64,000 bases of DNA from an uncultured Collinsella sp. (GTDB taxonomy: Bacteria; Actinomycetota; Coriobacteriia; Coriobacteriales; Coriobacteriaceae). A program made the translations under genes and the position numbers. Where the stretch lies: the NCBI GenBank assembly GCA_900541795.1, contig UQLC01000010.1, forward strand, positions 4,669-68,668. The letters are read 5' to 3'. Below are positions 1 through 64,000 of the stretch, in pieces; the stretch's first letter is position 1; every line of letters begins with the position of its first letter. Below the pieces are notes generated by a model. It was not told where the DNA came from. It saw only the letters and a program-made list of their open reading frames with translations, and did no database searches.

Positions 1-140
1 AGGCTCCGGCTAAGGCGAAGGCTGCCAAGTCTGCCGCCAAGGCTCCGGCCAAGTCCACCGCGGCCAAGAAGGCAGCCACCAAAAAGGCTGCTCCCAAGGC
101 CAAGGCAACTGCTGTTAAGGCTCCCGCCAAGAAAGCGTAA
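1..140 (+). CDS. 3' end of a CDS encoding an Ala/Lys/Pro-rich (histone H1 / HU-tail-like) C-terminus; partial, 5' end outside window
   Basis: Reading frame from nt 3 gives APAKAKAAKSAAKAPAKSTAAKKAATKKAAPKAKATAVKAPAKKA, ending at TAA 138-140. No stop interrupts this frame. The composition resembles the tail of glgA later in the window. Confidence 0.5.
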   Translation, partial: APAKAKAAKSAAKAPAKSTAAKKAATKKAAPKAKATAVKAPAKKA

Positions 141-232
141 CAAAGACGTTACCGCTGCAATCACCCGCCCCGCTGGGGCGTAGGATGTAAGTCATAACCG
201 TTCCGGGAGATATCCCCGGGGGAAAGGAACGT

Positions 233-2659
233 ATGAATAAGATCTTCGACAACAAGCAGGAGTTTACCGAGCTCTATCGCGATGCCGTCATGAGCATCAG
301 CGGCAAGAGCGTCGAGGCCGCCAGTGACCTCGACCGCTTTAACGCCCTGGCCAAGCTCGTGGCCGAGAAGGCGCGCACCGTTGCCACCAAGAGTGACGCC
401 CGCGCCACCGCCGAGGGCAAGAAGCGCGTGTACTACTTCTCGATCGAGTTTTTGATCGGCCGCCTGCTCGACAACTACCTGCTCAACTTTGGCGTGCGCG
501 ACATGGTCGCCGAGGCACTCGACGACATGGGCTTCGACCTGTCCGTCATCGAGAACCAGGAGCCCGATCCGGCTCTGGGCAATGGTGGCCTGGGCCGTCT
601 GGCCGCGTGCTTCCTGGATTCCATGGCAGCCGAGGGCATTGCCGGCTACGGCAACGGTATGCGCTACCGCTACGGTCTGTTTAAGCAGGAGATCGTTAAC
701 GGCAGCCAGGTCGAGGCCACCGATGAGTGGCTCACCCACGGCTATCCCTGGGAGGTCCGTCGTCAGGACAAGGCCGTGACCATCAAGTTCGGTGGCCACG
801 TTGAGGGCTTTGAGGAGGACGGCCGCACGTTCTACCGCACGGTGGACACGCAGGATATCTTGGCCGTTCCCTATGACATCCCCGTGGTGGGCTATGCCGG
901 CGAGACCGTCAACAAGCTGCGCGTCTGGGCTGCCGAGCCGGTCGAGGAGCACTTCGATCTAGAGGCCTTCAACCGCGGCGACTATGCCCTGGCCGACGCT
1001 GAGCGCGCCGAGGCCGAGGCCATCAGCGCCATCCTCTACCCCAACGACGCCGGCGAGCACGGCCGTCTGCTGCGCCTAAAGCAGGAGTACCTGTTTGTGT
1101 CGGCAGGCATCTACAGCCTGCTCGACACCTTTGAGAAGGAGCACGGCGAGAACTGGGAGCTGCTGCCGCAGTTTGTGGCCATCCACACCAACGACACCCA
1201 CCCCGCCATGTGCGGCCCCGAGCTCATGCGTATCCTCATCGACGAGAAGAAGCTCGAGTGGGATGACGCCTGGAACATCGTGACGCAGGTCGTGAGCTAC
1301 ACCAACCACACCATTCTGCCCGAGGCTCTGGAGAAGTGGCCCATCGGCACGTTCTCTAAGCTCCTCCCCCGCGTGTACCAGATCATCGACGAGATCAGCC
1401 GTCGTTGGCATGAGTCGTTCGACACCACGCAGGAGGGCTGGCAGGAGCGTCTGCGCCAGACCGCCATTCTGTGGGACGGCGAGATTCGCATGGCCAACCT
1501 GTCCGTGATCTGCAGCCATAGCGTCAACGGCGTGGCAAAGATCCACTCCGACATCATCAAGAACATCGTGCTCAAGGACTTCTATGCCCTGACGCCCGAG
1601 AAGTTCAACAACAAGACCAATGGCATCTCGCACCGTCGCTTCTTTGCCGAGGCCAACCCCACCTACGCCAAGCTCGTGACCGAGGCTATTGGCGACGGCT
1701 GGCTGAAGGACGCCTTTGAGCTTGAGAAGCTTAAGGAGTTTAAGGACGACAGCGAGTTCCTGAAGGCCGTAGGTGCCTCCAAGCGCGCCAACAAGGAGCG
1801 TTTGGCCGCCTACGTCAAGGCCGAGACCGGTCTGGTCATCGATCCCAACACCGTTTTCGATGTCCAGGTAAAGCGCTTCCACGCCTACAAGCGTCAGCTC
1901 ATGAACATCATGAAGGTGATGAACATCTACAACCGTCGCATCGCCGACCCCAACTTCCACGTGACGCCGACGACCTTCATCTTTAGCGGCAAGGCGGCCT
2001 CGAGCTACACCTTCGCCAAGGAGACCATCCGCCTCATCAACTCCGTGGCCGAGGTCGTCAATAACGACCCGCGCGTCAACGAGGTCATGAAGGTCTGCTT
2101 TATTCCCAACTTCCGCGTGAGCAACGCCCAGCTCATCTACCCCGCCGCCGAGATCTCCGAGCAGATTTCCACCGCCGGTAAGGAGGCCTCGGGCACGTCC
2201 AACATGAAGCTCATGATGAACGGCGCCATTACGCTGGGCACCCTCGACGGCGCCAACATCGAGATCGCCGACCTGGCCGGCCGCGAGAACGAGGCCATCT
2301 TTGGCCTGACCGCTCCCGAGGTCGAGCAGCTCTGGGCGTCTAACAGCTACTTTGCGTGGGATACGCTCAACAACGATCGCGAGCGTCTGGGCCGCGTGAT
2401 GGACGAGCTCAAGGACAACACGTTTGCCGGCCTTTCGGGCAACTTCGAGAGCATCTACAACGAGCTCATGAACAACAATGACCCCGACCTGGTCATGGCA
2501 GACTTCCGCAGCTACGTGGATGCATGGGAAAAGCTCACCGGCAGCTACGGCGACCAGGAGACCTGGAACCGCAAGGCGCTGCTCAATACCGCCTCGAGCG
2601 GCTGGTTCTCGAGCGACCGCACCATTCGCGAGTACCGCGACGAGATCTGGCACGCATAA
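233..2659 (+). CDS. glgP: glycogen/maltodextrin phosphorylase (GT35)
   Basis: 808-aa ORF. It has the PLP-lysine region GKEASGTSNMKLMMNGA and the GNGGLGRLAACFLDS motif. An RBS-like ggaaaggaa lies just upstream of the ATG. Confidence 0.95.
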   Translation: MNKIFDNKQEFTELYRDAVMSISGKSVEAASDLDRFNALAKLVAEKARTVATKSDARATAEGKKRVYYFSIEFLIGRLLDNYLLNFGVRDMVAEALDDMGFDLSVIENQEPDPALGNGGLGRLAACFLDSMAAEGIAGYGNGMRYRYGLFKQEIVNGSQVEATDEWLTHGYPWEVRRQDKAVTIKFGGHVEGFEEDGRTFYRTVDTQDILAVPYDIPVVGYAGETVNKLRVWAAEPVEEHFDLEAFNRGDYALADAERAEAEAISAILYPNDAGEHGRLLRLKQEYLFVSAGIYSLLDTFEKEHGENWELLPQFVAIHTNDTHPAMCGPELMRILIDEKKLEWDDAWNIVTQVVSYTNHTILPEALEKWPIGTFSKLLPRVYQIIDEISRRWHESFDTTQEGWQERLRQTAILWDGEIRMANLSVICSHSVNGVAKIHSDIIKNIVLKDFYALTPEKFNNKTNGISHRRFFAEANPTYAKLVTEAIGDGWLKDAFELEKLKEFKDDSEFLKAVGASKRANKERLAAYVKAETGLVIDPNTVFDVQVKRFHAYKRQLMNIMKVMNIYNRRIADPNFHVTPTTFIFSGKAASSYTFAKETIRLINSVAEVVNNDPRVNEVMKVCFIPNFRVSNAQLIYPAAEISEQISTAGKEASGTSNMKLMMNGAITLGTLDGANIEIADLAGRENEAIFGLTAPEVEQLWASNSYFAWDTLNNDRERLGRVMDELKDNTFAGLSGNFESIYNELMNNNDPDLVMADFRSYVDAWEKLTGSYGDQETWNRKALLNTASSGWFSSDRTIREYRDEIWHA

Positions 2660-2766
2660 AGGCCGCGAGCTCCCCTATGCCAGCACGGCATTACTCGACG
2701 GGCGTGACGTTGCACCACGCCCGTCGCTAATGGGTTTAGGAACATCGATGACAGAAGGAGAAATCG

Positions 2767-3915
2767 ATGAGTAAGAAAGAATGCATCGCGATGCTCCTCG
2801 CAGGAGGACAGGGCAGCCGATTGGGGGCACTCACCCAAAAGATCGCTAAGCCGGCGGTTAGCTTTGGTGGCAAGTTCCGCATTATCGACTTTTCGCTCTC
2901 CAACTGCTCCAACTCGGGCATCGACACGGTGGGCGTTCTAACGCAGTATCGCCCCTACCTGCTGCATGCCTACGTGGGCTCCGGCGAGGCGTGGGATCTG
3001 GACAGCCGCGACGGCGGCGTGTCGATCCTGCCGCCGTACGAGACGCAGACCGGTGGCGCCTGGTATGCGGGCACGGCCGACGCCATTACGCAGAACCTCG
3101 ACTACATCAAGGCCAACGACCCCAAGTACGTCCTGATTCTTTCGGGCGATCACCTGTATCGCATGGACTACCGCAAGATGCTCAAGACGCACATTGAGAA
3201 CAATGCAGACCTCACGGTGAGCGTTATGCCCGTGCCGTGGGAGGAGGCCAGCCGCTTTGGTATCCTGACCACCGACCCCGAGGACGGCCGCATCACCAAG
3301 TTCACCGAGAAGCCCGAGAAGCCCGATTCGAACCTCGCGTCCATGGGCATCTACATCTTCTCGGCCGACGTCCTGATCGAGGCGCTCGAGGAAGACGCTC
3401 TGGACCAGCGCTCGAGCCACGACTTTGGCAAGGACATCATCCCCAAGCTGCTCGGCGAGAACAAGCGCCTGTACAGCTACGAGTTCCACGGCTTTTGGAA
3501 GGATGTCGGCACCATCGCCAGCTTCCACGAGACCTCGATGGACCTGCTGGGCAACAACCCCGAGTTCGATCTGTTTGACAAGCACTTCCCCATCATGTCC
3601 AACATCACCACGCGTCCGCCGCACTACATTGGCCCGGACGGCCGCCTGGACGACTGCCTGGTCTCCAACGGCTGCAAGATCTACGGCACCGCTCGCCACT
3701 CGATCCTTTCGACCGATGTCATCATCGAGGAGCGCGCCGTGGTCGAGGACTCCGTGCTGCTGCCGGGTGCGCACGTTAAGAGCGGCGCACACATCTGCCG
3801 CGCTATTTTGGGCGAGAACTCCACGGTCGAAGAGGGCGTGAAGCTCGGCTCTGTCGATACCACCAAGGATACGGCCGTCGTTGGAAATGACATCGTTATC
3901 GGGAAGGGGGAATGA
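2767..3915 (+). CDS. glgC: glucose-1-phosphate adenylyltransferase, catalytic subunit
   Basis: 382 aa. It has the N-terminal [13 protein letters not shown] loop and [14 protein letters not shown], plus a C-terminal hexapeptide-repeat-like region. RBS agaaggag lies upstream. Confidence 0.95.
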
Positions 3916-3919
3916 TCCG

Positions 3920-5047
3920 ATGATCAATCGCAAGGCCATCGGTTATATCACCGCTAACTACTCTTCGACCTACGGCAGCGTTCTGCTCAAGGACCGCCCC
4001 ATCGCGTCCGTTCCGTTTTTGGGCCGCTACCGCCTGATCGATTTCCCGCTGTCCAACATGATGAATGCCGGCATTAAGACCGTCGGCGTCGTCATGCCGG
4101 GCAACTACCGCTCGCTGATCGACCACGTGGGCTCGGGCAAGGACTGGGGCCTGGACCGCAAAAAGGGCGGCCTGTTCATGGTTCCCGGCAACGCGTATGG
4201 CACCACCAAGGGCGGCATGCGTTTCTTGCTGCGCGACATCATCTCCAACAAGACGCTGTTCCAGCGCTCGGACAAGCCCTACGTTGTGATGATGGGCACC
4301 AACATCATCTTTAACATGGACCTCAACACCATCATCGACGCGCACGAGAACTCCGGTGCCCAGATGACCGTGGTGTACTGCAAGGCCACGCATAACGTCG
4401 ATGACGAGACCAAACTCGAAATTAACGAGAACGGCCGCCTAACGGGCGTGAGCGCCGGCGTCGTGTACGGCGACAACGCCTCTATGGACTGCTGCATCGT
4501 CAACCGCGAGACGCTGCTCGAGATCATCGACCACTACCAGGCCGCCGACTATCTGGACCTGCTCGAGGCACTCCAGGGCGACTTTGGCAACAACGATGTA
4601 TGCAGCTACGAGTACAAGGGCGAGGTCGTGGGCGTGTTTAGCGAGAAGTCGCTGTACCGCCGCAGCATGGACCTGCTCGACCAGACCGTGGCCGACCAGC
4701 TCTTCGATCCCGAGCGCCCGATCCTGACCAAGGCTCACGACGTGCCGCCTTCACGCTATGCGACCGGCAGCCACGCGTGCAACTCAATCATCTCGGCCGG
4801 CTGCATCATCAAGGGCACCGTGCGCAACTCGATCCTGTCGCGCGGCGTCGTGGTCGAGGAAGGCGCCTCGGTGACCAACTCGATCATCAATCAGAGCTGC
4901 ATCATCAAGAGCGGCGCACGCGTCGAGAACGCCATTCTGGACAAGAACAACGTGGTTCCCACCAACACCGAGCTTCGCGGCACGCCCGAGAACATCCTGG
5001 TGCTGGGCAAGGCTCCGTTAACTTCCGATACCACGATCGTGCGTTAA
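3920..5047 (+). CDS. glgD: glucose-1-phosphate adenylyltransferase regulatory subunit GlgD (Firmicute-type)
   Basis: GlgC paralog (RYRLIDFPLSNMMNAG) that lacks the GGxGxRL loop. ATG 3920 lies 4 nt after the glgC stop and is preceded by gggaaggggg. The ORF-track start at 3881 overlaps glgC and looks less likely. Confidence 0.85.
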   Translation: MINRKAIGYITANYSSTYGSVLLKDRPIASVPFLGRYRLIDFPLSNMMNAGIKTVGVVMPGNYRSLIDHVGSGKDWGLDRKKGGLFMVPGNAYGTTKGGMRFLLRDIISNKTLFQRSDKPYVVMMGTNIIFNMDLNTIIDAHENSGAQMTVVYCKATHNVDDETKLEINENGRLTGVSAGVVYGDNASMDCCIVNRETLLEIIDHYQAADYLDLLEALQGDFGNNDVCSYEYKGEVVGVFSEKSLYRRSMDLLDQTVADQLFDPERPILTKAHDVPPSRYATGSHACNSIISAGCIIKGTVRNSILSRGVVVEEGASVTNSIINQSCIIKSGARVENAILDKNNVVPTNTELRGTPENILVLGKAPLTSDTTIVR

Positions 5048-5137
5048 CGTTGGCACCGCAACATCGCTCGTAACATGTAGAATAGCCGCCCGGTTCGCGC
5101 CTGGCGGCTATTCTCGAATAACAACATGGGAGACAAT

Positions 5138-7399
5138 ATGGCTGATTCCAGCAAAAAGATGCAGATCGTGTTTGCCTCGGCCGAGTGCGCGCCGTTTGTA
5201 AAGACCGGTGGCCTGGGCGACGTGGCGGGTTCGCTGCCTGCGGCGCTTGTGCGCGCCGGCGCCGAGGTTATCGTGATGGTGCCCAAGTACGCCACCATCA
5301 AAGACGAGTACAAGGCGCAGATGGAGCACTTTGCCGACTTTTACGTGAGCCTAGGCTGGCGCAACGAGTACTGCGGACTCGAGAAGCTCGAGCACGACGG
5401 CGTCACCTATATGTTTATCGACAACGAGCGCTACTTTGCGCGCGACTATCCGTACGGCTTCTTTGACGACGGCGAGCGTTTTGCGTTCTTCTCCAAGGCC
5501 ATCACCGAGAGCCTGCAGCACCTGCCGGCCGGCTTTGAGTGCGACATCCTGCACTGCAATGACTGGCAGACGGCGCTGGCGCCCGTGTTCTTGCGCGAGT
5601 TCTACCAGGGCCTGCCGCTGTACGACCGCGTCAAGACCGTGTTCTCGATCCACAACGTGGCGTTCCAGGGCCAGTTTAGCGACACCGTGATGGAGGACAT
5701 CCTGGGCGTGGCGCACATTCCGGCGGCCGCTTCGCAGCTGCGTTGCGACGCCTGCAGCATCAACTACATGCTGGGCGCCCTACGTTACGCCGACGCCATC
5801 ACTACGGTGAGCCCCACCTATGCCAACGAGATCCAGACGCCCGAATTTGGCGAGGGCTTGGACGGTGTGCTGCGCGAGCGCTCCTATGCGCTGCAGGGCA
5901 TTTTGAACGGCATTGACGTGGCGGGCTTTGACCCGGCGACCGACAAGCGCATTGCCGCAAACTACACGGTTGATGACCGCTCCGGCAAGGCTGTGTGCAA
6001 GGCCAAGCTGCAGGAAGAGCTGGGGCTCGAGGTTCGCGACGACCGTCCGCTCATGGTGATGGTCACGCGCCTGACGCGCCAGAAGGGCATGGACCTGGTC
6101 ATGTACGCGCTCGACCGCATCCTGGCCGGCGGCGTGCAGGTGGCGGTGCTGGGCACCGGCGACCGCGACTACGAGGACGGCCTGCGCTACTTCCAGGACA
6201 AGTACCCCGGCACCATGGCGGCACGCATCGAATTTGACCCGGCGCTGTCGCAGCGCATGTACGCCGCCGCCGATATGTTCCTGATGCCTTCGAAGTTTGA
6301 GCCCTGCGGTCTGTCGCAGATCATCGCTATGCGTTACGGCACCCTGCCCATCGTGCGCGAGACCGGTGGCCTGAAGGACACCGTGATCCCGTATAACGAG
6401 TTTACCGGCGAGGGCACGGGCTTCTCGTTTACCAACTTTAACGGCGACGAGATGGGCGACGCGGTCTTCCGCGCGGCGCGCCTGTTCTGGGATAACCGTG
6501 ATGCTTGGAACCAACTGGTCACGCAGGCCATGAGCCAGGACTTTAGCTGGACGCGCTCGGCCGACAAGTATCTGGACCTGTACTTCTTTATGCATCCGGA
6601 GATTGAGAGGCCGGCGAAGGTTGTGGAGGCTGCGGCTGAGCCCGAGGTTGTGGCCGAGCCCGAGCCCAAGGCTGAGGTGAAGGTTGTGGCAGCCCCCAAG
6701 GCTGAGGAGAAGCCGGCTGCCGAGGCCGAGGTTAAGCCCGCGGCGAAGCCTGCCGCCAAGAAGACCACGACGCGCAAGACGACGGCCAAGAAGGCTACGA
6801 CCACGAAGGCCGCTGCCACCAAGACCGCCGCAGCAAAGACGACTGCTGCCAAGGCAACGACGACACGCAAGCGTACGACCGCCGCTGCCAAGAAGGCCGC
6901 CGAGGTCGAGGCAGCCTCCGAGGTAAAGACCGAGACCGCCGAGGCCAAGCCGGCCGCAAAGGCTCCGGCCAAAGCTGCAGCCAAGAAGACGACCGCGACC
7001 AAGAGCACGACCGCCAAGAAGACTACAGCTACCAAGTCGACGACCGCCAAGGCCACTGCAACGAAGGCGGCCGCAAAGCCGGCCGCCAATGTCGAGGAGA
7101 CGCCCGCCGAGTCCAAGGCCGAGGTAACCGTCGAGGCCAAGTCGACCGCCAAGACCACCACGCGCAAGCGCTCTACGACGACGGCCAAGAAGACCACGAC
7201 CAAGACTGCCGCTCCCAAGGCGGAGGCTAAGGTCGAGGACAAGCCCGCTGCCGCCAAAGAGCAGCCTAAGGCCGAGGTAAAGGCCAAGCCCGAGCCCGCC
7301 AAGGAGACTCCGGTCTCCCCCGCCGCTCCGGCAGAGGAAAAGGCTCCGACCAAGAAGACGTCCGTCCGCAAGGCAACGGCCACCCGCAAGCGCCGCTAG
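5138..7399 (+). CDS. glgA: glycogen synthase (GT5) with a C-terminal Ala/Lys/Thr/Pro/Glu-rich extension of about 270 aa
   Basis: FASAECAPFVKTGGLGDV motif at the N-terminus, and a GT-B core running to about ...DKYLDLYFFMH. ATG 5138 has gggaga 4 nt upstream; ATG 5126 is an alternative start. The same frame continues for another 268 codons of low-complexity sequence. Confidence 0.9.
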   Translation: MADSSKKMQIVFASAECAPFVKTGGLGDVAGSLPAALVRAGAEVIVMVPKYATIKDEYKAQMEHFADFYVSLGWRNEYCGLEKLEHDGVTYMFIDNERYFARDYPYGFFDDGERFAFFSKAITESLQHLPAGFECDILHCNDWQTALAPVFLREFYQGLPLYDRVKTVFSIHNVAFQGQFSDTVMEDILGVAHIPAAASQLRCDACSINYMLGALRYADAITTVSPTYANEIQTPEFGEGLDGVLRERSYALQGILNGIDVAGFDPATDKRIAANYTVDDRSGKAVCKAKLQEELGLEVRDDRPLMVMVTRLTRQKGMDLVMYALDRILAGGVQVAVLGTGDRDYEDGLRYFQDKYPGTMAARIEFDPALSQRMYAAADMFLMPSKFEPCGLSQIIAMRYGTLPIVRETGGLKDTVIPYNEFTGEGTGFSFTNFNGDEMGDAVFRAARLFWDNRDAWNQLVTQAMSQDFSWTRSADKYLDLYFFMHPEIERPAKVVEAAAEPEVVAEPEPKAEVKVVAAPKAEEKPAAEAEVKPAAKPAAKKTTTRKTTAKKATTTKAAATKTAAAKTTAAKATTTRKRTTAAAKKAAEVEAASEVKTETAEAKPAAKAPAKAAAKKTTATKSTTAKKTTATKSTTAKATATKAAAKPAANVEETPAESKAEVTVEAKSTAKTTTRKRSTTTAKKTTTKTAAPKAEAKVEDKPAAAKEQPKAEVKAKPEPAKETPVSPAAPAEEKAPTKKTSVRKATATRKRR
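6593..7396 (+). other. low-complexity basic tail region of glgA, with internal tandem KKTTATKSTTA units
   Basis: Translation is AKVVEAAAEPE...AAKPAAKKTTTRKTTAKK...KKTSVRKATATRKRR. Two 33-nt units at 6983-7015 and 7016-7048 both encode KKTTATKSTTA. They use different codons, including AGC versus TCG for Ser. Confidence 0.8.
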
Positions 7400-7435
7400 C
7401 CCACAGACGATTCAAAACCTAATCAAACCCTAAGT

Positions 7436-7462
7436 AAGGGGCGCTCCAACCGAGCGCCCCTT
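7436..7462 (+). terminator. GC-rich hairpin downstream of glgA
   Basis: aaggggcgctc / caacc / gagcgcccctt form an 11-bp stem 37 nt after the glgA stop. The T-tract is weak (ctctg). Confidence 0.5.
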
Positions 7463-7617
7463 CTCTGTAGGTAGTTGGTAAAACGATTTTCTAGGACAAC
7501 CGTTCGCCGATGGTAAACGGATGTTGTTTATACAGCCTGTGTACAACAGATATACTTACAATCTGTGCGTAAAGCCCATGGCCCGCAGGCCGTGATTCTA
7601 TTGAACTGGACCGTATT

Positions 7618-10600
7618 ATGAGATTGATTCACAACAGCCGTCTGCCGCAGTTTCGTACTCCGTTTGGCGCTGTGACCACTGGAACTTCCGTTTCGCTATC
7701 GGTGATTTTGGAGGATGCCGACCCCAACCAGGCAACGCTTACCCTGCGTACCTGGGTCGATGAAATCGGTGAGTCTCTGTATCCCATGACGCACGAGGGC
7801 GACGGCATATTTACCGTAGAGCTTGAGTGCACTGAGCCCTGTCTTATCTGGTACAGCTTTATCTGCAACATCGAGGGCCAGCCCGAGGTTCGCCTGGGCG
7901 CGCCGCAGGGCCGCACCGGCGGCGAGGGCGTAACCTACGACTACGCCGAGGTTCCGTCCTTCCAGATCACCGTTTACAAGCACCGCGAAGTGCGTCCCGA
8001 GTGGTACGAGCGCGGCATGGTCTACCAGATCTTCCCCGATCGCTATGCCCGCGACGAAAACTGGCGCGAACGCACGCTTGCCGAAGTTGAAAAACCGCGC
8101 AAAGGAATCCAGCGCCGCATGGTCGAGGACTGGAACGAACCGCCCGAGTACGAGCGTGCCGAAGACGGCTCCATCAAGACCTGGGATTTTTACGGCGGCT
8201 CGCTCAAGGGTATCCAGAATGACCTGCCCCGCATTGCCGAGCTGGGCTTTACGGCCATCTACCTCAACCCGATCTTTGAGGCCGCGAGCAACCACCGCTA
8301 CGACACGGCCGACTACACCAAGATCGACCCGATCCTGGGCACCGAGCAGGACTTTACCGAGCTGTGCCAGGCAGCCGAGAAGCTGGGCATCTCCATCATC
8401 CTGGACGGCGTCTTCAACCACACAGGCGACGATTCGATCTACTTTAACCGCTACGGTAACTATCCCGGTGTCGGTGCGTGGCAGAGCGAGGACTCGCCGT
8501 GGCGCGATGCGTTTTACTTCCATGAGGACGGCTCGTATGACTGCTGGTGGGGCGTGGGCAACATGCCCGCCATCAATGAGAGCTCCGAACTGGTGCGCGA
8601 GCGGCTCCTGGGCAAGGACGGCGTGATCCGCAAATGGCTGCGCGCCGGCGCTCACGGCTGGCGCCTGGATGTGGCCGACGAGCTTTCCGATGACTTCCTG
8701 ACCGAGATCAAAAAGGCCGTACTCGCCGAGAAGCCCGACGCGCTGCTGCTCGGCGAGGTCTGGGAAGATGCCTCCAACAAGATCAGCTACGGCCATCTGC
8801 GTCGCTACCTGCAAGGCTCCGAGCTCGACTCGGCCATGGATTACCCCTTCCGCGACATGGTCATCGGCTTTTTGATGGGCTACAAAAACGCCTACCAAGC
8901 TGCCGAGGATATCGAGACCCTACGCGAGAACTATCCGCGTGAGGCCCTGTCTTGCGCACTTAATCTGCTTTCGAGCCACGACCGTCCGCGCATCATCTCG
9001 GTGCTCGGCGGCGGCCCCGACGAGTCGAAGCTGCCCGAGTGCGAGCGCAGCAAATGGCGTCTGGACGAGAATGCGATGGGCCTTGCCAAGAGCCGCTTTT
9101 GGCTCGCGACGCTCATGCAGATGACCTTCCCCGGCGTGCCCTCGATCTACTATGGCGACGAATACGGCCTGGAGGGCCTTACCGACCCGGGCAACCGCCG
9201 CACCATGCCTAAAAAGGAGGACCTGCACGACTTCGACACGCTCGCGATCGTCAAGAACGCATCTGCCGTACGCCGTGCGCTGCCGTTTATGATCGACGGC
9301 GAGATCAGGGCGTTCGCACTCAATGACGAGGTGCTCGCCTACACCCGCACGGGCAAAGACGGTGAGTCCGCGACCGTCATCATCAACCGCAGCCTGCGCA
9401 ATTCGCACCGCGTGACGATTCCAGCGCTCGGCGAATGCGCAAGCGATGTCATTAGCGGCCACGAGTGCGAGATCCACAACGGCACGGTCACGCTCGACCT
9501 GTATCCGCTGGGTTCGTCGATCATCTATCACCACGCCGAGCAGCGCCTACAGGAGCCGCTCGACCACGGCGCGGGCGTCGTGTGTCACATCACCTCGGTG
9601 CCGACCGACGACGCCAAGCCCGGCACGATTGGCGCGCCCACGCGTCGCTTTATCGACCATCTTGCCGCCATGGGCATGCGCTACTGGCAGGTCCTGCCCG
9701 TCAATCCCACGGACTTCTTCCGCTCCCCTTACGCTGGCCCTTCGGCCTTTGCTGGCAATATTGACCTGCTGCCGGAGTCGCACGAGGAGCTGGCCGCCGA
9801 CTTTAAGGTCTGGAAAGCCCGCGGTGGCGAGGATGCCGACCCGCTCTACACCGCGTTTAAACATCGCAATGCCGACTGGCTCGAGAAGTACTGCGTTTAC
9901 ATGTCCGTCAAAAAGTACTTTGAGGGCGAGTCACGCCACGATTGGCCGGCCGATGTCGCGCGCTACAACGAGCATCTGTTTGACGACAAGCGCTTTCACG
10001 ACGAGGCAGAACTGCAGGCATACATGCAGTATCGCTTCGACCTGGCTTGGTGCGAGCTTATGAACTACGCGCACAAGAAGGACATAGAGGTCATCGGCGA
10101 TATTCCGATGTATGTGTCCGACGATTCGGCCGACGCGTGGAGCGAACCCGAGAACTTCTGGCTGTCCGATACCGGCAAGGCGATTGAAATTTCTGGCGCG
10201 CCGCCCGACAACTTTGCACCCGAGGGCCAGGTGTGGGGCAACCCGACGTTCCGCTGGGATCACATGAAGGAGAACGGCTATCGTTGGTGGATGGACCGTC
10301 TACGTCGTGCGTTCTCGCTCTACGACCGTGTACGCCTGGACCACTTCCTGGGCTTCCACAGCTACTTCAGCATTCCCGCGGGCAAGGCCTGCGCCGACGG
10401 TCGCTGGCTGGCAGGCCCGGGCAAGGATCTGTTCCAGACTGCCTACGACGAACTGGGTCCGCTCAACTTTATCGCCGAGGATCTGGGCTACCTGACGCCC
10501 GGTGTTCGTGCCATGGCTTCGACCTGTGGCTTCCCCGGTATGGACGTGCTGGAGTTTAGCGATTACGACGTCCGCAACGGGATTAATCCCACGCCCGGCA

Positions 10601-10914
10601 AGATCCTGTATACCTCGACGCACGACACCTCGACGCTCGCCGGTTGGTGCACGCGATCCTTTGCGGGCGGCGACGAGCCGAGCGGCAAGGAGTTCGCTGG
10701 AAAGCTAATGGGCGACGCACTCGCAAGCGACGCTCCCCTCGTGATGATGCCGCTGCAAGATGTGCTGGGGCTGGGCGACGATGCCCGCATGAACGTGCCG
10801 GGTGTCGCCACGGGCAACTGGACCTGGCAGGCCGATGAGGCCGACGTTGAGGCCGCCGAAGATAAAACTGCACAGCTCCTGCGCAACACCCATAGATTCT
10901 GGGGCGAAGCGTGA
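7618..10914 (+). CDS. bifunctional GH13 alpha-amylase/neopullulanase-type domain fused to a GH77 4-alpha-glucanotransferase (MalQ) domain
   Basis: 1098 aa. The N-terminal half carries GH13 regions DGVFNHTG, GWRLDVADE, LLGEVWED and NLLSSHDRPR. From about aa 648 the sequence is MalQ-like: GVVCHITSVP, YWQVLPVNP, IGDIPMYV, RLDHFLGF, YTSTHDT. Confidence 0.85.
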   Translation: MRLIHNSRLPQFRTPFGAVTTGTSVSLSVILEDADPNQATLTLRTWVDEIGESLYPMTHEGDGIFTVELECTEPCLIWYSFICNIEGQPEVRLGAPQGRTGGEGVTYDYAEVPSFQITVYKHREVRPEWYERGMVYQIFPDRYARDENWRERTLAEVEKPRKGIQRRMVEDWNEPPEYERAEDGSIKTWDFYGGSLKGIQNDLPRIAELGFTAIYLNPIFEAASNHRYDTADYTKIDPILGTEQDFTELCQAAEKLGISIILDGVFNHTGDDSIYFNRYGNYPGVGAWQSEDSPWRDAFYFHEDGSYDCWWGVGNMPAINESSELVRERLLGKDGVIRKWLRAGAHGWRLDVADELSDDFLTEIKKAVLAEKPDALLLGEVWEDASNKISYGHLRRYLQGSELDSAMDYPFRDMVIGFLMGYKNAYQAAEDIETLRENYPREALSCALNLLSSHDRPRIISVLGGGPDESKLPECERSKWRLDENAMGLAKSRFWLATLMQMTFPGVPSIYYGDEYGLEGLTDPGNRRTMPKKEDLHDFDTLAIVKNASAVRRALPFMIDGEIRAFALNDEVLAYTRTGKDGESATVIINRSLRNSHRVTIPALGECASDVISGHECEIHNGTVTLDLYPLGSSIIYHHAEQRLQEPLDHGAGVVCHITSVPTDDAKPGTIGAPTRRFIDHLAAMGMRYWQVLPVNPTDFFRSPYAGPSAFAGNIDLLPESHEELAADFKVWKARGGEDADPLYTAFKHRNADWLEKYCVYMSVKKYFEGESRHDWPADVARYNEHLFDDKRFHDEAELQAYMQYRFDLAWCELMNYAHKKDIEVIGDIPMYVSDDSADAWSEPENFWLSDTGKAIEISGAPPDNFAPEGQVWGNPTFRWDHMKENGYRWWMDRLRRAFSLYDRVRLDHFLGFHSYFSIPAGKACADGRWLAGPGKDLFQTAYDELGPLNFIAEDLGYLTPGVRAMASTCGFPGMDVLEFSDYDVRNGINPTPGKILYTSTHDTSTLAGWCTRSFAGGDEPSGKEFAGKLMGDALASDAPLVMMPLQDVLGLGDDARMNVPGVATGNWTWQADEADVEAAEDKTAQLLRNTHRFWGEA

Positions 10915-10958
10915 TAAAACCCCCGATATAGGGTACAGTTACAGACGTTTGAATTTAT

Positions 10959-10984
10959 GCGGGCAGAGCGATCTGCCCGCTTTG
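10959..10984 (+). terminator. intrinsic terminator after the GH13/GH77 gene
   Basis: gcgggcag / agcgat / ctgcccgc followed by tttg. Confidence 0.6.
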
Positions 10985-11002
10985 TGCTGAAAAGGAAGTA
11001 TT

Positions 11003-11239
11003 ATGGCGCGCTACGATTACAAGTGCTCGAGCTGCGGCAACGTGTTTGAGGTTGAGCATCCCATGTCCGAGACCCCCGAGGTCGTGTGCCCCAGCTGCGG
11101 TGCCCCGGCGGCCAAGACGTTCTCAGCCAGCGGCATTAAATTTGAGGGCAGCGGTTTCTACAACACCGACCAGCGAAGCGGCGGCTCCAGCACCAGCGCC
11201 ACGAGCGGCTGCTGCGCCAACTGCCCGCACAGCCACTAG
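11003..11239 (+). CDS. FmdB-family zinc-ribbon protein
   Basis: 78 aa, MARYDYKCSSCGNVFEVEHPMSE...VCPSCG. This is the CxxC...CxxC signature with the usual YxYxC start. RBS aaaaggaag lies upstream. Confidence 0.85.
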   Translation: MARYDYKCSSCGNVFEVEHPMSETPEVVCPSCGAPAAKTFSASGIKFEGSGFYNTDQRSGGSSTSATSGCCANCPHSH

Positions 11240-11244
11240 AAACC

Positions 11245-11282
11245 AAACAGCCCCGCGATCAACGCCGATCGCGGGGCTGTTT
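11245..11282. terminator. hairpin between convergent genes, possibly a bidirectional terminator
   Basis: aaacagccccgcgatc / aacgcc / gatcgcggggctgttt form a 16-bp stem flanked by A-run and T-run. Confidence 0.6.
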
Positions 11283-11324
11283 CTTTGCTCTATGGGTAGC
11301 TAATCAAGCTACCCAGGTTTCCTT

Positions 11325-11397
11325 GTGAGTTGCGGTGAAATAAGGACTGTTTGGTGGGTGGAAGCCGCTATTCAATCCTTATTTCACCGCAACTTAG
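11325..11397. repeat. family-A palindromic repeat, copy 1 (REP/MITE-like)
   Basis: Arms agttgcggtgaaataagga (11328-11346) and tccttatttcaccgcaact (11376-11394) are perfect reverse complements. The same arm sequence occurs at 27542-27610 and 58308-58378. Confidence 0.75.
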
Positions 11398-11400
11398 TCG

Positions 11401-12801
11401 TTACTTGTGGACCAGTCTGGCGCAGAAGTGGCCGTCGTAGGAATCGGCGTTTACCGGTACGCTTTGGAAGAGGCCTCGATCGTTCTGGCGTACGGATACG
11501 AGTTTCTTGGCCTGATCGAACTCGGGGAGTTGCAGAATCTGTGCCTCGGAAAGCGGTGCCACGCTAAAGCCGGCACCCTCGGGAGAAGCAAGGAAAGCAT
11601 CCACCACCTGCGTGTTCTCCTCGTCGAAGACCGAGCACGTCGCATAGATGAGCTCGCCGCCGGCAGCTACGCGCGCAGCAGCCTCTTTGAGCATCGTCAG
11701 CTGCAGCTTGGGCAGCTCGCACGTGACGTCACGCTCGGTCAGGCGCCACGGGATCTCGGGATGACGACGCATGGTTCCGGTGCCAGAGCACGGTGCATCG
11801 ATAAAGACCGTGTCGAACTTAACCGGCTTGCCAAGCATGGCATCAAACGATGTGAGCACCTCATCAAGCTCGCAGGCATCACCCGAAACCGTACGAACGC
11901 CCTGAATACCGGCCTTATGAAGGCGAGCGAGATTCAGATCGCACTTGCGATCATGCAGATCGAGCGCCGTATGCTGACGCTCATAGCCGGCGCGCTTGGC
12001 CTGGCACATCATCACATAGGTCTTGGTACCGCGACCGGCACCAATCTCAAGGCAGCTTCCGGGGCGCGTGGCTGCCGTGGCGATGAGCTGGGCGTTGAGA
12101 TCAGATGCCACCGCGGCAGCACGCTCAAACACACCCGAAGCAACGGTAACCTGGGCATCAACCGGGGCATGGCAGCCCGGGAAGACAGGCGCCACAAGCT
12201 GTGAGATATACGGATCGGTCTTGGTCGCAAAGGCGTTCTCATGCAGGGCCAGCGGCGCGGGGGCCAGATTGCCGGCAAAGTTAAGCGCACCCTCAGGCGT
12301 GTCGAACGATGCCATAATGCGAGCGCACAGCCAACGCGGCAGTCCCATCAGGCGCGACAGACGAACCAAGCGTCGTTCAGACTCATCCACATCGGACGCA
12401 GTGGCAAAGTCCTCAACGTTATCCGCGACCTTATGCAGCACGGCATTGGCCAAACCGGCGGCGGACTTAGCACCGCTGCGTACCAGCTCAACACCCTGAC
12501 TTACGGCAACGCGACCAGGCGTATGCAGGTAAAGCATCTCGAAGGCCGAGATACGAAGCGCCATGCGCACACGCGGCGCAACCTTTTTAGGCTTATCGAG
12601 AAACTGATCGAGCAGTTCGTCCAAAATACCCTGTGTGGCGGCCACGCCAAGCGCCAAGCGAGCTGCAAAAGCGGAATCACGCTGGTCAATAGCCTTGGCC
12701 GAAGCACGGGACGAGAGCACGTCACGCGCGTACATGCCGCGGCGATCGGCCTCCATCAGCACATCGAGCGCAAGCTTGCGCGCGGGAGACAGCTTGCTCA
12801 T
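11401..12801 (-). CDS. rsmB: 16S rRNA (cytosine967-C5)-methyltransferase
   Basis: NusB-like N-terminal domain followed by a SAM-methyltransferase domain (DAPCSGTGTMRRHPE, YATCS). ATG 12801 overlaps the fmt stop (ATGA). Confidence 0.9.
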   Translation of the reverse strand: MSKLSPARKLALDVLMEADRRGMYARDVLSSRASAKAIDQRDSAFAARLALGVAATQGILDELLDQFLDKPKKVAPRVRMALRISAFEMLYLHTPGRVAVSQGVELVRSGAKSAAGLANAVLHKVADNVEDFATASDVDESERRLVRLSRLMGLPRWLCARIMASFDTPEGALNFAGNLAPAPLALHENAFATKTDPYISQLVAPVFPGCHAPVDAQVTVASGVFERAAAVASDLNAQLIATAATRPGSCLEIGAGRGTKTYVMMCQAKRAGYERQHTALDLHDRKCDLNLARLHKAGIQGVRTVSGDACELDEVLTSFDAMLGKPVKFDTVFIDAPCSGTGTMRRHPEIPWRLTERDVTCELPKLQLTMLKEAAARVAAGGELIYATCSVFDEENTQVVDAFLASPEGAGFSVAPLSEAQILQLPEFDQAKKLVSVRQNDRGLFQSVPVNADSYDGHFCARLVHK

Positions 12802-13718
12802 GACAGAACACCCCACGAAAGATTGGCGCCTTGCAGCCCAGCAGCCCAAGCAGAAGCGGCCATAGCACGCTTGCCATCGGGCTTAACCTCGAGCAACTCA
12901 ACCGTGCCATCGGAAAGACCAAGGTAAACACGCTTGGCCTTAACGAGAACCTGACCCTCGCCAAGCGACACATCAGCCGGCGCAGCATCGAGCACGCGCA
13001 CGGTCTTGCCGGCAATCACGCAACGAGCAGGCGCGGTATCGGACGAGGCCAGCACATGACGCACGCAATCAAGCGCCGCCATTTGCGGATCCAGGCGCAT
13101 CTCCTGCTTGGAAATCTTGGCAGCATGAGTGACGAGCGACTCATCCTGCTCAGTCCAAACAGCCGAGCCATCGGCAAGCGAGGGAAGCGTATCGGCAAGC
13201 AGTTTGCCGCCAAGCTCACCAAGCTCCATGGTCAGCGCCTCGGCATGCTTACCGGCAACCGACGTAGACGCCTGGGCACAATAAGCGCCGGTATCAACGC
13301 CATGTCCAATGCGCATAATAGAAACGCCAGCAACCTCATCACCAGCAAGAATGGCACGCTGAATAGGAGCAGCCCCACGCCAACGAGGCAGCAAGGACGC
13401 ATGAACATTCACAATACCAAGCGGCGCCATATGCAGCACGTCATCCGGCAAAATGCAACCATAGGCAGCCACGCAGAAAATGTCAGCCTGGGCAGCCTTG
13501 AGCGCCTCAACGACCTCAGGCGTCATACGATTAGCCTCAATAACCGGCAACTCTAGCTCAAGCGCCTTGGCCTTAACAGGAGACGGCTCAAGTTTCTTAC
13601 CACGCCCACGAACAGCATCAGGGCGAGTAATAACAAGCGCAATCTCATTCCCAGCCGCAACAAGCGAAGTCAACGAAGGCACAGCAAAATCAGGCGTACC
13701 CATAAACACAATACGCAT
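12798..13718 (-). CDS. fmt: methionyl-tRNA formyltransferase
   Basis: 306 aa, MRIVFMGTPDFAVPSL..., NVHASLLPRWRGAAPIQRAI. Confidence 0.95.
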   Translation of the reverse strand: MRIVFMGTPDFAVPSLTSLVAAGNEIALVITRPDAVRGRGKKLEPSPVKAKALELELPVIEANRMTPEVVEALKAAQADIFCVAAYGCILPDDVLHMAPLGIVNVHASLLPRWRGAAPIQRAILAGDEVAGVSIMRIGHGVDTGAYCAQASTSVAGKHAEALTMELGELGGKLLADTLPSLADGSAVWTEQDESLVTHAAKISKQEMRLDPQMAALDCVRHVLASSDTAPARCVIAGKTVRVLDAAPADVSLGEGQVLVKAKRVYLGLSDGTVELLEVKPDGKRAMAASAWAAGLQGANLSWGVLS

Positions 13719-13934
13719 AAAGGACGTCTCCCCTCAACAAAAGCCGAAACGGCTACAAATAACAGCGGAAAGCCAAGTACCCAGCCCTTCCGCAAAAACA
13801 GTTCAACATGAACAAATATACCCAAAACCAAAGAAAGAGCCGCAATAAAAGCAGCTCTCTCAACAAACCAAATATCAGCGAAGACGCCCCTCCCTGGCCC
13901 AACGGCACCCGGGCGAGACGAGCACGTAAACGCA

Positions 13935-14036
13935 GTCCCTGGGGTGGGGCCCACACATATCGTCCCGCGCGCAGTTTCGCAGCAAAGCGAGAATGTTTGA
14001 GCACGGGATGATATGTGTGGGCCCCACCCCAGGGAC
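13935..14036. repeat. long palindrome (33-bp arms) with a short family-B-like core, in the def-fmt spacer
   Basis: 13935-13967 and 14004-14036 are reverse complements apart from one G:T position. The 36-nt interior cgcgcagtttcgcagcaaagcgagaatgtttgagca shares ordered blocks CGCG.AGTT.CGCA / GCGAG / TGT..GAGCA with the cores at 20368 and 58094. Confidence 0.7.
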
Positions 14037-14043
14037 GAACAAT

Positions 14044-14586
14044 CTACTCAGTCTCGCCCGGTCGAGCGCCGCGGGCCAGGGCGTCCTGGTACTCCTTGAC
14101 TGCCTTGAGCCTCTGCATCGGCTTCAGTCGCTCGAACATGGTGTTACCGTGCAGGTGATCGATCTCGTGCTGCAAGCACACGCAGAACAGATCGCCCGTA
14201 GCCTCATAGCGAATCAGGTTGGCGTCAAGGTCGTACGCCTCGACGACGACATGGTCGGGACGCTCGATCTCGCAGCTAATGCCGGGGATGGACAGGCAGC
14301 CCTCGCTAAACGGCACCAGATGGTCGCTCTGCTCAACAATGACGGGGTTAATGAGCACGTAGGGGTCATAGTCGTTCTTGTCGCTGTAGTCGCAGTCGAT
14401 GGTGACGAGCTGAATGAGCTCGCCGATCTGCGGGGCAGCTAGGCCGCAACCGCCGTTCTCGAACATCATCTTCTTCATCTTCTCGGCAAGCGCCTCGATC
14501 GCCGGGGTGATCTCCTCAATGACGGCGCACTCCTGGCGCAGACGAGGGTCGGGCGACAGTACGATTCCGTTGGCTTCCATGGCCAT
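14044..14586 (-). CDS. def: peptide deformylase
   Basis: 180 aa with the three PDF motifs GCGLAAPQIG, EGCLSIPG and QHEIDHLHG. Confidence 0.95.
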   Translation of the reverse strand: MAMEANGIVLSPDPRLRQECAVIEEITPAIEALAEKMKKMMFENGGCGLAAPQIGELIQLVTIDCDYSDKNDYDPYVLINPVIVEQSDHLVPFSEGCLSIPGISCEIERPDHVVVEAYDLDANLIRYEATGDLFCVCLQHEIDHLHGNTMFERLKPMQRLKAVKEYQDALARGARPGETE

Positions 14587-14598
14587 CCTTTCGGGTTG

Positions 14599-17052
14599 TT
14601 ACATCAAATCATAGGCGTCGACGTCAACGTTCACGCTCACGCCGCGCACGGAGCCCACCTCTTTGAGGCATGCGTCGATATCATCAGAGACATGGTACCC
14701 TACCGGCGACTTTACAAGCAGATGGAAGCGGTAACGGTCCTTGGCTCTCTCGATTACACACGAAGCCGGGCCCAGCACCTGCGGCACGGCGCTCCCTGCC
14801 CGTAAAAAGTCGGGCCCGGCGGCATGCCAGCGGCGCTTGAGGAGCTTCGCGATGCGACCGATGTAGTCCCGCGCGTCACCCGCGTTCGTCGACCATACCA
14901 AGATGTTGACCAGGCGCACGAACGGCGGATACAGCGCGTCGCGGCGCTGGTCCAGGTCGTGGTCGGTAAAGATCGAGCGGTCGTGCTCGGCGACGGCGCG
15001 AATGACCGGGTCCTCGGGCAGGTAGGTCTGGATGATGACCTCGCCGGGACGATCGCCGCGGCCGGCGCGGCCAGCAACTTGCTCCAGCAGATCGTAGGCG
15101 CGCTCCCCTGCTCTAAAATCGGGCAGCTTGAGCGCAAAGTCGGCATTGACCACGCCCACGAGCGTGACCTCGGGAAAATCGAGGCCCTTGGCGATCATCT
15201 GGGTACCCAGCAGCACCGCGCAATCGGCGGCATCGAACTGCTCGAGCAGCTTTTTGTGTGCATCCTTGCCGCGCGTGGAGTCGGCGTCCATGCGAATAAT
15301 GGCGACGTCGTCGGGCAGCATCTGGTGTAGGGCGTCCTCGATCTGCTGCGTGCCCAGCCCCATTTTTGCCAGGTAGCGGCTACCGCACTTGGGACAGCGA
15401 CTCGAGGGCGCCGGATAAGGCTGCACGCGCCAGGACGATCCGCAGGTGTGGCACTGCAGCGTGTGCGTGCGCTCGTGGTACGTGAGCGCGGTAGAGCAGT
15501 GGTTGCAGGTGGGCACGCAGCCGCATTCGCGGCACATAAGAAACGGCGCAAAGCCGCGACGGTTGTGCAGCAACACGGCCTTTTCGCGGCGCTCGACTAC
15601 ACGCTCCAGGCCTTCCATCAGCGGTTTAGAGAACATGGAGCGACTGCCGTGTGCGAACTCGCGGCGCAGGTCGGCAATGCGAACCGTAGGCAGCACGGCG
15701 TGTCCCGGGCGCTCGAGCATCTCGACGCGCGTCCAGGTGGCACCGTTATACGTGCCGCGACGGCAGCGGTCGAGGGCCTCGGCCGAGGGCGTGGCGGAGC
15801 CCAACACGAGCGGACACCGATAACGCCGCGCCATCTCGGCAGCCACCTCGCGCGCATGGTAGCGCGGGCTGGAACCCTGCTTGTAGCTGGTCTCGTGCTC
15901 CTCGTCGATGATGATGAGGCCCAAGTCGGTGAGCGGGCAAAAGAGCGCCGAGCGGGCGCCCACGACCACGCGCGCGGCACCGCTGGCGACCATATCCCAC
16001 TGATCCAGACGCTCGCCGGCGGAAAGACGCGAGTGGAACACAGCGACCGTCTCGCCAAAGCGCGAGCGGAAGCGGCCGACGGTCTGGGCCGTCAGCGAGA
16101 TCTCGGGCACGAGCACGCAGGCCGAACGGCCGGCCGCCAGCACGCGCTCAATCGCCGAGAGGTAGACCTCGGTTTTGCCGGAACCGGTAACGCCATCGAC
16201 CAGCACCACATCGCCGTGAGCGTCCAGGCGTGCGTGCTCAATCTGCGCGAGGGCCTGCTGCTGGCCGTTGGTAAGTGCCACCGGGGCCTTGCCACTCGCC
16301 GAGGACAGCGTGGTCTGCTCGCTGCACCCACGCCAGGCGCGGCGCTCCTCCACCACCACGACACCACGTTTTTCGAGCGCCTTGATGGTCGCCGACATGC
16401 TGTTGTAGAGCAGGTTGAGGTCGCGTGTCGTGACCGGGCCGCACTGGAGTGCCTCGATGAGCTGACGTTGGCGAACCGCTGTCTTGGGCGGCGTGTAGTC
16501 GAAACCCTCGGGCGTGAGCATGACCCAGCGGTTTTGGATAGGCTTGACGGCGGGGCGCTCAACCGTCCACACGCCGTCATCGCCCTTGACCACGCGCGGA
16601 CTTCCACCCGGGGGCAAGAACAAACGCAGGCACTCGGAAAGCGTCGCGACATACTCGCGGCTCATCCAGCGTGCGATACGGGCAGCCTCGACAGTAAAGA
16701 GCGGTTTGCTGAGGATAGCCTCGATGGGCTTGATGCGTGCGGGGTCGAGGGCGATGTTGCCTTGTAGGTCGCCCAGCTCAGGCGCAATGTCGACAATATA
16801 GCCCGCGGCGGCACGGTTACCAAAGTGGACCAGGACCGTTGATCCGATCTGCGCTTCGCTAGCAAGAGGTTGAGGAATGCCATAGGCAAACGGCTCGGAC
16901 AGCGCACGCGTTGGGATGTCGAGAACCACGCTCGCATAGGCGGCGATGGGCTCAGGTGCGGGCTCGGGCTGCGCCGGGGCGGCGGCAGGAGCCGCGGACT
17001 TCGGAGCTTCCTCCGGTTCCGGCGAACCAAACAGCGAAAGTTGCTCGACCAT
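14599..17052 (-). CDS. priA: primosomal protein N' (replication restart helicase)
   Basis: 817 aa. It has Walker A DGVTGSGKTEVY, DEEH, and a Cys-rich zinc-binding insert (CRECGCVPTCNHCSTALTYH...CHTCG). Confidence 0.9.
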   Translation of the reverse strand: MVEQLSLFGSPEPEEAPKSAAPAAAPAQPEPAPEPIAAYASVVLDIPTRALSEPFAYGIPQPLASEAQIGSTVLVHFGNRAAAGYIVDIAPELGDLQGNIALDPARIKPIEAILSKPLFTVEAARIARWMSREYVATLSECLRLFLPPGGSPRVVKGDDGVWTVERPAVKPIQNRWVMLTPEGFDYTPPKTAVRQRQLIEALQCGPVTTRDLNLLYNSMSATIKALEKRGVVVVEERRAWRGCSEQTTLSSASGKAPVALTNGQQQALAQIEHARLDAHGDVVLVDGVTGSGKTEVYLSAIERVLAAGRSACVLVPEISLTAQTVGRFRSRFGETVAVFHSRLSAGERLDQWDMVASGAARVVVGARSALFCPLTDLGLIIIDEEHETSYKQGSSPRYHAREVAAEMARRYRCPLVLGSATPSAEALDRCRRGTYNGATWTRVEMLERPGHAVLPTVRIADLRREFAHGSRSMFSKPLMEGLERVVERREKAVLLHNRRGFAPFLMCRECGCVPTCNHCSTALTYHERTHTLQCHTCGSSWRVQPYPAPSSRCPKCGSRYLAKMGLGTQQIEDALHQMLPDDVAIIRMDADSTRGKDAHKKLLEQFDAADCAVLLGTQMIAKGLDFPEVTLVGVVNADFALKLPDFRAGERAYDLLEQVAGRAGRGDRPGEVIIQTYLPEDPVIRAVAEHDRSIFTDHDLDQRRDALYPPFVRLVNILVWSTNAGDARDYIGRIAKLLKRRWHAAGPDFLRAGSAVPQVLGPASCVIERAKDRYRFHLLVKSPVGYHVSDDIDACLKEVGSVRGVSVNVDVDAYDLM

Positions 17053-17081
17053 GGCCCCAGCACCTCCTATCCCATACGTCT

Positions 17082-17117
17082 ACAGAAACAAGAGCCCCGC
17101 TCGGGTGAACGGGGCTC
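17082..17117 (-). terminator. hairpin downstream of gltX
   Basis: On the minus strand, gagccccg / 10-nt loop / cggggctc is followed by cttgtttctg. Confidence 0.5.
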
Positions 17118-17140
17118 GGATACATACGTTTGCGCAGCGA

Positions 17141-18616
17141 TTACAGCGCCATCGTGCGGGCGCGGTCGATGCGCGCCAAGCAATCGTCGCGGCCGACGAG
17201 TGCCATGGTCTCGCCCAACGGAGGGCTCACCATGTTGCCGCAAACGGCGACGCGCACGGCCTGGAACACCACGCGCTTCTTAAGGTCCATCTGCTCGGGC
17301 AGCGGCTCAAGCGCAGCGTCGATGTTGGCAGCCGTCCACTCGTCCACGCCCTCGAGCGCGCCCTTGGCGGCATCCAGAATGGCACCCATGCCCTCCTTGG
17401 CCAGGCCCTTGTTGACGGACTTCTCGTCATACTCGAGCGTCTCGGCCGTAGCGAAGATGGGAGCGGCGACGGTCACGGCGTCGGCCGGCATCTTGGTGCG
17501 CGGCTTGACGATGGCGGCAAGCGCGTCGATCCAATCCTCGCCGTACTCGACATTACCCTCGATGAGACCCGCCTCGTGCAGCTCGGGAACCATGATCTCG
17601 TCGGCAAACTGAGCATCGGACATGCCATTGATGTACTCGGCGTTGACCCAGTCGAGCTTCTTGGGGTCGAAGGTCGCCGGGTTCTTGGAGATGCGGTCGA
17701 GCGAGAACTTGCTGGCCAGGACATCGCGCGGGATGATCGTGGTTTCGCCGTCGAGCGACCAGCCGAGCAGCGCCAGGTAGTTGACAAAGGCGTCGGACAG
17801 GTAGCCGGCGTCGCGGTACTCCTCCACCGAGGTGGCGCCGTGGCGCTTGGAGAGCTTTTTGCCGTCGGCGCCCAGGATCATGGAGATGTGAGCGAACGTG
17901 GGCACGGGAGCGCCGAGGGCCTCGTAGACCATGACCTGACGCGGGGTGTTGGACAGGTGGTCGTCGCCGCGGATGACGTGGGTGATCTTCATCATGGCGT
18001 CGTCGACGACGGTCGCGAAGTTATACGTGGGCGTACCGTCGGAGCGGAAGATGACAAAGTCGTCGAGCTCCTTGGCGTCGAAGGTCACCTCGCCGTGGAC
18101 GGCGTCGTGGATGACGACGTCGCCGCGGTCCTCGGGCACCTTAATACGCAGGACGTAGGACTCGCCGGCCTCGATGCGGCGGCGGGCCTCCTCGGGATCA
18201 AGATCGCGGCAACGGCGCTGATAGCCCTGGAAGGGGTCCTTGCGCTCCTGCGCGGCCTTGCGGTCGGCGTCGAGCTGCTCCTTGGTGCAGAAGCAGGGAT
18301 AGGCCTTGCCCTCGTCCCAAAGCTTCTGGGCGGCCTGCTTGTACAGGTCCAGGCGCTCGGTCTGGGCGTAGGGGCCAAAGTCGCCGCCCACCTCGGGACC
18401 CTCGTCCCAGTCCAGGCCCAGCCAACGCATGGCGCGCAGGATAATCTGCGTGTTCTCGTCGGTGGAGCGGGTGGGGTCGGTGTCGTCGATGCGCAGGATG
18501 AACGTGCCGCCGTTTGCGCGGGCGAAAGCCCAGTTATAGATAGCGGTGCGGGCGCCGCCGATGTGCAGCTTGCCCGTCGGTGAGGGTGCAAAGCGGACGC
18601 GAACGTCTGATGCCAT
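17141..18616 (-). CDS. gltX: glutamate--tRNA ligase
   Basis: MASDVRVRFAPSPTGKLHIGGARTA (HIGH motif) and KLSKRHG (KMSKS motif). ATG 18616 is preceded by gaggag. Confidence 0.95.
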   Translation of the reverse strand: MASDVRVRFAPSPTGKLHIGGARTAIYNWAFARANGGTFILRIDDTDPTRSTDENTQIILRAMRWLGLDWDEGPEVGGDFGPYAQTERLDLYKQAAQKLWDEGKAYPCFCTKEQLDADRKAAQERKDPFQGYQRRCRDLDPEEARRRIEAGESYVLRIKVPEDRGDVVIHDAVHGEVTFDAKELDDFVIFRSDGTPTYNFATVVDDAMMKITHVIRGDDHLSNTPRQVMVYEALGAPVPTFAHISMILGADGKKLSKRHGATSVEEYRDAGYLSDAFVNYLALLGWSLDGETTIIPRDVLASKFSLDRISKNPATFDPKKLDWVNAEYINGMSDAQFADEIMVPELHEAGLIEGNVEYGEDWIDALAAIVKPRTKMPADAVTVAAPIFATAETLEYDEKSVNKGLAKEGMGAILDAAKGALEGVDEWTAANIDAALEPLPEQMDLKKRVVFQAVRVAVCGNMVSPPLGETMALVGRDDCLARIDRARTMAL

Positions 18617-18697
18617 GGAAATCTCCTCGATTGCAGGATGGATGTCTAACCGCACCAGTATAAAGCATCAAAGCAACCTCCGCACAAAGGGCACCGA

Positions 18698-18787
18698 CCT
18701 ACTCATTGGGGACAGACTTAAATGACCAGTCGTTGGAGACGTTCTTAGTTTAAGGCTGGTCATTTATGTCTGTCCCCAATGAGTAGG
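18698..18787. repeat. 32-bp-arm palindrome in the divergent gltX/metK intergenic region
   Basis: cctactcattggggacagacttaaatgaccag (18698-18729) pairs with 18756-18787 with one mismatch. The 26-nt interior is unrelated to the other families. Confidence 0.7.
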
Positions 18788-18844
18788 TGCGGAAAGGGTG
18801 TGAATGTTTGATTTACGCGCTATGATGTGCCCTTGCATAGAGAG

Positions 18845-18881
18845 CCCGGCGGAATGGTAACGGTCGCCGGGACACGTTTTT
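18845..18881 (+). promoter_or_regulatory. terminator-like hairpin plus U-tract in the metK leader (candidate attenuator or riboswitch expression platform)
   Basis: cccggcg / 13-nt loop / cgccggg followed by acacgttttt. It ends 13 nt before the metK ATG, directly abutting the RBS gaaagga. Confidence 0.35.
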
Positions 18882-18893
18882 GAAAGGACAATC

Positions 18894-20174
<1,281 letters not shown>

Positions 20175-20211
20175 GCTAACGAGAAAAGCCGCAGCCAAAT
20201 AGCAACGCACC

Positions 20212-20250
20212 AAAAGAAGTACCGGCCCCAACCGGTACTTCTTTTTTATT
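20212..20250 (+). terminator. intrinsic terminator of metK
   Basis: aaaagaagtaccgg / ccccaa / ccggtacttctttt form a 14-bp stem followed by a T-run. Confidence 0.8.
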
Positions 20251-20341
20251 TAAAGGTGGTGAAGATGAGCCTACCTGGGACATGGAATAAATCACAGGCC
20301 GATAAATTTTGCAGCAGAGCGACTCCAACCATGTATCCTAA

Positions 20342-20462
20342 GTTCCGAGGGCTTTAGTATTTGGTCGATCGCGAGTTCCGCACGAGCCGGAGGCCACTTA
20401 ATGTGGCCTCCGTGCGAGCAGGACTGTCCGAGCAGGCGACCAAATACTAAAGCCCTCGGAAC
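20342..20462. repeat. family-B nested palindrome, copy 1 (26-bp unique arms plus conserved 69-nt core)
   Basis: The arms 20342-20367 and 20437-20462 are perfect reverse complements. The core 20368-20436 is nearly identical to 58094-58161. Confidence 0.8.
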
Positions 20463-20485
20463 GACGGGACAAAGAAGGAGCACCC

Positions 20486-22093
20486 ATGGCAGGCAAGCCG
20501 CAAACACTAGCTACGACCTCGGCATTCGAGATCTTGGGCCCCGTCATGGTCGGCCCCAGTTCATCGCACACCGCCGGCGCCCTGCGGTGTGCACAGGTGG
20601 CTGCCAGCCTGCTGGAAGGCCGCATCACCAAAGTCACCTTTGGCCTGTGGAACTCCTTCGCCCACACCTACCGCGGCCACGGCACCGACCGCGCGCTCGT
20701 CGCGGGCATCCTAGGCCTCGACACCGATGACGAGAACATCAAGCAGGCCTTCGACCTCGCACGCGAGCAGGGCCTCGAATATCACTTTGACATCAAGGGC
20801 GACGACGCGTCCATCCACCCCAACACCGTCGACATCGACATGGTCGACAACACGGGCGCTACGGCACAGGTCCGCGGCGAGAGCCTGGGCGGCGGCAAGA
20901 TGCGCATCAGCCGCATTAACGGCGTCGGCGTCGACATCTCGGGCATGTACTCCACACTCTTCGTGGCGCACTACGACGTCCCCGGCGTACTCGCCGCGCT
21001 CACCAACCTGCTCGCCTACGCCCACGTGAACATCGCCTTCTGCCGCACCTACCGCACCGAAGTGGGCGGCCAGGCCTACTCCGTCTTTGAGACCGACGGC
21101 ACACCCGACGACACCGTCATCCCCATGGTGCGCAAACTCGACAACGTCGGCTACGCCACCTTTATCGAGCTCCCTGGTTCTGCCTCGTCGCTCTCCCCCG
21201 GCGTCTCGGCCAAGGAAATCTTCGACGACGGCGAGCAGCTGCTCGATGCGTGTGAGGAACTGGGGCTCAGCATCGGCGCCGTCATGGCCGTTCGCGAGGC
21301 GCGTCTGACCGGTGAGGCCCACGCCGTCGCCGCCATGCGCCGCGTGCTCGACGTCATGCGCGAGGAGACCACGGCCCCCATCGCCAATCCGCAACGCTCG
21401 CTCGGCGGGCTTATCGGCGGCGAGGCCAAGCTCGTCGAAGCAACCGGCTGCAACGATTTGAGTGCAAGCCTGATGGGCGCCGTCCAGACCGACGCCGTTG
21501 CCCGCGCCATGGCCGTGCTCGAGCGCTCCGCTACCATGGGCGTGATTGTCGCCGCCCCCACGGCAGGCTCCGCGGGTGTTGTGCCCGGCTGCGTGCTGGC
21601 GCTCGCCGATCGCCTGCAGCTCGACGATGAGCAGGTCATGGACGCGCTCTACTGCGCAGCCGCAATCGGCCTCAACCTCACCACAAGCGCCTGTGTTGCC
21701 GGCGCCGAGGGCGGCTGCCAAGCCGAGGTGGGAAGCGCCGCTGCCATGGCAGCCGCCGCGTTGGTGCAGATGCTCGGCGGCACGCCCGAGCAGGCGCTCG
21801 ACGCCAGTTCCATCGCGCTGAGTAACCTGCTGGGCCTCGTTTGCGACCCCGTCGGTGGCCTCGTGGAGGTGCCCTGCCAAAACCGCAACGCCATTGGCGT
21901 GGCAGCGGCCTTTAGCTCGGCACAACTCGCCCTCGCAGGCATTAAGAGCTTGGTGCCGTTTGACCAGATGGCACATGTCATGCTTTCGGTGGGCCACGCG
22001 TTGCCGGCCACGCTGCGCGAGACGGCAAAGGGCGGCATCGCGCAGGCTCCGGCCGCACTTTCGGCCTGTGCAAAATGCGGTGTGTGCGGATAG
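20486..22093 (+). CDS. sdaA: L-serine ammonia-lyase, iron-sulfur type, fused beta-alpha single chain
   Basis: 535 aa. The N-terminus FEILGPVMVGPSSSHTAGA and an ACT-like segment are SdaAB-like. They are followed by the SdaAA-like alpha domain. RBS aaagaaggag lies upstream. Confidence 0.9.
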   Translation: MAGKPQTLATTSAFEILGPVMVGPSSSHTAGALRCAQVAASLLEGRITKVTFGLWNSFAHTYRGHGTDRALVAGILGLDTDDENIKQAFDLAREQGLEYHFDIKGDDASIHPNTVDIDMVDNTGATAQVRGESLGGGKMRISRINGVGVDISGMYSTLFVAHYDVPGVLAALTNLLAYAHVNIAFCRTYRTEVGGQAYSVFETDGTPDDTVIPMVRKLDNVGYATFIELPGSASSLSPGVSAKEIFDDGEQLLDACEELGLSIGAVMAVREARLTGEAHAVAAMRRVLDVMREETTAPIANPQRSLGGLIGGEAKLVEATGCNDLSASLMGAVQTDAVARAMAVLERSATMGVIVAAPTAGSAGVVPGCVLALADRLQLDDEQVMDALYCAAAIGLNLTTSACVAGAEGGCQAEVGSAAAMAAAALVQMLGGTPEQALDASSIALSNLLGLVCDPVGGLVEVPCQNRNAIGVAAAFSSAQLALAGIKSLVPFDQMAHVMLSVGHALPATLRETAKGGIAQAPAALSACAKCGVCG

Positions 22094-22111
22094 CGGCAAA
22101 GAACGACTCAA

Positions 22112-22139
22112 AGGTGGGACAAATGTCCCACCTCTTTTG
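22112..22139 (+). terminator. intrinsic terminator of sdaA
   Basis: aggtgggac / aaat / gtcccacct followed by cttttg. Confidence 0.7.
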
Positions 22140-22233
22140 AATGCCACCGTTTCCGTACCACAAACAGCAGGGCAATCGCTATAATGCAAGCCCAGTAAAA
22201 ACACGATGAACCGCAAGGCGAAAATCGAAGGAT

Positions 22234-23976
22234 ATGCATACGATGTCGCAAAACGATCGAACTCAACTGATTCCCGATCCGCAGCAGCCGAGCAGGCACA
22301 CCGGCGGCGTTCAGTCGCCGCGTCCTATCGCGCCGAGCCACGGTCAGCAGCGTGGTGCGGCAAACGCTTCCCAACGCCCGAACCAACAGCGACAGCAGCG
22401 TCAACAACGTCAGCAGCGCCAGGCAAACGGCAATGCGCCCAAGCAGCCCCCCACGCACGCTCGAGGCGATCGCGGCCCCGCGCGCAAACCCGCCGAGAAC
22501 AATAAGTCGGGCAAAAAGACGACGCTCTTTGTCATCCTGGGTCTAATCGTCATTATCTATATCGTAGGCGTCGTAGCGTTTTCGCAGGTAGCCTACCCCA
22601 ACACCACCATTGCCGGCGTCGACGTCTCCTTCTCCAACGCTTCGTCTGCCGCCACCAAGGTCAACTCGGCATGGAAGCACTATAAGCTCACCGTGACAGG
22701 CGATGACTTTAGCTGGACCTATCAGCCCGAGTCCGATGAGCCCATCGTCGACGGCGAAGCTGCCGCAAAAGAAATCATCAGCCACAACGAAGCCTTTATT
22801 TGGCCGGTCCGCCTTGTGGAATCCTTAAGCGGCAAGACCAAAACAACCGCTACCTCCAACGAAGTCGATCTTGATCAAGACGTCGACCTGTCCATGCTCT
22901 CCGACGCCTTTGACCAAAAGAAGTTTGAGGAGGACCTGGGCGCCGCTATCGACGAGTTTAACGAGGGCCGTTCGGGCACGTTCGAGGCCAATAGCTCCTA
23001 TGACGAGCAGGCCGGCAAGTTTACCGTCGAGAAGGCGCGCTCCAACGAGAAAATCAACCGCGAGCATGTCATTAAGTATGCCGAGCTCGAGCTTGCCTCG
23101 CTGGCCGAGTCCGTAGATCTTTCCAAGCTCGGCAACGATGCCTATGAGCCGCTCAATGGAACGCTGACCGATGATCAGATTCAGGCCGCATGCGATGCCG
23201 CCAACAACTTCCTGGGCGTCAACGTGACCCTCAAGCTCAACGGCGAGGATGCCGGCAAGGTTGATGGCAGCTCCGTATTGCAGTGGATCAGCTTTGCCGA
23301 TCCCGCCAACCCAACGCTCGATACGTCGCAGATCAGCAACTGGGCAGCCGAACTCGCCAACGGCTTTAATACCGTGGGCTCCACTCGCTGGTGGACGCGC
23401 GCCGATGGCAAGCAGTGCGCCGTCGAAGGCGGCGACTTTGGTTGGTCCATCGACAGCAGCTCGCTCGCCAAGCAGGTCGAGGACGCCATTAACAACAAGC
23501 AGACCGGCGAAATCGAGATCAAGTACTCCCAGAAGGCCGACACCTTTACCGCAAAGGGAGAGCCCGACTGGAAGGCGTATATCGACGTCGACTTGTCCGA
23601 ACAGCACGCGCGCTACTATGACGAGAGCGGAAATATCGTTTGGGAGGCCAACTTTATCTCGGGCAAGCCGGGCGAGGACGCAACCCCCGAGGGCGTGTGG
23701 CAGATCAACAGCAACGACGGCGGCAGCACCCTGATCGGAGCCAAGGACCCCGAGACCGGCAAGCCCAAATACGAGAGTCCGGTGAGCTACTGGATGCCGT
23801 TTGAGGGCAACATGATCGGCTTCCATGATGCCACCTGGCAAAACGACAAGAGCTTCGATAACGCCGAGTCGTACAAATGGTGCGGCAGCCACGGCTGCAT
23901 CAACCTGCGCCTGGCAGACGCCAAGGCACTTCACGACTGCATCAAAGTCGGCCTATGCGTGGTTGTCCACTCGTAG
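22234..23976 (+). CDS. L,D-transpeptidase (YkuD domain) with a Gln/Arg-rich cytoplasmic N-terminus and a single TM segment
   Basis: 580 aa. The C-terminal YkuD signature is GFHDATWQ...CGSHGCINLRLADA. The TM segment is TLFVILGLIVIIYIVGVVAF. The N-terminal 90 aa are Q/R/P-rich. Confidence 0.8.
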   Translation: MHTMSQNDRTQLIPDPQQPSRHTGGVQSPRPIAPSHGQQRGAANASQRPNQQRQQRQQRQQRQANGNAPKQPPTHARGDRGPARKPAENNKSGKKTTLFVILGLIVIIYIVGVVAFSQVAYPNTTIAGVDVSFSNASSAATKVNSAWKHYKLTVTGDDFSWTYQPESDEPIVDGEAAAKEIISHNEAFIWPVRLVESLSGKTKTTATSNEVDLDQDVDLSMLSDAFDQKKFEEDLGAAIDEFNEGRSGTFEANSSYDEQAGKFTVEKARSNEKINREHVIKYAELELASLAESVDLSKLGNDAYEPLNGTLTDDQIQAACDAANNFLGVNVTLKLNGEDAGKVDGSSVLQWISFADPANPTLDTSQISNWAAELANGFNTVGSTRWWTRADGKQCAVEGGDFGWSIDSSSLAKQVEDAINNKQTGEIEIKYSQKADTFTAKGEPDWKAYIDVDLSEQHARYYDESGNIVWEANFISGKPGEDATPEGVWQINSNDGGSTLIGAKDPETGKPKYESPVSYWMPFEGNMIGFHDATWQNDKSFDNAESYKWCGSHGCINLRLADAKALHDCIKVGLCVVVHS

Positions 23977-24044
23977 TGCAACGCGCGCATTCCTACAACG
24001 TGGAACCGCTGCGACCAATCTAACAGTTCCGAAAGAAACCGTTC

Positions 24045-24074
24045 TATGCGCCCACCCCAACCGGTGGGCGCATA
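24045..24074 (+). terminator. 12-bp-stem hairpin after the L,D-transpeptidase gene
   Basis: tatgcgcccacc / ccaacc / ggtgggcgcata. There is no clear T-run. Confidence 0.4.
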
Positions 24075-24108
24075 TACTTATCGAGGTACTTTCTATAAAA
24101 GAGACGCT

Positions 24109-25545
24109 ATGCCGAATGTCCCCACGACCACCCCGGGCCCGGATGATACCGAGCACACGCTCGAAGATGTCACCGAAACGATTCCTCTGATTACAAACGT
24201 ACATGCCGATAAGCAGAGCGGACGCGCGAACGATGCGACCGAGATTTCCGATGAAGAGGCATATGCCAAGCTCAAGGCAAAACGTGCCGAACGTCGACGC
24301 AAAAAGCTCATCCGACGCGGCATTGCGGCCGGCGTCGTGGCCGCCATTGTGCTCATCGCCGTTGTCGTGACCTTAGCCATCAACGCACGGCCCGCAGGCA
24401 ACAACGGGCCGGTGACCGACATGGTGACCGAGGGCACGTTTACCACAACGGTCGAGGCGAAAGGCCAGCTCAAACCCATTTCGTCCTCAGTGGTCTCCCC
24501 TTCTGTCGACGGTACGGTCGATTCGATCAACGTGCAGGCGGGCCAATCCGTCAACGAGGGCGACGTGCTTATGACCATTAAAAACGACGAGCTCGATCGC
24601 AACGTTGCCGAGGCGCAGCGTGCAGTTGCTGCCGCTCAAGAAGACCTCGCTAATGCGAAGAAAGCCGCAGCTGCCGCTCAGGCCACCCCAACGACGGACG
24701 TCGATGGAGCTTCCGCAGCGGCGTTCGTCTCCGCCGCATCGGCGGACACGAACGCCGTATCGGCCGCGCAGCGCAGCCTCGCATCGGCCCAGGCAAACCT
24801 CGATCAGGCGAACGCCAAGGCGGCCAGTCGTACGGTCACGGCCCCGAGCTCGGGCAGTATCGTAGAGCTCAACGCCAAGGTGGGCGCCACGGTAACAGGC
24901 GGCATGATCATGGGCGAAAGCGATACGAGCGGCGGCAAGCAGTGCATGCAGATCGCCGACCTATCCAAGATGAAGGTGACCGTACAGGTGGGAGAAAAGG
25001 ACATCGCCAAGATCGCCGTTGGGCAGAGTGCCAACGTCACGTATCCCGCGTTTCCCGATATCGTGAGCCAGGGCACCGTCACGGCTATCGCGTCGGTGGC
25101 AAACTCCGACGCCGCCAACGGTGGCGGCGGCAGCGTAACCTTTAACGTCGACATTCTCATAGAGGCGCCCGACGCGCGCCTGAAGCCGGGCATGACGGCC
25201 GAGGTATCGGTGGTGACCGAGCAGCTCGACGACGTGGTGATGGTGCCGACGATGGCGCTCATGACCGAAGACGGCGAACACTATTACGTCAACGTGGCAA
25301 CCGATGACGAGGGCAAGCATACCCGTCGCGTGAAGGTGACCGTCGTGACGCAAAACGACAACGAAGCCGTAGTCGGCAAGACACAGGTAAAGCGCGACGA
25401 CCAGGGCAACGAGATCAACCCCAACGTGCCGGTTACCAAGCTGCGCGATGGCGACACCCTCGTCATGGACACCGGAGCGGACGCAACGGCTGAAGGCGGC
25501 TACAGCACGGATTCGGGCAGCATGTCTGACGACGAGGGCATGTAA
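24109..25545 (+). CDS. efflux periplasmic adaptor (HlyD/MacA family)
   Basis: An N-terminal TM segment (GVVAAIVLIAVVVTLAI), a coiled-coil Ala-rich segment, and biotinyl-lipoyl-like and beta-barrel segments. The stop overlaps the next gene's ATG. The ORF-track start 24046 lies inside the upstream hairpin, so ATG 24109 is preferred. Confidence 0.8.
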   Translation: MPNVPTTTPGPDDTEHTLEDVTETIPLITNVHADKQSGRANDATEISDEEAYAKLKAKRAERRRKKLIRRGIAAGVVAAIVLIAVVVTLAINARPAGNNGPVTDMVTEGTFTTTVEAKGQLKPISSSVVSPSVDGTVDSINVQAGQSVNEGDVLMTIKNDELDRNVAEAQRAVAAAQEDLANAKKAAAAAQATPTTDVDGASAAAFVSAASADTNAVSAAQRSLASAQANLDQANAKAASRTVTAPSSGSIVELNAKVGATVTGGMIMGESDTSGGKQCMQIADLSKMKVTVQVGEKDIAKIAVGQSANVTYPAFPDIVSQGTVTAIASVANSDAANGGGGSVTFNVDILIEAPDARLKPGMTAEVSVVTEQLDDVVMVPTMALMTEDGEHYYVNVATDDEGKHTRRVKVTVVTQNDNEAVVGKTQVKRDDQGNEINPNVPVTKLRDGDTLVMDTGADATAEGGYSTDSGSMSDDEGM

Positions 25546-26318
25546 TGCGTCCCGTTATCGACATCCGCAACGTGCACCGCATTTTTGAGAGCGAGGCGGG
25601 TTGCGCCCACATCCTGCACAACGTGAGCCTGGCGGTAGAACCCGGCGAGTTCGTCGCCATTACCGGCCCTTCGGGCTCGGGCAAGTCAACGCTCATGAAC
25701 ATCCTGGGCTGCCTGGACAAACCGACGGCGGGCGACTATTACCTGCAAGGGCTCAACGTGGCCGAGCTCGATGATGACGAGCTCACCGAAGTCCGCGCCC
25801 TGAGCATTGGCTTTGTCTTTCAGAGCTTCAACCTGCTGCCGCGCCTGTCGGTTATCGAAAACGTCATGCTGCCGCTGGCCTACACCAATGTGCCCCGTAG
25901 CCAGCGCGAAATGCGCGCCGTTCACGCGCTGCAGGCTGTCACGCTGCCCGTCGACCACTGGGACCACCGCATATCCGAGCTCTCGGGCGGCCAGATGCAG
26001 CGCGTCGCAATCGCGCGCGCCCTCGTCAATGACCCGCCCATCATCCTGGCCGATGAGCCGACGGGAAACCTGGACTCCGCTACCGGAGCGCTTGTGATGG
26101 AGACCTTCCATAAGCTCCAGAAGCGCGGCAAAACCATCGTGCTTATCACACACGACCCCGGCATCGCCGCCGAGGCCGACCGTGCCGTGACCATCCGCGA
26201 CGGTCGCATTCACGATGGCGCGTATATTCCACATGCACCGCGGACCCTGCGCAGCGCCGTGGATAGCCTGCCCATGATTTCCGCCTCCGCCAACCCGCCG
26301 AAAGGAGAGATGGCATGA
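25545..26318 (+). CDS. ABC transporter ATP-binding protein (MacB/LolD type)
   Basis: Walker [10 protein letters not shown], signature [15 protein letters not shown], Walker [12 protein letters not shown]. Confidence 0.9.
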
Positions 26319-27529
26319 GCGCCCGCGATCTCATCCAGGAAGCCCTTCACTCGCTCGAGGCCAACAAGGGGCGCAGCCTGCTCACCATCCTGGGCATTGT
26401 CATCGGCATCGCCTCGGTTATCGCCATGACTTCGCTCATCGGCGGCATCCAAAACAGCCTGGTCAACAGCCTGGGCCTCAATGCGGCACGCATGGTGCAA
26501 ATCTATTCGTCGCAAGAACTCACAGAGTCGGACATCGAGAAGCTTCAAAAACTGGTGCCGCAGATAGAGCAGATCGGCATTGTCGACAGCGCGTATACCG
26601 AGTACAAGACCGGCGATAAAAGCTATACCGTCATGGCACAGGGTGTCGATAGCGACATGCTCGACGCCGTGGGGGCCGGAAAGCTCGTTGCGGGGCGTAC
26701 CTATTCCCAGGCCGAGTCTCAATCAGGCTCGCGCGTGGCGCTCATCAGCCGCGGCGGCGCCGATCAGCTTTACGGCAACGAACAGGATGCGCTGGGGAAA
26801 ACCATCAAGGTGTCCAACGGCGAGGTGCAGATTGTCGGCGTGATTGACGGCGGCAGCGACTCCATGGGCTCGCTCACGCTGTATATGCCACGCGAAACCA
26901 TCTCCGGCCTGTTTGGCGACGAGAATCCTTCATTCCCCAGCGTGACGGCGCTCGCCGCCGAGGACACGGACATGGATGAGCTCTGCAAGACCATCGAGTC
27001 CAAGGTGCGCGCGATGAAGGGCATCGAGGAGGAGGATGAGTACAACAGTGTATCGGCGACCTCCATGAAAAGCGCCATCGATGCACTCAACTCCTTTATG
27101 GACGCGTTCTCACTCATCATGGGTGCTGTCGCCAGCATCTCGCTGCTTGTCGGCGGTATCGGCATTATGAATATGATGCTTACCAACGTAACGGAGCGCA
27201 TCCGCGAGATCGGCATCCGCCGCGCTCTGGGCGCAAGTCGTCGCGATATCACTGCGCAGTTTTTGGCCGAATCCTCGGCGCTGTGCGTCACCGGCGGACT
27301 GCTAGGTGTCCTGATTGGCTATCTGCTGGCCTGGGCTCTTGCGATGTTTGCCGCAGGATCAGGGGTTCTCGGCGAGCTCGGTGCCAGCGGGCAAATCACA
27401 CCGAGCTTTTCAATTGCCACGGTACTGCTGGCCTTCGCCGTCTCCGTCGGCATCGGCGTAATCTTTGGCTTCTATCCCGCTCGCCGCGCGGCAAAGCTCG
27501 ACCCGGTGGAGTGCCTACGCTACCAGTAA
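26315..27529 (+). CDS. ABC transporter permease (MacB periplasmic domain plus FtsX domain)
   Basis: 404 aa. It has an N-terminal TM segment, a large extracytoplasmic domain, and a C-terminal FtsX-type triple-TM region with the ERIREIGIRRALGA motif. Confidence 0.9.
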   Translation: MSARDLIQEALHSLEANKGRSLLTILGIVIGIASVIAMTSLIGGIQNSLVNSLGLNAARMVQIYSSQELTESDIEKLQKLVPQIEQIGIVDSAYTEYKTGDKSYTVMAQGVDSDMLDAVGAGKLVAGRTYSQAESQSGSRVALISRGGADQLYGNEQDALGKTIKVSNGEVQIVGVIDGGSDSMGSLTLYMPRETISGLFGDENPSFPSVTALAAEDTDMDELCKTIESKVRAMKGIEEEDEYNSVSATSMKSAIDALNSFMDAFSLIMGAVASISLLVGGIGIMNMMLTNVTERIREIGIRRALGASRRDITAQFLAESSALCVTGGLLGVLIGYLLAWALAMFAAGSGVLGELGASGQITPSFSIATVLLAFAVSVGIGVIFGFYPARRAAKLDPVECLRYQ

Positions 27530-27541
27530 GCCACCACCAAC

Positions 27542-27610
27542 AAGTTGCGGTGAATTAGGGACTGAATATGCTATCTAGCAGCAAAAACAGACACTATTTC
27601 ACCGCAACTT
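27542..27610. repeat. family-A palindromic repeat, copy 2, at the left edge of the GC-rich B12 block
   Basis: aagttgcggtgaattagggactg (27542-27564) and cagacactatttcaccgcaactt (27588-27610). The arms are imperfect, with 3 mismatches. Confidence 0.7.
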
Positions 27611-27740
27611 ATTGAAGGGCTGCTTGCGCCAGTTCCGGGCGTCCTCCTCGAGCTATTGGCGGATGACGGTCTTGTACGGCTCGAGCTTGCTCGGGGCGCT
27701 CCTCCTCGCGGGCGAGAGGACGCGCAGGCGCGGCGAGCGC

Positions 27741-28514
27741 CTAGCGCGCGAACTCCCGTAAGAGTGCGTCTTCCACTTCCCGAAGCGAAAGGCCCCCGTC
27801 TCCCTCGGCGGGACGGGTGACCACGATGCAGCGCGCTCCCACGTCGCGCGCGGCGGCAAGCTTCTCGGCCGTGCCGCCTACGGTTCCCGAGTCCTTGGTC
27901 ACAAGCCACTGGGCTCCCACCTGCCGAAGCATCGCCTCGTTGAGCTCGCGGGTGAAGGGCCCCTGCATGCCGATGACGTGCGACGGCGAAAACCCCGCGT
28001 CGATGCACTTCGTTATAGCACCGGGCAGCGGGAGCACACGCACGAAGAAGCGCTCCGAGAAATCGGCGACGCGCGTATAGGGAGCAAGCTCCTTGCTCCC
28101 CGTCGTGAGAAGCGCGCGACCCGGGTTCTCGGAGAGAAAGCGCGCCGCGCAGGCGATCGACGCGACCGACACGACGCCTTTGGGCAGCGCCTCGGCCGGG
28201 CGCGCAAGGCGCAGACATCGTACACCCACGGCAAGCGAAGCGGCCCGGATGTTGCCGCTGGCGAGCGTAGCGAAGGGGTGCGTGGCGTCGACGACGATGC
28301 GCGCGCCGGAAAGCTCGCGCTCCATGTCGGCCTCGTCGAGCCTGCTCGCATGCACCTCGATGCCCGGAAGCTCGCCCAAAAGCTCGCCTCCGTACTCGGT
28401 TGCCGCGTAGGCACGGGCGGGGATGCCCGCCCCGCTCGCCCATTCGCACAGAAGGCGGCCCTCGGTGGTGCCGGCGAAGATGCGCAGCGCCGGCGCAGAT
28501 GCGGGCGCCGTCAC
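27741..28514 (-). CDS. cbiJ: cobalt-precorrin-6A reductase
   Basis: CbiJ/CobK-like sequence (IFAGTTEG..., VVDATHPFA, LTTGSKEL, GMQGPFT, LVTKDSG). GTG 28514 overlaps the cbiC stop (GTGA). The upstream part of the 347-aa ORF is Arg-rich junk that overlaps cbiC. Confidence 0.85.
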   Translation of the reverse strand: MTAPASAPALRIFAGTTEGRLLCEWASGAGIPARAYAATEYGGELLGELPGIEVHASRLDEADMERELSGARIVVDATHPFATLASGNIRAASLAVGVRCLRLARPAEALPKGVVSVASIACAARFLSENPGRALLTTGSKELAPYTRVADFSERFFVRVLPLPGAITKCIDAGFSPSHVIGMQGPFTRELNEAMLRQVGAQWLVTKDSGTVGGTAEKLAAARDVGARCIVVTRPAEGDGGLSLREVEDALLREFAR

Positions 28515-29152
28515 TTCGGGCCGCCTGGGCGCGTGATCTGGTAGAGCAGCGCGTTCATAATGGCGGCCGCCACGGTCGAACCACCCTTGCGACCCCTCGC
28601 GACGATGGCCGGCGCGCGTCGCGCGAGTAGCTCCTCTTTCGCCTCGACCACGTTCACAAACCCGACCGGCACCCCAACGACGAGCGCGGGCGCGATCTTC
28701 CCCTCGTCCATGAGCTCGGCGAGGCGCAGAAGTGCTGTGGGAGCGTTGCCGACGGCCACGATGAGCGGACCCTCGATGCCGCAAGCTTTGTCCATGCTCG
28801 CAACGGCGCGAGTCGTGCCCGCGGCGCGCGCAGCCACGGCGACATCAGGGTCGGCCATGTAGCACACGGCCTTGCAGCCGAGCTTCGCGAGCGCAGGCTT
28901 GCTTATGCCTGCGAGCGCCATGTTCGTATCGGTGAGCACCGTGGCCCCTGCGCGCAGTGCGTCGAGCGCACAGTGCGCGGCGTCATGAGTGAAAACGAGG
29001 GAATCGGCGTACGAGAAGTCGGCAGTGGTGTGGATGACGCGCTTCACGACGGGTTCTTCGAGCGGCGGGAACGTGCGGCCGCCGAGCTCTTCGGTGATGA
29101 TCTCGAAGCTGCGCCGCTCGATGTCGCCGGGCGCCATCTCCTTGGAATCCAT
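28511..29152 (-). CDS. cbiC: cobalt-precorrin-8 methylmutase
   Basis: 213 aa, RSFEII..., RVIHTTADF, VGNAPTAL, GVPVGFV. Confidence 0.9.
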   Translation of the reverse strand: MDSKEMAPGDIERRSFEIITEELGGRTFPPLEEPVVKRVIHTTADFSYADSLVFTHDAAHCALDALRAGATVLTDTNMALAGISKPALAKLGCKAVCYMADPDVAVAARAAGTTRAVASMDKACGIEGPLIVAVGNAPTALLRLAELMDEGKIAPALVVGVPVGFVNVVEAKEELLARRAPAIVARGRKGGSTVAAAIMNALLYQITRPGGPK

Positions 29153-29668
29153 CTAGTACTCCACTCCTTCCCTTGCACATATCCCCTGCTCGTAGGGGTG
29201 TTTCTCGCACCGCATCTCGGTTATGTAGTCGGCCTTCTCCACGATCTTGCGGGAAGGCGCGCGCCCGGTGAGTGCTACTTCGACGCCGCGCGCGGACATA
29301 TCGAGCGCGCGGTCCACGAGCGCCTCGTCGACAAGCCCCTTCGAAAGCGCATCGAGCGCCTCGTCGAGCACGAGCAGCCCCTCCTGCGCGCCCTCGAGCT
29401 CGGCAAGCGCGGAAGCGAGGTTCCCATCGTGCAGCTCGCACGTAGCGGCAAGTTCTTCCGACGACATCGACCAGGTAAACTTGTCCGACACCTTCCCCGC
29501 GAACACGGGCACGCCGAAATGCTCGGCGAGCAGGCGCGCCTCCCCGCTTTCGCCGTCTTTCAGGAACTGCACGACGACGACGCGGCGGCCTGCGGCGAGC
29601 ATGCGAAGGGCGAGGCCCATCGCCGCCGTGGTCTTGCCTTTGCCGTCGCCATGATACACGTGAATCAT
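29153..29668 (-). CDS. cobO: corrinoid adenosyltransferase (CobA/CobO/BtuR type)
   Basis: 171 aa from ATG 29668 (ATGA overlap with the cbiP stop, RBS gaggagggc). It has the P-loop-like GDGKGKTTAAMG motif. Confidence 0.9.
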   Translation of the reverse strand: MIHVYHGDGKGKTTAAMGLALRMLAAGRRVVVVQFLKDGESGEARLLAEHFGVPVFAGKVSDKFTWSMSSEELAATCELHDGNLASALAELEGAQEGLLVLDEALDALSKGLVDEALVDRALDMSARGVEVALTGRAPSRKIVEKADYITEMRCEKHPYEQGICAREGVEY

Positions 29669-31164
29669 ACGCCCTCCTCGATAATGCGGTAGACATACTC
29701 CATGTCGAGCGCTCCGCGCACGACGTCGGCCAGGCGGTCGAACTCGCGCGCACGGTGATCGGCCGCGGACGCCGCGCCCGCAGCACCCACGACGCTCTCG
29801 GGCAGGCCGCGCATGCGCGCGAGCGAGCGCGCGAGGGCGAGCGCCACCCCCGGTTCGTCGAACAGGCCGTGGAGATAGGTTCCGAACACGTTTCCGCAGG
29901 CCGCGCCTTCTGGTTTGCCGCCAATCGTGCCCGCAGGGGCGCAGGAGACGGTCGTTTCGCCGTCGTGAATCTCGTACCCACGCGCCGTCATGCCGTTCCA
30001 CACCGAGAACGCGCCTTGGGCGCCCGTGATGCGCAGCTCCGACTGGGCGAGGCGCTTTTCCTCCTTGAACACCGTACTTGCAGGGATGAGCCCGAGCCCG
30101 CGCGCGGTGCCAGCGCCTTCCCTGCCGTGCGGGTCCGAAAGCTCGTCTCCCAAAAGCTGGTAGCCTCCGCATATGCCGAGCACCGGCGTGCCCGCGCCCG
30201 AAAGCGCGCGTACACAGGCTCCGATGCCGCTAGCCGCAAGCCAGCGCGCGTCGTCGACCGTGGACTTCGAGCCGGGAAGCACCACCAGGTCGGGTCGGCC
30301 CAGATCGGTCGTCGAGGAAACGTAGCGCACGCCCATGCCGGGCACGCGCGAAAGCGGGTCGAAGTCGGTGAAGTTCGACAGATGCGGAAGGCGCACGACG
30401 GCGACGTCGATGACGCCGCGCGCCTCGCGGGCAGTTAGGCGCGGCGCGAGCGAGTCCTCGTCGTCCAGGTCGAGCGTAAGATACGGCACGACCCCCACGA
30501 CGGGAACCCCGCACATCTTCTCGAGCGGAGCCAAACCCGGACGCAGGATTTCCACATCGCCGCGGAACTTGTTCACCACAAGCCCCCGCAAAAGCGCGCG
30601 GTCCTCGGGCGCAAGGAGCGCGACCGTGCCGTAGAGCTGGGCAAACACCCCGCCTGGGTCGATGTCGCCCGCGAGCAGCACGGGGGAGGACACGGCGCGC
30701 GCGAGCCCCATGTTGACGATGTCGTTTTCGGCAAGGTTGATTTCGACGGGACTGCCGGCGCCCTCGATGACGATGACGTCGTTTTCCTCCGCGAGCGAAT
30801 CGAACGCCTCCAAAATCTGCGGCATGAGCGCCTTCTTTCGCGCGAAGTAGTCCCTCGCAGCGAAGGCTCCCTGCGCCTTGCCGGCCACGATGAGCTGGCT
30901 TCGGTGATCGCTTTCGGGCTTGAGCAGGATGGGGTTCATGCGCACGTCGGGCGCGATGCCGCACGCCTCGGCCTGCATGATCTGAGCGCGCCCCATCTCG
31001 AGCCCGTCGGCCGTGACACCGCTGTTGAGCGCCATGTTCTGGCTCTTGAAGGGAGCCACGCGCAGGCCGTCCTGCGAAAGCACACGGCACAGCCCCGCCG
31101 CAAGCAGGCTCTTCCCCGCGTTCGACATGGTGCCCTGGATCATGATGGGCTTCGCCCTACCCAC
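29665..31164 (-). CDS. cbiP: cobyric acid synthase
   Basis: IMIQGTMSNAGKS P-loop followed by a C-terminal GATase domain (GICGGYQLLG, GYEIH). GTG 31164 is preceded by gaaggagg at a 9-nt spacing. Confidence 0.9.
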   Translation of the reverse strand: MGRAKPIMIQGTMSNAGKSLLAAGLCRVLSQDGLRVAPFKSQNMALNSGVTADGLEMGRAQIMQAEACGIAPDVRMNPILLKPESDHRSQLIVAGKAQGAFAARDYFARKKALMPQILEAFDSLAEENDVIVIEGAGSPVEINLAENDIVNMGLARAVSSPVLLAGDIDPGGVFAQLYGTVALLAPEDRALLRGLVVNKFRGDVEILRPGLAPLEKMCGVPVVGVVPYLTLDLDDEDSLAPRLTAREARGVIDVAVVRLPHLSNFTDFDPLSRVPGMGVRYVSSTTDLGRPDLVVLPGSKSTVDDARWLAASGIGACVRALSGAGTPVLGICGGYQLLGDELSDPHGREGAGTARGLGLIPASTVFKEEKRLAQSELRITGAQGAFSVWNGMTARGYEIHDGETTVSCAPAGTIGGKPEGAACGNVFGTYLHGLFDEPGVALALARSLARMRGLPESVVGAAGAASAADHRAREFDRLADVVRGALDMEYVYRIIEEGV

Positions 31165-32380
31165 GGGTATCGACCTCCTTCGCCGAGCCTCGGCCATCCG
31201 CGCCCGCCATAGCGCCGCTGCAAGAAGCGCCGCCCCGTTCGTCGGGTTCGCCTTCGCCCGATGCGCCTTCCGCCCGAAGCGCGCGGCTGAACGCCATCGC
31301 AAGCCGGGCATTCTCCTTGTGCGTGCGCACGGCGACGCGGCACCAGAAACGGGACAGTATCGAAAACGAGTCGCACGTGCGGACCAAAACCCCCTGTTTA
31401 TACAGGCGCTCGGGGATGTCTTTCGCCGGCGTGCGGACTAAAAGGAAGTTCGCATCCGACGGCACGACGGAAAGCCCGAGCGAGGAGAGCTCGTGGGAAA
31501 GCCACGCTCGCTCGCCCGCCAATACATCGCGCGTGCGCGAGACGTATTCGACGTCTTCCAGGGCGGCGATGCCCGCGGCCTCGGCGACCGAGGAGACGGG
31601 CCACGCCTGCCCCGCCCGACGAATCCCCTCGATGAGTTGGGCGTTTCCGCTGATCAGATACCCCAACCGCAACCCTGCCATTCCGTAGAGCTTGGTGAAC
31701 GCGGAGAGCACGGCCACATGGTGCGAACACGCGGCGCGTGCGGCCACGCTCCTTTCGCGGGCGTCGGGCGCAAATCCGAGGAAGCACTCGTCCACGACGA
31801 GCAGCGCGCCCACCTGCTCGCAGCGGCAAGCCGCGGCATCGATCACGCGGGGGTCGACGAGGCGCCCCGTCGGGTTGTTCGGATTGCAGAGGTACGCCAC
31901 GTCTCCCGGCCCCTCGATCGCGCGGGCGAAGGAGGCGGGCACGTCGAAGTCATCCGCCTCGGAGAGCGGGAACTCCTGCACGCATGCACCGTAGTACGAT
32001 GCCGCCTCCGCATATTCAGAGAACGTCGGCGCGCACACGACGATGCGTTTCGGGCGTACCGCCGCGGCGAGCCGCCAGATGATGTCAGACGCGCCCGCGC
32101 CGCAGACGATAGTATCTTCGGGAATGCCCTGGGCGCGCCCTAGGGCGCGAACGAGTGCGAGGCTTTCCCTATCGGGGTAGGCGTCGATTCGAGAAAGCGC
32201 CTTGCAAGCTGCGGCGACGGCGCGCGGCGAGGGGCCTGCCGGATTCACGTTCACCGAGAAGTCAATGAGGTCGGAGACGCCCCCTTCGCAAGCGATGCCG
32301 AGCGATTGCGAGCTGCCCCCATGCGTACGGGCGCGCAGGATTCCCCCGGCAGCCCGGGACGCGGCGTGGTCTTCCCTCAT
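31157..32380 (-). CDS. cobD: threonine-phosphate decarboxylase (class I/II aminotransferase fold)
   Basis: LIDFSVNVNPAGP, YLCNPNNPTG, SAFTKLYGMAGLRLGY (PLP-lysine context). ATG 32380 overlaps the cbiB stop. Confidence 0.8.
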   Translation of the reverse strand: MREDHAASRAAGGILRARTHGGSSQSLGIACEGGVSDLIDFSVNVNPAGPSPRAVAAACKALSRIDAYPDRESLALVRALGRAQGIPEDTIVCGAGASDIIWRLAAAVRPKRIVVCAPTFSEYAEAASYYGACVQEFPLSEADDFDVPASFARAIEGPGDVAYLCNPNNPTGRLVDPRVIDAAACRCEQVGALLVVDECFLGFAPDARERSVAARAACSHHVAVLSAFTKLYGMAGLRLGYLISGNAQLIEGIRRAGQAWPVSSVAEAAGIAALEDVEYVSRTRDVLAGERAWLSHELSSLGLSVVPSDANFLLVRTPAKDIPERLYKQGVLVRTCDSFSILSRFWCRVAVRTHKENARLAMAFSRALRAEGASGEGEPDERGGASCSGAMAGADGRGSAKEVDTRG

Positions 32381-33351
32381 GCCATCGCCCCCACGGCGAG
32401 CACGACCGCCGCGCGCGCGGCGCCGAAGACGACGAGCGCGCATACGGACGCGGCGAGCATGAGCCTTGTCGCCCGTGCGATGTCGCCCCACTCGATTTCG
32501 CGGGACGCGTCGCCTATCGTCGGTTTCTCAACGAGCTTGCCGAAATACACCGCGGGTCCCGCCAGGCGCAGCCCGAGCGCGCCCGCGCACGCTGACTCGG
32601 TCTGCGCCGAGTTGGGGCTCGCATGGCGACGCCTGTCGCGGCGCCAGATGCGCGCCGCCCCGCGCGCGTCGAGCCCGACGATCGGGCACACGGCGATCAT
32701 GAGCAGGGCCGATAAGCGCGAGGGAATCCAGTTCACCGCATCGTCGAGGCGCGCCGAGGCGCAGCCGAAGTCGATGTAGCGCTCATTTTTGTAGCCCACC
32801 ATGCTGTCGAGCGTGTTCACCGCCTTGTACGCCATGCCCAAGGGCGCACCCCCGATCATAAGGTAGAAAAGCGGCGCGATGACGCCGTCGCTCGCGTTCT
32901 CCGCCACCGTTTCCACAGCGGCGCGCGCGACGCCCTGCTCGTCGAGAACAGACGTGTCGCGTCCCACGATGAGCCCGACGGCTTCGCGCGCCGCGACAAG
33001 GCCGCCCTTCGAGAACGCGCGGGCCACGGCCAGGCTCTGGCGGCGCAGCTCGCATGCCGCGAGAATCTGATAGCTCGCCCATGCCTCGGCCACGAAGCGC
33101 AAGCCGGAGTGAACCATGCCGCAAAGATGCAGGATTCCCCAGGTCAAAAGTCCACACGCAAGCGGAAGCGCCACGGCGAGCACAAGCCCTGCGGCGCGCG
33201 TGCCCGCGGGCGTTTGCGGGAATGCGCCCCGCAGGCGGCCTTCGGCCCACGTGATCGCGCGCCCCATGGCGACGACGGGATGGGGAAGCCAGCGCGGGTC
33301 GCCGAAGGCAAGGTCGGCCGCGAACCCGGCGGCGACGGCAAGAATGGTCAT
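32377..33351 (-). CDS. cbiB: adenosylcobinamide-phosphate synthase
   Basis: 324-aa membrane protein, DLAFGDPRWLPHPVVAMG, GRDT, APLFY. The ATG overlaps the upstream stop by 1 nt. Confidence 0.9.
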   Translation of the reverse strand: MTILAVAAGFAADLAFGDPRWLPHPVVAMGRAITWAEGRLRGAFPQTPAGTRAAGLVLAVALPLACGLLTWGILHLCGMVHSGLRFVAEAWASYQILAACELRRQSLAVARAFSKGGLVAAREAVGLIVGRDTSVLDEQGVARAAVETVAENASDGVIAPLFYLMIGGAPLGMAYKAVNTLDSMVGYKNERYIDFGCASARLDDAVNWIPSRLSALLMIAVCPIVGLDARGAARIWRRDRRRHASPNSAQTESACAGALGLRLAGPAVYFGKLVEKPTIGDASREIEWGDIARATRLMLAASVCALVVFGAARAAVVLAVGAMA

Positions 33352-34352
33352 CACCGGACATCGCCCCCCGAAGCGGGGCGAACGTCGAGAAGGCAGCGCC
33401 CATCCCAGGTGGCGGCCCATGCGCCGCCCGGCTCGGTATGCACGTCGAAGTATCCCATTTTCGGGACAGCTAGCTCGGAGAGCAGCGCTTTCACGGTACC
33501 CGCGTGAACGACGAAGACGGCGCGCCCACTCCCCTGGGCACACCCCGATTCGCACGCCTCCCGAAACGCCGCGACGACGCGGCGGGTGAAATCGCTCTTG
33601 CCCTCGCCATGCGGGCAGCGCGTCTCGCACCAGGAGTCTACCCAGGCGCGGTAGCGCGCATCCTCTTTAAGCTCGGCGGCGCTTCGCCCCTCGAAGTCGC
33701 CGAAATCCATCTCGCGCAGACCGGGGCACGCCATAAGCTCCGCGTTCGGGAAGAGAATGCGCGCCGTCTGGTCGGCGCGAGCCATGCCGCTCGTGATAAC
33801 ACGGTACACGTCACGATCGCACGCGAGGTCGCGCAAAGCGCGCTCGCCCGCGCTCGACAGGGGCTCGTCAGTGCCCGCCCCGCTGTAGCGATGGTCTTCC
33901 GTGCCCGCTGTGGCACCATGGCGCACGAAGACGACTTCCAAAGGCGCGACCGCGCCCTGCGTCCCTCGAGGCGCATCGGCAAGGTTTCCTTTGATGACCT
34001 GGGGAATCCCGCACGTCATGCGCACGACGACGTCGGCGCGCGCAGCGAGCGCGCATCCCAGGCGCCCCGCGCGCTCGCGCCATTGGGCGTCTTCCGCACG
34101 CATGGGGACGACCCCCGAGCCCACCAAGGACAGAATCACTGCGTCGAAGCCGATCAGCCGCTCGAGCGCCCGGTCAGCGTCGAGCGCGCGTACGAGTTCC
34201 TCAGCACGGTACGCGACGCGGCCGGCAAAAGCCGCGGGCACGCCGCCCTCCGCAAGCTGCGCCGCGTCGACGAAATCGTCCGCCGCGAACCCGAGCCTTT
34301 CGCACACGAAGGTCCTCTTCCCCGAACGCGCGCCACCTACCACGAGCATCAT
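33351..34352 (-). CDS. cobC: fusion of a shortened CobU-like P-loop domain with alpha-ribazole phosphatase (histidine phosphatase, CobC)
   Basis: 333 aa. The N-terminal 125 aa read MMLVVGGARSGKRTF...VGSGVVPM...GIPQVIKG, which is CobU-like. The C-terminal part has VVFVRHGATAGT (RHG motif) and the rest of a histidine-phosphatase fold. The ATG overlaps the cobS stop. Confidence 0.75.
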   Translation of the reverse strand: MMLVVGGARSGKRTFVCERLGFAADDFVDAAQLAEGGVPAAFAGRVAYRAEELVRALDADRALERLIGFDAVILSLVGSGVVPMRAEDAQWRERAGRLGCALAARADVVVRMTCGIPQVIKGNLADAPRGTQGAVAPLEVVFVRHGATAGTEDHRYSGAGTDEPLSSAGERALRDLACDRDVYRVITSGMARADQTARILFPNAELMACPGLREMDFGDFEGRSAAELKEDARYRAWVDSWCETRCPHGEGKSDFTRRVVAAFREACESGCAQGSGRAVFVVHAGTVKALLSELAVPKMGYFDVHTEPGGAWAATWDGRCLLDVRPASGGDVR

Positions 34353-35116
34353 AGGAGCATGCCCCCCGCCACCAGCATGGCAAGCATCGCGAGCTCGGCC
34401 CATTGCAGAAACCATCCAGCCAAATCCCCCGTCACCCCGCCGAAGCGGGACAGGGCAACATGGCGGTACCACGCGAGCGCCAAAAGCCCCGCCACCGCCA
34501 TAAGGGCGCCGACGGCCTGAGCGCACGCGACCATCCCTGCAGCCGAAGCCGCAGCAAAAGCGCAAAGCGGCACGACGATCGCCGCGCGCTTCTTCGCAGG
34601 CGAAAGCCCCGCGGCCATGCCGTCCGCCCGCGCGGCAGGCCAGCATTCTACGGCGAGCCCCGAAAGCGCGCGGGAGAACACGAGCGAGCACAGAAGCGCG
34701 AGGAACGCCCCCGCCGTAAGCGGCAGCGCGGTGAACAGGGAAAACTGCAGAATAAGGTACATGACAACACCAATGACCCCGAAGGCGCCCGCCCGCGGGT
34801 CGTGCATGATCTCGAGCTTTCGCTCGCGCGGGGCCCAACTTGCAAGCGCATCGGAGGTGTCGCAGAGCCCGTCTAGGTGGATGCCTCCCGTCACCGCCAC
34901 AGGCAGCGCCACGAGCACGGCCGCGACGATGGTCGCAGGCACACCGAGCAGGTTCGCCACGTGCCCCCACACCGTCATGAGGAAGCCTTCCGCAAGGCCC
35001 ACCAGGGGAAACGCGGCAAGCGCATGGGTTGACCCGAAATCGGTCCAGGCCGATTTCGGGACGGGGATGCGCGAGAACGTTCCGAACGCCGCGCCGATTG
35101 CCTCTGCTATCTTCAC
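34349..35116 (-). CDS. cobS: adenosylcobinamide-GDP ribazoletransferase (cobalamin synthase)
   Basis: 255-aa polytopic membrane protein, FGTFSRIPVP, GGIHLDGLCDTSDA. GTG 35116 overlaps the cobU stop (GTGA). Confidence 0.85.
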   Translation of the reverse strand: MKIAEAIGAAFGTFSRIPVPKSAWTDFGSTHALAAFPLVGLAEGFLMTVWGHVANLLGVPATIVAAVLVALPVAVTGGIHLDGLCDTSDALASWAPRERKLEIMHDPRAGAFGVIGVVMYLILQFSLFTALPLTAGAFLALLCSLVFSRALSGLAVECWPAARADGMAAGLSPAKKRAAIVVPLCAFAAASAAGMVACAQAVGALMAVAGLLALAWYRHVALSRFGGVTGDLAGWFLQWAELAMLAMLVAGGMLL

Positions 35117-35661
35117 CTTGTAGGTCCTTCGCCTTTCATCCACACGGGAATCCCGCATACCACTTCGACAGCGCAGTCGGCCAGCGCCGACACGCCCGCG
35201 TTCACGCGCGCGAGCGCGCGCCTCCATACCTCGGTCCCCTCATCGTAGCGCATCCCATCGGCGAACACGTCGACGGTGACAACCACCGTATACGCAGCGG
35301 CCTGAGCGAGCCGTTCGATGCCTCCGAGCACCTCGCGCGCCACAGCGTCGGGGTCGCGTGGGGACAAGCCGGCTTCCGCGAAAAGCTCGTTTGCAACCAG
35401 GTTGCCCACGTCCTCCAAAAGAAGCGTGCAGCCGCGCGGAAGCCCGGGCACTGCGGCGCCCACGTCACGCGTGCGCTCGAGGGTGGAAAACCCCTTGCCC
35501 TCGCGCAGCGCCCGATGGCGCGCGATGCGGCGGGCGCCCTCTTCCCCGAAGGGCTCCATCGTTGCCAGGTACACGCGAGGGCCGTCGTGCCCGAGGCACA
35601 AGGACTCGGCGTAGGCGCTCTTACCGCTCGCGGCGGCGCCGATAACGAACGTCACCGCCAT
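35113..35661 (-). CDS. cobU: adenosylcobinamide kinase / adenosylcobinamide-phosphate guanylyltransferase
   Basis: 182 aa, MAVTFVIGAAASGKS (intact P-loop), ...CGIPVWMKG. It overlaps the cobT 3' end by 10 nt. Confidence 0.9.
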   Translation of the reverse strand: MAVTFVIGAAASGKSAYAESLCLGHDGPRVYLATMEPFGEEGARRIARHRALREGKGFSTLERTRDVGAAVPGLPRGCTLLLEDVGNLVANELFAEAGLSPRDPDAVAREVLGGIERLAQAAAYTVVVTVDVFADGMRYDEGTEVWRRALARVNAGVSALADCAVEVVCGIPVWMKGEGPTR

Positions 35662-36800
35662 TTCCCGGCCTCGAAATGCTCGTAAGCAGCCATGCCAGTC
35701 GCCGTGAACGTCTTCCCATCCCGGTACACGCACAGCGCCGAATCCAGAAGGGGCAGATACGCCATGGCGCCCGCGCCCTCGCCCAAGTGCATGCCTGCGT
35801 CGAGGGGTGCCTTTATGCCGAGCTCGCGAAGGAGCTCCTGGCTTGCGGGTTCGCTTGATGCGTGGGTGCCCACGAGGTAGCCCAAGGCGTTGGGGCACAG
35901 GCGCGCCGCGCACAGAGCCGCCGTGCAGGATATGACCCCGTCGAGGAGTGCCGGCGCCTTCGAGGCCGCGGCCCCCAGGTAGAAGCCGCACATCGCCGCA
36001 ATGTCGAAGCCGCCCACCTTCGAGAGCACGTCGATCGGGTCGGCGGGATCGGGCGAGTTCGCGTCGATAGCGCGCTCGACCACGTCGCGCTTGCGCGCGA
36101 GCGAGGCGTCCGAGAGCCCCGCGCCGCGCCCGACGAGGCTCCGCGCGTCCGCCCGGATGAGCACTGCGGCCACCGCCGCCGAGGTGGTCGTGTTGCCGAT
36201 GCCCATCTCGCCCGCGGCGAGAAGGCGCACGCCGGCGCGGGCAAGCCCGCACGCGACGGCGATTCCGACCTCGATCGCGCGCACGGCCCCATCGCGAGAC
36301 ATAGCGGAGCCGTGCGCGATGTTGCCGCTCCCCCGCCGCACGTTCGCGCGCACCATGCGCGCGTCTTCTATGCCCCGGGCCATACCCACGTCGACGGGCA
36401 CGACCTCGGCACCCGCGAACGCCGCCATGCGGCAAGCGCTTGTGGCCCCCTCGCACATGTTGCGCGCGACGGCTCGCGTCACGTCTTGCCCGCTTTGCGA
36501 CACGCCTTCGGCAACGACCCCGTTGTCGGAGAAGAATACCGCGAGCGCACGGGGGAACTCGGCCACCTCGGCGCTCCCCTGAGCTGCGGCGATACACGCG
36601 ACGGCGTCTTCAAAGTCGCCCAATCCCCCCAAGGGGTGCGCGATGGAGTCCCACGCGGCGTACGCGGCGGCGCGGGCGCACTCGTCTGCGGGCGCGATCC
36701 GGGAGAGCGCGGCTTCGAGCACGGCGCCCGGCGCCGACGAGAACGCGCGCTCGACTTCCTCGCGGATGCAGGCAAGCGCGGTTTCGGTTGCCTCAGCCAT
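35652..36800 (-). CDS. cobT: nicotinate-nucleotide--dimethylbenzimidazole phosphoribosyltransferase
   Basis: 382 aa, AAGEMGIGNTTTSAAV, GGFDIAAMCG, HLGEGAGA. RBS gaggag lies upstream. Confidence 0.9.
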   Translation of the reverse strand: MAEATETALACIREEVERAFSSAPGAVLEAALSRIAPADECARAAAYAAWDSIAHPLGGLGDFEDAVACIAAAQGSAEVAEFPRALAVFFSDNGVVAEGVSQSGQDVTRAVARNMCEGATSACRMAAFAGAEVVPVDVGMARGIEDARMVRANVRRGSGNIAHGSAMSRDGAVRAIEVGIAVACGLARAGVRLLAAGEMGIGNTTTSAAVAAVLIRADARSLVGRGAGLSDASLARKRDVVERAIDANSPDPADPIDVLSKVGGFDIAAMCGFYLGAAASKAPALLDGVISCTAALCAARLCPNALGYLVGTHASSEPASQELLRELGIKAPLDAGMHLGEGAGAMAYLPLLDSALCVYRDGKTFTATGMAAYEHFEAGKWR

Positions 36801-38175
36801 GCCGTCTCCTCTCTGCGAACGACGCTGCGGCAGACGCGAACGCGCGCGCAACGTCGGGGTTCGCAGGATAGTACACATGCGGGAAGCCCGCAACCAGGGA
36901 CGGGGTAGTCGTCATGCACGGCCAGCCCTTGTCGCGCCGGGGCTTTTGCGCCCAAAAGTCGCCGCCCGGGCAGGTGGACTGCCAGTAGTGGAACTCGTGC
37001 GCGCGGATGCGTGTGCCGCGCGGCCCGTAGAGCCCGTCGCGTTGGGAAGTGAGCTCCACGTACCCGAAATGGGACAGCCTTCCCCCGTTCTCGCTTGCGC
37101 CCTCAAGGGCGCCCACAACAGGCCAGCGCCGCCCCTCGCTATCGGAGATTTCGCGCTGCAGGTACAGAAACCCACCGCATTCGGCAACCGTCGGCATGCC
37201 GGATTCCACCGCACGCCGCACCGCCTCGCGCATCGGCGCGTTCTCGGAGAGCTGCCGCACATGGAGCTCCGGGTAGCCGCCTCCCAGATAGAGGGCGCTT
37301 GCCCCCCGCGGCAACTCGCTATCACACAGGGGGCTGAAAAAGGCCAGCTCGCAACCCAGGTCCTCGAGCGCGCGCAGGTTCTCCTCGTAGTAGAACGAGA
37401 ACGCCTCGTCACGCGCGACGGCGACGATGGGCCGCGCTCCCGCGATCGGCTCCAACCGGTAAGGATCCTCGCGGATATCGGGTGCCGTCGCCGCTATTTC
37501 GAGCAAGCGGTCGACGTCGAAGCTCTTTTCCACCAGCTCGGCCATCTTGTCGATGCGCGCGGAGAGCTGCTCGACCTCGTCGGCGGTCACAAGCCCCAAA
37601 TGCCGGCTTTCGAGCGAGAACGCATCGTCGGCGGGGATATTCCCCAAAACCGCGACACCCGTGTGCTTCTCGATCGCAGGCTTCGCGTAGGCGCAGGCAG
37701 CGGCGCTCGTCTTGTTCAGCACGACGCCGCGCACGTTCGCACAAGGCAGGAACTCGGCGATGCCGCGGATTACGGCGGCGAGCGATAAAGACGCCCCGCG
37801 CCCGTTCACCACTAAAACGACCGGCGTTTCCGTGTCGCACGCAACCTGGTAGCTGCTCGCGTCGGCCACGCCGGGCGCCATGCCGTCGTAGAAGCCCATG
37901 GCCCCCTCGAGCACCGCGACATCCGCGCCCGCGGCGCCGCGTGCGAGCAGGGCGCGCAGCGTCGGGGCGTCGGTGAAGAAGCCGTCTAAGTTGCCCGAGC
38001 GCGCACCCACGACGCGGCGATGAAAGAGCGGGTCAATGTAGTCGGGGCCGCATTTGAAGGCCGCGCATGCGAGGCCGCGGCGCGCAAGCGCGCGCAGGAG
38101 CGCGCACGTAACGACCGTCTTGCCGCTCCCGCTCGAGGGCGCAGCGACCATGAAGCGAGGGATGGTCGTGCTCAC
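36793..38175 (-). CDS. cbiA: cobyrinate a,c-diamide synthase
   Basis: MVAAPSSGSGKTVVTCAL P-loop, and a C-terminal GATase domain (AECGGFLYL). GTG 38175 overlaps the cbiET stop (GTGA). Confidence 0.9.
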   Translation of the reverse strand: MSTTIPRFMVAAPSSGSGKTVVTCALLRALARRGLACAAFKCGPDYIDPLFHRRVVGARSGNLDGFFTDAPTLRALLARGAAGADVAVLEGAMGFYDGMAPGVADASSYQVACDTETPVVLVVNGRGASLSLAAVIRGIAEFLPCANVRGVVLNKTSAAACAYAKPAIEKHTGVAVLGNIPADDAFSLESRHLGLVTADEVEQLSARIDKMAELVEKSFDVDRLLEIAATAPDIREDPYRLEPIAGARPIVAVARDEAFSFYYEENLRALEDLGCELAFFSPLCDSELPRGASALYLGGGYPELHVRQLSENAPMREAVRRAVESGMPTVAECGGFLYLQREISDSEGRRWPVVGALEGASENGGRLSHFGYVELTSQRDGLYGPRGTRIRAHEFHYWQSTCPGGDFWAQKPRRDKGWPCMTTTPSLVAGFPHVYYPANPDVARAFASAAASFAERRRHG

Positions 38176-39521
38176 CGGGCGCCGCCTTCCCCACCTGCAC
38201 CACGCGCGCTGACGAGGAACACGGGGTTTTGCGCCTTCATAAGATGGTGCGAGCCTACAGCCTCGGCGCGGGCGGCCGACACCTGGCACGCCTCGAACCC
38301 CTTAAAGCGCGAACCCGAGAGGAGCGCGCACGCCTCGGAGAGCGTCTCAACGGTGACGCATGGCACGCACAGGCGAACCTGCGAGTTCTTCTCGAGCGCC
38401 GCCTCCACGATGGAGGGAAGCTCGCCCGCGCTCCCGCCGACGAACACGGCGTCGGGGACGGGCAGTTTCGTGAGCGCTTCGGGGGCGACACCGGGGACCG
38501 CATGCACGTTGCCGCACCCGAATGCATCCGCGTTCTCTCGGATGAGCCGCACGCCGGCCGCGTTGCGCTCGACCGCCCATACCGACCCCGTTCGCGCGAC
38601 GAGCGCCGCCTCGATCGACACGCTCCCCGTGCCGGCTCCGACGTCCCACACGGTGTCGGTCGCGGTAAGGCGCAGCTTCGCGAGCGCGACGGCGCGCACC
38701 TCCTGCTTGGTCATGGGAACGTCGCCGCGGATGAAGAGCTCGTCGGGAATGCCCGAGGAAGCGTACGGCCAGCGGGAGCTCGCGGCGCGTGATGCGCCCG
38801 CAGAGTCTGCCGCGAAAGAAGCCGCCGCGGGCGATGACGCGCCAGCCGGCGCCTCGGAGGCTGCGCTAGAGCCCGCAGGCGACCCGGCGCCGCCTGCGAA
38901 CTCGATAAGCATCACGTTCAAGTCGTCGAACGTCTGACCTGCGATTTCACTTGCGGTCGCGCAGGTGATGCGCTCGTCGGGGTACGACAGGCGCTCGGCC
39001 ACCGTCACGCGCGCGTCCCCGAAGCCCGCCTGCACAAGCTCGCCCGAAAGCCGCGAGGGGTCTTCCCCGCCCGACGTGGCGAGGAAGAGCTCGCCTGAGC
39101 GCTCGGCCTCGGCCACGATGTCGCACGCCACGCCGTGAGCGCTCGCAAAGCGCCAATCCTGCCATGGACGCGCGAGGCACGCGGCGAGATACGACGCTGA
39201 GCTTATGCCGGGAATGATACGCACGTCCACCTGCGCGTCGCCGGAGAGCGCCTCCACCAGGCGGCGCGCGCCGCTGAACAGCCCCACATCGCCCGTCATC
39301 AAGACCACGGCGCGCAGCCACGACGCCGCATCGGTGAGCGCGGCGACGATGTCCGCCGTCTTAACGAGCTCGCATCTCACCACGTCGGGCGGCACGTCGA
39401 TGCCGACGAGCGCGCGATGAGCGCCGATGACCACGTCGGCGATGTCGATCGCGTCAAGCGCCGCGCGCGAGAGCAAGTCGGGGTTTCCGGGCCCCGCCCC
39501 GATGATCGTTACCTTTCGCAT
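38172..39521 (-). CDS. cbiET: cobalt-precorrin-6B/7 methyltransferase-decarboxylase, CbiE-CbiT fusion
   Basis: The N-terminal tetrapyrrole methylase domain begins MRKVTIIGAGPGNPDLL. A Ser/Ala-rich linker follows. The C-terminal CbiT domain has VWDVGAGTGSVSIEAA. Confidence 0.9.
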   Translation of the reverse strand: MRKVTIIGAGPGNPDLLSRAALDAIDIADVVIGAHRALVGIDVPPDVVRCELVKTADIVAALTDAASWLRAVVLMTGDVGLFSGARRLVEALSGDAQVDVRIIPGISSASYLAACLARPWQDWRFASAHGVACDIVAEAERSGELFLATSGGEDPSRLSGELVQAGFGDARVTVAERLSYPDERITCATASEIAGQTFDDLNVMLIEFAGGAGSPAGSSAASEAPAGASSPAAASFAADSAGASRAASSRWPYASSGIPDELFIRGDVPMTKQEVRAVALAKLRLTATDTVWDVGAGTGSVSIEAALVARTGSVWAVERNAAGVRLIRENADAFGCGNVHAVPGVAPEALTKLPVPDAVFVGGSAGELPSIVEAALEKNSQVRLCVPCVTVETLSEACALLSGSRFKGFEACQVSAARAEAVGSHHLMKAQNPVFLVSARGAGGEGGAR

Positions 39522-40255
39522 GGAATCTCCCGATACCCGCGCGGCGTGACCATACGGCCGCCTACGCGCTTCGTGTCCGCGTTGCCGACGAACACGGTGG
39601 TGAACATGTCGGCGTCGATCTCCCCCAGCTCGGAGAGCCTGCACATGCCCGACTGCTGCCCCTCGCGCCCGATGTTGCGTACCCAACCGCAGAGCGTGTC
39701 GGGGGCCTTCCATTCGAGCATAATCTTCGCCGCGCGCGAGAGCCTGTCGGCGCGCTTTCTGCTGCGCGGGTTGTACAAACAGATGCAGAAGTCGGCGCTC
39801 GCCACGGCGGCGAGCCTGCGCTCGATGACCTTCCACGGCGTGAGAAGGTCGGAGAGCGACACGACCGCGAAGTCGTGGGCAAGTGGGGCGCCGAGCACCG
39901 CCGACCCGCTCTGGGCCGCGGTGGCCCCGGCGATAACTTCCACGTCTACATCGGGGTAGTCCTCCGCAAGCTCCAGCACGGGGCTCGCCATGCCGTACAC
40001 GCCCGCGTCACCGCTGCACACGAGCGCCACGGCTTCTCCGCTCTGCGCGCGTGAAAGCGCCAGGCGGCACCGTTCGACCTCGTGCATCATCGGCGTCGCG
40101 AGATGCGCCGCGTCGGGCACGGCGGCGAGCGCGAGCTCCACGTATTTCGTGTACCCCACAACGATGTCGGCGGCCTCGAGCGCGCGCCGGGCCGCAATCG
40201 TCATGCCGTCGGGGCCGCCCGGGCCGATCCCCACCACGAAGAGCTTTCCCATCAC
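39509..40255 (-). CDS. cbiH: cobalt-factor III / precorrin-3B C17-methyltransferase
   Basis: 248 aa, KLFVVGIGPGGPDGMT, SGDAGVYGMA, LYNPRS. Confidence 0.9.
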   Translation of the reverse strand: MMGKLFVVGIGPGGPDGMTIAARRALEAADIVVGYTKYVELALAAVPDAAHLATPMMHEVERCRLALSRAQSGEAVALVCSGDAGVYGMASPVLELAEDYPDVDVEVIAGATAAQSGSAVLGAPLAHDFAVVSLSDLLTPWKVIERRLAAVASADFCICLYNPRSRKRADRLSRAAKIMLEWKAPDTLCGWVRNIGREGQQSGMCRLSELGEIDADMFTTVFVGNADTKRVGGRMVTPRGYREIPCER

Positions 40256-41385
40256 CGCTCCTTAAACGAAAGTTCGATAGTTACCTTGGAAAACGCGACG
40301 GTCACGCCGCCGTGAGCGAGCTTCGGTAAGATAAGTTTGCCCCCGTCCGCGAGCGCCGCGCGCTCGCACACGTTGTCGACCCCCACAGTCGCGCGCACGA
40401 AATCAGATGGCGAAACGCTGCCTTCGACCTGCGACAACTCCTCTGCGGAATACGTCGCGAGCGGGATATTGCGCGCGCGGCAGAAGGCGAGCAAACCCTC
40501 CTCGTGCGCCTTCACGTCGATCGTCGCCGCCTCGCGCACGGCCGAAGGCGAGATGCCCGCCTGCCCGCACGCGAGAAGAAACGCTTCCCCGATCGCTTCG
40601 GCGCACGCACCGCGACGGCACCCTATGCCCGCAACGATGCAGGGCACAACAAGGCGAAGCGGCTCGGGCGCAGGCGCCTGCGCCCGCACGCCCGCCGGCT
40701 TCCCCGTCTCAGTGGTGGGAACGACCTCGCCCTTTGTCTCCGCCGCGCGAACGGTCGCACCTGCATTCGCGCCGGCGAACGGCGACACGACGATATCGGC
40801 CCGAGCGCGGTCGGACGCAATGTCAACCCCCTCAGGCGGCTGTCCCGAAATCGGCATGTCGGAATAGAGCGCCACGCGCCCGCCAGAAAGCAGCCGCGCC
40901 GACACTCGCTTGATGGCCTCGGGATTCGAAACGGCGAGCCCCGCACAGCGTGCCCACGTATCCACCGCCCACACGCCGCGGACGTCGGTCGCCGTGGTAA
41001 TGACGGGGATGGCCCCTGCCGCGCGTGCCACAGTTTGCGCAAGCTCGTTCGCACCGCCCAAATGCCCCGACAAAAGCGGGACGGCAAAGCGCCCCACCTC
41101 GTCGATCGCCACAACCGCGGGATCGTTTGCCTTCGAGGCGACATGCGGCGCGATCGCCCGCACGGCGATGCCCGCCGCGCCCACGAACAGAAGCGCGTCC
41201 GACGCTTCCCACGCGAGCGCCGTCCATGCGCGCAGGTCGGCCTTCCCCTCGCCGAACCCGCGCGAAACGGAAACGTCCCAGCCAGGGTCACCTTCACCTG
41301 ACTGCGCACAATCGGAAAGCGCGCGTGCGGTGCGCTCCGCCAACGCATACCCCCTCTCAGTGAACGCTATGCAGGAAACCCTCAT
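40252..41385 (-). CDS. cbiG: cobalt-precorrin-5A hydrolase
   Basis: 377 aa with CbiG N-terminal, middle and C-terminal segments: FVGAAGIAVRAIAPH, PLLSGHLGGANE, GIGCRRG, VDNVCERAAL. Confidence 0.85.
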   Translation of the reverse strand: MRVSCIAFTERGYALAERTARALSDCAQSGEGDPGWDVSVSRGFGEGKADLRAWTALAWEASDALLFVGAAGIAVRAIAPHVASKANDPAVVAIDEVGRFAVPLLSGHLGGANELAQTVARAAGAIPVITTATDVRGVWAVDTWARCAGLAVSNPEAIKRVSARLLSGGRVALYSDMPISGQPPEGVDIASDRARADIVVSPFAGANAGATVRAAETKGEVVPTTETGKPAGVRAQAPAPEPLRLVVPCIVAGIGCRRGACAEAIGEAFLLACGQAGISPSAVREAATIDVKAHEEGLLAFCRARNIPLATYSAEELSQVEGSVSPSDFVRATVGVDNVCERAALADGGKLILPKLAHGGVTVAFSKVTIELSFKER

Positions 41386-41619
41386 CTAGCGCACCACCAT
41401 CGTCGAGAAGTAGCTGCCCCGATCGGGCACATCGTCAAGCGAGCGGTACACGCGCTCGCCCGGAAGCCCACAGTCCTCTACAAGCTCGGCACCGTCGAAG
41501 GCGCCCTCCTCGCAAAGAAAGCGCTTCGTGTCCGCAAGCGAGCGGCGCGCCTTCATGACCACCTTCGTCCCCGGCCAGCCGATTGCGCGGCCCACCCCAT
41601 ACAGAACGCCTTTACTCAT
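41386..41619 (-). pseudogene. cbiL: remnant of the cobalt-factor II C20-methyltransferase gene (cbiL) with a large in-frame internal deletion
   Basis: 77 codons. MSKGVLYGVG... resembles a tetrapyrrole-methylase N-terminus. ...GLPGERVYRSLDDVPDRGSYFSTMVVR resembles the family's C-terminus. Only 227 nt separate cbiD from cbiG, so a full-length gene of about 230 aa cannot fit. Confidence 0.6.
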
Positions 41620-42796
41620 ACGTCGCCCCCAATTCCCCGATAACTGCATCGGCGCCCGACGTGCGGAAAATCTCGCGGCGCTCGGCGTCGAACACGACCG
41701 CGGCGATGTCGCATGCGCCCGCCGCGCGGCGGCGCAACCTGTCCTCGATTGCCGCAGCGAGCGAGGCGCGCGCAGCGTCCCCCACGCCGGCGGCCTCGAT
41801 TACCTCGAGCGCCGCCGTGGTCGTGACCGACGACATGATCTCGCGCACGGTCTTCGCGCCCGCGCCAGCCAAGGCCGCGTGAGCGGCCAGAATCTCCGCG
41901 CGGCAGTCGGCGGTACGCGAATGGGTGTCCATGATGCCGCCAGCGACCTTCACCAGCTTGCCGATGTGTCCCACAAGAAGGACATTGGTGAATCCCTCGC
42001 GAACGCAGCAATCAATCGCATCGCCCACAAAGTTGGAGATGAAGACCACCGGCGCACCGTTTAGGTGGAAATGCCCCGAGATGAACTGCCCGCCGTAGTT
42101 GCCGGGCGTGAGCACGACTCCGCGCCGCCCCATAGCCGCATGCTGCCGGATCTCGAGCTCGATGCTGTCGCGCAAGGCAGCGAGGCTGCGCGGCTCGACG
42201 ATGCCCGTCGTGCCCAGGATGGAGATGCCGCCCTCTATCCCCAGGTGCGGGTTGAAGGTCTTTTCGGCAAGGGCCACACCCTCGGGTACCGAAATCGTCA
42301 CAGCAATATTTCCAGAAAAGCCGTGCGCGGCGCACACCTCACGCACCGCCGAAGTAATCATCGCGCGCGGCGTCGCGTTGATGGCGGCCGCCCCCACCGG
42401 CTGCTCGAGCCCGGGCAACGTCACGCGCCCCACGCCCACGCCGCCATCGACAGAAACTTCCGATTCGTGCGCGGGCACGTCCTTGCTGCCCGCAGTACCC
42501 GTGCCCGACCCCGCATGTTCCACGCGCGCGTACACGAGCACGCCGTCGGTCACATCGGCATCGTCGCCTGCGTCCTTTCGCACGGCGCACTGGGCGCACC
42601 CCTCGCCGATGCATGCGTCGACCACGTTCGCCTCGACGGGCAGCCCGCCGGGGGTGACGATCGACACGCGGCCGACGGGCTTTCGTGACAAGAGCATCTC
42701 GCAGGCCGCCTTCGCCGCGAGCGCGGCACAGCTCCCCGTGGTGTAGCCACAGCGCAGGCGGGTCGTCCCGGTATATATGTAGTGCTCGAAGGCCAC
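41612..42796 (-). CDS. cbiD: cobalt-precorrin-5B (C1)-methyltransferase
   Basis: 394 aa from GTG 42796, LRCGYTTGSCAAL, GGVGVGRVT, GIEGGISILGTTGIVEP. Confidence 0.9.
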   Translation of the reverse strand: MAFEHYIYTGTTRLRCGYTTGSCAALAAKAACEMLLSRKPVGRVSIVTPGGLPVEANVVDACIGEGCAQCAVRKDAGDDADVTDGVLVYARVEHAGSGTGTAGSKDVPAHESEVSVDGGVGVGRVTLPGLEQPVGAAAINATPRAMITSAVREVCAAHGFSGNIAVTISVPEGVALAEKTFNPHLGIEGGISILGTTGIVEPRSLAALRDSIELEIRQHAAMGRRGVVLTPGNYGGQFISGHFHLNGAPVVFISNFVGDAIDCCVREGFTNVLLVGHIGKLVKVAGGIMDTHSRTADCRAEILAAHAALAGAGAKTVREIMSSVTTTAALEVIEAAGVGDAARASLAAAIEDRLRRRAAGACDIAAVVFDAERREIFRTSGADAVIGELGATYE

Positions 42797-42797
42797 G

Positions 42798-43589
42798 CTA
42801 GCTGCTCGCCTTCCGATACCCCGTGGCAAACGAAGGGTCGTAAAGCTTGCTACGCTCGTACGACTCCGCTTGCGCGCCGTCGTACGCAAGTCCGCCGCGA
42901 GCTCCGAGCACGCGGCCCACCACCACGAGCGCCGTGCGGTCGATGCCCTCTCGCGCGCCCGCATCGGCGAGCGTGCCCACTGTGCAGCGCACCACGCGCT
43001 CCTCAGGCCAGGTCGCCTTGTACACGAGCGCCGCCGGCTCATCGGAGCTGCGGCCCGCGGCCAAAAGCTCGGCGGAAAGCTCGGCGAGCATACCCGAGCT
43101 CAGGAAGATGACCATAGTCGAGCCGCTTTCCGCCATGGCGCGCATGCCCTCGCCCGCGGGCATGGGGGTGCGTCCGGAAAGCCGCGTGATTACGACCGAC
43201 TGGCTGATTCCCGGCAGCGTGTATTCCTGGCGAAGCGCCGCCGCGGCACCGCAAAAGCTCGACACGCCGGGCACCACCTCGTAGTCCACGCCGCGCGCGT
43301 CGAGCGCGTCCATCTGCTCCTGGATGGCGCCGTACAGGCACGGGTCGCCCGTGTGCAGGCGCACCACTTCCTCGCCCCGCGCATCTGCCGCGCACATCAC
43401 GTCGAGCACTTCCTCCAAGGTCATGTGCGCGCTGTCGTAGACGACGCAGGATTCCTTGCACTCGGCGAGCAGCTCGGGGTTCACAAGGCTCCCCGCCCAA
43501 ACGACCACGTCGGCCGCGCGCAGAAGGCGCGCCCCGCGCAGCGTGATAAGGTCGGCGGCGCCCGAGCCAGCGCCAACGATATGAATCAT
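42798..43589 (-). CDS. cbiF: cobalt-precorrin-4 C11-methyltransferase
   Basis: 263 aa from ATG 43589, MIHIVGAGSGAADLITLRG, LHTGDPCLYGA, VPGVSSF. This is the first gene of the minus-strand operon. Confidence 0.9.
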   Translation of the reverse strand: MIHIVGAGSGAADLITLRGARLLRAADVVVWAGSLVNPELLAECKESCVVYDSAHMTLEEVLDVMCAADARGEEVVRLHTGDPCLYGAIQEQMDALDARGVDYEVVPGVSSFCGAAAALRQEYTLPGISQSVVITRLSGRTPMPAGEGMRAMAESGSTMVIFLSSGMLAELSAELLAAGRSSDEPAALVYKATWPEERVVRCTVGTLADAGAREGIDRTALVVVGRVLGARGGLAYDGAQAESYERSKLYDPSFATGYRKASS

Positions 43590-43819
43590 CCGAGCCTTCC
43601 CTTCCCGTTTCTCATCGCAACCGTTGACGCCGCCATTCGCGCAGCGGACAAAACACGGCGCCTGCGGCGGCAATCGGCGCAAATACGCAGGCAGGAGGCG
43701 CAATGCCGCCCGCCCTGGCTTTGACACGTTCACAAGTGCCCACTATCATAGTAAAAGTTTCGGCAACGAGCATATGACAATCGGATAAAAGGAAATGACC
43801 GGCGCGGCGCCCGCACAGC

Positions 43820-43930
43820 CCGCGCTGGCTTGCGGAGGGAACCAGGTGGGAATCCTGGGCAAGGGACATTACTGTGTAGGACGCGCAGGCGAACCGCCTC
43901 GCGCCCCAAGCCAGACTGCTTCGCCTTTTC
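43820..43930 (+). promoter_or_regulatory. candidate cobalamin riboswitch upstream of the cbiK / corrinoid-uptake operon
   Basis: gAGGGAAccaGGTGggAATCCtggGCaagggacattACTGTgtagg ... ccAAGCCAGActGC. This matches the conserved AGGGAA / GGTG.(A)AATCC..GC / ACTGT / B12-box-like AGCCAG blocks in the right order. ctggcttg (43825-43832) can pair with caagccag (43907-43914). The B12 box is shorter than the consensus. Confidence 0.55.
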
Positions 43931-44047
43931 CTCACGGCATCGCCGTGGCGTTAGCTCCTTGTGAACCCCGAGGGGCGCGCTTTTCTTTCGCTTGTGCCGA
44001 CAAGCAACTGTCGCCGGGGGACCGGCAAACCGAGGAAAGGAAAAACC

Positions 44048-44974
44048 ATGTCCGACCAGATGTCACGCCGCGGCTTCATGGGCGCCGCAGCAACCGGAGC
44101 ATTCGCGCTCGCCGGAGTCGCGCTCGCGGGCTGCTCCAGCACCTCCGCGAGTTCCGAGAAATCGAGTGAAAAGGAGAAGGCCGTGAAGCCGGTCATCCTC
44201 GTCACGAGCTTCGGCACGAGCTACAACGACTCGCGCCACATCACCATCGGCGCCATCGAAGACGCTATCCGCGAGAAGTACTGGCAGGACTACGACATCC
44301 GCCGCGCCTTCACCGCGCAGATCATCATCGACAAGCTGAAGAAGCGCGACGGCATCACGATCGACAATATGACCGAGGCGCTCGACCGCTGCGTGGAAGA
44401 CGGCGTGAAGGAAATTGTCGTGCAGCCGACGCATCTCATGGCTGGCCTGGAATACGCCGACGTGAAAGACGAGCTCGACAAGTACGCCGACAAGTTCGAC
44501 AAGATCTCGCTCGGCGACCCGCTGCTCACCTCCGACGACGACTACAAGAAGGTGGCCGCAGCCATTAATGAGAACATGGCGTCCTTCGACGACGGCAAGA
44601 CGGCGCTGTGCCTCATGGGCCACGGCACCGAAGCCGATTCCAACGCCGACTATGCCAAGATGCAGGAAGTGTTCCAGAACGAGGGCTTGACGCAGTTCTT
44701 CGTCGGCACCGTCGAGGCTGAGCCGACCTGCGAGGATGTTATCGCCGCCGCGAGCGCCGCAGGGTACAAGAAGGCCGTGCTCGCGCCGTTCATGGTGGTC
44801 GCGGGCGACCACGCGAACAACGACATGGCAGACGAGACCGACCCCGACAGCTGGGCTGCGAAGTTCGTGGCCGCTGGCTTCGAAGTGACGTGCCTGCTCC
44901 AGGGTCTGGGACAGAACGCCGCGGTCGACGACATCTACGTCTCGCACGTGGACGACGCCATCGCCAAGCTGTAA
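44048..44974 (+). CDS. cbiK: sirohydrochlorin cobaltochelatase CbiK homolog carrying a Tat signal and lipobox (predicted exported lipoprotein)
   Basis: MSDQMSRRGFMGAAATGAFALAGVALAGCSS contains a twin-arginine motif and the lipobox LAGC. The full CbiK fold follows: VTSFGTSY, RRAFT, LMGHGTE, PFMVVAGDHANNDMA, DSWAAKF, GLGQN. RBS aggaaagga lies upstream. Confidence 0.85.
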   Translation: MSDQMSRRGFMGAAATGAFALAGVALAGCSSTSASSEKSSEKEKAVKPVILVTSFGTSYNDSRHITIGAIEDAIREKYWQDYDIRRAFTAQIIIDKLKKRDGITIDNMTEALDRCVEDGVKEIVVQPTHLMAGLEYADVKDELDKYADKFDKISLGDPLLTSDDDYKKVAAAINENMASFDDGKTALCLMGHGTEADSNADYAKMQEVFQNEGLTQFFVGTVEAEPTCEDVIAAASAAGYKKAVLAPFMVVAGDHANNDMADETDPDSWAAKFVAAGFEVTCLLQGLGQNAAVDDIYVSHVDDAIAKL

Positions 44975-44983
44975 ACTCGCCGC

Positions 44984-45054
44984 GCACGGGGGCGCCGGTC
45001 GCGTCCCCGTGCAACGGGCATGCGCCTTCCCCGACCGACGGCGCATGCCCGTTG
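44984..45054 (+). other. two adjacent GC-rich hairpins between cbiK and the next gene
   Basis: gcacgggg...ccccgtgc (44984-45012) and caacgggcatgcgcc / 13-nt loop / ggcgcatgcccgttg (45012-45054, 15-bp stem). There is no T-run. Confidence 0.3.
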
Positions 45055-45119
45055 CATTCGCATCCCGCCCGCCCACCGCACGGCGCGGGCGGTCGAAGCG
45101 ATTGAAAGGAACCCCCTCC

Positions 45120-45653
45120 ATGTTGAAGAAAACCCTCGCCTTCGCCCTGTCAGCGGCGCTTTTTGCGTTCTCGCTCGCCGGCTGCGGCGGAAATTCAATC
45201 GACAGCGCAAAGGCAAGCGATGCCGATTCCCAGGAAAAGACCGAACAGGCGGCCGATGCGCCCGAGGGCGCAAGCGCTGCCCCCATCACCGCCGACAAGG
45301 TGGCCGACGGCACCTATCCGATCACCGTAGATTCCAGCTCGAACATGTTCAGGATTGTGGACGCCCAGCTCATCGTGGAAAACGGCTCCATGCACTGCGT
45401 GATGACACTTTCCGGCACGGGCTACGGCAAGCTCTTCATGGGCACGGGTGACGAGGCTGCCACCGCGAGCGAGGCCGACTTCATCCCCTATGTGGAAAAC
45501 GCGGAAGGCAAGTACACCTACGACGTGCCCGTTGAAGCGCTCGACGAGGACACCGCCTGCGCCGCGTGGAGTATTAGAAAAGAGCAGTGGTACGACCGCA
45601 CGCTCGTGTTCGAATCCGCCGGCGTCGATCTGCGCGCCGACGCACTGAAGTAA
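45120..45653 (+). CDS. lipoprotein of unknown function (candidate extracellular ligand-capture protein)
   Basis: MLKKTLAFALSAALFAFSLAGCGG is a signal peptide with a lipobox. The mature part of about 150 aa looks beta-rich and contains YPITVDSSSNMFRIVDAQLIVENGSMHCVMTLSG. Confidence 0.7.
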   Translation: MLKKTLAFALSAALFAFSLAGCGGNSIDSAKASDADSQEKTEQAADAPEGASAAPITADKVADGTYPITVDSSSNMFRIVDAQLIVENGSMHCVMTLSGTGYGKLFMGTGDEAATASEADFIPYVENAEGKYTYDVPVEALDEDTACAAWSIRKEQWYDRTLVFESAGVDLRADALK

Positions 45654-45657
45654 CGCC

Positions 45658-47229
45658 ATGCGGTCGATTCTTCCCAAGGGGGAAAACAGGAAGCGCCACA
45701 GCATCGCGGCGCGCGCGATTGTCTGCGTTCTCGTCGCCCTGCTCGCGCTTCCTTTCGCGGGGTGCAGTGCGAGCCCGAACGCGACCGGTGGCACGGCGGG
45801 CTCTCAGGAATACACTGTGAGCGTCTCGCTTTCCGGTGGGTCAGGGCGTGCAAGCATCGCCTCGCCCACCACAATTGTGAAGGATGGCGACACCTACACC
45901 GCGACCATCACCTGGTCGAGTTCGAACTACGACAAGATGACCGTCGACGGCGTGGACTACGCGCCCGTAAACGACGGCGGCAACTCCACGTTCGAGATAC
46001 CCGTCACGCTCGACGAGGACATCGCCGTGTCGGCCGAGACCGTCGCCATGTCGACGCCGCACACCATAGACTACACGCTCTACTTCGACTCATCCACCAT
46101 GAAGGAGAAATCGGGCGACGAAGCAAGCGGCGGCTCCCCTGCGAGAACGGCTTCAAGCGCCGCGGCCGACTTCCACAACGCCGATTTGGGCTGCGGCTGG
46201 AAGCCGACGGGGACGCTTCAGCTTGAATACGCCGAGCACTTCACTGTCGACGAGTTCGAAGGCGGCTTGCGGCTTATCTGCGTTTCGAACGGTGAGCGCT
46301 TCCTCGTGGTACCGCAAGATGCGAAGGTACCTGATGGGTTGAGCTCTGACATCGCGGTCATAAGGCGCCCCGCCGACAAGGTGTACCTCGTGTCGTCGGC
46401 AACGATGTGCCTGGTCGACGCGCTCGATGCGAACGACAATATCTTCATGTCGGGCACGAAGGCCGACGATTGCTCGGTCGCGGGCTTCAAAAGCGCACTC
46501 GAAAGTGGGGCGATCGCCTACGGCGGCAAGTACAGCGCGCCCGACTACGAGCGAATATCGGCCTCGGGCTGCACGCTCGCCATCGAGAACACCATGATCA
46601 ACCACACACCCGATGTGAAGGAAAAGCTGCAGAAACTCGGGCTCGTCGTGCTCACCGAACAGTCGTCGAGCGAGCCCGAAGCACTCGGGCGCCTCGAGTG
46701 GATTAAGCTTTTCGGCGTCCTGTTCGACAAGGAAGACGAGGCCGCGCACCTGTTCAACGAGCAAAAGGCCCGCGTCGAGCAAACGTCGAGGCTCGCGTCG
46801 TCAGGTAAAACCGTGGCGTATTTCTACATTAACTCGAACGGGGCCGCCGTCACGCGGCGGGCGGGCGACTACGTGGCGCAGATGATCGAGCTTGCAGGCG
46901 GCAACTACGCGCTCGATGACGCGCAGACGGCGTCGACGTCAGGTTCGTCAGTAACGCTCGAAATGGAGCGCTTCTACGCGACGGCGAAGGATGCCGACAT
47001 CATCGTCTACAACGGCACCATCGACGAATCGGTTGCCACCTTAAACGACTTCGTAGGCAAAAACGCGCTATTGTCGCAGTTCAAAGCCGTGAAGAACGGC
47101 AACGTCTGGGTCACAAGCGCCGACATGTACCAGCAGATGACTTCTACCGCCGACATTATCGACGAGCTGCACGGGGCGTTCACCGGCGATGACGCGAGCG
47201 ACTTCCATTATCTGAGGAAGCTTGGCTAG
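45658..47229 (+). CDS. lipoprotein: N-terminal extra domain of about 130 aa fused to a cluster-A (FecB/BtuF-type) ABC substrate-binding domain
   Basis: Signal and lipobox LALPFAGCS. The N-domain reads EYTVSVSLSGGSGRASIASPTTIVKDGDTYTATITWSS.... The rest resembles an iron-siderophore/B12 periplasmic binding protein (ADKVYLVSSATMCL..., DADIIVYNG..., VWVTS). Confidence 0.85.
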   Translation: MRSILPKGENRKRHSIAARAIVCVLVALLALPFAGCSASPNATGGTAGSQEYTVSVSLSGGSGRASIASPTTIVKDGDTYTATITWSSSNYDKMTVDGVDYAPVNDGGNSTFEIPVTLDEDIAVSAETVAMSTPHTIDYTLYFDSSTMKEKSGDEASGGSPARTASSAAADFHNADLGCGWKPTGTLQLEYAEHFTVDEFEGGLRLICVSNGERFLVVPQDAKVPDGLSSDIAVIRRPADKVYLVSSATMCLVDALDANDNIFMSGTKADDCSVAGFKSALESGAIAYGGKYSAPDYERISASGCTLAIENTMINHTPDVKEKLQKLGLVVLTEQSSSEPEALGRLEWIKLFGVLFDKEDEAAHLFNEQKARVEQTSRLASSGKTVAYFYINSNGAAVTRRAGDYVAQMIELAGGNYALDDAQTASTSGSSVTLEMERFYATAKDADIIVYNGTIDESVATLNDFVGKNALLSQFKAVKNGNVWVTSADMYQQMTSTADIIDELHGAFTGDDASDFHYLRKLG

Positions 47230-48274
47230 CGTCATGAGAAGCCGGCTTTCCATGACATACGACGAATCGGGGCGCGCCGCGCGGTGTCGCGTCGTGACGG
47301 CGCTGCTCGCTGTTGTCCTCATCGTGCTCGTCGGGGCCAACCTGTGCATCGGGAGCGTGCTCGTGCCCGCAGACCACATCCCCGGAATCCTTTCGGGCGG
47401 CGCGGCCAATTCCATGGAAAGCCAAGTCATCTGGGAGATTCGCCTGCCGCGCGTGCTTTCAGCCGTGCTTCTCGGCGGGGCACTTTCGCTCTCCGGGTTC
47501 CTGCTGCAGACGTTTTTCAACAACCCCATCGCCGACCCGTTCATCTTGGGCGTCTCCTCGGGCGCAAAGTTCGTCGTCGCGCTTACGATGATCGTGCTTC
47601 TGGGCGCGAACCAGGCCATGTCCTCGCCGGCCATGGTGGCCGCAGCGTTTCTGGGATCGCTTATCACCATCGGCTTCGTGCTCCTCATCGCACGGCGCAT
47701 AAGTTCCATGGCCATGCTCATCGTGGCGGGCGTCATGGTGGGATACATCTGCTCGGCGGCGACGAACTTTCTCATCGCTTTCGCCGACGACCAGTCCATC
47801 GTGAACCTGCACAACTGGTCTTTGGGTAGCTTCTCGGGTTCGAGCTGGGACGACATCGCGGTCATCGTGGTCGTGGTGATCACCGTGAGCGCATGCGTAT
47901 TCGCGATATCGAAGCCCCTTTCCGCCTTCCAGCTGGGAGAAGCCTACGCGAAAAGCGTCGGCGTGAACGTCGCACGCTTCCGCGTGGTGCTCGTCCTTCT
48001 AGCGAGCATGCTCTCCGCTTGCGTGACCGCGTTCTCTGGTCCGGTGTCGTTCGTAGGCATCGCGGTTCCGCATCTCGTGAAGTCGGCGCTGAAGTCGTCG
48101 AAGCCCATCCGCGTGATTCCTGCGTGCTTCTTGGGAGGCGCCATCTTCTGCGCGGGTTGCGATTTGATCGCGCGCACGCTGTTCTCTCCCGTCGAGCTTT
48201 CCATCAGCGCCGTCACCGCCATCTTCGGCGCGCCGGTGGTTATCGCGCTCATGCTGAAGAAGCGGGTGAGGTAG
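47222..48274 (+). CDS. ABC permease, FecCD/BtuC family
   Basis: 350 aa with about 9-10 TM segments, IWEIRLPRVL, FVGIAVPHL. Confidence 0.9.
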   Translation: MASVMRSRLSMTYDESGRAARCRVVTALLAVVLIVLVGANLCIGSVLVPADHIPGILSGGAANSMESQVIWEIRLPRVLSAVLLGGALSLSGFLLQTFFNNPIADPFILGVSSGAKFVVALTMIVLLGANQAMSSPAMVAAAFLGSLITIGFVLLIARRISSMAMLIVAGVMVGYICSAATNFLIAFADDQSIVNLHNWSLGSFSGSSWDDIAVIVVVVITVSACVFAISKPLSAFQLGEAYAKSVGVNVARFRVVLVLLASMLSACVTAFSGPVSFVGIAVPHLVKSALKSSKPIRVIPACFLGGAIFCAGCDLIARTLFSPVELSISAVTAIFGAPVVIALMLKKRVR

Positions 48275-49591
48275 ATGGGGGAATTCGTGCCGCGGCCCAA
48301 AACGCTCGGAGGGGACATTCCATGCTTAGACAGTCCTGAGCTCGCACGAAAGCGTCAGAAGACACTTTCGGCTCGTGCGGAACTGCGCGCGGAACGCCTC
48401 CTTCGAGCGGAGTCGAACCTCGAAACCCCGGTCGAAACGCAGGCTGACGGAGCGCCGCTTTTCCGCATAAGCGACCTGTCGGCGGGCTACGACAAGAAGG
48501 TCGTAGTCGAAGGCGTCGATCTGGAGGTTCGCGCGGGCGACGTCGTGGCGCTCATCGGGCCGAACGGCTCGGGCAAGTCGACCATCTTGAAAACCATCAC
48601 ACGCCATCTGGCACCGCTTGCCGGCGCGGTCGAGCTCGACGGGCGGGAGATTTCCCGATGGAAGACGGCGGAGTTCGCAAGGAACCTTGCCGTTATGCTG
48701 ACAGATCGCCCCCGGACCGAGCTCCTCACCTGCCGCGATATCGTAGAGGCGGGAAGGCATCCCTACACCGGGCGAATGGGCACACTCTCGCCCGACGACC
48801 ATAGTCGGGTCGACGAGGCCATGAAAACCGCACATGTGGAAGAGCTCGCCGAGCGCGACTTCATGCAGATAAGCGACGGGCAACGCCAGCGCGTCATGCT
48901 CGCACGCGCCATCGCGCAGGATCCGCGCGTGCTCGTGCTCGACGAGCCCACGTCGTATCTCGATATCCGCTACCAGATCGACCTGCTGCGAATACTTCGC
49001 CACCTTGCGAAATCGCGAAATGTGGCTATCATCATGTCCATCCACGAACTCGAGCTCGCGCAGAAAAGCGCCGACAAGGTGATTTGCGTGAAGGACGGCC
49101 GGGTCTTCCGCGCCGGCGCACCCGAGGACATATTCACGCGCGAGACGATTGGCGAGCTCTACGGCCTTAAACATGGCACCTTCAACGAGCGCTTCGGCAG
49201 CGTGGAAATTGGGCGCCCACACGGCGATGCGCACACGTTCGTCATCGCCGGCGCAGGTACGGGGTCAGCTGTGTTTCGCCAGCTCATCCGGCAGGGCAAA
49301 GCGTTCTACGCGGGCGTTCTGCACGAAGGAGACATCGACTGCGAGCTCGCGCGCGACCTGGCGGCGGAATGCGTGGCCGAGCGCGCCTTCGAGACGATCG
49401 GAGATAAAACCATAGCCCGCGCCATAGAGCTCCTCATCCACTGCGCGCGCCTTATCGTGTGCCCCGCTGCCTTCGGCACCTTAAACGCCCGCAACGCAGA
49501 GCTCGTCGAGTTCGCACACTCGCATGGTATCGAGGTCATGCAAGCGTGCGAAGGCGCATCGGAGGATTCCCATTTGGAGTGGGAAGAATAA
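48275..49591 (+). CDS. ABC ATP-binding protein (FepC/BtuD type) with a 65-aa N-terminal extension and an extra C-terminal domain of about 140 aa
   Basis: Walker A GPNGSGKST, signature ISDGQRQRVMLARA, Walker B VLVLDEPTSYLD. The sequence then continues ...TFVIAGAGTGSAVFRQLIRQGKAFYAGVLHEGDIDCELA..., which is not part of a canonical NBD. The ATG directly follows the permease stop. Confidence 0.85.
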   Translation: MGEFVPRPKTLGGDIPCLDSPELARKRQKTLSARAELRAERLLRAESNLETPVETQADGAPLFRISDLSAGYDKKVVVEGVDLEVRAGDVVALIGPNGSGKSTILKTITRHLAPLAGAVELDGREISRWKTAEFARNLAVMLTDRPRTELLTCRDIVEAGRHPYTGRMGTLSPDDHSRVDEAMKTAHVEELAERDFMQISDGQRQRVMLARAIAQDPRVLVLDEPTSYLDIRYQIDLLRILRHLAKSRNVAIIMSIHELELAQKSADKVICVKDGRVFRAGAPEDIFTRETIGELYGLKHGTFNERFGSVEIGRPHGDAHTFVIAGAGTGSAVFRQLIRQGKAFYAGVLHEGDIDCELARDLAAECVAERAFETIGDKTIARAIELLIHCARLIVCPAAFGTLNARNAELVEFAHSHGIEVMQACEGASEDSHLEWEE

Positions 49592-49703
49592 ACTGGACTT
49601 TCTTTTAAGGATCCTCAGGCTACAGCTCCTACGCCGGCGAGGTCTCCAAGGCGCCGGAGAACCTCGTGAACAGGGATTTCCACGCCGACGAGCCCAACTA
49701 GGC

Positions 49704-50342
49704 CTAATCCAAGCGAGATTCCAGACTCGACAGGCCGTTGAGCGTGAGGTCGTTGGCGACCTCCGAGACGCGCTCGATAGGAACCGAACCGTCAGACAGT
49801 GCCCACGTGCGATAGATACCGATAATACCCGACAGCAAAAACGCCAGATAGTAATCGAACATCTCGTCCTTGAGACCTTGGGGCAGCAGATCGCGCTCGG
49901 CAATCTCGTGTTCGAGCGGCGCACGAAGACGAGCCATAAAATCATCGAGCGGAATATTCTCGATCAGCTGACGATTGAGCACGAGGTTGTTGCACAGCGC
50001 CTCGTTAACGGTTTTAAAGAAGGTCGCCGCCGCGCCCAGGGCGCGCTCGTTGGTGTCGCCGTCCATGGAGGAAAGCGTCTTCTCGACCGAATCGACAATC
50101 ATCTCCACTACATCGACGGCAATGGCATCGAGCAGGCCGTCAACCGTGCCAAAGTGCACATAGAAGGTTTTGCGGTCGACATTGGCCTCGCGCGCGATGG
50201 CACTCACCGTAATGTCTGCCAGCGGCTTTTCCATAAGCAGACGCTCGAACGCGGAAAGGATGGCATTGCGGCTGCGAACGATGCGGCGATCAATACGCGG
50301 TTTGCTGGTGGCCATGGGCGTGTCCCTTCGATATGCGGGCAT
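49704..50342 (-). CDS. TetR/AcrR family transcriptional regulator
   Basis: N-terminal HTH, IVRSRNAILSAFERLLMEKPLADITVSAIAREANVDRKTFYVHF. ATG 50315 is an alternative start. Confidence 0.85.
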   Translation of the reverse strand: MPAYRRDTPMATSKPRIDRRIVRSRNAILSAFERLLMEKPLADITVSAIAREANVDRKTFYVHFGTVDGLLDAIAVDVVEMIVDSVEKTLSSMDGDTNERALGAAATFFKTVNEALCNNLVLNRQLIENIPLDDFMARLRAPLEHEIAERDLLPQGLKDEMFDYYLAFLLSGIIGIYRTWALSDGSVPIERVSEVANDLTLNGLSSLESRLD

Positions 50343-50431
50343 TCATCAACAGATGAGAGATAATCTACGTAAGAGGATTATCCCCCATACAGCACAAATA
50401 TGCCCCGCATCATGAAGAACGCACGACTGTC

Positions 50432-51739
50432 CTACTGCGACTTAGGATGCTTCTTCTTATTGAGCGCCGACGGAGATACGCGAATACCGTCGCCCGTCTG
50501 GCGCACATAGGCTTTATGAGCCGGCTTAGCGGTCCCAGAAGCCTTCTGAGCGTGCTTCTTGGGATCAACGGTAACAGCATTCGTGGGGTGCGGCTTAGTG
50601 GGCGCAGAGGGCGTCTGAGGCGTGCGGCCGAGCTTGCGCATCACGCGATCCCAGCGCGCATGGATGCTCTCGTTGTGGGCGCTCTTAAGTCCCAGCAGGG
50701 GCGCAGCCAAAATGGTAGGCGCAATAAACGTGATGAGGCGCCACAGCAGATAACCGGCGGTCGAAGCCGACCCAAAGAAATGACCCAAGAACAATGCAAA
50801 GCCGCCCTCAGCGCCACCAGTTCCACCGGGCAAGGGGACCGCAGAGCTCAGCAGCTGGACAAAGGCGCTCGCGGCCATGACCGAGAAAAAGTCGACCTCG
50901 TGGTGGCCAAAAGCAAGCATCAGGAAATACGGAACCAGATAGAAAAACGCAAGTTGCAGCATGGTGATGACCACCGTGAGCAGCATGGAAGAAAAATGTC
51001 CGGCTGAAAGCTTGAACTTCTCGGAGAAGGAGTAGATCTCGCCATCGACAAACGTGCGCCATCCCTCGATCTTAGTGGCCGAGACACCAATGCGCTCAAG
51101 CCAATTGATGATGCAATGGGCGACGCGCGTGACGGTCTTAGGCATGAGCGCGACGGCGAAGATGCCCAGCAAGATGCAGCAGTGCCCACCAAAGCTAAAG
51201 ACGCACAGCAACGTCATGTCGCCATAGCGCTCGGCAAAAAACGGCATGCGAGCAAGCAGTAGGATAGCGCCCCAGGCAACGAGGCCAAACTGGTACACGA
51301 TAAAACGCGTGAATTGCGTGGCGCCGGCCTCGCCCACGTTTTGGCCGGCCTTGGTCAGGCGATAGATTTGAGCCGGGGTGGAGCCCATCATCATGGGCGT
51401 CAGGTTACCAAAGAAGATGCCACTCGCCTCGACCGAGATCAGGTCGCGGATGCCGACGGGCGAATTGGGATCGAGCCAGACGGCGATCGCATAGGCCACA
51501 ATGCCAAAGAACAGGTACATGAACATGCAAAGACACGCGACAACGAGCCATGACGCCTGGACGCTCGACATAGCGGCCCAGAACTGCCCCATCTGCCCGG
51601 TTACCACCAGATAGACGATATAACCTACCAGCACGACGCCGATAAAGATGGCGCCGCGGCGTGCGCTCTTATTGTCATCTCCGCCCGAGGCCTCAACCTC
51701 GACCTGGGGCTTAGACGTATGCTGAGAGGACTCCGTCAT
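50432..51739 (-). CDS. flippase-like / lysylphosphatidylglycerol-synthase TM-region family membrane protein (UPF0104-like) with a basic C-terminal tail
   Basis: About 8 TM segments and a GG-rich motif (PLPGGTGGAEGGF). ATG 51739 is preceded by gaaggag. Confidence 0.7.
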   Translation of the reverse strand: MTESSQHTSKPQVEVEASGGDDNKSARRGAIFIGVVLVGYIVYLVVTGQMGQFWAAMSSVQASWLVVACLCMFMYLFFGIVAYAIAVWLDPNSPVGIRDLISVEASGIFFGNLTPMMMGSTPAQIYRLTKAGQNVGEAGATQFTRFIVYQFGLVAWGAILLLARMPFFAERYGDMTLLCVFSFGGHCCILLGIFAVALMPKTVTRVAHCIINWLERIGVSATKIEGWRTFVDGEIYSFSEKFKLSAGHFSSMLLTVVITMLQLAFFYLVPYFLMLAFGHHEVDFFSVMAASAFVQLLSSAVPLPGGTGGAEGGFALFLGHFFGSASTAGYLLWRLITFIAPTILAAPLLGLKSAHNESIHARWDRVMRKLGRTPQTPSAPTKPHPTNAVTVDPKKHAQKASGTAKPAHKAYVRQTGDGIRVSPSALNKKKHPKSQ

Positions 51740-51847
51740 GAGACTCCTTCTAACAGTCAAAATATCTTGGATATTGTACCCGTAAGGGCCATAGGCAGAA
51801 CGCAAAGCTGTGGTTCAAACGGGAATTGCAGACGGTTGTTTGAAAAT

Positions 51848-51879
51848 AAAAAAACCCGGCCTTCCATAGGAAGTCCGGG
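51848..51879 (-). terminator. intrinsic terminator downstream of tRNA-Glu
   Basis: On the minus strand, cccggacttcc / tat / ggaaggccggg is followed by ttttttt. Confidence 0.7.
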
Positions 51880-51890
51880 TATCAGATGCG

Positions 51891-51967
51891 TGGTAGCCCG
51901 TACCAGATTCGAACTGGTGATCTCCGCCTTGAGAGGGCGGCGTCCTAAACCGCTAGACGAACGGGCC
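51891..51967 (-). tRNA. tRNA-Glu (anticodon CUC), CCA end encoded
   Basis: The minus-strand sequence GGCCCGTTCGTCTAGCGGTTTAGGACGCCGCCCTCTCAAGGCGGAGATCACCAGTTCGAATCTGGTACGGGCTACCA folds as a cloverleaf. The anticodon loop is CTCTCAA and the T-loop is GTTCGAATC. Confidence 0.9.
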
Positions 51968-52001
51968 ACATGACATCTGCACTGCCGTGCTGCGAGGAAA
52001 T

Positions 52002-52030
52002 ATATTACGGGACAAAAAACATCAGCGCAA
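52002..52030 (-). promoter_or_regulatory. candidate sigma-70-type promoter for tRNA-Glu
   Basis: On the minus strand, TTGCGC, a 17-nt spacer, then TAATAT, about 35 nt upstream of the tRNA 5' end. Confidence 0.4.
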
Positions 52031-52094
52031 GAAGAAATTCCAAATTGCCGAAAAATTGTCGGCAGGTTATGGAACACGCAGGTAAACTAGGTAG

Positions 52095-53507
52095 CTAATT
52101 CAAGTTAAGATGGACCAAAAGAGCTTCGCGATCGTTGGGAATGTTGTCTTCGATCACGGCGTCGAGGGCGGAGTTGAGAAGCTGCCCCAGTTCCGGCCCG
52201 GGCTTGACTCCAGCACGGATCAGGTCGCCGCCGTTGATGGCAAGCATCTTAAGCGTATAGGGCTCCCCCGCCGCAAGCAGCTCGTGAGCCAGCGCGCGCA
52301 TCTCCTCGATCGTCTCGACGTAATAGAAACACGAAGGTGCCTTGCCGAGTGTGTCGGCACGCTTAAGGTCCATAAGCTCGTCCATCAGACGCGGCGTATC
52401 GACACCCTCGCCCGAAAGCGCGCGCATCATATTGAGCAGGCAGGATCGCTCGGAACGCAGCGGCTTATCATGGTATTTGATCAGCAGGCACACATCGCGA
52501 ACCAAATCGTGCGAAAGCGCCAGACGATCCATGATGACACGCGCCTTCTTGGCGCCGAGCTCGGGATGACCGTAGAAGTGTCCGCTTCCGGCATGATCGA
52601 CCGTAAAGCAATCGGGCTTGGAAACATCGTGCAAAAACGCCGCCCACATAAGGCTCGACGAGGGCGCGACACCATCGCACAGCGCCAGCTCCCCTGCCAC
52701 CGTCAGCACGCGGGCGATATGCTCGTAGACGTTAAACGCATGGTAGACGCTGCGCTGGTCAAACCCGCGAGCGGGCGCGAGCTCGGGCACGGCGGCGCAG
52801 ATGAGCTCGGGGTAGCGCAGCATAGCGTCTCCCCCATGACCGGTCGAAAGAATGCCCTCAAGCTCAATTCCCACGCGCTCGCGCGCCACGGCATCGAGCA
52901 ACGGCGCGCACTCGGCAAGCGCACGCTTGGTCTCGGGCTCAATCATAAAGTCCAGACGGCAGGCAAAGCGCACCGCACGCAGCATGCGCAGGGCGTCCTC
53001 GTTAAAGCGACGCTTGGGATCGCCGACAGCGCGAATCAGCTTGCGCTCCAAGTCACCCTGGCCGTCGTAGCGGTCGACAAGCCCGCGCTCGGGATGCCAG
53101 GCCATGGCGTTGACGGTAAAGTCGCGGCGCGCCAGATCGTCCTCGAGCGAGGCGGCACGCTCGACGCTCTGAGGATGGCGCCCATCGGTGTAAAAGCCAT
53201 CCAGGCGGTACGTGGTGACCTCGATACGCTCGCCATCGGAAATAGCCGTGATTCCACCAAATTTAATGCCCGACTCCACAACCGCGATGCCGGCGGCCTC
53301 GAGCGACGATTTAGACTCCTGCCACAGGCCGCTACAGCACATATCAACATCGTGGCTGGGGTACCCCATCAGGGCGTCGCGCACCCAACCGCCCACATAC
53401 CAAGCTTCAAGACCGGCCGCCTCGAGCGCACGAAGGACGCGCAAGGAGGCATCGGACGGTTGCGTACCGTTGAGCGAAACATTGCACATGCCTGTGGCCT
53501 CCTGCAC
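52095..53507 (-). CDS. cca: CCA-adding tRNA nucleotidyltransferase with a C-terminal HD domain
   Basis: WYVGGWVRDALMGYPSHDVDM (class II nucleotidyltransferase head) and an HD region (AAFLHDVSKP). ATG 53489 is an alternative start. Confidence 0.85.
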   Translation of the reverse strand: MQEATGMCNVSLNGTQPSDASLRVLRALEAAGLEAWYVGGWVRDALMGYPSHDVDMCCSGLWQESKSSLEAAGIAVVESGIKFGGITAISDGERIEVTTYRLDGFYTDGRHPQSVERAASLEDDLARRDFTVNAMAWHPERGLVDRYDGQGDLERKLIRAVGDPKRRFNEDALRMLRAVRFACRLDFMIEPETKRALAECAPLLDAVARERVGIELEGILSTGHGGDAMLRYPELICAAVPELAPARGFDQRSVYHAFNVYEHIARVLTVAGELALCDGVAPSSSLMWAAFLHDVSKPDCFTVDHAGSGHFYGHPELGAKKARVIMDRLALSHDLVRDVCLLIKYHDKPLRSERSCLLNMMRALSGEGVDTPRLMDELMDLKRADTLGKAPSCFYYVETIEEMRALAHELLAAGEPYTLKMLAINGGDLIRAGVKPGPELGQLLNSALDAVIEDNIPNDREALLVHLNLN

Positions 53508-53626
53508 TTGCGAGCGTTAATCGATGGTTCTCAAGAAGTCTAACAAGAAACGAGAAAGCGCGCACACGCAATCGCGTCGTCGATTCGATAAAACGAGAAA
53601 GCAGACGCCATATGCGTTCAGTGCAC

Positions 53627-53662
53627 AAAAAACACCCGCCTCGGAGATCCAAAGCGGGTGTT
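53627..53662 (-). terminator. intrinsic terminator of the first pfkB paralog
   Basis: On the minus strand, aacacccgc / 14-nt loop / gcgggtgtt is followed by ttttgtgc. Confidence 0.75.
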
Positions 53663-53684
53663 CGGCAGCGATTTTTCGATACGG

Positions 53685-54617
53685 CTAGCAGACCTGACGA
53701 ACTTCGATGTTCTTCTTGTATTCGTCCACCTTGGCAAAGTCGCCCAGGCCCGGGCACTCGACCACGTTGGCGCCGGTAGCCATCGAAAGGCGCAGGGCGT
53801 CCTCGACGCGCTCGGGGGCGTCGTGCCACACGGACAGGAAGGCAGCGAGCGAGGAATCGCCGGCGCACACCGTCGACAGCAGCTTGACGTCGAAGGTGCG
53901 GTTGGCAAACCAGATGTGCTCGCCGTTAGAGAAGTACGCACCAGCGCCGCCAAGAGTCAGCAGCACATTCTTGGCGCCCTTGGCGTGCAGCTCGGCCATC
54001 GCGCCCTTGACGGACTCGTCGTCGCCACCGCTCACCTTAATGCCAAAGATATCGAGCAGCTCGTCGTCGTTGGGCTTAATCAGCAGCGGCTCCATGGCAA
54101 TGAGGTCTGCCAGCTGATGGCTCGAGATATCGAGGACGAACTCGGCCCCCTTGGCCTTGACGCGGCGCAGGACCTCGGCCAAGAAGCCCTCGGAAGTGTT
54201 GGGAGGCAGCGAGCCGCTGATGACCAGGCAGGTCATGTCATCAAGCGAATCGATGAGCTCAAACATCTCCTGCTCGTTGGCCTCGTTGATGGCGGCACCG
54301 GCGTTGACCATGTTGTACTCGGTGTCGGGTCCGGCATTGAGGAACACATTGACGCGCGTGATGCCGTCGGTCCAAACGGGCTTGACGGGCACGCCTAGGG
54401 CCTCGGCGCCCTTAACGATAAACTCGCCCGAGAAGCCGGCGAAAAAGCCCAGGATCGTGGTGTCGACACCGTAGTGATCGAGGGTGAACGAGACGTTGAG
54501 ACCCTTGCCGTTGGGCGTGTAGACGGCGTTACGGGTACGCGTGACGGTGTTGGCAGCAAGGCCGTCGCAGGAGATGTTGTAGTCAATGGCGGGATTTGCA
54601 GTGAGCGTGTAAATCAT
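53685..54617 (-). CDS. PfkB-family sugar-phosphate kinase (1-phosphofructokinase / tagatose-6-phosphate kinase-like), paralog 1
   Basis: MIYTLTANPAIDY..., NGKGLNVS, LIKPNDDEL, VCAGDSSLAAF. ATG 54617 is preceded by gaaaggaac. It has its own terminator and is separated from paralog 2 by a terminator. Confidence 0.85.
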   Translation of the reverse strand: MIYTLTANPAIDYNISCDGLAANTVTRTRNAVYTPNGKGLNVSFTLDHYGVDTTILGFFAGFSGEFIVKGAEALGVPVKPVWTDGITRVNVFLNAGPDTEYNMVNAGAAINEANEQEMFELIDSLDDMTCLVISGSLPPNTSEGFLAEVLRRVKAKGAEFVLDISSHQLADLIAMEPLLIKPNDDELLDIFGIKVSGGDDESVKGAMAELHAKGAKNVLLTLGGAGAYFSNGEHIWFANRTFDVKLLSTVCAGDSSLAAFLSVWHDAPERVEDALRLSMATGANVVECPGLGDFAKVDEYKKNIEVRQVC

Positions 54618-54745
54618 GAATGTTCCTTTCACGAAGTAACGTGTTGGTGAAAGTATATTCCACCCATCGGTAAAAGGCTAGGACAACTCGGTGAACGGTG
54701 TGGAAGCGATGAAGTACGGCAGAACATCTCTCTCCAATGACGGAA

Positions 54746-54778
54746 CAAAAAAGGCGCCCCAGCCGAAACCGGGGCGCC
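54746..54778 (-). terminator. intrinsic terminator ending the ptsH-ptsI-pfkB transcription unit
   Basis: On the minus strand, ggcgcccc / 10-nt loop / ggggcgcc is followed by ttttttg. Confidence 0.8.
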
Positions 54779-54806
54779 GCATGCGCACGAATATATCGCG
54801 TTTCGA

Positions 54807-55739
54807 TTACTGACGATCGAGCTTGCGGACAGCAACGCGCTTGCTGTACTCGTCGACGTGACCGAAGTCGCCGATGCCGACGGACTCGGCAACGTTGGCG
54901 CCGGTGGCCATAGCGAGCTTCATGGCCTCCTCGACGTTGTCGCGATCCCTGTACCACTTGTGCAGGAACGCAGCGAGGGTGCAGTCGCCAGCGCAGACGG
55001 AAGAAACCAGCTTGATGTTGAACTCACGCTTGGCGTACCAGATGTCCTCGCCGTTGGAGAAGTAAGCGTCGCCGCGGCTACCACGGGTGAGCAGCACGTT
55101 CTGAACGCCAGCGTCGTGAGCCATCTTCATAGCAACGCGAACCTCGTCGTCGGTGTCGACCGGCACGCCGAAGATGGCCTTCATCTCGTGATGGTTCGGC
55201 TTGATGAGCAGCGGCTTCTTGTGAGCGAGCTCCTTGAGCTTGTCGGAGGACAGGTCCAGGACGACGTCGGCGCCACGAGCCTGAGCGTGCTCCATGACCT
55301 GAGCCAGGAAGTCGGGCGTAGCTTTGGGAGGCACGGAGCCGGAAACGATCAGGCACTCGAGATCGCCCGCGGTGTCCAGGATGTTATAGAGCTCCTCCTG
55401 GTGCTGCGGCGTGATCGGAGCACCCGGGTTCAGGATGCCGTACTCGTGCTGGCCATCGTTGACGTAGGTGTTAATGCGCGTGATACCGTCGGTCCAGACC
55501 GGGCGGCAGAGGCAACCCAGGTTCATGACCTCCTCGACGATGAACTTGCCCGTGAAGCCGGCGAAGAAGCCGAGCGCGACGGTGTCGACGCCCATCTTCT
55601 TAAAGGCGAAGGACACGTCGAGGCCCTTGCCGTTAGCCGTGTAGCTGGCCGAGCCGGTGCGGACGTTCTCGTCGGGCTCGAGCGGAGAGCTCGAAACCGT
55701 CATGTCGACAGCCGGGTTAGCGGTTAGCGTGTAGAACAT
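54807..55739 (-). CDS. fruK: PfkB-family kinase, probable 1-phosphofructokinase, paralog 2
   Basis: MFYTLTANPAVDM..., NGKGLDVS, LIKPNHHEM, VCAGDCTLAAF. It lies directly downstream of ptsI. Confidence 0.8.
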   Translation of the reverse strand: MFYTLTANPAVDMTVSSSPLEPDENVRTGSASYTANGKGLDVSFAFKKMGVDTVALGFFAGFTGKFIVEEVMNLGCLCRPVWTDGITRINTYVNDGQHEYGILNPGAPITPQHQEELYNILDTAGDLECLIVSGSVPPKATPDFLAQVMEHAQARGADVVLDLSSDKLKELAHKKPLLIKPNHHEMKAIFGVPVDTDDEVRVAMKMAHDAGVQNVLLTRGSRGDAYFSNGEDIWYAKREFNIKLVSSVCAGDCTLAAFLHKWYRDRDNVEEAMKLAMATGANVAESVGIGDFGHVDEYSKRVAVRKLDRQ

Positions 55740-55813
55740 TTACAGTACCCCCTGTATATGTGAGGGCCGCGTGGCCGGCCCATTCCAACCACGCGGTTAC
55801 CTCTGATACCAAA

Positions 55814-57517
55814 TTAGCGAGCTGCGGACTCGAGCAGTGCCTTGACCTCGGCTGCGGTGTTGCAGGCGAGCGCCTTCTCGGCGAGCTCGTCGCACTCGGC
55901 CTTGGTCCACTGGCTGATGGTCTTGCGGGCGCGCAGGATAGAAGGAGCGCTCATCGAGAACTCCTCCAGGCCCCAGCTGATCAGCAGCGGCTCGAGCAGC
56001 GGATCGGCAGCGGCTTCGCCGCACATACCGACCATGATGCCGGCCTTCACGCCGCTCTCGATGATGTTCTTGAGCGAGCGGAGCACGGCGGGATAGTAAA
56101 CCTGGTACAGGTTGGAGATGGTGTCGTTACCACGGTCGGCGCACATGGTGTAGCCGATCAGGTCGTTGGTGCCGATGGAGAAGAAGTCGGCGACCTCGGC
56201 AAGACGGTCTGCGAGCAGCGAAGCGGCGGGCGTCTCGACCATGATGCCGACCTCGATGTTCTCGTTGAACTTGCGACCCTCTTCGGTCAGCTCGGCCTTG
56301 CACTGCTCGACGAGCTCCTTGACAGCCAAGACCTCCTCGACGCAGGTGACGAGCGGGATCATGATCTTGACGTCACCGAAGGCGCTAGCGCGCAGCAGAG
56401 CGCGGAGCTGGACCTTGTACTGGTCGGGATTGGCCAGGCAGTAACGCACGGCGCGGAAGCCCATGAAGGGGTTATCTTCCTTGACCATGTGCAGATACGG
56501 AATCTCCTTGTCGCCGCCAACATCGAGCGTGCGGATGATGACCGGAGCACCCTTGAGCGCGCTGGCGACCTTACGGTAGGCGTTGAACTGCTCCTCCTCG
56601 GAAGGAAGCTCAGCAGAGTCCATGAACAGGAACTCGGAGCGGAACAGACCGATGGCCTCGGCGTCGTGATCGAGCGCGTTGGGCACGTCATCGGGGTTAC
56701 CGATGTTGCAGGCGATGATCTTCTTGATGCCATCGGCAGTCACGGACGGCTTGCCGCGGAAGGCCTCGAGGGCTGCCTTCTCGGCAGCGAAGGCCTCGGC
56801 CTTGGCGGTGTATGCGGCGAGCGTCTCCTCGTCGGGATCGGCCTCGACGATACCCTTGCCACCGTCGACGACAACGGTCATACCGTTGCGCAGCGCGGTG
56901 CAGCTATTGGAAACCGAAAGGACAGCCGGGATCTCGAGGGCGCGCGCAATAATCGCGGAGTGCGACGTGCGGCCACCGGTCTCGGTGACGATACCGGCAA
57001 CGTGGGCCTTATCGATCGTGGCGGTCATGGACGGCGTAAGGTCGTGAACGACAACGACAGTATTCTCGGGCAGGACGGAGAGGTCGACGACCTCCTTGCC
57101 CAGCAGCTCGGCCAGAATACCGGTGCGGATGTCGGCGATGTCGGCCGCGCGCAGACGAAACATCTCGTCGTCCATGGACAGGAACATGTTCTCGAACATG
57201 GTCGAAGTGTCCATGAGCGCCTGCTCGGCGCAGGTACCGCCGTCAATGGCGGCGTTGATGGCGTCGGTCATGCCCGGGTCCTGAGCCAGGACAATGTGTC
57301 CGCTCATGATCTCGGCCTCGGCCTCACCCACCGTCTCCTTCATGTGGTCGGCCTGAGCCTGGGTCTTCTCGCAGAAGACCGAAAGAGCGGACTGATAGCG
57401 CTCCTTCTCTGCTGCCGAATCAGCAACCTCGTGCGGCTCAAACGTCAAGTCGGGATCGACGGCGACCATGACGGTGCCGATACCGATGCCCTCGGAAGCG
57501 TTGACTCCCTGATACAT
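55814..57517 (-). CDS. ptsI: phosphoenolpyruvate-protein phosphotransferase (PTS enzyme I)
   Basis: GGRTSHSAIIARALEIPAV (active-site His region), FRSEFLFM, IGTNDLIGYT. ATG 57517 lies about 7 nt from ggagagagga; ATG 57523 is an alternative start. Confidence 0.95.
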   Translation of the reverse strand: MYQGVNASEGIGIGTVMVAVDPDLTFEPHEVADSAAEKERYQSALSVFCEKTQAQADHMKETVGEAEAEIMSGHIVLAQDPGMTDAINAAIDGGTCAEQALMDTSTMFENMFLSMDDEMFRLRAADIADIRTGILAELLGKEVVDLSVLPENTVVVVHDLTPSMTATIDKAHVAGIVTETGGRTSHSAIIARALEIPAVLSVSNSCTALRNGMTVVVDGGKGIVEADPDEETLAAYTAKAEAFAAEKAALEAFRGKPSVTADGIKKIIACNIGNPDDVPNALDHDAEAIGLFRSEFLFMDSAELPSEEEQFNAYRKVASALKGAPVIIRTLDVGGDKEIPYLHMVKEDNPFMGFRAVRYCLANPDQYKVQLRALLRASAFGDVKIMIPLVTCVEEVLAVKELVEQCKAELTEEGRKFNENIEVGIMVETPAASLLADRLAEVADFFSIGTNDLIGYTMCADRGNDTISNLYQVYYPAVLRSLKNIIESGVKAGIMVGMCGEAAADPLLEPLLISWGLEEFSMSAPSILRARKTISQWTKAECDELAEKALACNTAAEVKALLESAAR

Positions 57518-57650
57518 TCCCATTCCTCTCTCCGTGTCATGTGATAAAGCGTTTTGCCATATCCATGACAAAAGAGCGCAGCTACCTTACAACAGGTCAC
57601 TGCGCCCCCAAATATGAACTTAGTTGTTCAACATGCGACCCGTTTGAGTT

Positions 57651-57914
57651 CTACTCGCCAAGACCGCTCTTGATGAGCTCGATGGCAGCAGCCAGAGCCT
57701 CGGCCTCGTCAGCGCCGTCGCACTTGACCTCGACCTCGGTACCGCAGGGGATACCAGCAGCCATGAGGGCCATCGGGGACTTGCCGTTGACCTCCTTCTC
57801 GGGGGTGACGACAGTCACGTCACAGGCGTACTTGCCCATGGTGGAGGCGAACAGACCAGCCGGACGCATGTGCAGACCCTGAGGATTAACGAGGGTAGCC
57901 TTCTCAGAAACCAT
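57651..57914 (-). CDS. ptsH: phosphocarrier protein HPr
   Basis: 87 aa, ATLVNPQGLHMRPAG (His15 context) and VNGKSPMALM (Ser46 context). RBS aaaggag lies upstream. Confidence 0.9.
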   Translation of the reverse strand: MVSEKATLVNPQGLHMRPAGLFASTMGKYACDVTVVTPEKEVNGKSPMALMAAGIPCGTEVEVKCDGADEAEALAAAIELIKSGLGE

Positions 57915-58054
57915 AATTGACTCCTTTTTGTGTTTAACCCCTGTCATGCATGTGGCAGGAGTCAGATTCACGACGTTGTTTATATTAACTCACATCAAAC
58001 GGTTTTTCATTATGTTTCGGACGAATTGTTGGACAGATGTGTTTGTCGTCCGCC

Positions 58055-58200
58055 TGCTCGCCCACAGGGGCCCGTGCGCGGCCTGTGAGATTTATCGCGA
58101 GTTCCGCACGAGCCGAAGAGCACTTAATGTGCTCTTCGTGCGAGCAGGACTGTAGAGCAGGAAATCTCACAGGCCGCGCACGGGCCCCTGTGGGCGAGCA
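58055..58200. repeat. family-B nested palindrome, copy 2 (39-bp unique arms plus conserved 68-nt core)
   Basis: tgctcgcccacaggggcccgtgcgcggcctgtgagattt (58055-58093) is the perfect reverse complement of 58162-58200. The core at 58094-58161 matches 20368-20436 except for compensatory hairpin changes and a small difference near the 3' end (tgtagagcagg vs tgtccgagcagg). Confidence 0.8.
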
Positions 58201-58307
58201 AGCTGCGGAAACTCGGTCGGTCCAGAGCAATATCGTGCAAACGGAAATCTGGCTGATGATCTGTTCGCGACAAAGACTCGATAGGTAGCCCCCTCTATGC
58301 CCTTTTG

Positions 58308-58378
58308 TAAGTTGCGGTGAAATAGGGACTGCATTTGGGGTTGAATCGTTTAAACAGTCCCTATTTCACCGCAACTTA
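58308..58378. repeat. family-A palindromic repeat, copy 3 (perfect 24-bp arms)
   Basis: taagttgcggtgaaatagggactg (58308-58331) and cagtccctatttcaccgcaactta (58355-58378). Confidence 0.8.
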
Positions 58379-58390
58379 TGGGAGGGATAG

Positions 58391-58424
58391 AAAAAAGGCG
58401 GAGGCCCTGGGGAGGGACTCCGCC
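58391..58424 (-). terminator. intrinsic terminator of fruA
   Basis: On the minus strand, ggcggag / 14-nt loop / ctccgcc is followed by ttttttc, 40 nt after the fruA stop. Confidence 0.75.
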
Positions 58425-58462
58425 TTATATACAGGGGGCGATGTTATTCGCGGGCTGGGGGA

Positions 58463-60466
58463 TTAGACCAGGCGGGCGTTGATCGTCTTGGCGATCTCGG
58501 CGGCGTTGGTGGAACCCTTGACGGTGGCACGGAAGTCCTCGTCCATGAGCGCCTCGGCGACCTTGGACAGAATCTTGAGATGCGTGGTGCCAGCCTGGGC
58601 ACCGGGGATGAGCAGGGCGATAGCCACGTTGACGGGAGCGCCGTCCATGGTGTCCCAACCGGTGACGCCGGAGTCGTCCTTGACGACGATAACGGCGGCC
58701 TCGGTAATGGCATCGGACTTGGCATGCGGAATGGCGAAGCCCTCCATCATGCCCGTGGTACCCTCGGCCTCGCGGGCCAGGAAGGCGTTCATCACGGCGT
58801 CGGCGTCGCTGGCGATACCGGCCTTGACAGCCTGGTTGGAAACGAAGCTCAGAGCCTCGTCACGAGAAGCGAAGTCCTCGGCGACAAAGACGTTCTCGAC
58901 CTTCACGAAGTCAGCAGCCTCGGCCTTGGGGGCCTCGACGGCAGCGGCCTTGGGGGCCTCAACCGGCTTGGTTGCAGGAGCGGGCTTCTGGTTCTTCTCG
59001 AAGTCGTACTTCTTGAAAGCCACGAACAGGATGCCACCGACCACGGCGCCGATGAGGATCGCGAGGACCCACAGCGGACCGTTCTCGACAACGGGCAGGA
59101 CCAGGAAGCCGCCGTGAGGCGCCGGATCGTGAACGTTGAAGAAGATGGTCAAGATGGAAGCGATGGAAGAACCGAGCATCATGATGGGCATAACGGGCCA
59201 GATGTTCTTGGTCATGAACGGAATGGCGCCCTCGGTGATGTGGGTGCAACCAAGGATGAGGTTGACGATACCGGCGTCATGATCCTCCTGGCTGAAGTAC
59301 TTCTTGCCGACAACGACGGCGAAGGTGGTGATCAGCGGCGGAACGATGCAAGCGGCGGAGACGGCAGCCATGAAGTTGGTGCCGAAGTTGTAGGTCTCGG
59401 TGCCGACGCCAGCTTCGAGAGCGGTACCGAGCAGGAAGGTGCCAGTAGCGTAAGCAGCCTTGTTGACCGGGCCGCCCATATCAAAGGCGCACATGCAGCC
59501 GATGGCCAGGCCAAGGATCACCGGACCGGAGTTACCGAGGCTCTGCAGGAAATCCATCATGCCCTGGTTAATGGCAGCCATGGGGCCGGAAATACCAAGC
59601 ATGACCAGACCGACGATGGCGGTAGAGCACAGCGGATACAGGAAGATTGCCTTCAGGCCATTAAGGCTCGCAGGAATTTTAGAGAAAACCTTCTCGAGCA
59701 GCAGGATGACATAGCCAGCGAGGAAGCCGCCGACGATGCCGCCTAGGAAGCCAAAGCCCACACCTGCGCCACCGGCGTCGATCATGCCGGTATCGGCGTT
59801 AACAGGCAAGCCCTGGATGGCAATCATACCGGCGACGAAACCGGGGACGAGCGCCGGGCGCTTGCCGATGGACTCGGCGATGTAAGCGGAGAGCACCGGA
59901 ACCATGAGGTTCATGGCGATACCGCCGATAATCTTGAGCATCGCGGCAAAGCTGTTGTAGTCGGCAGCCGTCGAATCAAAGGACGTGATGCCCCACAGGA
60001 ACGAAATGGCGGTCAGAACACCACCGGCAACGACGAAGACCAGCATGTGGCTGACGCCGTTCATGAGGTGCTTGTAGATGACGTGACCGATGGACTCCTT
60101 CTCCTCGACCTCGTCCTCGACATCGGCGGCAGCGGCAACCGTGTCGTCGCCCTTGGCGGCGAGCGCGCGGTCAATCAGCTTACCAGCAGCCTCGACGGAC
60201 AGGGCCTTGGAAACACCAACGGAAACCATGGGCTTGCCGGCGAAACGCTCAGCCTGGACATCCTTGTCGGCTGCGACGACGACGGCCTTGGCACCAGCGA
60301 TCTCACTCTTGGTGAGCTCGTTCTCGACACCGACCTGGCCATGAGTCTCGACCTTAATGGTCAGACCGCGCTCGGCAGCTGCCTTCTCCAGCGCCTCCTT
60401 AGCCATGAAGGTGTGCGCAATGCCGGTCGGGCAACCGGTCGCGGCGATGATGTCAAACTTAGCCAT
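58463..60466 (-). CDS. fruA: PTS fructose-family transporter, IIB-IIC-IIA fusion
   Basis: 667 aa. The N-terminal IIB domain is AATGCPTGIAHTFMA (Cys site). A polytopic IIC domain follows. The C-terminal IIA domain has GFAIPHAKS (His site). Confidence 0.9.
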   Translation of the reverse strand: MAKFDIIAATGCPTGIAHTFMAKEALEKAAAERGLTIKVETHGQVGVENELTKSEIAGAKAVVVAADKDVQAERFAGKPMVSVGVSKALSVEAAGKLIDRALAAKGDDTVAAAADVEDEVEEKESIGHVIYKHLMNGVSHMLVFVVAGGVLTAISFLWGITSFDSTAADYNSFAAMLKIIGGIAMNLMVPVLSAYIAESIGKRPALVPGFVAGMIAIQGLPVNADTGMIDAGGAGVGFGFLGGIVGGFLAGYVILLLEKVFSKIPASLNGLKAIFLYPLCSTAIVGLVMLGISGPMAAINQGMMDFLQSLGNSGPVILGLAIGCMCAFDMGGPVNKAAYATGTFLLGTALEAGVGTETYNFGTNFMAAVSAACIVPPLITTFAVVVGKKYFSQEDHDAGIVNLILGCTHITEGAIPFMTKNIWPVMPIMMLGSSIASILTIFFNVHDPAPHGGFLVLPVVENGPLWVLAILIGAVVGGILFVAFKKYDFEKNQKPAPATKPVEAPKAAAVEAPKAEAADFVKVENVFVAEDFASRDEALSFVSNQAVKAGIASDADAVMNAFLAREAEGTTGMMEGFAIPHAKSDAITEAAVIVVKDDSGVTGWDTMDGAPVNVAIALLIPGAQAGTTHLKILSKVAEALMDEDFRATVKGSTNAAEIAKTINARLV

Positions 60467-60738
60467 GTGTCCCTCCTTCTTGAGTACAGCGCCCGCGGGC
60501 GCTCCCCTACACGCGCTTCAATGCGCGTTTTTCCACAACTGAAAGATACCAACCTACCGTACGCGTGAGAAAAGACAAGGTGCAATTCTCCGGTGAAAGG
60601 TTCTTTCATAACCGTAAACGGTAGGTGAAAGTTTACCATCAACACTTGAAACAGCAAGGTGTATCTTGTAATTGAAAATGCCCGTATACTATGGCATTGC
60701 AAATCGAGTTAGATTTTCATGCCAACCAGGAGCCATCC

Positions 60739-61596
60739 ATGACCGATAGTAGCAAGAGCGCACTTTCCCTCATTAGTACCCATCAGGGATACAGCGAGTC
60801 CGAGCAGCGCATTGTCGACTATATATTGGAGCACCAGTCCGAGGCGCCACGCCTCACGGCGGCTCAGCTCTCGCGCGCCGCTGCCACGTCCGAAGCGACC
60901 GTTTCGCGCTTCTGCCGCAAGCTGGGCTTTGGTAGCTTCCGCAGCTTTCAGTTTTCGTTGGCGAGGGATTTGGAAAGCCAGCGCAACGAGGGCCTGACCG
61001 ACGAGGTCTCGCTCGACAATATGGAGCAGAGCCTCAAGAACATCCTGGCTGCCAAGGTAAGCGAGCTTAATGCGACCATCGACGGAATCGACCACGATAC
61101 GCTGGCGGCTGTTGTGCATGCCTTTAAGCATGCAGGGGTTATTGAGTTTGCAGCTGTGGGCAATACGAACGCGGTCGCGCTCGATGCGACGTTTAAGTTT
61201 TCGCAGCTGGGCCTGCGCTGCATGGCGAGCACCATTAGCGAGACATCAATCGGCTTTGCGCTCACGTTACGCCCGGGTGACGTCATCGTGCTCATCTCAA
61301 ACTCTGGCAAATCGCGCCGACTGAATCGCATGGCAAAAGCGGCTCGCAACTGCGGCGCAACCGTAGTCGTCATCAGCAGTGACAGCAAATCCCCACTTGC
61401 GCGCCTCGCCGACTACACCTTTAATACCGTCAATCACGAAGCGTTGCTGACAACGGGTGACTTCGCGTTCTCCAAGATCAGCGCCACGATGATCATCGAA
61501 GTCATCTACAACTTCCTGCTGCCCGAGATTAAAGACGCGCGTGAGCATATCAGCTACTACGAGGAGCTCATCCAGCCGGATAAGGTTGTGGAGTAA
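60739..61596 (+). CDS. RpiR/MurR-family transcriptional regulator (HTH plus SIS domain)
   Basis: SEQRIVDYILEH...LTAAQLSRAAATSEATVSRFCRKLGF (HTH_6), then a SIS domain (VGNTNAVALD..., LISNSGKS). ATG 60739 is preceded by caggag. It is divergent from fruA. Confidence 0.85.
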   Translation: MTDSSKSALSLISTHQGYSESEQRIVDYILEHQSEAPRLTAAQLSRAAATSEATVSRFCRKLGFGSFRSFQFSLARDLESQRNEGLTDEVSLDNMEQSLKNILAAKVSELNATIDGIDHDTLAAVVHAFKHAGVIEFAAVGNTNAVALDATFKFSQLGLRCMASTISETSIGFALTLRPGDVIVLISNSGKSRRLNRMAKAARNCGATVVVISSDSKSPLARLADYTFNTVNHEALLTTGDFAFSKISATMIIEVIYNFLLPEIKDAREHISYYEELIQPDKVVE

Positions 61597-61604
61597 AACG
61601 CGTA

Positions 61605-61637
61605 GTGGGACAAAAATTTCAGTCTATTTTGTCCCAC
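61605..61637. terminator. hairpin between convergent rpiR and recN, possibly a bidirectional terminator
   Basis: gtgggacaaaa / 11-nt loop / ttttgtcccac. Confidence 0.6.
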
Positions 61638-61655
61638 CAACACCGCTGATACGAC

Positions 61656-63284
61656 CTAACCTCGAGCTTCTTCGAGCATCTGCTTTGCGTGGGCCAAGCT
61701 TGCCTCGGACTGATCGCCGCTCAACATGCGGGCGATCTCGGCAGTACGCGCTTCGCCGGTTACCTCGCCCAAATGCGTCTGGGGAACATCGCCCGGTTCC
61801 TTGCTGACGACATAATGCTTGTCAGCCATGACGGCGACCTGCGCCAAGTGGGTTACGACAATCACCTGATGCGTAGCGGCGAGATCTGCCAGCACGCCCG
61901 CGAGCGCACGCGCCGTGGAGCCACCGACACCAGCATCGACCTCGTCAAACACCAGCGTATCGACACCGTCCGCGTTACCGAGGACAACCTTACTTGCCAG
62001 CATGACGCGGCTGAGCTCGCCGCCCGACGCAATTCGACGCAGGGGGCGCGGCGTCAAACCGGCACCGCTGCGGTATAGCAGCTCGTAGCTCGAAGGACCA
62101 ACGGGCGTCCACTCAGCACGGGGAAGATCGCGCGACTCCCAGACGAGCTCGGCACTACCCATCTCCAAGCGCGCCATCTGGCGGCCAACCTCGTGGCAGA
62201 AGCGCGGGGCCGCCGTATTGCGAGCGCGCTTAAGTGCCTTGGCAGCGGCGAACAACTCGCGCTCGGCGCTCCCGAGTGCCTCACGCGCCTTTTTGATCTG
62301 TTCATCGCCATCATCGACCAGGGACAGCAGCTCTTGCGAGCGATCGCGCATGGCAAAAACATCGTCCATGGTGGGGCCCCACTGACGCAACAGCCCCTTG
62401 AGGTCGGAATACCGCTCACGCATGCGGGCGAGCTCGCGCGGGTCGAAGGCGACCCCATCGCGATAGGCACGAAGCTCGTTCGCGCAATCCTCAAGGGAGA
62501 TACAGGCATCCGAAAGCGCATCGGCAATGTCGCCCAGTTTGCGATCGACGGTAGCCATACGGGAAAGCTCTGCCACGGCGTTGTTCACGGCATCGAGCGC
62601 TCCCCCTTCGGCGACAAGCGATGCATGGGCATCGCTAGCAGTGGCAACCAGTACCTCGGCATGTTCGGAGCGCGGCAGCAGTTCCTCGAGTTCCTCATAC
62701 TCGCCCGGCCTGGGGTCGACCTCGGCAATGCGCTCCAGGGCGAAGCGCGCCTCCTCGACACGACTCCCCTGCGCACGCGAGGCCTCCTCGACGCGACGAA
62801 CCTCCTTGGCAGCCGCGCGCGAGGCTTTAAAGCAAGCACGGTAGTGCTCGAGCGCCTCGAGCGCAGAACGTCCCGCCCACGCATCGACCATCGCAACGTG
62901 ATGCGCCGGATCGAGCAAGCGCTGGTGCTCGTGCTGGCCGCACAGATCCATCATCACGCCAACGCGCTCCGAAAGCTCGCGCACGCTGGCGATGCGGCCG
63001 TCAATCTTCACGCGGCTGCGGCCCTCGGCAGAAAGGCTACGCTGGACCGTGAAACCCTCCGTGTCGTGTGGACCGTCGAACAGCCGCGCCTCAACGCTAG
63101 CAAGCGCCTCGCCCTCGCGCACCGTCGAAGAATCCGCACGCTCGCCCAAAATAAGCTTGAGGGCCGAGAGCAGCGCGGTCTTACCGGCGCCGGTTTCTCC
63201 AGTCAGAACCGTTAGGCCCGCGCTCGGAACCAACGTCGCCTCGCGAATGAGTGCAATGTTGGAAACCTGCAGCTCATCGATCAT
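61656..63284 (-). CDS. recN: DNA repair protein RecN
   Basis: 542 aa. It has the N-terminal Walker A LTGETGAGKTALL, a long coiled-coil middle region, and a C-terminal signature/Walker B region (ASGGELSRVMLA, LVFDEVDAGVGG). Confidence 0.95.
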   Translation of the reverse strand: MIDELQVSNIALIREATLVPSAGLTVLTGETGAGKTALLSALKLILGERADSSTVREGEALASVEARLFDGPHDTEGFTVQRSLSAEGRSRVKIDGRIASVRELSERVGVMMDLCGQHEHQRLLDPAHHVAMVDAWAGRSALEALEHYRACFKASRAAAKEVRRVEEASRAQGSRVEEARFALERIAEVDPRPGEYEELEELLPRSEHAEVLVATASDAHASLVAEGGALDAVNNAVAELSRMATVDRKLGDIADALSDACISLEDCANELRAYRDGVAFDPRELARMRERYSDLKGLLRQWGPTMDDVFAMRDRSQELLSLVDDGDEQIKKAREALGSAERELFAAAKALKRARNTAAPRFCHEVGRQMARLEMGSAELVWESRDLPRAEWTPVGPSSYELLYRSGAGLTPRPLRRIASGGELSRVMLASKVVLGNADGVDTLVFDEVDAGVGGSTARALAGVLADLAATHQVIVVTHLAQVAVMADKHYVVSKEPGDVPQTHLGEVTGEARTAEIARMLSGDQSEASLAHAKQMLEEARG

Positions 63285-64000
63285 GACGCACTCCGTAGAA
63301 TACGCGGCTCACCGAGTTGTAAAAACTCTCGGGGCCGTAGTCGAGCAGCAGCACATCGCCGGGGCCTCGGCGCACGGCCACGCTCTCGACCGTGCCGTCG
63401 CAGGTAATAAACTGTCCATCGATAGCGATCGCCGGAACGCTCGGGCGATCATCGGACATAAAGATTTCGACGACATCACTCGGCGAAGTCAAGAAGGCAC
63501 GGGCCTGAATGGTGTGCGGCGCAATGGGTACGCAGACCATACCCGTATAGTCGGGGCTCACAATGGGGCCACCTGCACTGAGCGCGTACCCCGTAGAACC
63601 AGTCGCCGTGGACACGACCACGCCGTCGCCACGCAGTCGATCGATATGGTGGCCCGACACCGTGATGTCGAACTCAACCATATCGGACAGGGGGCCGCGC
63701 GTGAGCGCCATGTCGTTGAGGGCGAACGTGCGCACGACATCCTTCGTGCCATCGTCGCGCACGGACACGATATCCGCGGCGATGGTGGCGCGACGGCTCA
63801 CGTGCAGCTCGCCGGAAAGGGCGTCGCTCACGACCTGCAGAATGTCGCGCTCCTCGGGGCTCGCAGCAGTTAAAAAGCCCAGGTGACCATAGGAAAGACC
63901 GAGGATAGGAATCTCGCGATGGTTGAGGATGCGGGCAGCGCGCAGCAACGTACCGTCGCCGCCGAGCGTAATGACCAGATCGGAGCCGTCAATATCAGGC
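63274..64000 (-). CDS. nadK: NAD kinase; 5' end outside window
   Basis: The reading frame stays open to the window edge. Nt 63949-64000 add PDIDGSDLVITLGGDGT upstream of LLRAARIL (the GGDGT motif). Downstream motifs are NDMAL and TGSTGYALSAGGPI. Confidence 0.9.
   Translation of the reverse strand, partial: PDIDGSDLVITLGGDGTLLRAARILNHREIPILGLSYGHLGFLTAASPEERDILQVVSDALSGELHVSRRATIAADIVSVRDDGTKDVVRTFALNDMALTRGPLSDMVEFDITVSGHHIDRLRGDGVVVSTATGSTGYALSAGGPIVSPDYTGMVCVPIAPHTIQARAFLTSPSDVVEIFMSDDRPSVPAIAIDGQFITCDGTVESVAVRRGPGDVLLLDYGPESFYNSVSRVFYGVRHDR

Follow-up and report, generated by a model that had tools for sequence, protein, structure and literature searches.

The nested palindrome upstream of sdaA

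The window analysed here, a stretch of 64,000 nucleotides from an uncultured Collinsella species, contains a long palindrome with a structured centre just upstream of sdaA, and the question it raises is what kind of element this is and which of its parts is maintained. The initial annotation described a nested palindrome, and its arms are indeed 100% complementary over 26 nt and spaced 69 nt apart (Table 1). The gap between the element and the sdaA ATG, given there as 24 nt, is 23 nt. Within the asymmetric core, helices P2 and P3 are proposed beside the inner hairpin P4, and P2 and P4 are recovered in the MFE fold. The hairpin folds equally well from either strand. Chance is excluded for this copy (copy 1) and for a second copy in the window (copy 2) by the folding z-scores (−10.9 and −15.0, respectively) and by the covariance-model scores (100 and 94 bits).

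The presence of the metK intrinsic terminator upstream makes it plausible that copy 1 lies within the sdaA 5′ UTR. A promoter scan of the surroundings of copies 1 and 2 gave no consensus sigma-70 site, and no promoter-like hexamers in or near the core. The variable DNA upstream of copy 1 contains conserved blocks, and a promoter there is a hint only. The absence of a known RNA family, on which the initial annotation had made its reading depend, was borne out at both the gathering and a permissive threshold. Searched against Rfam 15 at the gathering threshold, with T-box, riboswitch, ribozyme, Y RNA-like and Collinsella-1 motif families among those covered, the whole window gave one tRNA only. 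Positions 20300–20500 searched at E up to 10 gave only weak generic long-hairpin matches of the miRNA type, the best of which reached 24.8 bits where the gathering score is 79.

Table 1. Positions of the hairpin elements and of associated features in the window
Feature	Position	Strand	Remarks
Copy 1, 5′ arm	20342–20367		26 nt; perfect complement of 20437–20462
Copy 1, asymmetric core	20368–20436	+	69 nt; covariance model R1, 100 bits
Copy 1, P2 (proposed)	20374–20378/20421–20425		AGTTC/GGACT; recovered in MFE fold
Copy 1, P3 (proposed)	20379–20383/20412–20416		CGCAC/GTGCG; bulge GAGCC
Copy 1, inner hairpin P4	20388–20412 (20388–20397/20403–20412)	+	Inverted repeat; perfect 10-bp stem, loop TTAAT; recovered in MFE fold
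Copy 1, 3′ arm	20437–20462		23 nt between arm end and sdaA ATG (20486)
metK intrinsic terminator	20212–20245	+	14-bp stem and T run; context only, outside the element, upstream of copy 1
Copy 2, 5′ arm	58052–58093		42 nt; 98% complementary to 58162–58203; 39 nt perfect
Copy 2, core	58094–58161	+	68 nt; 94 bits; between PTS IIBCA gene and ptsH, both minus strand
Copy 2, 3′ arm	58162–58203		Pairs with 58052–58093
Copy 3	48303–48409	−	Core 48322–48390; 72 bits
Copy 3, arms (decayed)	48391–48409/48303–48321		19 nt, 79%
Copy 4 (relic)	13935–14036	+	Between def and fmt; arms 39 nt, 92%; R1 13.8 bits

Other copies in the window

The core of copy 1 recurs between different arms in copy 2, as first reported. 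All of the first 60 positions align, with 90% identity, and two core probes of 15–20 nt both match exactly at these two sites only. The inner stems, CGGAGGCCAC/GTGGCCTCCG in copy 1 and CGAAGAGCAC/GTGCTCTTCG in copy 2, differ at 3 positions per arm, all of them compensated. The flanks of the core had been called invariant; this does not extend to the 3′ single-stranded flank (TGTCCGAGCAGG vs TGTAGAGCAGG), and the two cores are 69 and 68 nt long.

Where two copies had been counted, the window holds three good copies and one relic. Copy 3 lies in frame within an ORF (48275–49591) encoding an ABC ATPase, directly past a FecCD permease gene, and the open reading frame is maintained across the element in 9 genomes. 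Copy 4 has a shortened core (GCAGTTTCGCAGCAAAGCGAGAATGTTTGAGCA) without P4; its status as a relic was assigned mainly by orthology, the orthologous site carrying a full core in L047 and L082. At this def–fmt locus the centre is 97% identical among strains in which the third-codon positions of def are 83% identical and the outer arms 67–73%. A further palindrome at 18697–18788 was considered as a second family of the same architecture and set aside: its arms are conserved, its centre is variable and it occupies a single locus.

A conserved core with free helices

The search for further copies that the initial annotation had proposed was productive, yielding large numbers of elements with strong covariation in the inner hairpin. 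The sample comprised at least 120 genome stretches, almost all from Collinsella and one from the Eggerthellaceae, together with 120 metagenomic stretches. In public data 277 elements fall into about 68 locus groups, nearly all of them in Collinsella, with divergent relatives of the Eggerthellaceae type. The elements are approximately 100–150 nt long and occur at 36–47 copies per Mb; the number per genome is estimated at between a few dozen and about 100. In the literature the core sequence strings were found in no paper, nor was there anything specific on repeats of Collinsella or Eggerthella. The hairpins form a previously undescribed family spread over Collinsella and related gut Coriobacteriia. 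A scan of viral contigs for the core gave 26 matches, all of which proved to be noise by profile search, and the idea of a phage origin or spacer-like sequence was dropped.

Each element is a single long irregular hairpin, in which a locus-specific outer stem of 18–44 bp encloses the asymmetric core. On its 5′ side the core has the conserved junctions and bulges GCGAGTTCCGCACGAGCC, on its 3′ side GTGCGAGCAGGACTGTyyGAGC; the apical helix is 9–10 bp long and free in sequence. The junction sequences are 97–100% conserved, with junction columns invariant in 53 distinct cores, and they are kept throughout the 57 distinct variants of P4, the loops of which differ. Likenesses to group II intron domain V, SRP RNA, a T-loop, a K-turn, boxA and a CsrA site failed on inspection.

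Two-sided changes are found in all 8 pairs of P1, in 6 of the 9 pairs of P4 and in 14 of 27 pairs overall; P2 and P3 are invariant and hence uninformative on covariation. The covariation score of 0.415 compares with 0.143 in shuffles and 0.06–0.14 in slid controls, and 93.9% of cells are paired, against 78.3% and 28–48%, respectively. The core thus combines compensatory helices with conserved unpaired positions in the manner of a structured RNA, a pattern that a DNA hairpin predicts equally. Purifying selection acts on the core throughout the class. The conservation of the core across families of the Coriobacteriia is a depth unusual for a selfish repeat, and counts against a REP/ERIC-like reading of the family.

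Common descent and evolution of the arms

The arms of different copies, initially thought completely unrelated, have inner sequence and motifs in common. Paralogous copies share subtype-specific inner arms. Measured from the core anchor TTCCGCA, positional identity exceeds composition for about 20 nt, and hence for some 10 nt into the arm. Beyond that distance pairwise identity equals the composition expectation, and the outer ends of the arms are the least conserved. Of 36 arms, 16 contain the motif CCCGG/CCGGG (7.1 in shuffles), and the 5′ arm is G-rich across copies (G 42%, C 28%). Because paralogous arms share inner sequence, the CCCGG motif and a G-rich 5′ arm, the whole hairpin appears to be homologous, the copies descending from a common hairpin. 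Ectopic matches of the arms to other DNA were to paralogous elements only.

The same orthologous positions are occupied across many Collinsella species, arms and core being inherited together, and in about 25 multi-member locus groups neither a recent insertion nor insertion polymorphism was seen. The element is present at all orthologous sites covered, with the exception of a single coreless allele (L119); one palindrome with arms and no core, of the sort that the initial annotation had suggested looking for, does therefore exist. The metagenomes yielded no coreless allele of copy 1, against an uncounted background of core-containing alleles. The HPr protein was looked up for further alleles of copy 2 and was not on record. 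Chimaeric copies (L076, L079, L083 and L158) show recombination within the core to be the source of allele differences.

Among 252 arm pairs the median length is 26 bp, 97.1% of positions are Watson–Crick paired and 141 pairs are perfect. Identity is 97% in the core, 87% in the arms and 90% in the flanks. Hypervariability of the arms was considered and rejected after comparison with third-codon positions, which places the arm rate at about neutral. Many changes between orthologues are two-sided; in copy 1 an A:T to G:C change is compensated on both sides between strains with an identical SdaA protein. On these comparisons the arms drift at an approximately neutral rate yet stay Watson–Crick paired. 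Their mismatches (GT/TG 19, AC/CA 21, other 27) have no strand-specific wobble bias. The core of copy 2 is inverted relative to six other Collinsella genomes with the same flanks, as confirmed by the four that were aligned, and in L012 the arms are identical. This is the only flip among the 277 elements of the grouped set; a separate comparison of the relic locus showed one more, in L007. The core is thus shown to be invertible between its arms.

Homogenised arms and inverted spacers are both documented results of template switching (PMC8604942, PMC8794818). Its footprints are found here as concerted changes in both arms, inversion of the spacer with unchanged arms, and arms evolving no slower than neutral. 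The lack of strand bias, the neutral rate and the 97% pairing fit DNA-level switching between the two arms, which would also explain the inverted core of copy 2; we infer the mechanism itself from these footprints (PMC8604942, PMC8794818). Arm complementarity would then be kept mainly at the DNA level, replication switching template from one arm to the other so that the arms are homogenised and the spacer is occasionally inverted. Alternatively, perfect arms could result from selection for perfect dsRNA.

Genomic context and polarity

Flanking genes are arranged (+,+) at 16 loci, (+,−) at 15, (−,−) at 11 and (−,+) at 0. Of 42 loci, 23 have an ORF boundary no more than 40 nt from the 3′ side of the core, and none has one that close to the 5′ side. 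Divergent promoter regions are avoided, and the orientation of the elements towards the nearest ORF boundary is strictly polar, which a simple REP/ERIC-like model does not predict. Core orientation relative to the neighbouring genes, which are unrelated housekeeping genes, is mixed, and gave no signal when local GC skew was taken to stand for the direction of replication (10 of 23 loci). No recurrent neighbour protein (transposase, reverse transcriptase or nuclease) adjoins the elements, and no direct repeats of the target-site duplication type flank the arms. There is no U tract on either side of the hairpin, so that classical termination is unlikely; T makes up 16% of the 12 nt next to the hairpin on the right, and A 27% of the 12 nt next to it on the left. 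A terminator scan found the metK terminator and not the element.

Interpretation and alternative explanations

The best explanation, to which a little more than an even chance is given, is that copy 1 is a member of a dispersed REP/ERIC-like hairpin repeat family with a selected recognition module. The conserved core would be a putative binding module for a conserved trans-acting factor. Co-transcribed with its neighbours, the element would form a very stable stem–loop at the mRNA end, as REP and ERIC sequences do, either protecting the message or being processed. At copy 1 the sdaA leader would then contain a hairpin of about −80 kcal/mol that stops 23 nt short of the ATG. We only infer the role at mRNA ends and the trans-acting factor. 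Of the initial annotation's view this much is retained: the unit is structured and repeated, its interior is conserved and its arms are locus-specific, and it is distinct from an ordinary MITE/REP or a duplicated terminator. On a bolder reading, which is unlikely, the core would be the working part of an undescribed system of the Coriobacteriia: a structured RNA or ssDNA module (a protein-recognition motif, a self-processing RNA or a hairpin-nuclease substrate) that marks ORF boundaries in a fixed polarity, and either sets the mRNA ends of dozens of housekeeping operons or directs one-sided, replication-coupled growth of the arms.

A distinctly unlikely alternative is that the element acts as a functional structured RNA, whether a cis-regulatory leader, a 3′-UTR element or a self-processing RNA, in which the internal loops do the work and the closing helix merely pairs; copy 1 would then regulate sdaA. 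The conserved junctions and covarying helices over a deep phylogenetic range are what such an RNA would display, and mismatches in P4 lean to wobble on the core strand (19 vs 10), a hint of RNA being read from that strand. A subset of copies lies 14–25 nt before the starts of sdaA (in two lineages), valS, cysS and a serA-like gene, sharing a GRCGGGA motif in the right flank followed by a Shine–Dalgarno sequence, and the conserved blocks upstream of copy 1 stand amid variable DNA. However, in most loci the transcribed strand of the adjacent gene has the reverse complement of the core, the core of copy 2 is flipped in this genome with nothing else changed, one copy is translated in frame, the neighbouring genes are functionally unrelated and an Rfam match is absent even at E up to 10. 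The initial proposal of a non-coding RNA with a variable closing helix captures the covariation, but sits less well with the arms, which have no strand-specific G–U tolerance, and with the core, which occurs in either orientation relative to transcription and can flip.

The core hairpin might alternatively be read as DNA, single-stranded or extruded as a cruciform, by a conserved enzyme (for instance an HUH/RAYT-like nuclease, a recombinase or a topoisomerase), which would drive spread of the element and possibly one-sided growth of the arms up to a coding region. This is improbable: no enzyme gene adjoins any copy, core orientation is uncorrelated with local GC skew, ongoing mobility is not seen, and the conserved parts are central, whereas those of REPINs are at the ends. 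It would nevertheless account for an orientation rule that is the same at the start or the stop of an ORF (23:0), a property of the duplex and not of a transcript. The arms also behave strand-symmetrically, and their homogenisation together with spacer inversion implies frequent hairpin formation in replication. HUH enzymes recognise bulged imperfect hairpins, as in IS200/IS605 and REP/RAYT, which counts in favour of such a site.

It is quite improbable that only the core is mobile, a module of some 70–80 nt (the core and a few bp of inner arm) entering the apex of old, unrelated palindromes such as terminators and leaving the old hairpin as its arms. The coreless allele fits this idea, L119 sharing the arms of L069 at the valS-upstream site, as do several orthologous sites with the same core and greatly different arms, the subtype-specific inner arms, and the position of copy 3 inside an ORF, which implies a past insertion. 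The insertion at the apex of unrelated palindromes put forward by the initial annotation is at odds with paralogous arms that share sequence, motifs and composition, with co-inheritance of arms and core, and with fixed orthologous positions without recent insertions. Neither a target-site duplication nor a transposase neighbour was found, nor a coreless copy 1 allele in the metagenomes. In addition, at an approximately neutral rate of arm divergence ancient copies of a whole hairpin would look unrelated anyway, and the chimaeric copies trace allele differences to recombination within the core.

An ordinary transcription signal, either a long intrinsic terminator or an invertible promoter switch (inverton), is highly improbable: many copies start 0–33 nt past a stop codon with enrichment between convergent genes, and the core is bounded by inverted repeats and inverted at copy 2 in this genome, but the arms have no adjoining T or A run, the upstream genes retain their own canonical terminators, copies also occur in 5′ leaders and inside an ORF, promoter-like hexamers were not found in or around the core, flips are rare (1 in 277, plus L007 at the relic locus), and the arms are not conserved like recombinase sites.

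As dispersed hairpin repeats, the elements matter in several respects. Collinsella and the Eggerthellaceae are common human gut Actinobacteria whose non-coding DNA is almost unexplored, and dozens of very stable hairpins per genome stand beside core genes such as sdaA, valS, cysS, ptsH, def–fmt, rplJ and groES. Effects of the family on mRNA ends, on the polarity of operons and on local genome stability are likely. The family also offers an unusually clean natural case of concerted evolution of palindrome arms and of spacer inversion by what is probably template switching, and so bears on the old question of how long perfect stems are maintained. The rule of orientation at ORF boundaries is unpredicted by current REP/ERIC/MITE models, and the deeply conserved core is a defined bait for a protein or RNase that would read it.

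Comparison with known systems

The elements resemble the REP/BIME and REPIN–RAYT sequences of Proteobacteria in being short, abundant, extragenic palindromic repeats that form stable hairpins in mRNA and ssDNA, lie after genes and inside operons and not in divergent promoter regions, and are inherited vertically. In REP and REPIN sequences, however, the arms are conserved and the loop is free, whereas in the Collinsella element the arms are locus-specific and the centre is conserved, so that the family is ‘inside out’. It has no 5′ motif of the GTAG type and no RAYT neighbour was seen, and its core is conserved across families, in contrast to the species-specific REP/REPIN sequences.

ERIC (IRU) and the Correia/NEMIS elements of Neisseria are likewise imperfect palindromes of 100–150 nt in transcribed intergenic DNA, found in either orientation and with a functionally important centre, and they act through mRNA stability or RNase processing. 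Copies of ERIC and Correia can be aligned over their full length and have conserved terminal inverted repeats, whereas alignment of the Collinsella copies is limited to the core with some 10 nt of the inner arm. Correia elements have target-site duplications, unlike the present family, and a strict polarity at ORF boundaries is not described for either. The Rickettsia palindromic elements (RPE) are similarly able to sit in frame in protein-coding genes, as copy 3 does; the Collinsella family differs in being overwhelmingly intergenic, with a single in-frame copy seen, and its sequences are unrelated. The elements depart from MITEs, having neither conserved terminal inverted repeats nor target-site duplications, and from invertons, since inversion occurs but the arms are not conserved and no promoter-like site is present.

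Arm homogenisation, compensated changes of several nucleotides and spacer inversion are shared with quasipalindrome correction (PMC8604942, PMC8794818). Template switching is a mutational mechanism and not a family of elements, and leaves the conserved core, the multi-copy spread and the polarity unaccounted for. Finally, integron attC sites and the subterminal hairpins of IS200/IS605 are read as folded single strands; their stem sequence can likewise vary, and their bulges and extrahelical bases are the features recognised. No integrase, cassette array or TnpA was found near the elements. The conserved boxes of attC are at the base of the hairpin and its apex is variable, an arrangement that the Collinsella element reverses.

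Hairpin elements in the window

Four related elements, each a conserved core between locus-specific arms, are found in the window. The perfect 26-nt arms of copy 1, the recurrence of its core at copy 2 and the compensated inner stems, all described in the initial annotation, were confirmed far beyond chance. The arms of the two copies differ in sequence, the cores are 90% identical across their first 60 positions and the inner stems carry three differences per arm, all of them compensated. Of the core flanks, claimed to be invariant, the 3' flank differs between the copies (69 versus 68 nt). As single strands copy 1 folds with −80.5 kcal/mol (z −10.9) and copy 2 with −120.4 kcal/mol (z −15.0) relative to shuffles, and the opposite strands fold equally well. 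Covariance-model scores are 100 bits for copy 1, 94 for copy 2 and 72 for copy 3, whose arms have decayed (19 nt, 79%). At the site orthologous to the relic copy 4 a full core is present in two other genomes (L047 and L082).

Coordinates of the elements and associated features
Feature	Position	Strand	Description
Copy 1 arms	20342-20367 / 20437-20462		26 nt, perfect reverse complements, 69 nt apart
Copy 1 inner hairpin	20388-20397/20403-20412		perfect 10-bp stem, TTAAT loop
Copy 2 core	58094-58161		flanked by arms of 42 nt (98% complementary; 39 nt perfect)
Copy 3	48303-48409	minus	found by short-word BLAST and later covariance model
Copy 4	13935-14036		between def and fmt; 39-nt arms (92%), shortened core without apical helix
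metK terminator	20212-20245
Serine dehydratase ORF	20486-22093		one fused ORF, 535 aa, SDH_beta + ACT + SDH_alpha
ORF holding copy 3	48275-49591		ABC_tran domain begins only at residue 79
Second palindromic family	11328-11394, 27538-27614, 58308-58378		conserved arms (AGTTGCGGTGAAATAGGGACTG and complement), ~23-nt spacer
Palindrome upstream of metK	18697-18788		33-nt arms (97%), 26-nt spacer

Other features were noted in the window. The second palindromic family has a copy only ~100 nt from copy 2, at 58308, which has 57 BLAST matches among the fetched loci. The palindrome upstream of metK was ruled out as a member of the core family, being locus-specific with conserved arms and a variable centre; some related strains carry two or three tandem copies of its arm. 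Between 28000 and 44000 the G+C content is 0.67-0.69, against about 0.61 elsewhere, with a more negative GC skew, and this block may differ in origin or gene content.

A repeat family of Collinsella

When one genome per species was scanned with a pattern, at least 120 stretches matched, labelled Collinsella almost throughout, with one from an Eggerthellaceae MAG. With a metagenome scan added, 277 elements with complete flanks were collected, which fall into 68 locus groups. Once the seeded hits are set aside the elements number 36 per Mb, and the window itself has 47 per Mb; scaled to a genome of little over 2 Mb, this suggests roughly 80-100 copies. The arms are 18-44 bp long (median 26) and 97.1% Watson-Crick paired, 141 of 252 being perfect. 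Rfam gave no match, whether the window was searched at gathering thresholds or the element at E up to 10, and the core sequence strings were absent from the papers searched.

When 53 distinct cores were aligned, the proposed structure was 93.9% paired, compared with 78.3% for shuffles and 28-48% for slid partners. Two-sided changes occur in 14 of 27 pairs, comprising all eight of the inner arm (P1) and six of the nine in the apical hairpin (P4), of which 57 distinct forms exist across the family; helices P2 and P3 do not vary and hence say nothing about covariation. Core subtypes differ in the stretch adjoining the arm and in the register of the middle helix, where one subtype has a clean C:G to T:A compensation. 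In divergent copies, one from the Eggerthellaceae MAG and the others from metagenomic contigs, the junctions GCGAGTTCCGCACGAGCCGRA and TYCGTGCGAGCAGGACTGTyyGAGC are kept around very different apical stems with 3-nt loops (AGT, AGC or TGT). These data establish that Collinsella has a new and abundant family of hairpin repeats, divergent members of which occur in an Eggerthellaceae MAG and in unassigned gut contigs. Strong purifying selection acts on the asymmetric core, and the apical helix covaries. The initial annotation was right in spirit in proposing a structured repeated module that is neither a standard MITE/REP nor a terminator.

Some loci require comment. A 4-kb contig in a Methanobrevibacter smithii bin (L049, CAVHBE010000073.1) carries copy 2 within the PTS-ptsH locus of Collinsella and is almost certainly binning contamination. 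Two public contigs, L110 near 7920 (minus strand) and L122 at its end, break off within an element and continue as the Nextera adapter sequence CTGTCTCTTATACACATCTG, an artefact of assembly or trimming at a hairpin. In the L022/L117, L014/L017 and L065/L114 groups a further outer inverted repeat (e.g. CAACGGCAACCCTGGCTG or TCTGAATGCCGGG) lies beyond the main arms and flanks a ~15-nt internal loop on each side; some elements are thus two-tier hairpins of ~200 nt.

Origin and evolution of the arms

The initial annotation regarded the arms as unrelated palindromes, with insertion of the core at their apex as one hypothesis. Paralogous arms do share subtype-specific inner sequence, however, such as ..GGCATAAGGTyG beside type A cores and TTTTCG beside type B, and their positional identity exceeds composition up to ~20 nt from the core anchor. 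The motif CCCGG/CCGGG is present in 16 of the 36 distinct arms (7.1, maximum 14, across 1000 shuffles), and 5' arms are consistently rich in G (42%, with C at 28%). Arms and core are co-inherited at orthologous positions fixed across many GTDB species, which disfavours apex insertion. On these comparisons the whole hairpin is evidently homologous among copies, rather than built on unrelated pre-existing palindromes. A mobile core module is compatible with part of the data: upstream of valS, the L119 allele lacks a core, and the arms it shares with L069 are joined by a 4-nt loop. For copy 1, no allele of this coreless kind turned up when one was sought.

Identity between orthologues is 97% in the core, 87% in the arms and 90% in the flanks. 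At the def-fmt site of strains with identical Def, third-codon positions are 83% identical and the remaining spacer 89%, compared with 67-73% for the outer arms and immediate flanks and 97% for the element centre. The arms therefore change at about the rate of neutral DNA, both altering together, and their mismatches have no strand preference (GT/TG 19, AC/CA 21, other 27). A neutral rate, near-perfect pairing and no tolerance of G-U fit the copying of one arm from the other and are not predicted by slow pairwise RNA compensation. Copy 2 has the same arms as its orthologue L012 and nearly identical flanks, but its 68-nt core lies the other way round from that of six other genomes; the four of these that were aligned confirm this. 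The core of the relic is likewise flipped in L007. Such flips are rare, with one in the grouped set of 277 elements besides the separately compared L007 relic. These comparisons show concerted evolution of the arms and a spacer able to invert. Both arm homogenization and spacer inversion are documented outcomes of template switching between the arms of inverted repeats during replication (PMC8604942, PMC8794818), and arm pairing would be maintained by this process. The chimaeric P4 of L076 and the mismatched arm pairs of L079, L083 and L158 demonstrate recombination within the core among alleles and paralogues.

Position and polarity

Gene arrangements, taken in core orientation, were counted at 42 loci with usable flanks. 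Sixteen were (+,+), 15 (+,−), 11 (−,−) and none (−,+), for which the chance is about 6e-6 if a quarter is expected; divergent promoter regions are avoided. The elements are also strictly polar, with an ORF boundary within 40 nt on the 3' side at 23 of 42 loci and on the 5' side at none (Fisher p = 3.5e-9), and median distances of 28.5 and 231.5 nt, respectively. This boundary is most often the stop codon of an opposite-strand gene, 0-33 nt away, so that the core would appear as its reverse complement in the transcript of that gene. At a minority of loci, among them sdaA (in two lineages), valS, cysS and a serA-like gene, the boundary is a same-strand start codon 9-25 nt away; the loci named have in common a GRCGGGA motif and a Shine-Dalgarno sequence to the right of the arm. 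Where pairs of elements occur between convergent genes, each adjoins the stop codon of its own gene in the same relative orientation. Core orientation has no correspondence with local GC skew. That the polarity is the same for starts and stops suggests that it stems from the DNA itself, or from the way the element was placed or grew, rather than from a single transcript-level function.

Gene context of copies 1 to 3

Copy 1 lies between metK and a gene for a fused beta-ACT-alpha serine dehydratase, with no separate alpha and beta chains; identical SdaA is encoded on contigs from human gut metagenomes. Its right arm ends 23 nt before the sdaA ATG, one less than first annotated. Given the metK terminator upstream and conserved blocks just 5' of the arm amid variable DNA, copy 1 probably belongs to the sdaA leader. 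A stretch of ~55 nt between metK terminator and element (20270-20325; about columns 95-150 of the sdaA-upstream alignment A1) is highly variable among identical-SdaA strains and is bracketed by the conserved blocks AATTTTGCAGCA and ACCATGTATCCTAAG, which could be −35/−10-like; a consensus scan called no promoter at copy 1, these blocks included. In L005, L108 and L112 a remnant of the right arm of the other arm allele (ATGCCCCGCCCCTCGGGAC...) lies downstream of the window-type element (A1 columns 301-340), indicating unequal recombination between two arm alleles of this locus. Copy 2 is flanked by the gene for a fructose-type PTS IIBCA and by ptsH-ptsI-pfkB, all encoded on the minus strand.

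Copy 3 lies within a longer ORF, the only in-frame starts of which (ATG 48275, GTG 48287) both precede it. As the frame is uninterrupted through the element in nine genomes, copy 3 is translated.

Possible function and relation to known repeats

A conserved trans-acting factor would read the core, and the elements would act on co-transcribed mRNAs as end hairpins of the REP/ERIC kind. A dedicated structured RNA, or a DNA hairpin recognized by a nuclease or recombinase, is each compatible with part of the data. The same holds for a terminator or inverton; the upstream genes retain their own canonical terminators, and no T or A run was found next to the arms.

The closest known kinds are the dispersed palindromes of the REP, ERIC, Correia and RPE type. 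Translated copies are also known among the Rickettsia palindromic elements, as for copy 3. The Collinsella family differs from all of these in its conserved centre and free ends, and is further set apart by its depth of conservation, clear template-switch footprints and absolute polarity.

Follow-up and report, generated by a model that had tools for sequence, protein, structure and literature searches.

The window analyzed here, a 64,000-nucleotide stretch from an uncultured Collinsella sp. (GCA_900541795.1, UQLC01000010.1:4669-68668) that we assigned to Collinsella (C. aerofaciens complex), carries on its minus strand a tightly packed cbi operon in the order cbiF, cbiD, a short open reading frame (ORF), cbiG, cbiH, cbiET and cbiA, followed by nucleotide-loop and late genes and with cbiC and cbiJ in a distal position (27.8-29.1 kb). 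The first operon gene, cbiF, lies at 42798-43589 (-) (TIGR01465, 309.9 bits) and precedes cbiD at 41612-42796 (-) (PF01888, 4e-90; TIGR00312, 390 bits; called as 394 aa in relatives). On the far side of the short ORF stand cbiG at 40252-41385 (-), with CbiG_N, CbiG_mid and CbiG_C domains, and cbiH at 39509-40252 (-) (TIGR01466, 293.6 bits), the gene for the C17 methyltransferase and ring-contraction enzyme, which needs the product of CbiL. The cbiE-cbiT fusion (38172-39521 (-); TIGR02467 and TIGR02469) and cbiA (36793-38175 (-); identified as an ORF, with PF01656 and GATase_3 in the product of relatives) come next, and cbiC and cbiJ are found at 28541-29125 (-) (PF02570, 2.4e-76) and 27774-28481 (-) (PF02571, 2e-63), respectively. 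Several minor features of this region were recorded along the way: the Ala/Ser/Gly-rich linker between CbiE and CbiT (about 38800-38880 (-)) varies in length among species, with 15-18-nt indels that break gapless cbiET alignments and with cbiET gene calls of 415 to 490 aa in relatives; cobT (35652-36800 (-)) ends two codons later here than in nearly all relatives, a minor stop-codon shift; and an alpha-ribazole phosphatase (CobC-like) ORF at 33351-34352 (-) features an N-terminal CobU-like P-loop segment (MMLVVGGARSGKRTF), with a separate full CobU at about 35113-35655.

Divergent from the operon, a cobaltochelatase homolog, cbiK, occupies 44048-44974 (+) (PF06180, 6.9e-79; 226 bits against NF047852, where the cut-off is 400). 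Its N-terminus, MSDQMSRRGFMG...LAGC, reads by eye as a twin-arginine signal with a lipobox (SRRGFMG...LAGC), and it is the only CbiK/CbiX-family gene (PF01903), and the sole class II chelatase, in the whole genome. A lipoprotein and an ABC importer (Peripla_BP_2, FecCD and ABC ATPase) are co-oriented with it at 45120-49591 (+), the importer ATPase being extended at both its N- and C-termini to 438 aa. A weak cobalamin-riboswitch-like match (43788-43915 (+); RF00174, 15.4 bits, E = 0.17, below the gathering score) faces this cbiK-importer operon; no cobalamin riboswitch reaches the gathering score anywhere in the window, and no aptamer was detected ahead of cbiF.

The short ORF between cbiD and cbiG is a cbiL allele cut down to 77 codons by an in-frame deletion (delta codons 10-161), as established by sequence reading, a TIGR01467 match and alignment to full-length orthologs. 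It spans 41386-41619 (-), with its ATG at 41619 and its TAG at 41388-41386 on the minus strand, and its translation is exactly the 77 residues quoted earlier in the sequence-only reading of this DNA. Its start overlaps the cbiD stop (41612-41614) by 8 nt (ATGAGTAA) and the cbiG ATG (41385) directly follows its TAG (TAGATG), so that the intact frame, the overlap with cbiD and the abutment to cbiG described in that reading all hold. The profile search it had proposed for the peptide aligns residues 11-77 with positions 162-229 of the 230 in TIGR01467 (cobI_cbiL) at E = 1.1e-9; Pfam TP_methylase alone gives only E = 0.02, which we consider insufficient as sole proof of homology. The TIGR01467 match scores 38.1 bits, under a curated cut-off of 163.25 that pertains to whole proteins of about 230 positions, and a genome-wide search with the same model returns the same sub-cut-off remnant. 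The remnant's residues 9-77 match the C-terminal end of the 229-aa CbiL in sister species (residues 161-229) with 93-96% identity, remnant residues 11-77 corresponding to CbiL residues 163-229. Judged by profile and alignment, the homology to CbiL exceeds chance by far, and together with the orthologous slot between cbiD and cbiG it points to descent from cbiL. The proposal of a 77-codon cbiL remnant at this position is thus corroborated by the sequence, the TIGR01467 match and the sister-species alignment; of its proposed makeup the C-terminal part stands, whereas the supposed 30 or so N-terminal residues shrink to the first 9-10 (MSKGVLYGV[G]).

Alignment to the full-length sister alleles reveals one clean 456-nt gap that removes codons 10-161 of the 229-codon gene. 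The catalytic middle said to be missing is indeed gone, and amounts to exactly 152 codons, so that the start codon and 9 N-terminal residues now continue in the same frame into the last 67-68 residues. At the junction, GTG(G)GC (41590-41595 (-)), we find an imperfect microhomology, GTGGGC/GTGCGC, whose copies lie 456 nt apart in full-length alleles; two junction variants occur among genomes, GTGGGC (as in the window) and GTGCGC, and the deletion therefore reads as microhomology-mediated, through one event or, given the two variants, through two. Over its entire length, full-length Collinsella CbiL can be aligned with the solved CbiL structures 2QBU, 8XJ3 and 2E0K. Three segments of the full-length sister alleles, GVGTGPGDPELLT, LGDPSIYATF and IPGVPSF, show conservation with 2QBU, and all three are located within the deleted codons. 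Compared with CbiL/CobI proteins at large (TIGR01467; 2QBU, 2E0K/2E0N, 8XJ3), the remnant shares its last 67 residues and the cbiD-cbiG slot of the sister enzyme but is without two thirds of the protein and scores 38 bits against a cut-off of 163. What has been removed includes the GxGxGD loop (GVGTGPGD), GDPSIY and PGVPSF, so that the motif set typical of CbiL (GxGxGD, GDP(S/F)xY, PGV(P/T)S) is absent from the ORF. In class III methylases these three motifs have roles in SAM and substrate binding. Because all of them are deleted, the remnant is predicted to be incapable of methyl transfer, and the ORF is, on this motif evidence, a catalytically dead allele of the gene for cobalt-factor II C20-methyltransferase. 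A search of the whole genome for another CbiL, as had been suggested, found none above the TIGR01467 cut-off in this 99.9%-complete assembly, nor a spare TP_methylase: the genes of this family are cbiF, cbiH, cbiE and, on another contig, rsmI (TIGR00096, 227 bits).

The same allele is widespread in the genus. Our sample comprised 93 species-level Collinsella genomes, namely the window, 12 loci from a genome search and 80 from genome contigs. The 77-codon allele is present, and open throughout, in 56 of the 93, including the C. aerofaciens type strain ATCC 25986 (L100); 35 have the full-length, 229-codon cbiL, one (L117) has a different in-frame deletion of 315 nt, and one (L123) has the 77-codon allele with a 32-nt insertion that, as read from the translation and the junction sequence, shifts the frame and ends the ORF on a TGA overlapping the cbiG ATG. 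The remnant frame is accordingly open in 56 of the 57 genomes with the 456-nt deletion. Of 11 operon-bearing Collinsella in an even sample of the order, cbiL is full-length in 7 and not in 4, and the 77-codon allele is common to about 36-60% of operon-bearing species. An assembly error as the cause of the short ORF, which the sequence-only reading had named as a way in which a full-length gene might be restored, is ruled out by the identical junction in 56 independent assemblies, isolates and long contigs among them.

The cbi operon is missing entirely from about half of the Collinsella species representatives, which makes the B12 module an accessory trait of the genus with three states: absent, with cbiL deleted, or complete. 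Two database records place related sequences in another family: one titled Gordonibacter pamelaeae CCUG 55131 (L063, NZ_JBHTBV010000011.1) contains an operon whose CbiG is 96% identical to that of Collinsella, and a 134-aa deletion allele (P0059) is listed as a hypothetical protein from Ellagibacter isourolithinifaciens; mislabeling, contamination or recent transfer is the likely explanation for both.

The deletion allele is an old and common polymorphism of the C. aerofaciens complex, transferred among backgrounds through homologous recombination. It occurs in more than 50 species-level lineages, and synonymous diversity in the remnant reaches 0.68 variants per synonymous site, against 0.44-0.57 in flanking genes. 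On a tree of cbiD and cbiG the allele state is clustered but requires no fewer than 9 changes, of which 5 fall on well-supported branches, and the C-terminal haplotypes RFLC and RILR are found on all allele types. Recurrent, identical deletion as the source of this patchy distribution was considered and judged unlikely: the microhomology is just 1-3 nt, the end points of other deletions differ, and the shared haplotypes show recombination.

Loss of cbiL is not confined to this one event. When the 77-aa peptide was searched against a protein collection, many proteins of 124 aa and 134 aa were recovered, which at the DNA level represent two further in-frame deletions in public assemblies: one of 315 nt, with a 9-nt microhomology (ACATCGTGC), and one of 285 nt, with a 4-nt microhomology (CGAC), each inside the same, otherwise intact operon. 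Loss of residues 47-141 is common to all three deletions, and the probability that three independent deletions would all be in frame is (1/3)^3 = 0.037 (1/27). Furthermore, two genomes from two genera of another family of the order (G070 and G038) have CbiC and lack CbiL: in G070 the operon reads cbiF-cbiD-cbiG-cbiH with about 45 nt in place of cbiL, and G038 has a contiguous cluster of cbiK, importer genes, cbiD, cbiF, cbiG, cbiH, cbiJ, cbiET and cbiA, with neither a cbiL in the cluster, nor a CbiL elsewhere in its genome, nor the precorrin-2-forming uroporphyrinogen methyltransferase SUMT. Together, these data demonstrate that cbiL has been lost repeatedly and specifically.

The fate of cbiL has to be seen against the steps that precede it. 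We examined 16 Collinsella genomes, the window genome and 15 species representatives, four of them with full-length cbiL, for the upstream genes. Porphobilinogen deaminase (HemC, PF01379) gave no match in any of the 16, whatever the cbiL allele, and no SUMT (TIGR01469) was found above the cut-off, the only matches being CbiF proteins at 158 bits, where 185 are required; both genes are present in other families of the order. The pair that marks a de novo producer, HemC and SUMT (CobA/CysG), is consequently missing from every tested Collinsella genome, and in the window genome so is a cytoplasmic sirohydrochlorin cobaltochelatase, to go by the export signal read by eye on its CbiK. Since HemC and SUMT are absent and the sole chelatase of the window genome appears to be exported, by gene content no tested member can make cobalt-factor II de novo, and none can make precorrin-2. 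The claim that an otherwise intact de novo route is blocked only at CbiL hence fails, because the 16 genomes lack HemC and SUMT and the chelatase of the window genome is a predicted exported lipoprotein. The gene content of that genome can be summarized as follows: precursor genes are absent; cbiH, cbiF, cbiG, cbiD, cbiJ, cbiET, cbiC and cbiA are present along with the loop genes; cbiL is non-functional; and a cobalamin-dependent MetH is encoded. The CbiK homolog of G038 also has an RR signal, and the same five cbiK-importer genes lie directly upstream of its cbiD in the same orientation. G070 has no cbiK or importer in the 9.4 kb upstream, so the linkage of cbi genes to cbiK seen in Collinsella and G038 is not universal.

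In spite of the missing methyltransferase, the five other ring genes measured show no sign of release from selection. Within the limits of tests that ignore recombination, whose frequency between the allele classes could hide a relaxation of selection where cbiL is deleted, pN/pS is equal in both cbiL classes for these genes and ranges from 0.13 to 0.35: for deletion and full-length genomes, respectively, it is 0.18 and 0.13 in cbiF, 0.26 and 0.27 in cbiD, 0.35 and 0.32 in cbiG, 0.15 and 0.14 in cbiH, and 0.25 and 0.27 in cbiA. Omegas from codon models, fitted on fixed nucleotide trees, agree with these values, and the early genes of deletion genomes have omegas of 0.27-0.53. Singletons in cbiF, cbiD, cbiG and cbiH that are private to deletion genomes number 200 synonymous and 178 nonsynonymous, with no difference from the full-length class (127 and 96; Fisher p = 0.35); among the 378, about 9 nonsense variants would be expected were the genes neutral, and 0 were observed. 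About 54 of the 56 deletion genomes have these genes undamaged. Exceptions are a deletion genome (L026, G016:C32) in which a 13-nt indel frameshifts cbiH and cbiK is shortened, and another (L088) with a stop at codon 112 of cbiET. No class-separating or compensating amino-acid sites were found in CbiF, CbiD, CbiG, CbiH or CbiA, where the largest frequency difference is 0.6. Since these downstream genes are under selection without cbiL, the enzymes that follow CbiL are still needed as proteins. Full-length cbiL is itself under purifying selection where it is kept (ML omega 0.13 in the N-terminal part), hence CbiL is not simply useless in the genus.

We consider it likely, with some reservation, that the ORF is a dead cbiL allele that is kept open for the sake of cbiG coupling, in a salvage-fed pathway in which CbiL alone has become dispensable. 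The arrangement is that of a coupled ORF: its start overlaps the cbiD stop, its stop abuts the cbiG start, its frame is open, and the deletions are multiples of 3 nt. Translation would have to continue through the interval between the cbiD stop and the cbiG start, maintaining coupling and avoiding polarity on the 15 kb of operon downstream. Because HemC and SUMT are absent and the window genome has no apparent cytoplasmic chelatase, the corrin-ring module would have to be fed by imported tetrapyrrole intermediates, for which the adjacent Tat-exported CbiK lipoprotein and ABC importer would provide the likely route. The point of entry in deletion lineages would then be CbiH, with a cobalt isobacteriochlorin that already bears the C20 methyl group, or some later intermediate, as starting material; full-length lineages could also use factor II-level compounds, which we propose as the reason why cbiL is still selected where present. 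In such a scheme CbiL would be next in line as the pathway erodes from the top down.

Several points speak against this account. One is the purifying selection on full-length cbiL in the lineages that keep it; another is that the remnant does not evolve neutrally, and coupling alone would not constrain its amino acids. With a neutral expectation, taken from the mutation spectrum at four-fold sites, of 29% synonymous changes, the in-frame variants of the remnant comprise 40 synonymous and 45 nonsynonymous changes (40/85) and 0 stops (omega about 0.48, P = 0.0004), and the same changes scored in the other two frames look neutral (omega 1.5 and 0.92). The GY94 omega of the remnant is 0.21, compared with 0.56 +/- 0.10 and a minimum of 0.39 in 40 neutral simulations on the same tree; as GY94+F3X4 omega is biased low in this GC-rich gene, to the point that neutral simulations give 0.56 and not 1, only the comparison with simulations counts, and for the same reason we do not take the likelihood-ratio test against omega = 1 (2 delta lnL about 66) at face value. 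It could thus be argued that the 77-aa CbiL tail is a selected, functional small protein, for instance one that partners or regulates a paralogous methylase or aids substrate hand-over, and that its last 68 or more residues are kept in frame for this reason; the openness of the frame in all but one deletion genome, where simulation puts stops in about 8 of 45 tips, and a remnant omega similar to those of cbiG and cbiA fit such a role. Yet the signal weakens when the count is restricted to variants seen only in the deletion class (23 synonymous, 30 nonsynonymous; P about 0.02) and is not significant for singletons; haplotypes are shared with full-length alleles, so that some of the variation probably passed selection in the intact gene before recombination brought it in; the AF2 model is poor (pLDDT 57.8, pTM 0.43, with the first 16 residues disordered); the fragment makes up only about half of the C-terminal domain; and G038 and G070 do without any remnant. 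A function of the peptide therefore strikes us as rather unlikely, and we read the data as weak amino-acid constraint (omega about 0.5) of uncertain origin.

Two further explanations turn on the pathway and not on the peptide. C20 methylation could be carried out by another enzyme, a promiscuous CbiF, CbiH or CbiE or a non-homologous methyltransferase, with cbiL redundant and lost neutrally; the selection that persists on downstream ring enzymes without CbiL and the repeated, specific nature of the loss would fit, as would the somewhat stronger match of Collinsella CbiF to the SUMT model (158 bits, compared with 134-141 for CbiF of other families). The window genome, however, has no spare TP_methylase, there is no consistent difference between classes in the five Cbi proteins compared, and in the absence of SUMT and HemC there would be no endogenous substrate anyway; moreover, cbiL is selected where present, which argues against a general substitute methylase and against redundancy across the genus. 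Replacement by a distant methylase, as raised in the sequence-only reading, thus loses its homologous candidates, as only cbiF, cbiH, cbiE and rsmI are available and no class-specific substitutions are seen, and what room is left is for a non-homologous enzyme; we regard substitution in any form as improbable. Still less probable, and in our view very unlikely, is the idea that a de novo pathway was broken recently and is on its way to pure corrinoid or cobinamide salvage, its early genes already useless. C. aerofaciens has been reported to require B12, the early-gene disruptions in cbiH and cbiET occur only in deletion genomes, and the operon is absent from many species, all of which this scenario would accommodate; against it stand the age of the allele, with synonymous diversity at or above that of flanking genes and sharing across dozens of lineages, the undecayed state of the downstream corrin-ring genes with their low omegas and missing stops, and the lack of HemC and SUMT in the tested genomes, by which the pathway would never have been de novo in this genus. 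Recent decay, as first proposed, is thus not borne out, and the dead, coupling-preserving allele in a salvage-fed pathway continues to be the account that we favor.

A bolder version of the entry point can be formulated, which we put forward tentatively and ourselves hold to be doubtful: a corrin-ring pathway that starts at CbiH from scavenged C20-methylated isobacteriochlorin (factor III, cobalt-factor III or cobalt-precorrin-3), captured and possibly metallated outside the cell by Tat-CbiK and taken up by the linked ABC importer, in Collinsella and at least two other Coriobacteriales genera, where the 77-aa tail may have a function of its own. To our knowledge, it has not been established that bacteria salvage intermediates lying between precorrin-2 and cobyrinic acid. 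Exported CbiK homologs have precedents in the periplasmic CbiK(P) of Desulfovibrio vulgaris and in IhtB of the Porphyromonas gingivalis ihtABCDE heme-uptake locus. What these systems have in common with the one described here is a CbiK-fold protein with an export signal beside a binding-protein, permease and ATPase importer; in contrast, cbiK of the window is arranged head to head with the cbi operon and is the sole chelatase, and that of G038 lies upstream in the same orientation.

Published surveys bear on the physiology of these bacteria. In the analysis of Shelton et al. (2019; PMC6461909), in which cbiL is one of three core ring markers, CbiL was annotated in 87% of tetrapyrrole precursor salvagers as opposed to 99% of producers. 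Collinsella resembles the salvager category in being host-associated and in having ring and nucleotide-loop pathways without precorrin-2 genes, but the category presupposes that the ring pathway is complete from CbiL or CbiK onward, whereas here CbiL is repeatedly and specifically lost, the only chelatase of the window genome is predicted to be extracytoplasmic, and the intermediate required is pushed beyond cobalt-factor II. Magnusdottir and colleagues (PMC4403557) predicted C. aerofaciens to be a B12 producer; Rodionov et al. (2019; PMC6593275) noted that it requires B12 for growth despite a "complete set" score and proposed precorrin-2 auxotrophy, citing a Porphyromonas gingivalis "enigma" as well; it was the type strain to which these producer and complete-set scores were given. 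The cbiL deletion is mentioned in neither of these two papers, and our full-text literature searches found none that notes it.

Because all other B12 genes are under selection, the bacteria with a deleted cbiL probably build B12 from a scavenged intermediate and not from scratch. For C. aerofaciens, a prevalent human gut species whose type strain, along with about half of the complex, has no functional CbiL, the published "complete" gene-set calls need correcting, and it is also important for annotation that short in-frame remnants can pass as "CbiL present". The category of tetrapyrrole precursor salvager (PMC6461909) would thereby be extended, with the prediction that exchange of early cobalt-isobacteriochlorin intermediates takes place in the gut and that such compounds are open to salvage, for which strains with full-length and deleted cbiL provide natural, isogenic-like pairs for testing. 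Should entry at CbiH prove true, it would add to the known ALA-level and cobinamide-level salvage of B12 precursors a new class that lies between them, and the presence or absence of cbiL would mark the intermediate that a lineage lives on.

Follow-up and report, generated by a model that had tools for sequence, protein, structure and literature searches.

A predicted Tat-exported CbiK-like lipoprotein heads a candidate riboswitch-controlled tetrapyrrole uptake operon in Collinsella

In Porphyromonas gingivalis, the ihtABCDE operon includes the gene for IhtB/FetB, an outer-membrane CbiK-like protein that binds porphyrins and haem and for which chelatase activity has been shown (PMC13065792). 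IhtB/FetB (PDB 9b86) has the CbiK fold with both catalytic histidines, is a lipoprotein exposed beyond the cytoplasm and forms the first soluble component of a system whose operon also carries a binding protein, a FecCD-type permease and an ATPase; in addition, P. gingivalis has retained cbi genes although it cannot make precorrin-2 (Roper 2000). The same traits recur in a Collinsella genome, in a stretch of 64,000 nucleotides (hereafter the window) where a gene at 44048..44974 (+ strand) encodes a 308-aa product that we predict to be an exported lipoprotein of the class II chelatase fold. The P. gingivalis protein differs in that it shares the outer membrane of a Gram-negative cell with a TonB-dependent receptor, carries a Sec-type signal, where that of the Collinsella protein is Tat-type, has neither NEAT-fold partners nor a cobalamin riboswitch reported in reviews, and has been studied for its handling of haem, iron or Mn-porphyrin rather than of corrinoids. 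CbiK(P) of Desulfovibrio vulgaris (PDB 2xvx) is likewise an exported CbiK paralog; however, it is soluble in the periplasm, whereas the Collinsella protein is a predicted lipoprotein, and it binds haem with no NEAT partners described. D. vulgaris reportedly has a cytoplasmic CbiK and a complete pathway as well. A single B12 element in Desulfovibrio controls cbiK-cbiL together with btuCDF (PMC545781). The original prediction had named CbiK(P) as a precedent, rightly, and had left out IhtB/FetB, the closest one. From sequence comparison, the surface CbiK of Collinsella appears to be a Gram-positive parallel to the exported CbiK proteins of Porphyromonas and Desulfovibrio.

Three further systems share parts of the arrangement. 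CbiK of Salmonella enterica (1qgo) has the same fold and the equivalents of the Collinsella histidines (His145 and His207), but it works in the cytoplasm on sirohydrochlorin that the cell itself makes, and its gene lies within the cbi operon. The Isd/NEAT relay of Firmicutes (IsdA/B/C/H and IsdX1, passing to IsdE and IsdF) places surface NEAT-fold domains ahead of a Peripla_BP_2/FecCD importer, as is seen here; the Collinsella module differs from Isd in a sub-threshold Pfam NEAT score (13.7 bits), in lipobox anchoring where Isd uses sortase, in cobalamin riboswitch control where Isd uses Fur, and in having a CbiK-fold protein at its head. Finally, the Bacteroides proteins BtuG, BtuH and BtuJ are surface lipoproteins of riboswitch-controlled B12 loci that capture corrinoids ahead of a transporter, with unrelated folds (beta-propeller, DUF4465), a TonB-dependent BtuB and a Gram-negative envelope. 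Our literature searches on CbiK with NEAT and on NEAT with cobalamin riboswitches returned nothing relevant, and we found no paper describing the module reported here.

The product of 44048-44974 matched Pfam CbiK (PF06180) over residues 50-305 with 265.3 bits against a cut-off of 26.2, and the hallmarks ascribed to it earlier, SFGTSY, GHG (here MGHG) and VAGDHANNDMA, were all present. Its best PDB sequence match was S. enterica CbiK (152.9 bits, residues 47-305), followed by FetB (133 bits) and D. vulgaris CbiK(P) (117 bits). 1qgo, 9b86 and 2xvx line up with LMGHGT and VAGDHANNDMA in every column, and the catalytic pair, corresponding to His145 in MGHG and His207 in AGDHA of the S. enterica enzyme, is conserved. 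In contrast to S. enterica CbiK, the Collinsella protein is predicted to be exported, lacks an endogenous substrate and scores 226.5 bits with the sirohydrochlorin cobaltochelatase equivalog (NCBIfam NF047852), below that model's cut-off of 400.

In silico analysis of the whole genome, which is a 99.9%-complete Collinsella genome, returned a single CbiK/CbiX family member, the 44048-44974 product itself. Whole-genome searches for CobN and ferrochelatase found none, and a second chelatase elsewhere could be dismissed on the combined CbiK, CbiX, CobN and ferrochelatase searches; the claim that no cytoplasmic chelatase is present, made earlier for the window, is thus borne out genome-wide. The precursor pathway was absent too. 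HemC was found in 0/37 sampled Collinsella genomes and uroporphyrinogen methyltransferase (SUMT) was likewise absent from all 37, phmmer returned neither SirC nor HemC, and searches with TIGR01467 (CbiL) and TIGR01469 (SUMT) gave nothing above their cut-offs. A hidden SUMT or CbiL was rejected, as PF00590 matched only CbiF, CbiH, CbiE and, on contig C5, an unrelated methylase that is probably RsmI. What is left of cbiL is a remnant of 77 codons at 41386..41619 (- strand), in which an in-frame internal deletion has removed about 152 codons and to which TIGR01467 aligns at model positions 162-229 only; the same remnant occurs in 49/68 Collinsella loci, and cbiL is intact in 18. Given that HemC, SirC and SUMT are absent and that cbiL is a remnant, sirohydrochlorin cannot be made, and because the organism cannot make it, the CbiK-like protein is not a de novo B12 chelatase. 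The missing precursor pathway largely resolves the paradox of an only chelatase that is exported: the original prediction was right that the chelatase is the sole one, and the oddity that it saw in this falls away, there being no cytoplasmic sirohydrochlorin to chelate. Precorrin-2 auxotrophy has already been suggested for C. aerofaciens (Rodionov 2019, PMC6593275). Among Coriobacteriales relatives that have HemC and SUMT, CbiK was cytoplasmic in 4/4 genomes whose N-terminus was read, and among those lacking both it is predicted to be Tat-exported in three genera.

The predicted Tat-type lipoprotein signal peptide occupies 44048..44134 (+ strand), with SRRGFMG at residues 6-12 and the lipobox LAGC at residues 26-29 (Cys29). 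The N-terminus reads MSDQMSRRGFMGAAATGAFALAGVALAGC, in which AAATGAFALAGVA forms the h-region between the twin-arginine motif and the lipobox, and a Ser/Glu/Lys linker follows. For population analysis, the related loci were near-identical Collinsella only (98-100% identity; 80 fetched), and distant context came from the other encoding contigs and genomes. MSDQMSRR...AGC was kept in 80/80 of these Collinsella loci. Twin arginine and lipobox cysteine were retained in all Collinsella-type lipoprotein orthologs read (64-98% identity), with variable residues between them, and the arginine pair was invariant in the Coriobacteriia orthologs read; in two other Coriobacteriales genera it was kept with a signal-peptidase-I site in place of the lipobox. 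TatC is encoded in the genome (PF00902, 182.9 bits, at G000:C32:10701-11324). Pfam TAT_signal (PF10518) gave no match on this N-terminus, where the sole match was PF10399 at E 0.25, and the ortholog P0113 matched PF10518 at E 0.044. The ATG start has a ribosome-binding site, GAGGAAAGGA, that is conserved in the upstream alignment. The protein is predicted from these features to be built for Tat export and lipid anchoring on the outer face of the membrane, as had been claimed.

The start codon bears on the alternative that the protein acts in the cytoplasm, either as a folded Tat substrate before export or as a short isoform begun at a GTG at codon 46 (44183). Such a start would give MKPVILVTSFGTSY, a canonical CbiK N-terminus; the GTG occurs in 77/80 Collinsella loci with AAGGAG six bases upstream in 74/80, and it is general knowledge that Tat substrates fold before they are exported. 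On the other hand, most orthologs from outside the C. aerofaciens group have Ala, Thr, Pro or Arg at codon 46, one locus within the genus has Ala there, AAGGAG doubles as coding sequence for the conserved EKEK linker, and with HemC, SUMT and SirC absent the protein would find no substrate in the cytoplasm. Dual isoforms through this GTG, whose conservation stops at the C. aerofaciens group and which most other orthologs lack, were rejected as an explanation and kept as a minor rival, and we regard action in the cytoplasm as very unlikely.

The gene is preceded by a leader with the elements of a riboswitch. A sigma-70-like promoter (TTGACA, 17-nt spacer, TATCAT; 11/12 consensus, from consensus matching only) lies at 43721..43749 (+ strand) and is the only promoter-like site within 43550-45700. 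It is followed by a cobalamin riboswitch aptamer of divergent, short-P6 form at 43788..43935 (+ strand), recognized from a sub-threshold Rfam match, a motif and its homologues. Rfam RF00174 scored 15.4 bits (E 0.13) at 43788-43915, short of its gathering score of 31.5, and no riboswitch reached the Rfam gathering threshold anywhere in the window; an inserted hairpin causes cmscan to misplace the B12 box in its alignment. A search for the core (GGGAA..GGUG..A.UCC...GC) and the B12 box (AGCCAG..GC..GCC) at the correct spacing gave one match in the window, at 43837-43925, and 0/100 in shuffles, and the core and B12-box columns were invariant across 7 aligned leaders. Aptamers that align with the window leader and share the invariant core scored 31.0 bits (L025) and 27.6 bits (L120), that of G050 scored 19.7 bits, and Firmicute aptamers at the same position before exported-CbiK genes scored 102.8 bits (L122) and 77.9 bits (L121); the homologous module in other Coriobacteriia and Firmicutes carries aptamers of 28-103 bits. 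Downstream of the aptamer, an 8-pair stem followed by GCGCTTTTCT forms a terminator-like hairpin with a T-run at 43954..43990 (+ strand), within a region whose TGTGAACCCCGAGG block was invariant in 7 aligned leaders, and this hairpin is the probable expression platform of the riboswitch. The claim that the gene heads a riboswitch-controlled uptake operon is borne out, its own aptamer being sub-threshold and supported by the core motif and the homologous aptamers.

Pfam and NCBIfam assignments confirmed that the CbiK-like gene is co-oriented with genes for a lipoprotein, a binding protein, a permease and an ATPase, separate from the biosynthetic operon. The lipoprotein and binding protein that the original prediction listed are indeed present; it had missed the NEAT-fold domains in both. 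The first (45120..45653, + strand; N-terminus MLKKTLAFALSAALFAFSLAGC) is a Sec-type lipoprotein of 177 aa with one NEAT-fold domain, domain A. The AlphaFold2 model (mean pLDDT 80.2, core >95), compared with the PDB by Foldseek, retrieved NEAT domains as all of its top 25 matches, with probability >=0.97 (1.00 for the first 19) and a target TM-score up to 0.64, IsdX1, Hbp2, IsdA and IsdH ranking first. By the predicted structure, domain A is thus a NEAT beta-sandwich, although it scores only 13.7 bits with Pfam NEAT (PF05031; gathering threshold 32.8); the residues that do not vary in it are W157-Y158-D159-R160 plus three Met, and it lacks the haem-ligating YxxxY motif. The next gene (45658..47229, + strand) encodes a 523-aa substrate-binding lipoprotein with lipobox FAGC, in which an N-terminal NEAT-like domain B, homologous to domain A (hhalign probability 98.3%, E 1.2e-14), precedes a Peripla_BP_2 domain (113.5 bits, residues 245-488). 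Its only PDB sequence match, a weak one, was the vitamin B12-binding protein 5ysc (E 0.0013), and it also weakly matches IsdE (NCBIfam). Then follow a BtuC-like permease of the FecCD family (47222..48274, + strand; Pfam FecCD 272 bits) and an ABC ATPase with an extra C-terminal domain (48275..49591, + strand; ABC_tran 108.7 bits), whose orthologs carry PF27219 MJ0874. Since the best NCBIfam matches of these two, BtuC (210.3 bits, cut-off 334) and 'corrinoid ABC transporter ATPase' (248.5 bits, cut-off 537), fall below the equivalog cut-offs, the importer is BtuFCD-like and not a proven BtuFCD member. The domains also occur fused to one another: CbiK with A in P0113 and P0260, A with B within a single lipoprotein in Firmicutes, and B with the substrate-binding protein here.

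An extracellular role in handling tetrapyrroles, as originally suggested, appears to be the reading most consistent with the comparative data. We propose, giving the proposal about an even chance of being right, that the CbiK-like protein may stand first in a system that captures cobalt tetrapyrroles, i.e., corrinoids and incomplete corrinoids, at the cell surface and imports them. When adenosylcobalamin is scarce, the leader riboswitch would let transcription pass the terminator hairpin. The lipoprotein would then bind a tetrapyrrole in its inter-domain cleft through the conserved histidine pair and hand it along the two NEAT-fold domains, that of the free lipoprotein and the N-terminal one of the binding protein, much as haem is passed on in the Isd relay; the Peripla_BP_2 domain would deliver it to the BtuCD-like importer, and the imported compound would feed the retained cobamide pathway. 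We infer the ligand, the order of hand-off and the choice between binding alone and cobalt insertion, and the protein possibly inserts cobalt besides capturing its ligand. For export, this capture system draws on the Tat motif and lipobox conserved in orthologs and on the encoded TatC; for a link to B12, on the riboswitch core, the homologous aptamers, the BtuC and corrinoid-ATPase best matches and the weak match to 5ysc; and for a relay, on the NEAT fold of A, the homology of A and B, the fusions and a module order that is conserved across phyla. Against it, the riboswitch is sub-threshold in Rfam in this genome, and we know of no NEAT domain that binds a corrinoid.

Haem would be just as good a fit to the NEAT folds, the weak IsdE match and the precedents that bind haem. 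Haem or iron acquisition was weighed as proposed for IhtB, with the CbiK-like and NEAT proteins capturing haem and the ABC transporter importing haem or released metal. FetB and CbiK(P) bind haem, and 1.3 kb ahead of the Firmicute locus L122 there is a gene for an iron repressor of the DtxR type. However, cobalamin riboswitches (15.4 bits here, 19.7 in G050 and up to 103) were found in every lineage with a complete upstream region searched, the module lies in or beside cobamide genes in Coriobacteriia, and FetB showed no dechelatase activity on haemin (PMC13065792); we judge this explanation very unlikely.

The cobamide operon diverges from the uptake operon and spans 27741..43589 (- strand). 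By Pfam and NCBIfam assignments it comprises cbiF-D-(L remnant)-G-H-ET-A, cobT-U-S-C, cbiB, cobD, cbiP, cobA/btuR, cbiC and cbiJ, and no chelatase, SUMT or SirC was found among its genes. Seventeen biosynthetic genes had been counted, of which 16 are intact and the seventeenth is the cbiL remnant. Each of the ring genes was full length in 63-73 readable Collinsella loci (80 fetched), save two shorter CbiF matches, with dN/dS of 0.13-0.42 even where cbiL is deleted. Because the ring genes are intact and under purifying selection, some imported substrate must enter the pathway, and the sequence data make an imported pathway intermediate plausible. A decaying relic, in which a B12 island is dying and the CbiK-like gene and its neighbours are functionless, would account for the internal deletion in cbiL, the absent precursor pathway and the absence of the island from about half of Collinsella species. 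However, across 11 genes with 63-80 readable loci each, no frameshift or stop was seen, save three matches shorter than 95%; the CbiK-like gene had a dN/dS within Collinsella of 0.09-0.12 and its uptake partners one of 0.15-0.31, the signal peptide is conserved, and so is the module across phyla. Such purifying selection disfavours the relic, to which we assign hardly any probability.

Pure binding by the capture system leaves unexplained why the module travels with ring-contraction genes and why these are under purifying selection in genomes without HemC, SUMT and cbiL. In a rival reading the protein would be an extracellular cobalt chelatase serving precursor salvage, inserting Co2+ into a scavenged metal-free early intermediate, for example factor II or III; the ABC system would import the cobalt complex, and CbiH-F-G-D-J-ET-C-A with the late enzymes would complete it. 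Class II chelatases work without ATP, the catalytic histidine pair is retained, and the GHG and G[DE]H motifs each occur in 51/62 exported representatives. The full-length, selected ring genes fit salvage, as does their tight linkage to the module: in G050, module and ring genes form one co-directional array after the riboswitch, and in L121 a tandem-CbiK lipoprotein lies directly upstream of cbiA. The exported homolog FetB has Co and Mn chelatase activity in vitro, and in vivo its target is extracellular porphyrin (PMC13065792), and the precorrin-2 auxotrophy proposed by Rodionov (2019, PMC6593275) agrees with such a role. Against salvage, cbiL is missing here and in G050, which means that the cell could make no use of cobalt-factor II and would need factor III or a later intermediate; G059 exports CbiK yet is without ring genes; the genome encodes a CbiMNQO-type transporter, which makes cytoplasmic cobalt available; and C. 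aerofaciens is reported to require B12 in defined medium (PMC6593275). We hold salvage to be possible, at well short of an even chance. In its fullest form, which we put forward tentatively and think rather improbable, Collinsella and some relatives would have a 'headless' anaerobic cobamide pathway fed from outside, with cobalt insertion by the surface CbiK, a NEAT relay, ABC import and completion by CbiH through CbiA; the substrate may be factor II in strains with cbiL and factor III or later in strains without it. Regulation of the CbiMNQO-type transporter by B12 was also considered and set aside, there being no riboswitch upstream of it.

A point that bears on the capture system is that a second set of surface proteins in this genome, bearing DUF4430 domains, is also riboswitch-linked; we take DUF4430 to be a transcobalamin-like, B12-binding family. 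Given that this set is present, simple B12 capture may already be covered, which argues against the capture system proposed above.

Genome-based predictions of B12 producers count any CbiK match as the pathway chelatase. Such calls are wrong for Collinsella, since CbiK is predicted to be exported there and the precursor pathway is absent, and are probably likewise wrong for many Firmicutes with signal-peptide CbiK genes. The module, with its predicted exported CbiK, NEAT-fold domains, type II importer and cobalamin riboswitch in two phyla, is a candidate Gram-positive counterpart of Bacteroides BtuG/BtuH capture. Ring-contraction genes under selection without HemC, SUMT and even cbiL bear on why precorrin-2 auxotrophs keep cbi genes, a question first raised for P. 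gingivalis and directly testable here in a culturable gut commensal. If true, a headless pathway would be a new class of corrin-intermediate salvage and would account for the long-standing 'enigma' of P. gingivalis, which has cbi genes yet no precorrin-2 synthesis.

As for distribution, exported CbiK proteins are not confined to a few Gram-negatives, as had been supposed, given that among the 145 50%-cluster representatives nearest to the CbiK-like protein at least 62 have signal peptides. In Firmicutes, the homologs bear either Sec lipoprotein signals or anchors to the cell wall (choline-binding repeats, CWB2, Ig domains). Exported CbiK beside a FecCD-type importer, the pairing whose distribution the original prediction proposed to check, is conserved in L120, L122, L123, L124 and L128, which cover two phyla. 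Within the Collinsella operon, a hairpin with 20-nt arms (95% complementary) and a 7-nt loop lies at 45010..45056 (+ strand), between the CbiK-like gene and the next gene, and could be a partial terminator or an RNA stabiliser.

The window comes from a member of the Collinsella aerofaciens group with a 2.14 Mb assembly that is 99.9% complete, and the record titles of 80 loci with 98-100% protein identity name Collinsella or Coriobacteriaceae, except for one Ellagibacter and one 'uncultured bacterium'. The cbiK-like gene (44048-44974, plus strand) encodes a 308 aa protein with a CbiK domain at residues 50-305 (Pfam, 265.3 bits). The closest solved structures by sequence were, in order, S. enterica CbiK (1qgo, 152.9 bits), the P. 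gingivalis haem-binding protein FetB (9b86, 133 bits) and the periplasmic CbiK of D. vulgaris (2xvx, 117 bits), and the metal-binding His pair (MGHG, AGDHA) was kept in all three alignments. Against the NCBI equivalog model for sirohydrochlorin cobaltochelatase the protein scored 226.5 bits, well below the cut-off of 400. In its N-terminus, MSDQMSRRGFMGAAATGAFALAGVALAGC-SSTSASSEKSSEKEK, the twin-arginine motif SRRGFMG is followed by a hydrophobic stretch rich in Ala and Gly, the canonical lipobox LAGC and a low-complexity linker of the kind usual in Gram-positive lipoproteins. Every Collinsella-type lipoprotein ortholog (64-98% identity) had both arginines and the lipobox Cys, with drift in the intervening residues, and MSDQMSRR...AGC was kept in 80 of 80 Collinsella loci. 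Ahead of the ATG lies GAGGAAAGGA, conserved across the leader alignment, and the host genome encodes TatC. The short Pfam TAT_signal profile gave no match on this N-terminus and a weak match (E 0.044) on the ortholog P0113. In two other Coriobacteriales genera (G050 and G059) the Tat motif is accompanied by a signal-peptidase-I site (AQA, AYA), and the lipobox is missing. As far as can be read from sequence, the export signal is real, and the predicted Tat motif and lipobox were thus borne out.

A six-frame search of the whole host genome identified a single CbiK/CbiX locus and no CobN or ferrochelatase, so that the original prediction of an only cobaltochelatase in the cluster holds genome-wide. 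The divergent minus-strand operon contains cbiF, D, G, H, ET, A, cobT, U, S, C, cbiB, cobD, cbiP, cobA/btuR, cbiC and cbiJ, together with a cbiL remnant (41386-41619, minus strand) of 77 in-frame codons, in which MSKGVLYGVG survives at the N-terminal end and YFSTMVV at the C-terminal end. No uroporphyrinogen-III methyltransferase (SUMT) was found in the host genome or the other 36 Collinsella genomes sampled, HemC was absent from all 37, and phmmer searches with HemC and SirC domains cut from fusion proteins returned nothing credible. On this gene content the CbiK-like protein is the only chelatase and has no substrate to chelate inside the cell. Action in the cytoplasm, either before export or as a form made from an internal start, is improbable, given that no substrate would be available there and that the internal GTG is not conserved. 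Rodionov et al. (2019) described C. aerofaciens as requiring B12 despite 'complete' B12 genes, with precorrin-2 auxotrophy suggested (PMC6593275). A CbiM (PDGLE-fused)-CbiQ-CbiO type ECF metal transporter is encoded elsewhere in the host genome (G000:C5:86087-88803; locus L118 6087-8803, minus strand) and is not preceded by a cobalamin riboswitch.

The uptake operon consists of five co-oriented genes after a leader of ~300 nt. Rfam at the gathering threshold reported nothing in the window, and a relaxed threshold gave Cobalamin at 43788-43915 (15.4 bits, E 0.13). Alignment with other Coriobacteriia leaders showed that an inserted GC hairpin shifts the B12 box AAGCCAGACUGCUUCGCC, which cmscan leaves unaligned, and this displacement accounts for the low score. 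A pattern of the invariant core plus B12 box matched once in the 64-kb window (43837-43925) and in 0 of 100 shuffles, homologous leaders scored 31.0 bits (L025, another Collinsella species) and 27.6 bits (L120, C. tanakaei), and on two Firmicute contigs aptamers of 102.8 and 77.9 bits precede a tandem-CbiK lipoprotein heading the same uptake module. A promoter-like site (43721-43749) lies upstream of the aptamer and a terminator-like hairpin with T-run (43954-43990) downstream. Riboswitch control, as originally claimed, therefore has good comparative support and was accepted on that ground, and not on the Rfam score in the host genome. The riboswitch evidence disfavors haem or iron acquisition, which we regard as improbable; the sole hint of an iron connection is a DtxR/IdeR-type iron-dependent repressor gene (L122 7737-8108) located 1.3 kb upstream of a riboswitch-controlled tandem-CbiK module on a Firmicute contig. 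The host genome's only other cobalamin-riboswitch-like element (G000:C6:99557-99726, plus strand; 12.4 bits, sub-threshold) precedes genes for two DUF4430 proteins (locus L127 1057-6071); the first, a surface protein of 1313 aa, has four such domains together with a Flg_new repeat and a beta-propeller, and the second is 303 aa long. DUF4430 we take to be a transcobalamin-like family, and the locus has the look of another surface capture system under B12 control. The low score of this second element also suggests that the Rfam Cobalamin model underscores Collinsella aptamers.

Downstream of the cbiK-like gene we identified the lipoprotein, binding protein, permease and ATPase that had been proposed to accompany it. 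Gene 2 (45120-45653, plus strand) encodes a Sec-type lipoprotein with the N-terminus MLKKTLAFALSAALFAFSLAGC, whose domain (domain A) matched no Pfam family above threshold (NEAT, only 13.7 bits). A structural model of this domain from a 28-sequence alignment was confident (core pLDDT >95), and its 25 best PDB structure matches were all NEAT domains (IsdX1, Hbp2, IsdA, IsdH, IsdB, Shp; probability >=0.97, target TM-score up to 0.64). Gene 3 (45658-47229, plus strand) encodes a lipoprotein with Peripla_BP_2 confined to residues 245-488 and an N-terminal extension (domain B) homologous to domain A (hhalign probability 98.3%, E 1.2e-14); the sole PDB sequence match to its binding-protein domain was the vitamin B12-binding protein 5ysc (E 0.0013). 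The best NCBIfam matches of the FecCD permease (gene 4) and the ABC ATPase (gene 5) were BtuC and a corrinoid ABC ATPase, respectively, both below the equivalog cut-offs. In Firmicutes domains A and B are united in one lipoprotein of ~290 aa, in P0113 and P0260 domain A is attached to the CbiK C-terminus, and in the window the binding protein carries domain B as part of the same chain; these fusions (CbiK+A, A+B, B+binding protein) link the operon components to one another. The gene-5 ATPase (48275-49591) has an N-terminal extension of ~60 aa and an extra C-terminal domain, assigned to Pfam MJ0874 (PF27219) in orthologs on L122, L123 and L124, which are atypical for BtuD/FepC-type ATPases. A hairpin between the first two genes (45010-45056; 20-nt arms, 95% complementary, 7-nt loop, no T-run after) may cause the genes of the operon to be expressed at different levels.

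Our functional statements on the module are drawn from sequence and comparison. We give roughly even weight to the proposal that the CbiK-like protein acts outside the cell as a lipid-anchored receptor for tetrapyrroles and heads a cobalamin-repressed relay, in which ligand would pass from it to NEAT domain A, then to NEAT domain B on the binding protein and on to a BtuCD-like importer. Such a relay would import cobalt tetrapyrroles into a cell able to finish cobamides and unable to start them. The identical cbiL deletion was found in 49 of 68 classifiable Collinsella loci, with cbiL intact in 18, and the ring genes, cbiF, D, G, H, ET and A among them, were full length wherever the contig permitted, the exception being two CbiF matches that fell slightly short. 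Within the cbiL-deleted group, pairwise dN/dS was 0.13 for CbiF, 0.13 for CbiH, 0.23 for CbiD, 0.19 for CbiA and 0.42 for CbiG, matching the cbiL-intact group (dS ~0.05), and these values may reflect more than post-deletion evolution, via recombination between strains. The retained ring genes thus do not appear to be junk, and this evidence for selection makes a relic gene or island highly improbable. In G050 a single co-directional array after a riboswitch, with no cbiL, runs CbiK(Tat), NEAT A, NEAT B, SBP, BtuC, BtuD, CbiD, CbiF, CbiG, CbiH, then CbiET and CbiA. Something imported probably enters the ring pathway; since C20 methylation (CbiL) must come before ring contraction, the entry compound, and selection on ring genes lacking CbiL, is a puzzle. 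The main rival, that the protein inserts cobalt outside the cell into scavenged metal-free intermediates, accounts better for the linkage to ring genes and their conservation, but is strained by the missing cbiL of the host genome, and we consider it possible though doubtful. The observations of the original prediction (export signal, sole chelatase, operon) stand, and its interpretation is supported in part. In L124 (15540-20930), from a related member of the Coriobacteriia, the uptake module with exported CbiK is immediately flanked by the cbi operon on one side and, on the other, by a PocR/AraC regulator accompanied by genes for a BMC shell and a B12-dependent diol dehydratase, so that cofactor supply and use are clustered.

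Exported CbiK has precedents. The ihtABCDE operon of P. gingivalis encodes IhtB/FetB, a lipoprotein of the outer membrane that binds haem (PMC12094164). A 2026 study (PMC13065792) showed that it has chelatase activity with Co and Mn, has no dechelatase activity towards haemin and takes part in forming Mn-protoporphyrin outside the cell. P. gingivalis, too, is unable to make precorrin-2. In Desulfovibrio, cbiK-cbiL and btuCDF are under one B12 element (PMC545781). These characterized cases are Gram-negative, whereas Collinsella is Gram-positive, and the elements that are new here are the predicted Tat-lipoprotein anchoring, the NEAT-fold partners, the cross-phylum riboswitch control and the link to a headless cobamide pathway. 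A literature search returned no relevant paper on CbiK together with NEAT, or on NEAT together with a cobalamin riboswitch.

Across 24 genera of the order, a small sample in which shared ancestry is ignored, exported CbiK goes with absence of HemC and SUMT and the cytoplasmic form with their presence, and the direction is clear. All 10 genomes with HemC also carry SUMT, CbiK is cytoplasmic in the four of these whose CbiK N-terminus was read (G043, G046, G051, G054), and the three genera with Tat-exported CbiK (Collinsella, G050, G059) all lack both enzymes; yet G039 has cytoplasmic CbiK and CbiL without HemC or SUMT. An HMMER search of 1.84 billion cluster representatives gave 3333 matches to the CbiK-like protein. 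With the window's own cluster set aside, the nearest 145 include at least 62 that combine a signal peptide with a CbiK domain beginning after residue 30 (a lipobox in 29 of those), 33 that are plainly cytoplasmic and 50 that are unclear. Exported forms reach 1520 aa, with tandem CbiK, choline-binding repeats, CWB2 cell-wall-binding, Ig or NEAT-like domains, and these counts and this variety point to a large, mostly unstudied Gram-positive group. Natural fusions among the representatives (P0303, P0388, P0270, P0353, P0372) include HemC-CbiK, SirC-like dehydrogenase-CbiK and ABC-ATPase-CbiK. A Collinsella genome without the cbi island carries a divergent CbiK-like ORF (G014:C30:17409-18173; locus L131 7410-8105, minus strand; 118.6 bits), a 437-aa open frame with 30% identity to the window protein.
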